Assembly: GCA_047611865.1 (NCBI GenBank)
Contig: JBLFWS010000012.1
Span: 1-36,335 of the forward strand
Source: Chlamydiales bacterium
GTDB taxonomy: Bacteria > Chlamydiota > Chlamydiia > Chlamydiales > JBDQID01
Reading direction: 5' to 3'
Length of the DNA: 36,335 nt
The stretch's first letter is position 1; every line of letters starts with the position of its first letter. Under the pieces are notes generated by a model. That model was given only the letters and a program-made list of their open reading frames with translations, made no database searches and was not told where the DNA came from. This document shows, piece by piece, positions 1 through 36,335 of this stretch. The translations under genes and the position numbers were made by a program.

Positions 1-170
1 CCAAAATCAAATTTGTCTAATCCATTTTCTAGACATTTTGTATTAATAATTTTCTCATTTCTTTGAGCAGTGCTTAACATGAACTCTAATACCTTTTTTT
101 GTAAATAAAAGAAATAGAGCTAGTTAAGCATTAAAGTTTATGTCAAGAAAAAGATGTGTAGAACTGTAAG

Positions 171-212
171 CGCTCTTGCACTGGGCTACCTTCTGCAACC
201 CACTTCGTGGGT
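171..212. repeat. Partial copy of dispersed structured repeat family A
   Basis: cgctcttgcactgggctaccttctgcaacccacttcgtgggt aligns with cgcacttgcactgggctacactccataacccacattcgtgggt at 23941-23983. Confidence 0.85.
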
Positions 213-270
213 AAGGATTATTCTATTTTATCCTTGCTCTTACGGCCACTTACAACCTTAGCTTGATGTG

Positions 271-296
271 TATGGGGCGGCCCCCATAACCCGCCC
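271..296. repeat. REP-like GC hairpin (family B)
   Basis: tatgggg-cggc-ccccata followed by acccgcc; resembles tatggggctttgccccaaaccccacc at 10765-10790. Confidence 0.5.
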
Positions 297-402
297 TCTT
301 AACTATTAAGTTCTACCAACTTCATAGATTTTGCTTTACAGAAGTGTATATTCAGCGATCAGATCTCCAGGCTGTACCTTTCTAGCCCTACGCAGCAAAA
401 GA

Positions 403-1980
403 TTAGAGAAGAGGTGAGTTAAATCCATATGATTTTCTATACAACCCTAGGGAGTGTATACCATCCCTTAAATGCTCGACTCTTTTGATACCATTTTTGT
501 CGATGATAAGACGGAATTTTTTTAGTTCGCATTGTTCTTTAAGATCTTTGTCGAAAAATCGATTCACCATGATCATGTTTAAGTGGTAGACCTTAGGAAG
601 GCGTTTTTCTCCGATTAGAAGATTATCTTGATTCAAACTGGCGTAGGAGCTGAAGGCATTACTGGCCTTGTGCAGGAATTCATGAATGTTAAAACGGAAG
701 ATTGTGTTTAATCCCAATCTTCGGGCGTGATTTTTGGCAGAGCAATTTTTAAGTATCATTCTTTTCTTGTAGTAGATGACCTTTTCATGGCGGCGGAAGG
801 TTTCTAAAACAGTGTGAAATTGTTGGTCCCGTGTGTCGCGGATGTTTTTAGGGATTTTATCTTCGTCAACCCAAGTAAAGGATTCAGTGAGTTTTCCAAT
901 GGCCGTCTTGCCATCGGGAGTACGAATCTCAGTGGTGTAGTCGGGGAACCATTTAAAAGCTTTACGTTGGTAGAGAGTCTTGATTCCTTCTTTCATGCGG
1001 TCCTTTAAAATATAAAGGAAGGTCGTGATGATAACAAAGGGGATGGAATTGATGACGAAGACTTCTCCTTGCCAGATAAAAAGGATGAGGTAAACGAGCA
1101 TGGCTAGGCCCGCGGCGAAAGAGCCGATAAAATGTGCATATTTTTGTAAGTTGGCTTTTCTTTTCACTGTTAGTAAGAGGGCATCGAGTACAAACTGGTT
1201 CAAGAGTCCTTTGCGATAGAGTATGTATTCGTTTTCCATCGTGTCTTCAACGTTTCCCTTTGGCTCCAGGGACTTTTTCTCTCTTCTCTCTCTTTCTTGG
1301 ATAAGGATAGAACATAGATTTGCATCAGCAGACTTTAGGTCTTCGTGTTCTGAAGTGCGTAGTTCATCGAGGAGTCCTGTGGTATAATAGTCAATGGAAT
1401 CGCTGATGAAGTCATTAACATAGTGGAAATGCTTCAATAGTAGAGGATGTGTCCAAGTTTGAGAAAAGTTTTCTTGTAGAGGTTGAAACATTTCGAAAAA
1501 GCGATAGACGTCCTTCTGGTATGCCGAGATTTCATGGCTCCACTCTTCATTATTTACAGAAGGGTTATTCAGCTTATCGATAAGTTCATTTACGGATTTT
1601 CTAAGAGCGCTGCGAACGATATTTCCCAAGAGCTTTACTTCGTCTTGGATGATTTCAACGTTTTCCATGGAATGGGGTTTCGTAATGAGTTCATAGATAC
1701 GTGCTAAAGGAGATAATGGGTTCTCTGGATCCAAGAGTTCTTCAAAGGTAAATTCTGGGGTCTTATAGCGAATGAGATTCGTTTGGTCCCTATAGAACTG
1801 TTTTTTTGAATAGGTGTTGGAGTTGACTTGCAGAACATTGGGGATAAATAGGTAGAATTCTTGAGTATGAGCATTGTTTGATAAGTTCGGAACTGGGGTA
1901 AAATCTGACTTTAACTCGAATTGAAGATTATCCCTGAATCGGATGTCCCCCTCTGCTATTTCTTTCCAGAATTTATCCAT
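403..1980 (-). CDS. Hypothetical membrane protein (525 aa, two predicted TM helices)
   Basis: Long ATG ORF; hydrophobic hairpin FIGSFAAGLAMLVYLILFIW / FVINSIPFVIITTFLYIL flanked by soluble domains; no catalytic motif recognised. Confidence 0.85.
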   Translation of the reverse strand: MDKFWKEIAEGDIRFRDNLQFELKSDFTPVPNLSNNAHTQEFYLFIPNVLQVNSNTYSKKQFYRDQTNLIRYKTPEFTFEELLDPENPLSPLARIYELITKPHSMENVEIIQDEVKLLGNIVRSALRKSVNELIDKLNNPSVNNEEWSHEISAYQKDVYRFFEMFQPLQENFSQTWTHPLLLKHFHYVNDFISDSIDYYTTGLLDELRTSEHEDLKSADANLCSILIQERERREKKSLEPKGNVEDTMENEYILYRKGLLNQFVLDALLLTVKRKANLQKYAHFIGSFAAGLAMLVYLILFIWQGEVFVINSIPFVIITTFLYILKDRMKEGIKTLYQRKAFKWFPDYTTEIRTPDGKTAIGKLTESFTWVDEDKIPKNIRDTRDQQFHTVLETFRRHEKVIYYKKRMILKNCSAKNHARRLGLNTIFRFNIHEFLHKASNAFSSYASLNQDNLLIGEKRLPKVYHLNMIMVNRFFDKDLKEQCELKKFRLIIDKNGIKRVEHLRDGIHSLGLYRKSYGFNSPLL

Positions 1981-2165
1981 AATATCCTAGTGAATTTGAA
2001 CTGCTTACCTTTTTCTATCGTAAAAGTAATGGAATATTTGGTCAAATTTTTATTTGTAGGCCTTGGTGCATAGATGTTTATACATATTATTAATTTACAT
2101 TAATTGTAATACTAGAGTACAATAGGTTCCTGTTTTTATTTTAAATAAATGACGACTTAGTTGTT

Positions 2166-3638
2166 TTGTATATGTTTATTGTTGATTACTTAAAATCTAG
2201 TATTGAGCGCCCTGATTACAGCCTTTTACAAGGAAGTGAAAGGATCGCTGCTTTGGGGAAGGCAAACTTTTTTTCCCGTTGTATCCGCTATATCTGTCCA
2301 AAAGAAGCAAAAAAACAGGATCTCAAACTTGCTGAGCTCGTATACCAGCGTCTTAAGGATGCCGATGTTGTAGATCTCAAAGAATCCTTTACTGATGCAA
2401 AAATATTTATTAATAGTCATCAAGGGGTCTTAACAAGACTTGATGACTTATTTTATGCCCATAAAGTCCAGACTGCTTTAGGTGTAGAGATATCTAGGCT
2501 TCTAGAAGTTGATTCTGATGGTAAAAAGGGATTGCTGTGCTTTCTCCGAAAGAATCATTTGCAAAGAGTGATTCCAAAAGCAAATGTGCGGGATACGAAA
2601 ACTGCGATTGTATTCGATAAAAAACGGGCTTATATCCGTTGTAATGAAAACGGCCAGGATTTCCTGAATTGTCGTAGTAAAATAAAATTGATTCTTAGTC
2701 GGATAGGCAGTAGTCACCCGGATTACGTCAGCCTTCAGCGTTTAAGCGATTTATTTGAATTGTCAAATAAATCGGAACTTGACTCTGCGTGTCTGGAGGA
2801 GATTGGCCAACTGCGTAAAGAGCTTCACAAGCACAATTACTCTTATATTCCAGTAGATAAATTGCCATTATTTAAAACCGGGTACTTATCAAATAAGAGG
2901 TTCCTTATTCAGGGGATTGAAGAGTGTCGAGTCAAGAATTGGAAGGGCCAGCTAAAAGCTTCTCATTTGGAAAAATCTGATGACGAAACCTATGAATTCC
3001 GTGTTGTCACGAGGCTTCCATCCTATGCTAATGAGAAAGGAATGAGATTTTTAAGTTCTTTTTTTTCTCATGTCATGGCTTTTATGAGAAAAGGTCACGG
3101 TCATTCATGGATAGAAATAGCAAAACCAATCTATAGTGAAGATGGAGATTTTACTGGGCAAAAGGAAATTATAACGGTGGGATATTTTCTTTCAAATGGC
3201 ACGAAGTCTCCTGATCCGGCAATATATGCTCCAGCCCCCAATAAGAAGGTGGAGAAGTATGCCATCACCGAAAAGGCTTACGAAACATCTGTGAAATACG
3301 TCAACTATGTCAATAAGATGGCGAATGAGTCTAATCATAAATGGACGGCTATTCCTGAAGGGAGTGATTTAACGTGTTCTGATGTCAAGAAAATAACACG
3401 TGTGTACAAAAGCATGATCAAAGGAACTTGTATGAATTTTACTACTGAATTGAAAAATCAGGTTTTGGGCCTTGACCATGATCCACGGGGGGTGTTTCGC
3501 AGAAGCCTCTTCCCTCAGAAATTCATTCGATTTTTGGATAAATTCGACAGGATTTTTGAAAAGAATTCCTATCTGAAAAAGGCTGTTTCGCCTTTCTCTT
3601 TTCTTATTCGTGTGCAGCTGCCTTGTAATGTAGCATAA
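2166..3638 (+). CDS. Putative effector with C-terminal permuted papain-like (His...Cys) domain
   Basis: 490-aa ORF (true start possibly ATG 2172); GHSWIE and KGTCMNF motifs are conserved in the adjacent paralog. Confidence 0.75.
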   Translation: MYMFIVDYLKSSIERPDYSLLQGSERIAALGKANFFSRCIRYICPKEAKKQDLKLAELVYQRLKDADVVDLKESFTDAKIFINSHQGVLTRLDDLFYAHKVQTALGVEISRLLEVDSDGKKGLLCFLRKNHLQRVIPKANVRDTKTAIVFDKKRAYIRCNENGQDFLNCRSKIKLILSRIGSSHPDYVSLQRLSDLFELSNKSELDSACLEEIGQLRKELHKHNYSYIPVDKLPLFKTGYLSNKRFLIQGIEECRVKNWKGQLKASHLEKSDDETYEFRVVTRLPSYANEKGMRFLSSFFSHVMAFMRKGHGHSWIEIAKPIYSEDGDFTGQKEIITVGYFLSNGTKSPDPAIYAPAPNKKVEKYAITEKAYETSVKYVNYVNKMANESNHKWTAIPEGSDLTCSDVKKITRVYKSMIKGTCMNFTTELKNQVLGLDHDPRGVFRRSLFPQKFIRFLDKFDRIFEKNSYLKKAVSPFSFLIRVQLPCNVA

Positions 3639-3822
3639 TCCCACGGTTGCATTAATTACCGATTATAACTTACAAAGAATTCCCTTATCTTATGTTCTTG
3701 CATAGAGGTGTTCTATCGGAAATGTTGATTCGAGCACAGAATTAAGTGCGCTTAGTTTTTTACAGGCATCATATGCCGAAAAAAGTGAAAAGCCTCATTA
3801 CGAGATTCGTGTAGTCTCAAGG

Positions 3823-4452
3823 TTGCCTGATTATTCAGATCAGCATGGGGCGCAATATGCGGCTTCACTTGCTATGAACATTGTGAAAATGGAAAGTAGC
3901 TTTGGGCATTCCTGGGTGGAGCTTGCAAGGCCTATTTATGACGATAAAGGGCAATTTAAAAAATCAATGGAAGTAAGTAGTGTAGGTTTTTTTATTATAA
4001 AAGGGATGAAGTCACCTGATCCTGGCATATATGACTCTGAGAGTAAAAAGAGTGTTGTAGTGTCCGTCATCAAAAAAACAGACTACAAAAAATCAGTAAA
4101 ATACATTCAGCGCCTAAGCTCGATGATCAATGCTCCTTACAGGGATTGGACAGCTGTTCCAAAAGGAGGCGGTTTAAGTCGTAAAGAAATTAGAGAAATT
4201 AGTAAAATATATAAAAGTTCGGTGAAAGGGACATGTACGAATTTTGCTAATGAATTTAACAATACTATTGCCGGGAAGAATCATGACTCAAGGGATTACT
4301 TGAGAAAGACGATTTTTCCACGAACCGTTATCAGATATCTTGACCGATTTGATTGGTTTTTTGAGAGTCACTTTCTTTTGAAAAAAATTGCGGAGCCTTT
4401 CGCCTTTATTTTAGGAGCTCAGATTCCCGCTAACATGATTTTAGATCAATAG
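3823..4452 (+). CDS. 5'-truncated paralog of the upstream gene (catalytic domain only; possible pseudogene)
   Basis: GHSWVELARPIY..SPDPGIY..KGTCTNF match 2166-3638. Homology continues in frame upstream of the TTG (LQASYAEKSEKPHYEIRVVSRLP vs LKASHLEKSDDETYEFRVVTRLP); the nearest upstream in-frame stop is TAG 3703-3705 with no ATG between. Confidence 0.65.
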   Translation: MPDYSDQHGAQYAASLAMNIVKMESSFGHSWVELARPIYDDKGQFKKSMEVSSVGFFIIKGMKSPDPGIYDSESKKSVVVSVIKKTDYKKSVKYIQRLSSMINAPYRDWTAVPKGGGLSRKEIREISKIYKSSVKGTCTNFANEFNNTIAGKNHDSRDYLRKTIFPRTVIRYLDRFDWFFESHFLLKKIAEPFAFILGAQIPANMILDQ

Positions 4453-4599
4453 GACAAAGGATTCAATCGCATTGAGTATTACCAAATTGCGATTTGCTTA
4501 TTAGAGCATAAACTCGCTGTTGATATCCATAAAAATACTTTTAATTTACTTCAACCTGTGCCATCTTTGTCTTAATAGAACGAAGAGGGAAACGTCATT

Positions 4600-6342
4600 A
4601 TGTTGAGTGTATTTAAGAAACCAGCATTATTGTTATTTTTAGTATGTGCATTTACTGCACTTTATGTGGGGAAATATGTTTCGCCCACATGGACATCAGA
4701 AAAGATTACGCTGGATATGCAGCTCGATGAGGATGGTAAACTCTATTATTTATTCGAAGAAAAACCTCTATTCGTGTCTAAGAATAGCCTCGTTCCCTAC
4801 GCAAATTCAGCACTCCATCCCACCACTTTAGCTTCTCTGAACGGCGGAGCTCCATCTGCTTTAGAGGAATACGTGATCGAAGAGGAAGGGGGGAAGACAT
4901 CGTACTACCTTATGAAAGTTCAAAGGCATTGGCAATACTGGTCCCTATTACCCGCTTTAGTAGCCCTCGGACTATGCTGGATAAATAAAGAACCTATAAC
5001 TTCCCTTTTTGGGGGGATCATTATTGGAGCTCTGTTATTAGGCAAATATGACATTACCGAAGATGTTCTCGTTGTTGAGCTAAGCCAAAAAAGTGCAGCA
5101 GGTATTATTGTACTCTATCTCTGGCTATTGGGTGGATTAATGGGTATTTGGTCCAGGACAGGTGCGGCAAAAGCCTTTGCAGACCTTATGACCAAGCACT
5201 TCGTTCGAGGACCTAGAAGTGCAAAGCTTGTGGCATGGTTTCTGGGAGTTATCTTTTTTCAAGGAGGGACTGTCAGTACGGTTCTTGTAGGGACTACAGT
5301 TAAACCTATTGCCGATGAGAACAACGTCAGCCACGAAGAGCTGGCCTACGTTGTGGATTCGACAGCCTCACCGATTGCCTCACAGATAGCATTTAATGCT
5401 TGGCCGGGATACGTCCAGGCATTTATCTTTGTGGCAGGGGTGCCCTGGCTTGCAACAGAATCGGACAGAATAGCCTTCTTTTTTAAGAGTGTTCCTTTTT
5501 GCTACTATGCAATATTTGCGGTTTTAGGAACTTTCCTTTTCAGTATAGAAAAAATTCCAGTCTTCGGGAAGCAGCTCAGAGAGGCTATTATCAGAGCTCG
5601 TACCACCGGGCAGTTGGACGCTCCAGGGTCCAGCCCTCTTTCTGCCAAAGAGCTACAAGAAACGAAAATCCCCAAAGGCTATAAACCCAGTGTTTGGGAG
5701 TTTTTTCTGCCTCTCGGCCTTTTGATTTTTACAGCAATTGGTACCTTTATCGCGACAGGAACACCCAATGTGCGTTGGGCTTTTGGAGGGGCTTTGCTAT
5801 TGGCTCTGGGGATGGCTCTTTTTAAAGGGATGTCTATCCATGATGCAATGGAGGGTATCGCTGACGGCTTAAAGGGTGTGGTCGTTGGTTCTGTGATTCT
5901 TTTGTTAGCGATTATCATTGGAGAAATTAGTAAGGATACGGGTGGGGGCTTGTATCTTGTAGAGCTTCTAAAAGATAGTATTCCCTATTGGGGACTGCCA
6001 GTTCTCCTGCAAATATTGACGATGATTATCGCCTTTTCTACAGGAACTAGTTGGGGGACATATGCGATAACCTTTCCTTTGGCCATGCCTCTAGCGTGGG
6101 CAATTGCTAGTAGTCAAGGGGTAGCTCATCCTGAATTTTATATGACTATTTGTTTTGCGGCAGTGATGGACGGCAGCGTTTTTGGGGATCAGTGCTCACC
6201 GATATCTGATACGACAGTTCTTAGCTCGATGTGCACAGGATGTGATCTTATGGATCACGTAAAAACGCAGATACCTCAGGCTAGTGTAGCGGCAATTTTA
6301 GCGGCGTTTGGTTGGACGGCGACGGTATATTTCTTTGCTTGA
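4600..6342 (+). CDS. NhaC-family Na+/H+ antiporter-like transporter
   Basis: Many TM segments; motifs [61 protein letters not shown]. Confidence 0.9.
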
Positions 6343-6488
6343 TCTTTGCAAATTGTTAGGATCGCCCCTTAGGAATTCTTAGTCTATTTCTTTTGAGGTG
6401 AAGAGCTGAAGGTAGAGAGTGGGGAACTTGCATTTTTTTCTTTACGCCTTTAAAGTTTCGATTTTTATGCAAAAGGACAGGTGTAGCA

Positions 6489-7280
6489 GTGAATCATTAC
6501 AATTTAAAAGATAAACGAGCTCTTGTTTGCGGTAGCAGTAAAGGGATTGGGAGAGCCGTAGCGGAGGAGTTTGCAAGGTTAGGGGCCTCAGTTACACTAG
6601 TGGCACGCAATAAGGATGCATTGCAGGAAGTGATCTCGGAGCTGCATTGTGAAGGGGAGCAGGAACATAATTTTTTTTCAGCAGACTTTTCAGAACCGGA
6701 ACAATTCAAAGATAAACTTGATGAGTTTTTGTCTGGCCAGGAAGCTATTCATATTTTGGTGAACAATTCTGGAGGGCCTCCAGGAGGCGACATTGCTGTA
6801 GCTAGCCTGGAAGAATTTCAAAATGCACTTACCCAGCACCTACTTTCAAGCCAAATTCTTTTGCAAGCTCTTCTCCCAGGGATGAAAGACAATGGATATG
6901 GCAGAATTATAAACATCATTTCTACTTCAGTAAAACAGCCGATCCCTGGCTTGGGTGTTTCCAATTCTATCAGGGGGGCAGTAGCGAACTGGTCAAAGAC
7001 TCTTGCCGGTGAGTTGGGACCATACGGCATAACGGTTAATAACGTCTTACCTGGATTTACTGCGACCGATCGTTTGGATAGTATACTCGGGGCAAAAGCA
7101 GAAAAAGGCGGAAAGACTCTGGAACAAGTGAAAAAGGAGTCCTTGCGATTAGTTCCGATGGGTCGCTTTGCAGCGCCAGAAGAAGTAGCTTTCGCAGTAT
7201 CTTTCCTCGCTTCACCAGCAGCGGCATTTGTTACGGGGATTAATTTGCCTGTGGATGGAGGGCGCACCGCTTGCCTATAA
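6489..7280 (+). CDS. Short-chain dehydrogenase/reductase, first gene of the lower kynurenine-pathway operon
   Basis: CGSSKGIG Rossmann motif, ILVNNSGG, GITVNNVLPG, VDGG; atypical SNSIR in place of YxxxK. Confidence 0.92.
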   Translation: MNHYNLKDKRALVCGSSKGIGRAVAEEFARLGASVTLVARNKDALQEVISELHCEGEQEHNFFSADFSEPEQFKDKLDEFLSGQEAIHILVNNSGGPPGGDIAVASLEEFQNALTQHLLSSQILLQALLPGMKDNGYGRIINIISTSVKQPIPGLGVSNSIRGAVANWSKTLAGELGPYGITVNNVLPGFTATDRLDSILGAKAEKGGKTLEQVKKESLRLVPMGRFAAPEEVAFAVSFLASPAAAFVTGINLPVDGGRTACL

Positions 7281-8719
7281 AGAAAATAGAAAATTTCATT
7301 GGGGGAGAGTTTGTCCCACCCATTTCAGGAGAATATTTAGATAACTTTAATCCAGCAACGGGGCAAGCCTATTCACTGTTGCCCGATTCTGATGAGAGGG
7401 ATGTTCAGAGAGCTGTAGAAGCTGCTGAAAAGGCATTCCCTTCTTGGTCGCAAAGTAGTCTTGCTGATAGAGAGGGTGTTCTCCTAAAGATTGCTTCAGG
7501 GATTAGTGATAAGTTAGAAGATTTGGCTTATGCAGAATCTGTGGATAACGGAAAGCCGTTAACACTTGCGCGCAGTGTGGATATACCAAGAGCTGCAGAA
7601 AACTTTCGCTTCTTTGCAACTGCTATGACACACTTTCATAGCGAGTCACATTCAATGGGCCGTCAGGCAATAAATTATACCTTGAGAGAACCTGTGGGAG
7701 TCGTTGGATGTATATCCCCCTGGAATCTTCCTCTTTACCTCTTTAGCTGGAAAGTGGCTCCGGCAATAGCTTCAGGGAATTGTGTGGTGGCTAAGCCCTC
7801 AGAGCTTACTCCTATGACGGCGTTTTTGTTTTCCCAAATTTGTAACGAAGCAGGGCTACCTCCCGGAGTTTTAAATATTGTACACGGGGTTGGTCGTAAA
7901 GCGGGTGCAGCGATTGCTGCCCACCCAGGAATACGGGCAGTTTCATTTACAGGAGGTACAGCTACTGGTGCGGAGATAGCCAGGACTTCTGCTCCCATGT
8001 TTAAAAAGCTTTCATTAGAGTTGGGTGGCAAAAATGCGAGTATAATTTTTTCTGATTGTGAATACAAAAAAGCCCTCGAAGGAGTCTTGCAATCATCATT
8101 TGCGAACCAAGGGCAGATTTGTCTTTGTGGCTCGAGAATTTTTGTAGAGAGATCTTTGTATACGAAGTTTCGCGATGACCTAGTGTCATCGGCAAAAGGG
8201 CTTTTAGTTGGGGATCCCTTGCAAGAGGGGGTGCTGCAAGGGGCAGTTATTTCCTCACAGCATAAGAGAAAAATCCTCGATTGCGTAGAGCGTGCCAAAA
8301 GAGAAGGGGGAGTGATCCTCTGTGGGGGTGTTGAAGCCATCATTAATGGCCGATGTCGAGAAGGGAGTTTTGTATTCCCTACCGTTATTGAAGGATTGGA
8401 TTACGATTCCCTCACAAATCGCGAAGAAATTTTTGGTCCAGTCGTTAGCATAATGCCTTTTGATCAAGAAGACGAAGTGGTCACTTACGCAAATAGCACA
8501 GATTATGGACTAGCTTCTATGATTTGGACAAAAGATCTTTCCAGAGCACACCGCCTTGCAGCAGCCATGAAAACAGGAATCGTTTGGATCAACAGCTGGA
8601 TGCTCCGGGATCTACGCACTCCCTTTGGTGGGATGAAACATTCAGGCGTTGGCAGAGAAGGGGGAGTAGAGGTATTGCGCTTCTTTACAGAACCGAAAAA
8701 TGTTTGTGTGACTATGTAA
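7271..8719 (+). CDS. 2-aminomuconate 6-semialdehyde dehydrogenase (ALDH8-like aldehyde dehydrogenase)
   Basis: ISPWNLPLYLFSWK, FTGGT, LELGGKN, GQICLCGSR, EEIFGPV, WMLRDLRTPFGG; TTG start with GGAGG upstream, overlapping the SDR stop; operon context. Confidence 0.88.
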   Translation: MPIKKIENFIGGEFVPPISGEYLDNFNPATGQAYSLLPDSDERDVQRAVEAAEKAFPSWSQSSLADREGVLLKIASGISDKLEDLAYAESVDNGKPLTLARSVDIPRAAENFRFFATAMTHFHSESHSMGRQAINYTLREPVGVVGCISPWNLPLYLFSWKVAPAIASGNCVVAKPSELTPMTAFLFSQICNEAGLPPGVLNIVHGVGRKAGAAIAAHPGIRAVSFTGGTATGAEIARTSAPMFKKLSLELGGKNASIIFSDCEYKKALEGVLQSSFANQGQICLCGSRIFVERSLYTKFRDDLVSSAKGLLVGDPLQEGVLQGAVISSQHKRKILDCVERAKREGGVILCGGVEAIINGRCREGSFVFPTVIEGLDYDSLTNREEIFGPVVSIMPFDQEDEVVTYANSTDYGLASMIWTKDLSRAHRLAAAMKTGIVWINSWMLRDLRTPFGGMKHSGVGREGGVEVLRFFTEPKNVCVTM

Positions 8720-8736
8720 ATAGAAAGGGAAAAATT

Positions 8737-9159
8737 GTGAGTCAGGATGATCTAGTGATATCAAGTCAAGCTCCTGAGCCTGTGGGTCTTTATCCCCATG
8801 CTCGTCGTGTGGGAAATCTCTTGTTTTTATCAGGAGTGGGACCACGCAAGCGTGGGGAAAAAGAAATCCCGGGTGTGACACTCGACCAAAATGGGCAAAT
8901 TGAGTCTTATGACATAGAAGCTCAGTGTCATTCGGTCTTCACTAACGTGCGCTACATCGTTGAAGATGCCGGAGCAAGCTGGGGAGACATCGTCGATGTG
9001 ACAGTGTACTTAACAAATATGAAGGATGATTTTGCGACCTTCAATCAAATATATGGGGATTACTTCAAAAATACTAGGCCTTGTAGGACGACTTTGGAAA
9101 TCAACTGTTTGCCTACACCAATAGCTATAGAACTGAAAGTTGTGGCATCAATTTCTTGA
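8737..9159 (+). CDS. RidA/YjgF-family protein, probable 2-aminomuconate deaminase
   Basis: APEPVGLYPHARRVGNLLFLSGVGPR..PCRTTLEINCLPTPIAIELK; GTG start at 8737 chosen over the ORF-track start inside the ALDH gene. Confidence 0.85.
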   Translation: MSQDDLVISSQAPEPVGLYPHARRVGNLLFLSGVGPRKRGEKEIPGVTLDQNGQIESYDIEAQCHSVFTNVRYIVEDAGASWGDIVDVTVYLTNMKDDFATFNQIYGDYFKNTRPCRTTLEINCLPTPIAIELKVVASIS

Positions 9160-9169
9160 GGAGGAAATA

Positions 9170-9688
9170 ATGGCAATTACCGCTCCGATTAATTTGAAAG
9201 AATGGGTAGAAGAGAATAGGGATTTACTGAAACCGCCAGTAGGTAACAAATGTGTTTATGAAGACAGCCAATCTTTTATCATGGTTGTAGGAGGACCGAA
9301 TCTTCGCAAAGATTATCACGTCAATGTGATGGAGGAATTCTTCTATCAGATTGAAGGAGATATCGTGCTCAAAACTGTTCAAGAGGGAAAGATTATTCCC
9401 ATCCCCATCAAAGAAGGGGAAATATTTCTTCTTCCACCAAACATCCCTCATTCCCCACAAAGACCCACAAACAGCGTAGGATTGGTACTAGAGCGTAAAA
9501 GGCCCTCCGGCAAGTTAGATGGTTTTAAATGGTTTTGCGAAGAATGCACAACAGTCTTGTACGAGGAAGAACTGCAGGTGACGAATATTGTGAAACAGCT
9601 ACCTCCCGTATTTGATCGTTTCTATGCAAAAAAAGAGAATCAAAAGTGCAAGAAATGCGATTGGGAAATGCAGGTACCAGCACGATGA
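9170..9688 (+). CDS. nbaC: 3-hydroxyanthranilate 3,4-dioxygenase
   Basis: LLKPPVGNK, VGGPNLRKDYH..EEFFYQ, PHSPQR, CEEC/CKKC rubredoxin-like site; GAGGAGG RBS before ATG 9170. Confidence 0.97.
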   Translation: MAITAPINLKEWVEENRDLLKPPVGNKCVYEDSQSFIMVVGGPNLRKDYHVNVMEEFFYQIEGDIVLKTVQEGKIIPIPIKEGEIFLLPPNIPHSPQRPTNSVGLVLERKRPSGKLDGFKWFCEECTTVLYEEELQVTNIVKQLPPVFDRFYAKKENQKCKKCDWEMQVPAR

Positions 9689-10731
9689 AAATCGATATCC
9701 ACACACATATTCTCCCAGAGGAATTACCGCGATGGGCAGACAAATTTGGCTATGGGGGATTCATATACCTGGATCATCATAAACCCAGGTGTGCCAGGAT
9801 GATGGTTGATGACAAATTCTTCCGCGAGATATCCTGCAACTGCTGGGATCCTGCCACTCGTATAGAAGACTGTGATAGAACAAGCGTTGATGTGCAGGTT
9901 TTGTCGACGATACCTGTTCTCTTCAGCTACTGGGCAAAAGCTCACGATGCTCTGGAGATTTCGAGATTTCTTAATGACCACATGGCAAGTGTTGTAGAGG
10001 CTAACCCTTCACGCTTTGTAGGGCTTGGAACGATTCCCATGCAAGCACCGGATCTGGCAGTAAAAGAATTGGAGCGCTGCGTAAATGAATTGGGACTCGC
10101 AGGAGTAGAAATAGGTTCTCACGTTAACGACTGGAATCTGGATGAAGCGGCACTCTTTCCCATCTTTGAAGCAGCAGAGCGTCTGGGAGCTGCGGTATTT
10201 GTTCACCCATGGGATATGGTAGGGAAAGAGGATATGCCCAAATATTGGTTGCCGTGGTTGGTAGGGATGCCTGCGGAGCAGTCAAGGGCTATCTGCTCGC
10301 TAATATTTGGCGGAGTCCTGGAACGTCTCCCCAAACTGAGGATTGCCTTTGCCCATGGTGGAGGGGCCTTCTCCGGGACCATTGGCCGCATTGAGCATGG
10401 CTTTAAGGTACGCCCCGATTTATGTGCCGTGGATAACAACGTCAACCCACGCGAATACCTCAAAAGAATCTATGTAGACTCATTAGTGCATGACCCTGCA
10501 ATGTTGAACTACCTAATAGAGCTCTACGGCGAAAACCGTGTCGCTCTGGGTAGTGACTACCCTTTCCCTCTAGGAGAAGACCACCCCGGGAAAATGATCG
10601 AATCCTTAGATCAACTCTCGAAAGAAACAAAAGAGCGTTTACTATCAGGAACAGCATTAGAGTGGTTGAACCTTAAAGGTAAGCATCTTGAGTCAATCCA
10701 GCGGCAATCCCAAGGTCTAGGAGCTTTATAG
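9685..10731 (+). CDS. nbaD: 2-amino-3-carboxymuconate-6-semialdehyde decarboxylase (ACMSD, amidohydrolase family)
   Basis: IDIHTH, QVLSTIPVLFSYW, FVHPWDM, WLVGMPAE, AHGGG, GSDYPFPLGE; ATGA overlap with nbaC. Confidence 0.95.
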   Translation: MKIDIHTHILPEELPRWADKFGYGGFIYLDHHKPRCARMMVDDKFFREISCNCWDPATRIEDCDRTSVDVQVLSTIPVLFSYWAKAHDALEISRFLNDHMASVVEANPSRFVGLGTIPMQAPDLAVKELERCVNELGLAGVEIGSHVNDWNLDEAALFPIFEAAERLGAAVFVHPWDMVGKEDMPKYWLPWLVGMPAEQSRAICSLIFGGVLERLPKLRIAFAHGGGAFSGTIGRIEHGFKVRPDLCAVDNNVNPREYLKRIYVDSLVHDPAMLNYLIELYGENRVALGSDYPFPLGEDHPGKMIESLDQLSKETKERLLSGTALEWLNLKGKHLESIQRQSQGLGAL

Positions 10732-10764
10732 TTTTTTTTGGGTGTGTGTGTGAGCTTAATAGTC

Positions 10765-10810
10765 TATGGGGCTTTGCCCCAAACCCCACCAAAGGGCCAG
10801 CCCTCTGGAC
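10765..10810. repeat. REP-like palindromic element (family B) at the operon end
   Basis: ggggc-ttt-gcccc hairpin, aaacccc, then ccaaaggg-ccag-ccctctgg stem. Confidence 0.55.
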
Positions 10811-11060
10811 ACCAGGATAGTGTCTGAGGCTTTGAGGATTTTTTTTACGGCCAACTCTTTTCTCTGCACTCGACGAACTGCGTTCATCTCGATGTCAGTC
10901 AGTTCCATTGTTCCAATGAAGCTGAATAGCCCGGCTTTGCCGGTTGACGATACCTGTTATAAAAGAAATGCTTATAGAAAGTAATTGAAAAAGTAGAGGC
11001 TATTTGTATGTTTGATAATTATCATTGAAAAATGTACTGTCTACATTTTTTTGTTAATTA

Positions 11061-11615
11061 ATGAAAAGACCTAAAAATATGTCGAGTATATGTTTAGCCT
11101 CATTTGGCTTTCAGTCTACCTCCCTTAGGGGGGATCTACCAAATGAAAGATTTGTTGAAATATCCGAAGCTGTAAACACAGCTAATCACGTTTACTCCTA
11201 TGTAGAGCAAAGTGTTAGATTGCAAACTCATATGGTTGAGGACAGTAAAAAACGACTGCTTCTCGAATTACAAGAACAGGTAGACGTATTAGTGCAGCGT
11301 GTTTTTGAAAAATTAGACCTCGAGAGAGTATGTTATTCTCTTGCCCTCTGTTATTTTGACCGGTTTATTGGTAGCATTGCAGAAGATATTAACCCAACGC
11401 ATATCCCTTATTATTACGTTGGGTCTCTATGCCTTGCTCAAAAATATCTGGATGATGATCATTATATAAATAGAGATTTTAGTCTATTGACTGGAGTATC
11501 TATTAAAGATTTCAACCGACTGGAATTAAGTATTCTGAAGACTCTGGAATTTAAACTAGAAGCTTCTATGTCCGACATTTCTCAATACTTTTCTCCGTAT
11601 GAACTGAGGGCTTAA
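11061..11615 (+). CDS. Eukaryote-like cyclin (PHO80/PCL-type cyclin box)
   Basis: ALCYFDRF..SLCLAQKYLDDDHYINRDFSLLTGVSIKDFNRLELSILKTLEFKL fits the PHO80-type pattern LAxKxxDDxxxxNxxF/W..NxLExxxLxxLxFxL. Confidence 0.85.
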   Translation: MKRPKNMSSICLASFGFQSTSLRGDLPNERFVEISEAVNTANHVYSYVEQSVRLQTHMVEDSKKRLLLELQEQVDVLVQRVFEKLDLERVCYSLALCYFDRFIGSIAEDINPTHIPYYYVGSLCLAQKYLDDDHYINRDFSLLTGVSIKDFNRLELSILKTLEFKLEASMSDISQYFSPYELRA

Positions 11616-11938
11616 AAGTCCCTGATCAATTAGCTTTTTTGAGATCAAGAGTAAGCTAATAGCTTCGAACGCCTACGTTTATGTAAATTGATGGTCACGT
11701 AAGTGGCCCATTTCCTTTTTAGCCCTGTCCTTTAGCGCGGGGAATCAAGAATACACTCCATGAAACGGTAAAAGACCGGAGTTATTTAGCCCCCCTCTTT
11801 TTATAGAGAATTGGTTCTTACTTTTTGTTCTCCCTGATCATAGTTTCGGTATAACGCTCATGTAAAACTCAAGTAGAAGACCAAAGTTGTCGATAATATC
11901 CACAAAGCATTTATTTGATGTCAAATAAGGAGACTTGT

Positions 11939-12534
11939 GTGATTAGGCCTATAGGTAATTCAGGGATACCTCAAAGTGGGGGAGCCAGTAGGGCGGATAT
12001 TGCTAAGCAAATTAAAAATAATATGGTAGAGAAATTGAAGCCGCAATCAGGGGAGTATATCAATCAACCTGTGGGGAATCTGCGATTTTCTGATCAAGAC
12101 AAGGAGGATTTGTTATTGGATTCTCGGAGAACGAAAAATACTATTGGAGGGGGATTTATTGCAGCGAACCCAGATACTAGAAAGGAGATCTGGAAATATT
12201 AGGGAAAAGAGGAGGGCAGGCTGTATCAGATATGAAGGAAGGAATGAGAGGATCTTTGGAGAAAGATGTTAGTAGTCGAGTTAAGCTTGATTTTAATGGG
12301 ACAAATTTAGAAAACGCCAAATTGACAAATGAAATTGTGGAAGGGATTGTTGATGATCTCGGATTGGACAAGTTAGTTGATGCCTTACATGCTAGATTTT
12401 TCATTCAGACTCAAGGGAAGACTGAAACTGCAGCATCAAAGTTACTTGGGAATGCAGCAAGTGTGGCAAAATCGTTGGTCAATAGAGCTTTCACTAAAAG
12501 GTCTCCCGCAAAAGTCTATATAGATAATTCATAG
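11939..12534 (+). pseudogene. Hypothetical effector-like gene split by a 1-nt frameshift near 12180-12200
   Basis: GTG 11939 with AAGGAG RBS; frame 1 ends at 12202, frame 2 is open from 12181 to 12534; one extra A in an A-run joins them. Confidence 0.55.
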
Positions 12535-12543
12535 AGTAAATAA

Positions 12544-12559
12544 GGGGCATTTCTGCCCC
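12544..12559. terminator. Hairpin between convergent genes
   Basis: ggggca-tttc-tgcccc between the stops at 12534 and 12567. Confidence 0.5.
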
Positions 12560-12566
12560 CTAAGAA

Positions 12567-14162
12567 TTACACGTTATGATACGCCCCAGTTGGTGTACTC
12601 GGTTCTACTGGAACCGCGCTAGCTTTTTGGCTTGTACATTTCCAAACGGCATATCCAAGACCAGCAGTAGCTACTCCACCAAGAAAAACCCCTGCATAGA
12701 TAGCTATATGTTCACCAGATTGATAGCTATGTTCACCATCAGCAGTTCTTGGCATTTCAGTTATCGGCAAAGGAGTCTCTGTTGTAGGGGTAGGACATGG
12801 AGAATTTGTTACAGGGGGCTTCGTTGTAGGTCCGGGTGTCGGAGCCTGTGTGGGTATAGGTGTTGGACCCTGTGTAGGTGTCGGCGCAGGCGTTGGAGCC
12901 TTTGTAGTAGGTATGGGTGTTGGACTTTGAGTAGGCGTTGGTGTTGGAGCCTTTGTGGTAGGTATGGGTGTAGGTGCAGGCGTTGGAGCCTTTGTTGTAG
13001 GTGTGGGTGTTGGCGCTGGTGGATTAGGATTCCCCGCACACTCAGACGGAAGTGGCAGAGTTGTTGGTCTGCTTCCTGGATTTTGTCCCACTGCATAATC
13101 CCCAAACACAGCACAATCCCTGAGGGGAGTGGATCCGCATCTTTGTGTAACAGTACGTCTTACAACACCTCTCATAGCATCTTCCAATGCGAGTATGGCT
13201 TTACCACGGTCGGCATACTGGTTTGGATCATTACCGATGTTATGGCTAAATCCCAAACTGTGAAGCAACTCGTGAAACATAATCGCGGAATTAAGATCGT
13301 GGGGGAAGCTGGAGGGAACAGGTAAGTTAAAGGTAAATAGGTCGTGCTCGCCACTTCGAGCTATCTGAGAATAGGTGTAGCCTCCAATGCCAGTATTAGG
13401 GTTACGGAATCCACCAACAGCGACAGAGCTTTCGAGGAGTTTATCAATAGCTACATCAAGCTGTGCTCTGGTCATGGCAATGCCTTTGTTGGCATTCCGA
13501 TATCCTATATCGAGGATTGAGTTGCGGCATTCTGTCAAAACCCATGTCATAGCTAAATAGGACTCGCTAAGGTGTTGGGACTGTTGGGTGTTAAATGTGG
13601 CATCTTGAAACTGACCCTCAGATGGGCTGCGTGTACCTAAGCCTGTTTGTACATAGACTTTAAAGTTCGGCTGTATGGCCTTGTATGTGTCGAAATTAAA
13701 AGACACTTGATCGAGAAGGGTAAACTTATCGGCATTGATACCTGTAAGCTGGCCGTTGCTACCGATGTTTAGTTCTCTGGTAGTCCCAGTAAAGAGCTTT
13801 CGTTGGCAAGAAGCTATTCCCGCAGCGGTTGCGGCGCTTAAGAGTGGGATGGCATTTACAGGAACAGGGATCCCAGCAATTTCCATAATATAATAGGTCA
13901 CGAAAGTAGCGCAAGCTGTAGCTGCAGCAATGACAGCAGTGGCTTTTTCACTGATCTGAAAAGAGGGGCTCTGGTCTAGGTTGAGTGTGATTTCACTCGC
14001 AGAGAACTTTGCTGGGGCTTTTTCTTCAATTTCTATAGATTGAGTTGCTACACGGCTACATTTTTCTTCTAAAGGGCATTTGTTAGGGGTTTTGTGATTG
14101 TTTAAAGGATGGGGAATGACTTCTATTTGCTTGTGTGAAGGGATAGTATATGTACTTGCCAC
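12567..14162 (-). CDS. Membrane-anchored metzincin-type zinc metalloprotease with Pro/Thr-rich stalk
   Basis: [11 protein letters not shown] (HExxHxxGxxH); N-terminal two-lobed hydrophobic segment; PT repeats; C-terminal [34 protein letters not shown] before GTG. Confidence 0.8.
12790..13020 (-). repeat. Coding tandem repeats encoding a PTPxPTTKAP linker
   Basis: Recurrent ggagcctttgtNgtaggtRtgggtgt units; most are absent from the paralog. Confidence 0.85.
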
Positions 14163-14427
14163 GGTCTCTCCTGTCTGTAAACGGTTTTGTTGAAAAAAAA
14201 TTTAGACATTACAGTACGTACTTATTTTTTTTCACGCTCAAAGTGCACTGTGCACTTAAAATTTGTATTTTATCAAAATTGAGAAAAAAGGTCTCTCCTG
14301 TTTATGAAATGCTTGTGTTGAAAAAGCGTTAAATAATATTAGGAGAGACCGTTTTTCCACGCCTTAAATTAGAGGTGTAAAAGGATTCGATGACTTTTAC
14401 AAAAGTCTTGATTTTGCCCCTTAAGTA

Positions 14428-15847
14428 CTACACGTTATGATAAGACCCGGTGGGAGTCAGCACTTCAATTGGAGCCTCGCTAGATTTCTGACTTACACAT
14501 TCCCAAATGGCATATCCAAGACCAGCAGTAGCTAATCCGCCAAGATAAACCCCTGTATAAATAGCTATATGTTCACCAGAGCTATAACGTTGTTCACAAA
14601 CAACGGGTCTTGGCATTTCAGTTATTGGCAAGGGAGCTTTAGTTGTGGGAGTGGGGCTTGGGGCATTTGTCACAGGAGGCTTTGTTGTAGGTGTAGGTGT
14701 TGGGGGATTTGGATTTCCTGCGCACTCAGACGGAAGTGGCAGAGCTGTTGGCCTGTTTTCTGGATTTTTTCCCACAGCATAATTTCCGAACACAGCACAA
14801 TCGCTGAGGGGGGTGGAGCCGCATCTTTGTGTAACAGTACGCTTTACAACACCTCTCATAGCATCTTCCAATGCGAGTATGGCTTTACCACGGTCGGCAT
14901 ACTGGTTTGGATCATTGCCGATGTTATGGCTAAATCCCCAGCTATGAAGGATTTCGTGAAACATTATCGCGGAATTGAGATCGTGTGGAAAGCTTGAGGG
15001 AACAGGTAAGTTAAAGGTAAATAGTTGCTGATCACCACTTTTAGCTATCTGAGAATAGGGTGTAGCCTCCAATGCCCGTATTAGGATTGAGGAAGCCTCC
15101 TACTTCGACAGAGTTTTCGAGGAGTTGATCAATAGCTACATTTAGCTGTGCTTTTGTTAGGGCAATGCCTTTGTTAGCATTCTGATAACCTATATCGAGA
15201 ATGGAATTGCGGCATTCAGTCAAGGCCCATGTCATAGCTAAAAAAGATTCGCTAAGGTGTTGGGACTGCTGAGTGCTATATGTAGCATCTTGAAACTGAC
15301 CCTCTGAGGGGCTATGGGTCCCCAAACCGGTTTGTACATAGATCTTAAAGTTCGGTTGTATGGCTTTGTATGTGTCGAAATTAAAAGATACTTGATCCAG
15401 AGGGGTAAATTTATTCGCGTTGACACCTGTGAGCTGACCATTACTGTCGATGTTTAATTCTCTGGTAGTCCCTGTGAAGAGCTTGCGTTTGCAAGAAGCA
15501 ATTCCCGCGGCGGTTGCGGCACTAAGCAGTGGGATGGTGTTTGCAGGAAGGGGGATTCCAGCGGTTTCCATAATATAATAAGTTGCAAAAGTAGCGCAGG
15601 CAGTAGTAAAAGCAAAGAGAGCAGTGGCTTTTTCGCTAAGCAGAAAAGAGTTGTTCACGTCTTTGTTGAGTGTAGTTGCAGTCGCCCGAAGCTCTGCGGG
15701 AACTTTTTCTTCGATTTCTATAGATTGAGTAGCTACTCGGCTACATTTTTCTTCTAAGGGGAGTTTATCTGGAGTCTTGTGAATGTCAAAATGCTTTGAA
15801 ATAGCTTCAAGTTGCTTGTGAGCTGGGATTGTGTATGTTGTTGCCGC
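14428..15847 (-). pseudogene. Decayed paralog of the metzincin protease gene
   Basis: Extra G (gagaatagggtgtag vs gagaataggtgtag, 15058-15060) splits ORFs 15041-15922 and 14428-15072; the homologous start GTG reads GCG (15845-15847); HEILHSWGFSH retained. Confidence 0.85.
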
Positions 15848-15972
15848 GAAGTCTCCTGCATGTAAAATGGTTTTTTTTGAAAAAAAATAGACATTACAGG
15901 ACGTAGTTATTTTTTTGCACATTCAAATTGTACTGTTCACTTAAAAATTTATTTTAGAAAAATTGAGAGAAA

Positions 15973-16002
15973 GGTCTCTCCTAAATATGATTAGGAGAGA
16001 CC
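15973..16002. terminator. Intrinsic terminator after 16021-16845
   Basis: Perfect 12-bp stem ggtctctcctaa-atatga-ttaggagagacc with T-rich flanks, 18 nt past the stop. Confidence 0.75.
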
Positions 16003-16020
16003 ATTTTTCCACTTCCTCAA

Positions 16021-16845
16021 TTAGAGGTGGAAGAAATTTTTGATGCCTGAAGCGACAGTTTCTACGACGTTTTTCACTTCTTTGATAGGGAATCCAGCAT
16101 CTTTTAATGTAGAATGAAGATTCTTTTTACTAAGCTTGAAATGTCTTTGAATAGTATCTGTAAGGTCTTTAAGGTTCATATTAAAAGTTTTTTTCAGAGC
16201 TTTTGCTACGGCTTTTGAATCTTTTGTAAGGGTCTTGAAAATGCTGGCAGCTTGCTTGCCATTTTGCTTATATACCTTCTTAAGAACAGTGCCTATGCTG
16301 TCTACTGAAGATCCAATATCTTTTAAGGATTTAGCAGCCTGAGTTGCAGATTGTTTAAATGTCTTTTGTAAGACCATGGCGATGTGGCCTTCAGATTTTC
16401 CAATTCCTTTTAAAATAACGGCCGTGTCCTTTGCTGATTTTTTGAAAACACTCTTCATTACATTGCCAATTTCAGGGACGGTGGTATTGATTTTATTGAG
16501 AATAGAAGCCACTTGTTTAGCATTCTGTTTGTATACGGTTTTCAATGACTGGGTAATAGTTTCGACAGGGGTACCAAGATCATTTAAAGTCTTTGCTGTT
16601 AGAGATGCAGAGATCTTGTAAGTTTTTTTTAGTACGGCAGCTATCTGACTTTCAGTTTTTCCAATACCCTTTAAAATATTGGCGACATCAAAGTGTGAAA
16701 GTTTCAACGTACTTTTAAGGACATCACCAATTTGATGATCCCCTATCTTAATGTCGTTTAGGTGCTTTGCCACCTGCTTGGATGAATTTAGAATTTGGGT
16801 ACTTAGCTTTTTACTTTTCACGGATTTCTTAGTAACTGTTACCAT
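16021..16845 (-). CDS. Lys-rich 29-aa tandem helical repeat protein
   Basis: At least seven 29-aa units such as LKGIGKTESQIAAVLKKTYKISASLTAKT; AGGAG RBS. Confidence 0.85.
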   Translation of the reverse strand: MVTVTKKSVKSKKLSTQILNSSKQVAKHLNDIKIGDHQIGDVLKSTLKLSHFDVANILKGIGKTESQIAAVLKKTYKISASLTAKTLNDLGTPVETITQSLKTVYKQNAKQVASILNKINTTVPEIGNVMKSVFKKSAKDTAVILKGIGKSEGHIAMVLQKTFKQSATQAAKSLKDIGSSVDSIGTVLKKVYKQNGKQAASIFKTLTKDSKAVAKALKKTFNMNLKDLTDTIQRHFKLSKKNLHSTLKDAGFPIKEVKNVVETVASGIKNFFHL

Positions 16846-17095
16846 GACTCTATCTCCTAGGAGCTAAAATGTTAGAAAAAAATAAGGGGGGGCGTCACAG
16901 GTGGTAAAAAGAATGTCATGAGAATTCATTCTGTAAATTTCTGATTATTGGAGCAACAAGAAAATAAGACAAGTAAATATTTTAATATTTTAGTTGGAAG
17001 CTAAAAACGGGAGCTGCTATGGGGAGGCACAGATGAGGCTAAAATCCTATAGCCTGCTCTTTTAAATTCCCCGTTAATATTTGTCCCTTTTAATT

Positions 17096-17217
17096 CACCC
17101 ACGAATGTGGGTGTTGGAATGTAGCCCTGTGCAAGCGCGAGGAGCTTGCGACGAGACACGCAGCTCTGGTTTAGTAAGAAAAACAATTTGTACCCTCGAA
17201 AAGGGTACTGGAATTCA
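17096..17217. repeat. Full copy of structured repeat family A
   Basis: cacccacgaatgtgggtg..gtagccctgtgcaagcgcgaggagcttgcgacgagacacgcagctctgg..gtaccctcgaaaagggtactgga aligns with 23703-23826. Confidence 0.9.
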
Positions 17218-17308
17218 CCGGAAACTCTAGAAGGGAGGTTGCGGGGTTATTAAGGTGATCGGTGCCACCCCAGGACTTTTACCGGGTTTGCATTTACTTG
17301 TTCTTTCG

Positions 17309-18685
17309 TTAAGCTCTAACCATAGCTTGACGTCTTTCTGCATTGAGTGCTCTGTCGATTTCCCTTTTGACGGAACTCAAGTCGAGACCTCCTAAATCAT
17401 TGACGTCATGACATATTTGTTCCAAAACAGAATCCTGAATACGCCCTTTTCTCATGGCTTCGGCATAGGGGATGTCTGTGAAAGTTACCATGGAATATTT
17501 TGAGATGAAATCCCCAGGGTATTTGTCTTCCAGCTTGTGTTCGAGTTCTTTCTTTAGCAAAAACTTGGGGTCGGCCACCAGGTCTCTCATTTCGATGAAG
17601 TTGTCGATGGCAAGGTCAGCTATGGCGTCGGTATTTTCTTTGCGGAGCTTTTGGTACTCCTGGAAAATCCTCTCCCAATCGTGATCGTACTTTTCGATAC
17701 AGTCGTTTAGGACGGTGCAGTCTTCGAAGGAGCAGTTCATCCCTTGTCCATAGAAAGGAACCATGGCGTGGGCGGCATCCCCTAAGAGAAGAACTTGGTC
17801 TTTGAAGTTCCAGGGGGAGCACTTTACTGTTACGAGAGAGCCTGTGGGGTTCTGGGAAAAATCTTCATTTAGCGAAGGCATCAAAGCATAGGCATCGGGG
17901 AATTTATCCTGGAAGAAGCTTGTCACGTCTTCGGGAGTTTTTAAGTTTTCGAAACTCAAATCTCCTTGAAGGGGCAAAAAAAGCGTGCAGGTGAAAGAGC
18001 CATCCAGATTTGGAAGAGCAATCAGCATATAGGAAGCCATTGGCCATATATGTAGCGCATGCTTTTCCATCTGGTGTTTACCCTCTTTTCCAGGGGGGAT
18101 GGTTAGCTCTTTGTAGGAGTGTTCGAGGTAGTTCTGGGAAAAGTTAAAGCGAGGTCTCCCTATCCATGATGTACGCACCGCAGAAGTGGACCCTTCCGTA
18201 TCGAAAACTCGGCTGGCATCGAGGGTAAATTCAACGTCAGTTTTCTTATCGAGAAAAGTTAATTCTTCTGATGAAAGCTTCATTCCGAGACACTGCTTTT
18301 CGAAATGCAAGCGTATTTCCGGAAAATTTTCTGTAGCATTGAGGATAGCTGCATTTAAGTCTTCTCGAGAAATGCTGTAGATGACTTCTTCTTCGTTTTT
18401 TCCATAGGGAGCAAAGCTTAGTCTTCCTCCATTACCATGGATCATACGTCCTTTCATAGAAATGGCTTGTCCGAGTATCTTTTGGTCTAACCCAAGCTTT
18501 TCAAGAGCAGTGACACCTCTTTTGGAAAGGGCCATATTAATGGAGCGGCCAGAATAGCTGGATTCCGTACGTAAATCTGGGCGGCGTTCATACAGATCCA
18601 CATGATATCCATGTTTGGCGAGGAAAATAGAGAGTAGTGAACCTGCCAGACCAGCTCCTACTATAATAGATGTTTTCGTTTTCAT
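17309..18685 (-). CDS. kmo: Kynurenine 3-monooxygenase
   Basis: GAGLAG, GRSINMALSKRG, ALHIWP, LLGDAAHAMVPFYGQGMN, NFIEMRD, YSMVTF. Confidence 0.96.
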   Translation of the reverse strand: MKTKTSIIVGAGLAGSLLSIFLAKHGYHVDLYERRPDLRTESSYSGRSINMALSKRGVTALEKLGLDQKILGQAISMKGRMIHGNGGRLSFAPYGKNEEEVIYSISREDLNAAILNATENFPEIRLHFEKQCLGMKLSSEELTFLDKKTDVEFTLDASRVFDTEGSTSAVRTSWIGRPRFNFSQNYLEHSYKELTIPPGKEGKHQMEKHALHIWPMASYMLIALPNLDGSFTCTLFLPLQGDLSFENLKTPEDVTSFFQDKFPDAYALMPSLNEDFSQNPTGSLVTVKCSPWNFKDQVLLLGDAAHAMVPFYGQGMNCSFEDCTVLNDCIEKYDHDWERIFQEYQKLRKENTDAIADLAIDNFIEMRDLVADPKFLLKKELEHKLEDKYPGDFISKYSMVTFTDIPYAEAMRKGRIQDSVLEQICHDVNDLGGLDLSSVKREIDRALNAERRQAMVRA

Positions 18686-19938
18686 GAGGTGACTTCTTTG
18701 AGTTTATGGAAAAAATGAAATAGGTCGACAAAGCTATTGTAGAGTGGAACGGGAGCTATTCTTAAAACATCAGGTTCTCGCCAATCTCCAATTATGCCAC
18801 TATCTTTGAGTTTTTTGTAATATTCAAGACCGTTTTTTTCAAAACGTATGGACAGTTGGCATCCGTGTTGGCTCTCTTCCTCTGGTGTGATTACAGATAA
18901 TAGAGAAGAGGGGAGAGTCTTAAGCAATGTCCTCATATATTTATGAAGCTTTTCGCTTTTTTCATTAAGTCGTGACATGCCACTTTCTTCGAAAAGATCC
19001 AGTGAGGGCAGGAGGGCTGCAAGAGAAAGTATAGGGGGGTTGCTGAGTTGCCATCCTTCGGCTCCATTGATTGGATCAAAGTTAGGTTCCATGAGAAAGC
19101 GTCGTCCTTTGTTGTGTCCCCACCATCCAGCAAAACGTTCTAACTCATGGTCATGGTGCCTTTCGTGAACAAAGCAAGCTCCTGGACAACCGGGTCCTCC
19201 GTTGAGGTATTTGTAAGTACACCATACAGCGAAATCGATGTTATCATCATGTAGCTTGAGCGGGATATTGCCTGCTGCATGGGCAAGGTCAAAGCCTACG
19301 GTACATCCGTGTGAGTGTCCGAGTTCGGCTATTTTTTTCATAGGGAGAGCTTGTCCGGAATAATAGTTCACTCCTTCCATCCAAATGAGAGCTATCTCAG
19401 ATCCATTTTTCTCTAGAGTGTCCTCCAGATCTTTAATTTCTACGAGACCATTATGAGAAGGAAGTGTTATCAGGGCATCTTCAGGGTCAAAACCATAATA
19501 CCGTAGCTGAGACTGCAAAGCATATTGGTCGGAGGGGAACATATGGGGATTGACGAGTATCTTATAACATTCCGGGGAGGGTCGGTAAAAGGAGACCATC
19601 ATCAGGTGAAGGTTTGCGGTCAGACTATTCATTACAACGACTTCTGATGATTTAGCCCCCACGATTTTAGCCATTTTATCGGTGAGGAGCTCGTGATAGG
19701 GTAGCCATGGCCTATTCTCTTTGAAGTGCCCCTCGACTCCTAATGCCTGCCAGTCCTGAAGTTCTTGAAAGACAGAGTCAGCAGCACCTTTAGCCTGGAG
19801 TCCCAATGAATTTCCCGCAAAGTAAAGGCTGTCCGTAGGAATAAAAAATTGTTGGCGAAAGGAGGCAAGAGGATCGTCTTTATCCAGCTGTTCGGCATAT
19901 TCGATAGAAGAAGGGCCGGTAACTTGATGTCTTTGCAT
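18682..19938 (-). CDS. kynU: Kynureninase (eukaryote-like type)
   Basis: YFAGNSLGLQ, MNSLTANLH, FDLAHAAGN, WCTYKYLNGGPG, GWWGH, WQLSNPP; ATGA overlap with kmo. Confidence 0.97.
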   Translation of the reverse strand: MQRHQVTGPSSIEYAEQLDKDDPLASFRQQFFIPTDSLYFAGNSLGLQAKGAADSVFQELQDWQALGVEGHFKENRPWLPYHELLTDKMAKIVGAKSSEVVVMNSLTANLHLMMVSFYRPSPECYKILVNPHMFPSDQYALQSQLRYYGFDPEDALITLPSHNGLVEIKDLEDTLEKNGSEIALIWMEGVNYYSGQALPMKKIAELGHSHGCTVGFDLAHAAGNIPLKLHDDNIDFAVWCTYKYLNGGPGCPGACFVHERHHDHELERFAGWWGHNKGRRFLMEPNFDPINGAEGWQLSNPPILSLAALLPSLDLFEESGMSRLNEKSEKLHKYMRTLLKTLPSSLLSVITPEEESQHGCQLSIRFEKNGLEYYKKLKDSGIIGDWREPDVLRIAPVPLYNSFVDLFHFFHKLKEVTS

Positions 19939-19941
19939 AGT

Positions 19942-20769
19942 CTATGCCTTTTTACTAGGGATAAGGGGAAATAATAATGGACGGCTGGGAGCTGCATCAC
20001 TCATAAAACAAGGAATTTGTATGTTCAAGAGATATTGTCCATCAGGGACATTATCGGGAACAAAAATCATTTCAGTGATGGTTTTGTCTTGTCGGACTTT
20101 TTGGTCTAAGGTTTTACTCCCTGGTGCTACGCCCCAAAAAAGTCGATGGATAGCAAGATGCCCGCCGTCAGAGGCTCTGTCCACAGAAGGAAGGTCAACG
20201 AGTAGGTGGCGCACTCCTTTTTTTACGAGGTAAGCCATGGCTTCAAGGGAGAAAAAAGCAGGAGGGTTTTTAAGATAACATCGATGTCTTTTGTCCGTGG
20301 GATTGGGAAGGGTTCGTATGACTAAGCCTTCACAGAATTCTTCTTCGCAATGGTCCAATGCCTTAGTAAGAGAGGCTTTAGTGATGAGCTGGTCTTTGGG
20401 GTCTTTTTCTGGGAGGTAGCTATCGTCGGATTCCCCGCCACGAAGGGGGGTAACAGAGATGACAGTACATGCAATGAAGGATTCGGAAAAACAGCTGTTA
20501 ACAGCTAGTCTCTCATCGGTAATGTGCCCGACACATTCCGTATGGGTGCCATTACTATGGGGTGTCAGGATGAGTTGTTCCCAGTTCACACTCCCTTTAA
20601 GGCGTGTGTCGCCGATCATTCCTGGAACTTCCCTAGGGGTGGAGATTGCCGGAGAAACACCATGAGGGTTGGGCTGGCTTTCATTGAAATGGAGGGGGAT
20701 AGCGATAGGAATAGGCTTCTGTCTATCTACTTCATAATTTTGAGAGTTTATGGTGACAGTAATTTTCAA
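19942..20769 (-). CDS. kynB: Cyclase-family metal hydrolase, probable kynurenine formamidase
   Basis: PHSNGTHTEC, LLVDLPSVD, H..FW, ITEM, DAAPSRP; first gene of the operon with kynU and kmo. Confidence 0.75.
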   Translation of the reverse strand: MKITVTINSQNYEVDRQKPIPIAIPLHFNESQPNPHGVSPAISTPREVPGMIGDTRLKGSVNWEQLILTPHSNGTHTECVGHITDERLAVNSCFSESFIACTVISVTPLRGGESDDSYLPEKDPKDQLITKASLTKALDHCEEEFCEGLVIRTLPNPTDKRHRCYLKNPPAFFSLEAMAYLVKKGVRHLLVDLPSVDRASDGGHLAIHRLFWGVAPGSKTLDQKVRQDKTITEMIFVPDNVPDGQYLLNIQIPCFMSDAAPSRPLLFPLIPSKKA

Positions 20770-20906
20770 AAGGACCTCAGGTGAAAAAAAACGAGAAGAA
20801 GCAAGATCTTAGCATAATAAATAAACTTGATGTTATGAAAAACTGCAATCAGATGTTTCCAGATTTATATACGAACCGATTGGTATTTTTACACCTCCTA
20901 TCTCCA

Positions 20907-20944
20907 GTATACCGAAACCAATCATGGAACTTGTTTCGGTATAC
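20907..20944. promoter_or_regulatory. Inverted repeat upstream of the kynB-kynU-kmo operon
   Basis: gtataccgaaac-N14-gtttcggtatac, perfect 12-bp arms; function unknown. Confidence 0.4.
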
Positions 20945-20979
20945 AAAAAAAATACGCGAAGAAACGAGATCTTCGCGTA
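20945..20979 (-). terminator. Rho-independent terminator of the cold-shock gene
   Basis: tacgcgaaga-N7-tcttcgcgta stem followed by T8 on the minus strand. Confidence 0.85.
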
Positions 20980-21015
20980 ATAAATGGACTAGATTATATG
21001 AGAACCGTAAGCCTT

Positions 21016-21231
21016 TTACAAGGCGGAAACATTTGAAGCTTCTGGGCCTTTGCGTCCTTCACCTTTTTCATATTCTACTTTTTGACCTTCATCAAGGTTC
21101 CCGTCTCCACCAACAATAGAAGTGGCATGAACAAAGAGATCTTTGCTCCCATCGTCGGGAGTAATAAAGCCATACCCTTTTTGAGTATTAAAGAATTTGA
21201 CAGTACCTGTTAATTTTTCATCTGATGACAC
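21016..21231 (-). CDS. cspA: Cold-shock protein
   Basis: [33 protein letters not shown] start at 21231 with GGAG RBS. Confidence 0.95.
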
Positions 21232-21436
21232 TTGATGTTCTCCGTTTATTGTATTCTCACTTAATGAAAAACGCGCCCATGAGCATCGTATATAGTTTTC
21301 CAAGACCATGCTGGAATAGTAAAGCATCCCAACATTACATGACGTCCTTTTTTATTTCTTCATTTTCTAGGACCGTTTTGAAATAAATTTTATAAGCGGT
21401 TTAAAACAAATTATTGTGATGCTAAAAAACGTTGGG

Positions 21437-22288
21437 TTATCTAGGGATATCCTCTTGTGAAAGAGAAATTTTTTCACGGTTTAGCCAGTAGTCTTTCCCA
21501 TAGTCTACGGTTAGGTGAGTGCCCTTGCATATGCTTGCTCCCGCAATGAAAACGAGGTGTAATATCCCTCTGTCTACAAGACAAACAGGGGTTAAGTTGG
21601 GTGTGTCGCTATGATTGATGAAACGTAAGATGTTTGCTCCTTTGAGAGCGTCCACCATCAAAACGTTTCCGCTCCAGTAGTTGGTGGGGTATAGCATGCA
21701 GTAGGGGTTATGATTGGGTGCTTTAGAGTCCAGGGGTCTGATGTTGCCAGTATACTCTCCGATGTAATCACCAAGGTTTAACTCGTCGTTGGTGTACACC
21801 CCATAGCCAATTTCATCGTGGACCCATTTGATGGTCATGTCAGGAGTGTAGCCTGAGGAGAGTTCTTTCTGGTAGCGCCTACTCAGAGAGCGGTTCTGCC
21901 TTCCAAAATAGCTCCATTTTATTGCCCATGGACATTGCCTGATGATTTCTTTGAGATAGGCGTAATCCTTGAAGTATTGAAAGGGAAGATAGCGGGTTTT
22001 GAAGAGTTCTTCAAACTCGCTTTCGCTATATTCAGATAAAAGAGCTTCTCCTTTGAGGGCCACCTTGATTTTTCTTGGGTTCTCGGGTTGCAATATTTGC
22101 ACGCATTTTCTTTTGTCGAGCAGTCGGGCGATCTCTAAAGCCGTGAAGCCCAGAGAGTTCCTGCTTAGCATGAGTTCTTCATCTTCACGCAAAGTCATTA
22201 GTTGTTTGTAGTCGTTAAAAAGAACTGCAATATGAAGGGGGGTCTCTTCAGCTTTTCTACGAAAAAACACAGGTTTACCTTTTTTCAA
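21437..22288 (-). CDS. Ankyrin + SET-domain protein lysine methyltransferase
   Basis: TPLHIAV and GFTALEIA ankyrin-like motifs; SET motifs GYGVYT, IGEYTG, RFINHS, LTVDYG; start codon uncertain. Confidence 0.9.
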   Translation of the reverse strand: MKKGKPVFFRRKAEETPLHIAVLFNDYKQLMTLREDEELMLSRNSLGFTALEIARLLDKRKCVQILQPENPRKIKVALKGEALLSEYSESEFEELFKTRYLPFQYFKDYAYLKEIIRQCPWAIKWSYFGRQNRSLSRRYQKELSSGYTPDMTIKWVHDEIGYGVYTNDELNLGDYIGEYTGNIRPLDSKAPNHNPYCMLYPTNYWSGNVLMVDALKGANILRFINHSDTPNLTPVCLVDRGILHLVFIAGASICKGTHLTVDYGKDYWLNREKISLSQEDIPR

Positions 22289-22335
22289 AAAATGATGTAC
22301 GTTACAGAATATACCATAATTCGCAAGGAGTGGAA

Positions 22336-23685
22336 ATGACTAAAAAAGCAGTAGCTGGATCATTGGCTAATCCGTTTATTGAAGGGTGTGGAAAGAGGTT
22401 TGAGGAAAGCCCCAAAAACCTTCTGGCATGTAACGCAGCCACTCATGTGGATTTGACAAAAGTTTCCATGTCGAGAGACAGGTTTTACGGAGTAAATCAT
22501 GTGTTTTCCCATCAGGTCAAGCTGGAAGGTAAAGCGACCAACCAAAAGTCGACTGGCAGATGTTGGATATTTGCTGCACTTAATGTGATGCGTCTTCCTC
22601 TGATGAAAAAATATAAGCTTGATGAATTTGAGTTCTCTCAATCCTATCTCTTTTTTTGGGATAAATTCGAAAAAGCTAACTTTTTCCTGGAAAATATTAT
22701 AAGTACACGGGACGAAGACCTTAAAGGTAGGCTTGTGATGTGGTTACTGGGAACTCCCGTTGCCGACGGAGGGCAGTGGCATATGTTCGTTAACCTCGTC
22801 AAAAAATACGGGGTGGTACCTAAGGATGTTATGAAGGAGAGTTTTAGCTCTAGTAATTCCGCAAGAACAAATGCTCTATTGAATGCAAAATTACGAGAGT
22901 TTGCAGGTGAACTCCGGGCAATGAATAAAAAAAATGCGAGCTTGAGCGAGATCCGTAAGAAAAAAAACGAGATGATGGAAGAAGTATACCGAATACTTCG
23001 TATTTTTTTAGGAGAACCTCCCAAGAAATTCGATTGGCACTTCCGTGATAAGAAAAAGAAATACTGCTCTTTTACAGGCTTATCCCCACAGGATTTCCTT
23101 AAAAAACATGTACCCTACAAGGTAGAAGATAAGATCTGCTTGATCAACGCTCCTACCAAGGACAAACCCTATAACAAGCTCTATACCGTGCAATTTCTAG
23201 GTAATGTTGTAGGAGGAGAAATTGTTACTTATGTAAACCTCGACACCAGCTCTTTGAGAAACTATGCCGTCTCATCTCTTAAAGGGGGAGAAGCTGTATG
23301 GTTTGGTTGCGATGTAGGTAAACATTTCGACAGGGACTTGGGGATTATGGATATGGAGTTATTCGACTACCAGCTGGTCTTTGAGACAAAACTAAATCAA
23401 AATAAGGCTGATCGCCTGGATTATGGACAAAGTCAAATGACCCATGCCATGGTATTGACAGGTGTAGATCTTAAAGGTCGCTCTGCGTCCAAATGGCGGG
23501 TAGAAAATTCCTGGGGAGATAAGCATGGGGAAAAGGGCTATTGTGTAATGACAGATGACTGGTTTGATCAATATCTCTACGAAATTGTCATCGACAAAAA
23601 GTATGTTCCCAAAAAAGTGCGAGACATCCTTAAGCAAAAGCCTAAAGTATTGCTTCCGTGGGATCCAATGGGTAGCTTGGCTTAA
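22336..23685 (+). CDS. pepC: Aminopeptidase C / bleomycin hydrolase (peptidase C1B)
   Basis: NQKSTGRCW, FSQSYLFFWDKFEK, MTHAM, WRVENSWG, PWDPMGSLA end; AAGGAG RBS before ATG 22336. Confidence 0.96.
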   Translation: MTKKAVAGSLANPFIEGCGKRFEESPKNLLACNAATHVDLTKVSMSRDRFYGVNHVFSHQVKLEGKATNQKSTGRCWIFAALNVMRLPLMKKYKLDEFEFSQSYLFFWDKFEKANFFLENIISTRDEDLKGRLVMWLLGTPVADGGQWHMFVNLVKKYGVVPKDVMKESFSSSNSARTNALLNAKLREFAGELRAMNKKNASLSEIRKKKNEMMEEVYRILRIFLGEPPKKFDWHFRDKKKKYCSFTGLSPQDFLKKHVPYKVEDKICLINAPTKDKPYNKLYTVQFLGNVVGGEIVTYVNLDTSSLRNYAVSSLKGGEAVWFGCDVGKHFDRDLGIMDMELFDYQLVFETKLNQNKADRLDYGQSQMTHAMVLTGVDLKGRSASKWRVENSWGDKHGEKGYCVMTDDWFDQYLYEIVIDKKYVPKKVRDILKQKPKVLLPWDPMGSLA

Positions 23686-23691
23686 TTATTA

Positions 23692-24026
23692 ACCTTACGC
23701 GCAACCCACGAAGTGGGTTTTAAGAATGTAGCCCAGTGCAAGTGCGAGGAGCTAGCGACGAGACACGCAGCTCTGGGTATCTGGAAAAGCGATTATTGTA
23801 CCCTTGAAAAGGGTACTGGAGTTTCATAAATCTCGAATAGTAGGATAGAACTGATTCATCGAATTCCTGCACCACTCTTCGAGGGTGCAGGTTAATACCT
23901 CCAATTACCCAGAGCTGTGTGTCTCAGTCGCAAGCTCCTTCGCACTTGCACTGGGCTACACTCCATAACCCACATTCGTGGGTGCGGGTACTTAAACTTA
24001 GAAGAGGCTATACTGTCGCGTAAGGT
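23692..24026. mobile_element. REPIN/MITE-like element: inverted doublet of repeat family A with 10-bp terminal inverted repeats
   Basis: Arms 23703-23826 and 23861-23983 are reverse complements; accttacgcg (23692-23701) and cgcgtaaggt (24017-24026); ttaatta on both flanks. Confidence 0.65.
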
Positions 24027-24203
24027 CAGTTAATTAATTTTTCTAATTTTGACAATTTCAGAAGAATATTAAGGAGGGCTTGCCCCCTTTTTTTCGCATA
24101 GAACTTCTGTGCTGATTTTTTTCGAAAAGTGAGGAATATGAAAGGTTAAGCAGTGTCTCAGTGATGCTATAGCAAGACTTTGGAGTAATGCAGTGTATTC
24201 AGC

Positions 24204-24554
24204 TTAGTATACGGTAGGTAGTTTAAAGGCATTCGCTAATGATGCCGTACGTATTTGGCTCATGGCGTAAGCTTCGTCTTTACTCATATTTTGAGTAGGG
24301 GTATTTTGAGTGGTTTTGCCACCTGATTGACTGGCCAGGTTAAGAAGAACCATCATCTTCGCTAATCCCTTATCAGCTATACTGATGGAATCAAACTTAG
24401 GAAGGCCAACACTTGGGAGAGACTGGGAGGTATTAGAAGAAACAGGGGAATTGGGGGCAACATCATGTATGGAGGAATCTAACCCGTGCTGGGCTGCATA
24501 CTCAGGAAAGTTGTTGATGAGATCCTGGTGTGGATTCGAAGCTATTGATGTCAT
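24204..24554 (-). CDS. Small hypothetical protein (Ser/Pro/Asn-rich, effector-like)
   Basis: 116-aa ATG ORF with purine-rich RBS; low-complexity N-terminus MTSIASNP. Confidence 0.6.
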   Translation of the reverse strand: MTSIASNPHQDLINNFPEYAAQHGLDSSIHDVAPNSPVSSNTSQSLPSVGLPKFDSISIADKGLAKMMVLLNLASQSGGKTTQNTPTQNMSKDEAYAMSQIRTASLANAFKLPTVY

Positions 24555-24763
24555 GTCTTATCCCTTCTATTTTCTTTTATGGACTTAATTATAGCATACG
24601 TAGTCAGTTATAGTATTAATACTATGTTAAGATCAGGTTAATTTGCACATTATGGATCTTGTATTTTTATGTCTAGCGGAGATTTATCTCATTATTTTTT
24701 CTTAGAGCTGGATTGCCACTCAAATGTGTTCATTGAGCTTAGATTTCTGTTCAGATGTGCAGT

Positions 24764-24835
<72 letters not shown>

Positions 24836-24970
24836 CAGCACAGGCTCATGAATTGGCTTTTGGACTTGTTTCGGATCCTAGATCCAGGCTATTCCTTAAG
24901 TCTTCTAGATGATAATCCGATGATTGGGTTGGAGGGCTAGCTCCTCAGTAAAAGAAACAGGGGAAAGGGT

Positions 24971-26476
24971 ATGGGGTCACAAATTAAAAAGATCATCATT
25001 TTCGGTGGTGGGACGAGCGGCTGGTTAACAGCTGCTTATATGACAAAGAATTTAACTAATTCTACAGAAATATGCTTAATTGAAGATACTTCATCGGGCC
25101 CTATAGGAGTCGGTGAAGGTACCCAACCCCTTACGGCTCAGTTCTTATATCGCTGTGGAATAGAGCCGAGGCATTGGATGAAGCCCAGTAATGCCTCTTT
25201 TAAATACGGTGTAGAGCTAAGTGGTTGGAATAAAGACCCATACTTTGTGGATAATGATAATGTAAATAATTATTTTCCTTCCAAAAGTCTTTCTGTAGGA
25301 AAGTACTTCTACAACAGACCTATCCAAGAATATTTTGATTGGTATCCAGCATACAAACTGGCAAAAAACAATAGGTCTCCTAAATTATCCTCAGATAAAG
25401 ATGTCAATTTTAGTATTGATCTGGATAGCTATGGAGCTGTTCACTTTTCGGCATATGATATAATTGAGACCATCAAGCATGTTATATTAGATAAAATTAC
25501 TTATGTTGATGTGAAAATAAGTGATGTTGAATCAGACGAAAAGGGAATAAGCAAACTAATAGCTGGTAAAGAGGTATATACCGCAGATTTGTATCTTGAC
25601 TGTAGTGGATTTTCAAGCCTTCTTCTCGAGAAAACATTAGATAGCGAATTTATTCCTTATAGCAAGTGGCTGTTGTGTGATAGCGCTGTAGCTATGCCAA
25701 CAAAATATAATGATGCTAAGAAAGAATGTCATCCCTACACAAAAGCGACGACGATGAAAGCTGGCTGGCGTTGGACTATACCTACATATAACAGAGTGGG
25801 TAATGGTTATGTTTACAGTTCAAGGTTTATAGATGGTGAACAAGCAGAACTAGAGTTGCGCGAGACATTAAGGGATTTTGAAACTCCCGTGAAGCATATA
25901 AAAATGAAATGCGGAACTCATAAGGAAGTAGCCAAAAAAAACGTATGTGGGGTTGGTCTCAGTTCAGGGTTTATTGAGCCATTAGAAGCCACAGGAATTA
26001 CATTTACTACAAGCATAGTAGAATATATTACGGCTAGATTAAATATGTCAAATTCTAATTGGACTTCAGAAATTGTAGAGTCAACAAATAGGTGTTTTTA
26101 TGAAATGAGTATAGAAATATTTACTTTTGTCTGGGTTCATTACCATTTCAGCTCACGAAAAGATACGAGATTTTGGAAGGAAGTGAGGAGGCAAAAGATA
26201 GAGGATTTGCCAATAGATGCAAAGTATGTGTTATCTCAATATTATCCAGATCCTAAGAATTTTATGTTTTTTAGCGATCAATCCATGTTTAGCTCTATGC
26301 AGTGGTTTAGCATTCTTCACGCTGGCGGGGCTTATAAAAATGCAAAGAAGAATCTCTCAGCAGATGAAGAGAAATACATAAAGTATTTTATGAACACACA
26401 GGATAGGCGTGTAGCATTAGCAAATGAACTATTTCCTAATCATCACGATTTCTTAAGTCAATGGTATAGCGAATAA
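24971..26476 (+). CDS. Flavin-dependent halogenase (tryptophan halogenase family)
   Basis: GGGTSGW, IGVGEGT, catalytic Lys in FKYGV, DCSGF, WRWTIP, GYVYSS, FIEPLEATGI. Confidence 0.92.
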   Translation: MGSQIKKIIIFGGGTSGWLTAAYMTKNLTNSTEICLIEDTSSGPIGVGEGTQPLTAQFLYRCGIEPRHWMKPSNASFKYGVELSGWNKDPYFVDNDNVNNYFPSKSLSVGKYFYNRPIQEYFDWYPAYKLAKNNRSPKLSSDKDVNFSIDLDSYGAVHFSAYDIIETIKHVILDKITYVDVKISDVESDEKGISKLIAGKEVYTADLYLDCSGFSSLLLEKTLDSEFIPYSKWLLCDSAVAMPTKYNDAKKECHPYTKATTMKAGWRWTIPTYNRVGNGYVYSSRFIDGEQAELELRETLRDFETPVKHIKMKCGTHKEVAKKNVCGVGLSSGFIEPLEATGITFTTSIVEYITARLNMSNSNWTSEIVESTNRCFYEMSIEIFTFVWVHYHFSSRKDTRFWKEVRRQKIEDLPIDAKYVLSQYYPDPKNFMFFSDQSMFSSMQWFSILHAGGAYKNAKKNLSADEEKYIKYFMNTQDRRVALANELFPNHHDFLSQWYSE

Positions 26477-26834
26477 AGGCAAGGGGCTGGGAAAACGGCA
26501 GGGCGTTGCATTAGGTTTTGGATTTTGACCTCCTAAAGTTATTAAACTCAGGACCAAAACTTTTTAGACTCCTCTGCAGGGAAGACTACACTTGTGATGA
26601 GTGCTTGCCCCTTTTTTAGGAGTAGAGTCGCTTCCTTGTCGCGACAAAAAGTACCCAAAGCACTACAACACTTCACGATGAATATTTGGGTGACAATCCG
26701 GGTCTTAGAAGATATGTTACGTATGATGTATATGAATCTTAGATGGCACAAACCTTTATGGATAGGCAGCTTTTGATATTTATGATTCGACTGTAGTAAC
26801 GGATAGGGAAAGGACTATACTTGTTAGGAGCGAA

Positions 26835-27149
26835 CTAAATGCTTGAACCTCCCATACAAGGAGGAGAGTCGGTATTCCTTTGTGTTCTTGCCTCCCATTC
26901 ATCAGGGGTCATAGCGTGGATTGCCAGAGCGTGAATGTCGTTTTTTAACTCTTCGGAAAGGATGGTATTAATAGTACGATGCCTTTCTAAAAGAGGCTTC
27001 TTTAGAAAAAGCGTGGACACCACTACAAGCTTGAAATGAGATTCGGACCCTTCCGGCACATTGTGTTGGTGGCTTTCGTTGATGAGTTCCAGATGAAGGG
27101 GCTTTAGTTCTTCCAGAAGCTTCTTTTCTATACGTGTTTGTATTTTCAT
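26835..27149 (-). CDS. bolA: BolA family protein
   Basis: NESHQHNVPEGSESHFKLVVVS..RHR..IHALAIH..SPPCMGG. Confidence 0.95.
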   Translation of the reverse strand: MKIQTRIEKKLLEELKPLHLELINESHQHNVPEGSESHFKLVVVSTLFLKKPLLERHRTINTILSEELKNDIHALAIHAMTPDEWEARTQRNTDSPPCMGGSSI

Positions 27150-27153
27150 ATTT

Positions 27154-28119
27154 TCAAGTAAAGTTTTCTTTGGTCCATGTGATCAGCTCTTCCCATTCTT
27201 TGGGATGTTTTTTGGGGAAGCCTTTGGCGTATTCCAGGAGATAATGTACTTTTTCTGTTGCATCTAAGTCAATACGTTCTTCCATGAGTGGATCGAAGCG
27301 GAGGAAGTTATCTCCTAAAAAACGTTTGCAATTCTGTTCTACCAAACAAACCGTTGTGTCCATCACGAGAGAGAAAAGAGGGATGGAAGGGGTGGTGGTA
27401 AAACCCAAACTGAATGGGTTGAGCCATGAAAGAGGTCCAGCATTTGTGTGACCATTTTCGTCGGTGGCAAAGGTTCGGGGGACATAGCCTGACCCTAAGG
27501 AAAGTAAGCGGATATTGGAGAGTTCTTTTTTTGTATCTCCAGAGGGATCACAAGCTAGTGATAAGGCAGCCATGCTGGGATTTTGCGATGCGACAGCGCC
27601 ATCGATATATCCTTGGTAGGAGGGGAAATAAGTAGGCGCTGCTGAGCTGCGCATGACAGCATCGAAGAGGGAGGGAGGTTTTTCTGTGCTGTTAATGTTG
27701 GAAAAAATACAGGGAACCCAATGTCCTTTGCCGTTGGATAGCTTACAGGATGTGACCATGATATGTTTTGGTAAGCTGTCGAGGGGGTCGCTATGGAGGA
27801 TGTCACCATGGGAGAGCTGATTTTCCAAGCGTTTCTTTCCGGCCTCATTGGAGTATTTACAGTGAAAGTAAAATAGGGACATCTTACTGTAGCGAGGGAA
27901 ATAGTCGTCGGGGTTTTCATAGAATTCCAGAACCTTTTTTGGAGGCTGTCCCGATGCAAGGCACATAGCGACCATAGCGCCTCCCGAAGTTCCAGCAAAG
28001 AGGTCAACCTTTGAAAGAAAATCGACTTCTTCAGCCAGTATGGCAAGAATTTGTGCACTAAGTATCGTGCGTACTCCGCCGCCGTCAAAGCTCAGAATAC
28101 GATAAGGAGAGTCTGTCAT
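27154..28119 (-). CDS. Patatin-like phospholipase
   Basis: DGGGVR, GTSGG nucleophile, SSAAPTYFP, DGA, LSLGSG. Confidence 0.93.
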   Translation of the reverse strand: MTDSPYRILSFDGGGVRTILSAQILAILAEEVDFLSKVDLFAGTSGGAMVAMCLASGQPPKKVLEFYENPDDYFPRYSKMSLFYFHCKYSNEAGKKRLENQLSHGDILHSDPLDSLPKHIMVTSCKLSNGKGHWVPCIFSNINSTEKPPSLFDAVMRSSAAPTYFPSYQGYIDGAVASQNPSMAALSLACDPSGDTKKELSNIRLLSLGSGYVPRTFATDENGHTNAGPLSWLNPFSLGFTTTPSIPLFSLVMDTTVCLVEQNCKRFLGDNFLRFDPLMEERIDLDATEKVHYLLEYAKGFPKKHPKEWEELITWTKENFT

Positions 28120-28376
28120 GAATTCATCAAAACATTAGTGTTTCTGGAAGTTGTCAATGTATAAAATACATGAAAACATTGCAAGGGCGTTCCTCAGATT
28201 TCGAGTTGAGACCTATTTCTCGGAAGTGGCATTTTTAACTGCCTATATTACGCCAATATACAAATCCTTGGTTAAATAATTTGGCTTACCCTATAAGAAA
28301 GCGGTTGGCTTCTGTAAGAGAATGACCAGCACCATATAAGACTTATAACTTAATAAAAGAATTATGGGGAGCGACC

Positions 28377-31300
28377 ATGGATAATATTAATCCCGACCCA
28401 GATCCAAGTTTACAATTTCTGATTAGTTTAGCAGAAAATCAAGAATACCCTGTTTTACAGGACGTTTTTAGAGCCGATCAAGCTCAACTAATAAATTTTG
28501 CAGAGTGGGTCTCGCAGAGTGAGCCATCAAATGTAGAACTTTCCTCCCTTGTCGTAGTCTGTATTTCTAATGATGAAAACTTGCGAAATGAACAACGAGA
28601 ACTATTTGACAGGTTAGAGAATGTGATCTTTAACAAGATTTTCATGTCTGCAGTTGAAGATGATGACGTCACAAAGTTAGGGGAAACAATTTCAGACTGG
28701 CTAAGAGATGGCCATATTTCTGTTGTGGATGAGATGATAGAAAATATGGATCCACAGACTCTTGGAGAGCTGATGACGATCACTGATGCAAATGGCAAAA
28801 CTCTATTGCTTTCTTCGATCGAATATTTTGATAGTGCTCATCTAATTAACAAGATTTTGGAGAAGTGTCCAGATGAACAAAGTCGTATTAACTGGGTTAG
28901 CCATGTCGGGAATAATAACGAAACGTCCATCTTAACTGCAGTAAAGATAGGCAATAACTTAACCCTGAAAGAGCTTTTAAAGGTACTACCAGATGCAGAA
29001 CGTATGGAACTTCTGAATAAGGCGGATAACCGTAGAGACGCACCCTTGAGCTTTGCTATCAAAGAGGGTAAAGCGGAGTTGCTTAAAACCCTGTTTGAGG
29101 CCTGTCCTTCTCCCGATAGCAGATGGGAGTTTCTTCAGCAAAATGCACAAGCAAATCGAGGTATTCTTTATGCTCCTATCTGGAATCAAAAATTAGATGT
29201 GCTAGAAGAGATATTAGATGGCTGCCCTCAAGAGAGGATTCATGATCTTTTGTTTCTACCAGTAGATCAGGACATTTCCACTTTATCCTGTGCAGCAGGA
29301 AAGGGGAATGTGGAACTTATTAGAATGATACTTGACTATTGTCCTGAAAATGACTTGGAGGAGTTTCTTTTACTAAGTGATCAGAACGGTGATAATGTAT
29401 TGCATCATGCTGTAAGGAGTGGAGATCTTGAGGTCTTTAGCGAAATACTGAATATTTGTCCTACAAGTATTCTCAATGAACTACTTTCGAAAACTGGGAG
29501 AGGGAACTCCACAGTCCTGGATCTTTGTGCAAAAGATGGCAAGGCGGCTATGGCGCAGGAATTCTTCCGCGCGGCATCCAGACCCTTTGAGGTAATTGAG
29601 AATGACCCTTTTGAGATATCTATTAGAATAGAAAATAACGAAGAAGTCGGTGAACCTGAGGTCCCCGTAGAGGCTCGGAGGGAAGAGGTTTTTACAGAAG
29701 ATGAGATGACGAATTTTTTATTGGGAACAGACGATAGTGGAAATACGGCTTTGATGTCTGCAATACGCGGAGGTCATGGAACAATAGCACAGGAAATTAT
29801 GGCCCATTGTCCGGACGAATACAAGGCTGAGCTATTTCTGAAAACTAATAATGAAGGTGCTACAACATTGATGTCTTCACTGGGACATAATACCACCCTT
29901 GACCAAATTGAAGGGCTGTGGAATGTCTGTCCAGAAGAAAGCCGTATCGAATACCTCATGAGTCAAGATAGCAGAGGGCGCACCTGTATCATGTATGCGG
30001 CTGAAAGATGTGGCCAAGACATACTGCAAAACCTGATCAGTAAATGTCCTGAAGATAGGGTGGGGGAGCTTTTACTAAAATCTGATGACGATGACAAGAC
30101 GGCTCTTATGTATGCAGCCACAAGGGGAGATACCGGAATATTTCAGGCAGTCATTGGTGCATTTCCTGAGCCTATCCGTACAAGTCTCTGTGAAGAAGAA
30201 GACTCACCAGCATTTCCTTGTTTAGAATTAGCTATTGATAGAAGACGAACGGGTATTGTCTCTTCTATCTTGGCTTCCTGTCATATTAGTGAAGAGATTC
30301 TGGCAAAGGTGATTTCCTCATCTCCAAGTATTCTCGGAGATGAACAGCTACAAAGTGATATCCTGGCTCGTATTAGCAACGAGCAGATAAAAAAAGTTCT
30401 CGTTTTAGAGTACAAGATGCGTTCCAACTACCAGCAAGAAGTCGACAATGAACTCGAAGAACTCTTGGGAGAGGAGACCGACGTCGAATTTTTTGAAAAG
30501 GCCATCATGTATGCGCCGCACTTGACAGAGAATCTACTCTCCAATCACATGACTGAAATTAAAGAGGTAATTGATGCCATAGAAGGCATTGATGAGCTTC
30601 CTCTGGATACACGGATGACTCTTTTGCCGTTTTTTCCTCCTTCTGAGATCCTGTCTACGGTCAATGAATTATCAGCCATGGAAAGGCAAGAGTATATGGC
30701 GATTCGGGTAGACGCCGATGGCGTGGATTGTACATTGACTCAAGGATTACAAAGTGTGGTGAGCGAGTGGGTAGACCATATTGAAGATGAGAGGTACTCC
30801 GGAGCTTTTATTGAGAACACCCGGAGTTTTCTAAAAAAGCTCTCTTACAAAAATCTTGCTGTAGCAGCGATAGATTCCAATTACGTTCAGGGAATGGTGA
30901 TTAAGTTGATTTCCCTGATGCAGGATGCTCAGTCCATAGTGGTAATACCCCTTATTCCTGTAGTACGCTTCTTAAATATGATGCAAGGAGATGCTCTTTC
31001 CTTGACAATGCTATACTTGGCAAAAGCAAGTGATACTCAGAAGATTGCTTTCTTACAGTCCGAGGTAGCTCTGGTTACTGGACTAGATGACTGGGTGAAC
31101 ATTAGAATACCGAATATAAAGAATCAGATAGCTGTTCTCGAAGGGAAAATAGAAGAAGAGGAAGATGGGATTCTTGAGGACTATAAAGCCATAAATCGAG
31201 ATTGGCAAAGTGTTCTTTCGTATAGAACAACAGTCTTACAAAGTAAAATGCTCATTAAGCGCCTGGAGCATTTTTTAAAACAGAACAATCCATCAGAGGA

Positions 31301-31679
31301 ACTTCTGGAGGTAATTAATACAAGGGTTTCTGCTGAATTGGAAAAGGTGCTTTCTGTTGAAGTAGACCTCAGGGTACTTCAAGAGAAGATCAGCGGAGAA
31401 CTTCTCTTAGCCTCTGGAGAAATAAAAGTTCCCGAGCCTCCCTTGGACTTTATCTGTCCGATTAACAAGACTTTGATGGAAGACCCCGTTAAGGCTTCTG
31501 ATGGTTTTACTTATGAAAGAGAGGCAATCGAGAGGTGGATTAGGACACGGTATAACTCACCCTTTACCCGTAAGCATATGAGAATAGAGGAATTAGAAGA
31601 GGACGTTGAGAAAAAATCGGCAATAGAGGCATGGAAAGTTGTCAATACTGTCTTAGCTAATGTTTTCGAGCAAATTTGA
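28377..31679 (+). CDS. Ankyrin-repeat protein with C-terminal U-box (putative E3 ubiquitin ligase effector)
   Basis: About 12 ankyrin-like repeats (GDNVLHHAV, GNTALMSA, KTALMYAA); U-box FICPINKTLMEDPVKASDGFTYEREAIERW..SPFTR. Confidence 0.92.
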   Translation: MDNINPDPDPSLQFLISLAENQEYPVLQDVFRADQAQLINFAEWVSQSEPSNVELSSLVVVCISNDENLRNEQRELFDRLENVIFNKIFMSAVEDDDVTKLGETISDWLRDGHISVVDEMIENMDPQTLGELMTITDANGKTLLLSSIEYFDSAHLINKILEKCPDEQSRINWVSHVGNNNETSILTAVKIGNNLTLKELLKVLPDAERMELLNKADNRRDAPLSFAIKEGKAELLKTLFEACPSPDSRWEFLQQNAQANRGILYAPIWNQKLDVLEEILDGCPQERIHDLLFLPVDQDISTLSCAAGKGNVELIRMILDYCPENDLEEFLLLSDQNGDNVLHHAVRSGDLEVFSEILNICPTSILNELLSKTGRGNSTVLDLCAKDGKAAMAQEFFRAASRPFEVIENDPFEISIRIENNEEVGEPEVPVEARREEVFTEDEMTNFLLGTDDSGNTALMSAIRGGHGTIAQEIMAHCPDEYKAELFLKTNNEGATTLMSSLGHNTTLDQIEGLWNVCPEESRIEYLMSQDSRGRTCIMYAAERCGQDILQNLISKCPEDRVGELLLKSDDDDKTALMYAATRGDTGIFQAVIGAFPEPIRTSLCEEEDSPAFPCLELAIDRRRTGIVSSILASCHISEEILAKVISSSPSILGDEQLQSDILARISNEQIKKVLVLEYKMRSNYQQEVDNELEELLGEETDVEFFEKAIMYAPHLTENLLSNHMTEIKEVIDAIEGIDELPLDTRMTLLPFFPPSEILSTVNELSAMERQEYMAIRVDADGVDCTLTQGLQSVVSEWVDHIEDERYSGAFIENTRSFLKKLSYKNLAVAAIDSNYVQGMVIKLISLMQDAQSIVVIPLIPVVRFLNMMQGDALSLTMLYLAKASDTQKIAFLQSEVALVTGLDDWVNIRIPNIKNQIAVLEGKIEEEEDGILEDYKAINRDWQSVLSYRTTVLQSKMLIKRLEHFLKQNNPSEELLEVINTRVSAELEKVLSVEVDLRVLQEKISGELLLASGEIKVPEPPLDFICPINKTLMEDPVKASDGFTYEREAIERWIRTRYNSPFTRKHMRIEELEEDVEKKSAIEAWKVVNTVLANVFEQI

Positions 31680-31751
31680 TAATTGAGCATGGCGTTGTTG
31701 CATAAAACATGCGTCTACAAGAGGCTTATAATTAAAATTTTACCACCGAGG

Positions 31752-32201
31752 TCACAGAGGGCACAGAGAAAATAAAAAATCACAGATCAGTTGATCGTAT
31801 TGATCGCTTTTGATGAGACTATTGATCGAGTTAAGATTACTGTTGTATTCTTTAACAAGTGTATCAAATTTACTTACATGTTCTTCAGGCAACACAGCAG
31901 AGAATTGACTAGAAAAGCTTTTTATCGTTTCTGATAGTGCAGCTATTGTTACGCTTATAGTTTCAGAATCTTTGTTTTGGACCATTTCCTGGATAACGCT
32001 CATATCTTTCGTTACTTGATTAACGATTTCTGTAAGAGATGAGAGGTTGTCAATGTTCTTTTGGATAGACGTGCCTGCAGATTTTGCAGCTTCATTCACA
32101 TTTTTTCCGGAAAAGTCTGTGCTTGTTGGCCCCCATGCGAAGCATGTGGCAGCGGTAATAGTTGCCGTACATAGGATTAAAGAAAAGAATCTCTTATTCA
32201 T
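31752..32201 (-). CDS. Hypothetical secreted helical protein
   Basis: Signal peptide-like MNKRFFSLILCTATITAATCFA; GAGG RBS. Confidence 0.75.
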   Translation of the reverse strand: MNKRFFSLILCTATITAATCFAWGPTSTDFSGKNVNEAAKSAGTSIQKNIDNLSSLTEIVNQVTKDMSVIQEMVQNKDSETISVTIAALSETIKSFSSQFSAVLPEEHVSKFDTLVKEYNSNLNSINSLIKSDQYDQLICDFLFSLCPL

Positions 32202-32407
32202 AAATTCCTCAACAATGGACGTGTTAATATTGAATGGATAAGCTCATGAACCCCATTTTTTTCTTAAAATCATTATTTAACAAGCAGCTTTTTCTTCTTT
32301 TAAAGCCTTCTTATCTTTACAAATCCTTAATCCTATCTATACGTAATCTTTTAAATTAAGCAGTATACTGGGATTATTAGTAATTTGTAATAGATAGGCT
32401 GAGTTAG

Positions 32408-33937
32408 ATGTCTTTTTCGGGAAGCCACATTGAGAATAGTAAGGTATTTGTAAATCGTCGTGGTGAAGCCCAAATTGACGCAAATACAGGCATCTGTGCT
32501 TGGTTGACTCGCAAAGTGACCTCCTTATTAGGAATCAGGAACTATCACCTTGAAAAAGTTCTAACTGCCACTACAAGTACTCTTTCCTCAACTAGGATGG
32601 CTGGCATTCCAAATCAGAGGACGATCCATTCTCAAAATGTTCTTACGGTTTTTGAAAAACTAGGTAAAAAATCTGGCTTGGACCCTAAGTATGCTCTTCC
32701 TCTCATCTTATTCAGCCGGGCACTGTCACCCGAGAATACCAGGCTTTGTATAAAAGAAAAAGCTTTCGTCAAGGACTTTTTAAAAGATTGTCAGAGCAAC
32801 AGGGGATTAAACAAAAGTCTAACTGGTCTGAAAAAGCATCTTGGAAAAACGAGAATAGTCTCCTCCGAAGCCTTTGACATGCTCATTGAATATTCATACA
32901 AAAGCAGTAAGTTGGAAAGGTTAGAAGCGTTAAATCAGAAAATTCAAAAAATTGATTTAGACAATAAAAACCTTGTGTTGCCAGAAGATCAAAAACTGAC
33001 TTTGAATGAACTGGCTTTTTTGGAAAGTATGTCAAAATTGAAGCCCATTACGGATCAGTTTAATAAGATCGTTAAAAACTGTGTTAAACGAAAATTTATT
33101 GCTCAAACCCAGTCTGTCGCAAGTTTTGTTGAAAAATCTCGCTCACAGATGGAAGGTGAACTCAAGCAAGGCTGTCCAGAAATTCTTACCTATGATCTCA
33201 CCAACTTCCAGAGCATCAGACGAGAGGACCCTTGCAATCTTTCCTTTAAAACTAGATTAAACAACTTTATCTTCAGAAAAGTATTGAGAACTCCTATATT
33301 TCATCTCTCTATGAGTTTGAAGAACACAGAAACTCAAGAAATAGAAGAGGCTCACATTTGGTCTAAATTTTCCCGAGGCAGACGCCCGCTGACGAGTTAT
33401 GCTTTTCGTAGTATAAGGATGAACGTGAAAAATATGGTCTCTGTAGAAAACCGCGAAAAATTAAAAAAACGCTATGGGGATAATTGGGGACAAGAAGTAG
33501 AAAAAAGTTACAATCAATTTGTCCATGAGAGGCTTGATCCAAAGCGTAACCCTATCCTTAATGAAATTCAGAATACTGCCTACAAGCGTTTTTTTGTTGG
33601 CATGGGCTTTAAGTTTGGAGCAATTAATTTTTCTCCTCGTGAGACTGCTGCCTATGGAAAAACAGTTGTTTGTTCAGAACTCACAGCTAAAACCATGGCT
33701 CAAGCTTTACTTGATCTCAACGAAAGCTTTTCAAATGAGTGGAAGGGACAAGCTGGAAAAGCGCCTTTGGTCAATTCTCCCATAAGAAAAAAGCGTCGAC
33801 TCGACCGCTTTGTTCCCTCTGACGTCAGATACTTGCTTGAAAAAAACTACGCAAGTCTTAATGAGCTTTCACCTACCCTAAAAAGAATAGCTAGCTTTCA
33901 CGAGCTTCCAAAAGAAGAAATCTTGGGTGTGTGTTAA
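32408..33937 (+). CDS. Putative effector with permuted papain-like (YiiX/YebB-type) domain
   Basis: 509-aa ORF; FHLSM..EAH, then VVCSELTAK and FVPSDV in the order typical of permuted NlpC/P60 amidases. Confidence 0.65.
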   Translation: MSFSGSHIENSKVFVNRRGEAQIDANTGICAWLTRKVTSLLGIRNYHLEKVLTATTSTLSSTRMAGIPNQRTIHSQNVLTVFEKLGKKSGLDPKYALPLILFSRALSPENTRLCIKEKAFVKDFLKDCQSNRGLNKSLTGLKKHLGKTRIVSSEAFDMLIEYSYKSSKLERLEALNQKIQKIDLDNKNLVLPEDQKLTLNELAFLESMSKLKPITDQFNKIVKNCVKRKFIAQTQSVASFVEKSRSQMEGELKQGCPEILTYDLTNFQSIRREDPCNLSFKTRLNNFIFRKVLRTPIFHLSMSLKNTETQEIEEAHIWSKFSRGRRPLTSYAFRSIRMNVKNMVSVENREKLKKRYGDNWGQEVEKSYNQFVHERLDPKRNPILNEIQNTAYKRFFVGMGFKFGAINFSPRETAAYGKTVVCSELTAKTMAQALLDLNESFSNEWKGQAGKAPLVNSPIRKKRRLDRFVPSDVRYLLEKNYASLNELSPTLKRIASFHELPKEEILGVC

Positions 33938-34025
33938 AAAGGGAACAAGCTTATCAACTTTTCTTTAACTGATTTCAGAACTATATTCAGAATTATTTTA
34001 TTAAATACCTAATTTAAGGGGTGTA

Positions 34026-34765
34026 ATGTCCATTTCAGATATTCGATCTTTAGGAAGTACAATAAGTCCTCCTGATACTCCTTTTAGAGAAAATGAATCA
34101 AGCTATGTGAAAGCCTTTTTGCTTTTTCGTTCCACGCTAGAACAGATCGAGATGCTTTCCTCGATAGATCCGCTTAGCTTTACAGAGCTTTGCAAAAACT
34201 TTTCCGAGATATCGCCTTCAGATTCCTCGATACTCACTTAAAAGTTTCTCTCGCTGCATTTAGAAATCTGGCAATGCTTGAAATTCTGGAAAGTTCCCTC
34301 TCTTCAGTTCCTGATGATTTGAAAGAAAAATGGAAAGAGTCTGTAAAAACAGACAATATGTCATCAAGGGCCTTACCTGAGGATAAGTTGCAAAAATCTC
34401 TGAGTACTTTCTTTGCTTACTACGAAAAGCTTAGACCTCGTGCAGCGATAGCTTCAGAGCAAATTTCGCAAGACCTCATTGATTTTTTAAGGATGAAAGC
34501 ACTCGGTCAAACCGAAGATGAAGGTTTCCTACAGATCAAAAGTAGACTGGAATCTCCTGTTAATGAGATGATCGATTACTTTCGCAATGCTTTTAGTACT
34601 TTCGAAAGACAATGGATGCCAAGGTTGAATCTGGAAAAAATGTCATTAAGAGAGCAGGGAGACCTACTCAACGATATCAGGAGTAAAAATATAAACTCTC
34701 TTGACCTAGGTCGTGTATTAAAATTACGAAATGCTGATTTTGGAGCCTTTTTCAGTGTTTTTTAA
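34026..34765 (+). pseudogene. Hypothetical helical protein split by a 1-nt frameshift near 34195-34205
   Basis: ORFs 34026-34241 and 34190-34765 overlap; one added base in aaaaa or tttt (tgcaaaaacttttccga) fuses them. Confidence 0.6.
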
Positions 34766-34794
34766 TTGTACTCGGCTCACCTATTTATCTAAGT

Positions 34795-35739
34795 ATGGAG
34801 AGCCTTACACAATTCAAAATCACAAAAAAATGCCCTCAAAATCAGACATTCCCTAATTTTAATACACGAGCTGGGACGTGTTTTCAAATAGCCAACGTTG
34901 CTTTTGGAGATACCCTCGCAGACCCGACACAAAACACAGAAAAGTTACACATGACCTCCATACAAGAAATTAGTTCCCCTGAAGCCAAGGAACATACCTT
35001 CGCTGATCTTATCGACCGTTACGTTGAAAACATCCTGCCGCCTCGTAAACGAAGTAGTCAGGAGCGTTATACACACCTTGAGTGGTGGAAAGAGCGTCTG
35101 GGATCTTATCTATTATCAGAAGTTACCCCAGCGGTAATTGCTCAAACACGAGATTGTCTTGCCAAAGCGACAACATGTCGAGGAACCCAAAGGTCTCCGG
35201 CGCAAGTTGTTCGTCACCTGGCGTCCCTTTCTCACGCTTTTACGATCGCAGTTAAGGAATGGGAGTGGGTGGAAGATAACCCCCTCCGAAAAGTCACAAA
35301 ACCTAAAGAGAATCGCAAGTATGTGCATTCTTTAAGCGAGGAAAGCCAAGACCGTCTGCTACAAGCATGTAAAAATAGCTCAAATCCCCACCTCTACACA
35401 GTAGTCATGCTGGCTTTATCAACGGGGATGTGCCAGAGGGAAATACTTAAGCTTACATGGGCTGATCTGGATACGAACAATGAGAGAATCACCTTACATG
35501 AGACAAAGGATGATGAGATTCGTGTGTTTCCCTTAAAAGGGCTAGTATTATCTTTACTCAAGGATTACGAACGTAGTCCGAGGTTTGATGCTTTCCTGCT
35601 TTTTCCGTCTAGCAAGGTAGATAAGTATGGAGAAGTCAGGTCCTCTTGGGACAAGGCTGTGGCTGAGGCTGGAGTTGAAAATTTTAAATTTCAAGATCTT
35701 AGCCTTGTCTATTTCCCACTGGGTTTGCATGATTGTTGA
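34795..35739 (+). pseudogene. Truncated, catalytically dead tyrosine recombinase/integrase
   Basis: LIDRY..LSHAFTIAVKEWEWVEDNP..LALSTGMC (catalytic Arg to Cys)..ETK..FKFQDLS (HxLR lost); the C-terminal Tyr region is absent; likely start ATG 34951. Confidence 0.85.
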
Positions 35740-36316
35740 GTTTTGTTTCGTATTTCCTCAGCTGGTTAAGAAATTCCCGGTTTGGTCTAATATAGGGGCG
35801 CTTCAGCTTCACATATTTTTAGGCAATGGAATACGAAATTTCAAATTTCTTCATTAAATAGGCTATTACAAGAGTGGGGCTTCTTGAATGGCCTTTATTG
35901 CATTGAATCAGGATGCGAGTCTCAGTGTGTTCAATAAATTCAAAGGAGTCGTCAAAGAATTTATTGATTTTAGACCGGGGAAACTCCGCAATAGGAATAC
36001 CTTTCCATCTTTGGGTGTAAGTATCAGGCTTTTTAGGGAAACTTCGGGCGGTAATTAAGTCAGATAGTAGGGAGGGAGATTTTTTTACGATGTATTTCAC
36101 ATCTTTGTGGCTACCAACATAAAGTCCAGGTAGGATTTCAGTGTGACTTGTAGCTTTTTGGAGGGCTACTCCCTTTTCTACGAAACTAATAATTTCAGAC
36201 TTAGTTTTTTCATATGCCTTTGAACCAGGGCTGAGATGTTGAAATACAGCAGCTTCTTCAGACCATGCCATTGAGGAGGCTAAAACCCAGAAGAAAAGCG
36301 GGATCAAAATTTTCAT
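35699..36316 (-). pseudogene. Signal-peptide-bearing dual-specificity phosphatase with in-frame premature TAA
   Basis: EILPGLYVGS and CNKGHSRS (CX5R); after TAA 35819-35821 the frame continues KYVKLKRPYIRPNREFLNQLRKYE, the canonical DSP tail, to TAA 35699-35701. Confidence 0.85.
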
Positions 36317-36335
36317 AAATATCTCAATACAGGGT

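Follow-up and report, generated by a model that had tools for sequence, protein, structure and literature searches.

Eukaryotic membrane-type metalloproteases such as the MT-MMPs and the ADAMs possess an M10/M12-homologous catalytic domain together with a signal peptide and a pro-domain, while the zinc peptidases known as aspzincins carry the motif GTxDxxYG. As described by Trame et al. (2014), metzincins combine the extended motif HExxHxxGxxH with a Met-turn, and aspzincins use an aspartate as the third ligand and have no Met-turn. Chlamydial inclusion membrane (Inc) proteins, in the account given by Dehoux et al. (2011), have two or four membrane spans, not three, and are recognized in silico by two helices of 15 to 32 residues separated by a loop of fewer than 30 residues; these criteria are loose, since the resulting predictions make up 4 to 10% of chlamydial proteomes. 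Moderate hydrophobicity is reported for secreted membrane effectors by Krampen et al. (2018), and two Coxiella effectors, Cig57 and CvpA, are reported to mimic the sorting motif YxxPhi and to engage the clathrin-adaptor machinery of the host (PMC5176192). In a limited collection of literature searched for Inc proteins, chlamydial HExxH metalloproteases, and effectors of environmental chlamydiae, neither the family nor the architecture reported here was described.

The gene analyzed here lies at positions 12567 to 14162, on the reverse strand like all features given below, of a 36,335-nucleotide stretch of Chlamydiales DNA, referred to in full as the window. It is a single open reading frame (ORF) with a GTG start that encodes 531 amino acids plus stop (P0001), and an identical protein is on record in protein collections. 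A preliminary description of the locus had listed the lack of a Sec signal, a two-lobed hydrophobic block, a zinc-binding motif, three cysteines, a Pro/Thr-rich stalk, a single C-terminal transmembrane segment, and a tail ending in YHNV, all of which we found in the ORF. The gene is real, and the best explanation is that it codes for a membrane-anchored zinc endopeptidase belonging to an undescribed zincin family. The interpretation attached to these features held only in part: the zinc peptidase, the Inc-like block, and the undescribed family stood, and the proposed mimicry of a eukaryotic protease did not.

The catalytic domain, a member of an unannotated family, comprises residues 120 to 378 (13029 to 13805), and its HExxHxxGxxH motif occupies residues 297 to 307 (13242 to 13274). 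His297, Glu298, His301, and His307, together with Tyr316 and Arg319 (13206 to 13217), were invariant in 17/17 aligned relatives, an alignment that excludes P0015, a translated tandem repeat; Gly304 was invariant in the five sequences of the clade. An AlphaFold2 model of the domain, computed from these 17 sequences, reached a pLDDT of 87.3 and a pTM of 0.89 and confidently predicts a zincin fold for residues 120 to 378. In this model, HExxH is located on a helix (169 to 183 in domain numbering) that ends just past the second histidine, and the glycine and the third histidine of the motif lie in the loop that follows. A helical HExxH, a third putative ligand C-terminal to it, and a predicted zincin fold are the hallmarks of clan MA. 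On the basis of conservation and fold, His297, His301, and His307 would bind zinc and Glu298 would activate water, while Tyr316 and Arg319, candidate catalytic or stabilizing residues, may help to stabilize the active site.

Comparison with known structures gave no match at an E value of ≤0.001 when the PDB was searched with Foldseek; the weak matches (best E value, 0.13) were mostly zinc peptidases. A sequence profile search of the PDB aligned the motif to those of adamalysin and astacin without reaching significance (E values of 0.09 to 1.8), and the leads obtained from the ESM Atlas for the named clusters M26, M85, and Aspzincin_M35 were all below 0.9. A PDB search with the single protein returned low-complexity matches only. 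The invariant motif, the confidently predicted zincin fold, and the best structural neighbors, all of them zinc peptidases, make it very probable that the protein is an active zinc peptidase and represents a new zincin family, in agreement with the zinc protease assignment made initially.

Assigning this peptidase to a subclan is less straightforward. It had been called a metzincin, and the extended motif with its third histidine supports that name, while the Met-turn, which the same description had already failed to see, is indeed missing. The stretch following the motif contains Met330, the sole conserved methionine downstream (in "EDAM/EDCM"), but this residue falls within a long helix of the model (203 to 223 in domain numbering) and is a leucine in the relative P0028. 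The model also resembles the fold of the aspzincins (M35, subclan MA(D)), yet there is no invariant aspartate in the 25 residues past the motif that could provide an aspzincin-type third ligand: Asp312 is absent from P0014 and P0026, and Asp318 is replaced by asparagine in several relatives. Glu327 and Asp328 were considered as gluzincin-type third ligands and rejected, as these positions are occupied by glutamine in P0012 and tyrosine in P0014. Alignment and model thus describe a domain in which a metzincin-type zinc motif sits on a scaffold resembling that of the aspzincins and no Met-turn is present; we assign it to clan MA but to neither subclan.

Pfam searched up to an E value of 1 returned no family for the gene or for either piece of a split neighboring copy, and thus no M10, M12, or reprolysin profile; NCBIfam gave chance rows only and no model match for the gene. 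With no homologue of known function in the protein, Pfam, or NCBIfam searches, the family is undescribed, as had been proposed. Such a zincin family, which has no Pfam or NCBIfam model and in which a metzincin motif is combined with an aspzincin-like fold in the absence of a Met-turn, is relevant to the relationships among the zincin subclans.

An exhaustive phmmer search with residues 120 to 385 against 1.84 billion representative sequences yielded 19 matches at an E value of ≤0.001. Five were members of the clade, namely, P0003, P0013, and P0014 from the window or its genome and the foreign proteins P0002 and P0012, and 13 were distant proteins sharing "IFHELLHNxGFxH..Y..R..AILALEDCM". P0015 (1,659 amino acids, 27 matched stretches), being a translated tandem repeat, was left out as a false positive, and P0004 to P0011, retrieved with the whole protein, were disregarded as Pro/Thr low-complexity matches. 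A final homologue search with profile A2 was saturated and gave nothing new. Those distant members that have a name come from Microcoleus and Caldilineaceae and are annotated as hypothetical or "SH3 domain-containing" proteins, and a scan of genome contigs found only two distant loci, in Caldilineaceae and Spirochaetaceae metagenome-assembled genomes. When 10 foreign sequences were inspected by eye, 6 had a signal peptide or a lipoprotein-like start, 3 looked truncated, and 1 was ambiguous.

The full architecture was restricted to the source genome and to P0002 and P0012, two metagenome proteins without a taxonomic label. P0002 (513 amino acids) is 48% identical overall, with 71% (BLASTP) or 72% (phmmer) identity over the domain, and has both a stalk and a tail ending in YEVL; P0012 (443 amino acids) keeps the full architecture and is 74% identical to a paralog in the source genome, the C75 copy, while P0014 is a 99% variant of another, the C255 copy. 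A search with the single protein found the domain in 0/60 relatives from the same order, a profile search found it in 0/400 other genomes of the phylum (334 of high quality), and two scans of JGI metagenome contigs gave no relative. As far as the source genome and the two unlabeled proteins show, the full-length protein is therefore specific to chlamydiae, as Incs are. The prediction includes a zinc site, and no full-length housekeeping homologue emerged from free-living bacteria. The idea that the protein mimics a eukaryotic membrane-type protease found no support, since the domain has only bacterial relatives, mostly with a signal-like start, and the protein itself has no Sec-like start and no Pfam match (E value up to 1).

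Comparison with these relatives shows that, in free-living bacteria, the domain mostly stands behind a signal peptide or a lipoprotein-like start. In the symbiont, a hydrophilic N terminus and an Inc-like, moderately hydrophobic hairpin have taken the place of this start, and a membrane helix followed by a short tail has been added at the C terminus, along with a Pro/Thr spacer in the copy at 12567 to 14162.

The N-terminal region, residues 1 to 73 (13944 to 14162), is hydrophilic and contains no Sec-like hydrophobic segment: no 19-residue window with a mean Kyte-Doolittle (KD) value of >1.2 is centered before residue 79. Mostly devoid of regular structure in a low-confidence model of the full-length protein (pLDDT of <50), it is a candidate type III secretion signal region. 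It is followed by a moderately hydrophobic block at residues 74 to 119 (13806 to 13943), whose two lobes (about 74 to 93 and 95 to 118) peak at KD values of 1.58 (residue 84) and 1.49 (residue 107), close to the limits of 75 and 118 first proposed. Structure prediction, so confident for the zincin domain, gave a putative helical hairpin here at low confidence, with helices at 66 to 95 and 104 to 122 and an 8-residue Pro-rich loop at 96 to 103; the full-length model has an overall pLDDT of 52, is unreliable outside the catalytic domain, and is uninformative on the packing of the three helices. The lobes and this loop, as taken from the low-confidence model, agree with the two-lobed domain by which Incs are recognized in the published criteria (Dehoux et al., 2011). 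In all five block-bearing sequences, counted by eye, the loop is free of Lys and Arg and both flanks contain one to four of them, a pattern consistent with a two-span hairpin that keeps both of its ends on the side from which it inserts. A further hydrophobic helix, the putative C-terminal membrane span, lies at about residues 485 to 507 (12642 to 12710; KD value, 1.56). All three segments are thus moderate (KD values of 1.49 to 1.58), and the protein ranks at the 24th percentile of those ORFs of the genome that have any segment of ≥1.4, whose median is 1.82.

Which compartment the catalytic domain occupies is the point on which the possible readings differ. Its Cys-x7-Cys pair, Cys342 and Cys350 (13113 to 13139; C223 and C231 in domain numbering), is invariant in 5/5 clade sequences and possibly forms a disulfide; Cys375 also lies between the zinc motif and the stalk. 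This pair, the signal-bearing relatives, and the Pro/Thr stalk point to an extracytoplasmic catalytic domain, and a domain working outside the reducing cytosol would not face that of the host in the manner of a typical Inc. One reading built on these observations is that of a bacterial envelope protease, in which one lobe of the N-terminal block would be an uncleaved signal anchor, the domain would be periplasmic as in its signal-bearing relatives, and the C-terminal helix would bring the tail back to the bacterial cytoplasm, its tyrosine having no role in sorting. The signal peptides or lipoprotein-like starts of the domain relatives and the clade cysteines, which include others besides the invariant pair, speak for it. 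However, the charges of flanks and loop, which in 5/5 sequences fit a two-span hairpin, would leave the domain in the cytoplasm, and the hydrophobicity of the segments is marginal for Sec/SRP insertion. A family absent from all 400 other genomes of the phylum is also far too narrow for envelope housekeeping, its copies turn over and one is split, and a stalk would be pointless if an N-terminal anchor pinned the domain to the same membrane. We regard an envelope protease as possible but rather unlikely.

The stalk, residues 379 to 484 (12711 to 13028), is about 105 amino acids long, and Pro and Thr account for 30/40 residues at its peak. Its DNA contains tandem repeats with periods of 51 and 24 to 27 at 12872 to 12997. 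Only 2/3,700 ORFs of at least 100 amino acids in the genome passed a test for such a composition, the other one containing a poly-Pro tract, so that the stalk is effectively unique in the genome. In the neighboring copy it is much shorter, and the two distant paralogs have none. It had been taken as a mark of protist surface proteins, a view that we do not share, given that Pro/Thr linkers are also common in secreted enzymes of bacteria; for the same reason, it would not be out of place in an envelope protease.

The 24-residue tail, residues 508 to 531 (12570 to 12641), begins directly after the C-terminal helix, and its last four residues, YHNV (528 to 531; 12570 to 12581), fit YxxPhi in a short tail, at 21 residues past the helix. 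The neighboring copy likewise ends in YHNV, as had been noted, and P0002 ends in YEVL, while the rest of these tails differs. A second subfamily has YVLI or YVFI followed by an acidic run, and the third subfamily, represented by the C255 copy, has no tail tyrosine motif. Only 18/2,465 genome ORFs of at least 150 amino acids (0.73%) end in Y-x-x-[LIMFV]. Conservation of the motif is thus suggestive, on few related sequences.

These data bear on the model initially put forward, that of a type I-like protein in host membranes with the domain and stalk lumenal or extracellular and a cytosolic YxxPhi bound by adaptors for endosomal routing. The retention of a terminal tyrosine while tails diverge, its recurrence in the second subfamily, its rarity at ORF ends, a cysteine pair and a stalk suited to a lumenal domain, and the precedent of Cig57 and CvpA (PMC5176192) all argue in its favor. 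The number of tails is small, however, amounting to about four semi-independent ones, and the third subfamily does without the motif; no known route would place a folded domain of about 370 amino acids across a host membrane after secretion, and our searches turned up no homology to membrane proteases of eukaryotes. The model also clashes with the orientation of an Inc-like hairpin. With three spans, the catalytic domain, the stalk, and the N terminus would be on one side of the membrane and the hairpin loop and the tail on the other; an Inc orientation would consequently place the tail in the vacuole lumen, beyond the reach of adaptor complexes. Given this three-span topology, Inc-like anchoring and an adaptor-binding tail are mutually exclusive unless insertion takes place from the lumenal side. 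We consider the initial model improbable.

Insertion from the lumenal side would reconcile the two halves of the model. In such a case, the protease would be released into the vacuole and would insert into the vacuole membrane from the lumen, leaving a disulfide-stapled domain lumenal on its stalk and a cytosolic YxxPhi tail to recruit adaptors. We hold this to be a doubtful reading, but if true, it would amount to a bacterial copy of a eukaryotic type I membrane protein riding host vesicle traffic. In a conceivable variant, each anchor would sit in a membrane of its own, with the stalk as a tether bridging the two.

The source genome contains four copies of the family, one of which is split. 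The tandem neighbor of the gene, located at 14428 to 15922 (reverse strand), is divided into two ORFs (15041 to 15922 and 14428 to 15072) by a frame change near 15060, where it differs from the intact copy by one base in the length of a short run. The sequence across this frame change was identical in contigs of three public runs, which are possibly the source of the assembly. Between the tandem copies, the first piece gave a dN/dS ratio of 0.16, the second piece 0.24, and the catalytic domain 0.12, indicating that purifying selection acted on both copies while most of their divergence accumulated. A search of the genome itself found two stalk-less paralogs on other contigs: the C75 copy (443 amino acids), with the hydrophobic block and the C-terminal helix, and the C255 copy (325 amino acids), which consists of the domain and the C-terminal helix only and lacks the N-terminal region. 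The split copy and the C255 copy, which has no N-terminal region, would be in line with a decaying or noncatalytic family of pseudoenzymes or remnants without a current role. Against this stand the catalytic residues, intact in every copy, the low dN/dS ratios (0.12 over the domain and 0.16 to 0.24 overall), and the preservation of the full architecture in the orthologue P0012 at 74% identity, which together make decay very improbable.

The source assembly (3.59 Mb in 272 contigs, 95.5% complete) is chlamydia-like. Seven genes for TLC nucleotide transporters point to a chlamydia, none of the 14 control genomes having any. There are also two FHIPEP export-gate genes, one of them split across contig ends, and two secretins. 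A search of this incomplete 272-contig assembly for 16S rRNA found none, and a search for DotI/IcmL gave no match in the genome or in the control. The region is present in public runs labeled ice metagenome, and no RNA run was listed as carrying it. Run X4 covers parts of the region at low depth.

An islet some 6.5 kb long (roughly 10.8 to 17.3 kb) holds both tandem copies together with a cyclin-box gene (Pfam Cyclin_N; E value, 1.9e-11), two small ORFs, and a gene for a 274-amino-acid repeat protein. The islet splits a kynurenine-pathway cluster, with 3-hydroxyanthranilate dioxygenase and an Amidohydro_2 enzyme on one flank and an FAD monooxygenase, kynureninase, and a cyclase on the other. 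Farther along are genes for SET, ankyrin plus U-box, patatin, and dual-specificity phosphatase proteins, as well as an integrase. The integrase aside, these genes and the cyclin-box gene are eukaryote-like; such a neighborhood constitutes weak evidence for function. It had at first suggested a Legionella-type origin, which we rejected in view of the seven TLC transporter genes.

Overall, the protein is best read as a protease effector that is secreted, anchored in a membrane, and representative of a new zincin family, a reading to which we give a probability of about 0.5. That the protein is directed at the host is suggested by the TLC, FHIPEP, and secretin genes, the agreement with the Inc criteria, the moderate hydrophobicity, the narrow family, the four copies, and the eukaryote-like neighbors. 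The protein would leave the bacterium, probably by type III secretion, and would then be tethered to the membrane of the vacuole or to some other membrane derived from the host, where it could act as a host-directed protease. The organism is uncultured, and everything past the enzyme fold is what we infer. Under the preferred reading of a secreted effector, a secreted bacterial enzyme would have become a doubly anchored membrane protein in a chlamydia, within a eukaryote-like gene islet; should the conserved tail tyrosine prove functional, it would be a clear example of a eukaryotic sorting code put to use by a membrane protein from a bacterium.

Among described peptidases, the metzincins of subclan MA(M) (astacins, adamalysins, MMPs, and serralysins) share the identical extended motif, whose third histidine is invariant here. 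The aspzincins of family M35 (AsaP1, 2x3a; Grifola peptidyl-Lys metalloendopeptidase, 1g12; deuterolysin, 1eb6) are similar in fold at an identity of just 10 to 15%, but their third ligand is an aspartate, whereas here it is most likely His307, and Pfam Aspzincin_M35 is not matched. To type III-secreted zincin effectors such as NleC (4lgj), the likeness is limited to the general zincin fold, NleC being soluble and its motif context differing from that of the 531-amino-acid protein. Chlamydial Incs have the same hydrophilic N terminus followed by a two-lobed block of about 45 residues with a short loop, and here too the organism is chlamydia-like and the clade is without homologues outside; however, in the literature searched, we found no Inc or Inc-like protein with an enzymatic protease domain and no Inc that had a Pro/Thr stalk or a further span at its C terminus. 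Coxiella Cig57 and CvpA are also bacterial proteins with YxxPhi motifs, but they are unrelated in sequence and are soluble type IV effectors, not membrane proteases. Finally, if the protein inserted from the lumenal side, its C-terminal YxxPhi would be placed like the signals of lysosomal membrane proteins.

The kynurenine/NAD de novo pathway cluster was found to be split by an islet at about 10800-17300 of the window, with pathway genes lying on both sides of it, at 9140-10731 (+) and 17309-20769 (-). One flank carries 3-HAO and Amidohydro_2, and the opposite one carries the FAD monooxygenase, kynureninase and cyclase. Inside the islet, the two copies of the protease gene lie together with a gene for a repeat protein, a cyclin-like gene and a pair of small ORFs.

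The cyclin-like gene (11061-11615, +) encodes 184 aa, and Pfam matched it to both Cyclin_N (E = 1.9e-11) and Cyclin (E = 9.1e-08), each past its cut-off, the cyclin box being of the eukaryotic type. As a bacterial gene of cyclin type, it is a candidate effector of the host cell cycle.

The two small ORFs, of 95 aa (11915-12202, +) and 100 aa (12232-12534, +), lie in different frames and point toward the protease gene, to which they are convergent. Neither gave a match in Pfam, and they could be pieces of one broken gene or small partners. The Lys-rich repeat protein (274 aa; 16021-16845, -) consists of repeats, each roughly 33 residues long, that follow the pattern ..VLKKTYK..A...A..LK.IG......I.., and no Pfam family reached its own cut-off.

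Elsewhere in the genome, the stalk-less protease paralog on contig C75 is adjoined by an ORF of 229 aa (L004:603-1292, +, in the locus of that paralog) that reads as coiled-coil-like. The second FHIPEP export-gate gene is present as two pieces, C250:3-1730 (L022) and C8:38960-39367 (L023), which are cut by the contig ends and jointly span the profile; the assembly break falls within this gene.

Within the window, four long ORFs of 209 to 525 aa (403-1980, -; 2166-3638, +; 3823-4452, +; 32408-33937, +) matched no Pfam family at E ≤ 1e-5. Four other genes are eukaryote-like or effector-like, encoding a SET domain protein (21437-22288, -), a patatin-like phospholipase (27154-28119, -), an ankyrin-repeat protein of 1100 aa with a C-terminal U-box (28377-31679, +) and a dual-specificity phosphatase (35819-36316, -), and a phage-type integrase gene (34795-35739, +) adjoins such genes.
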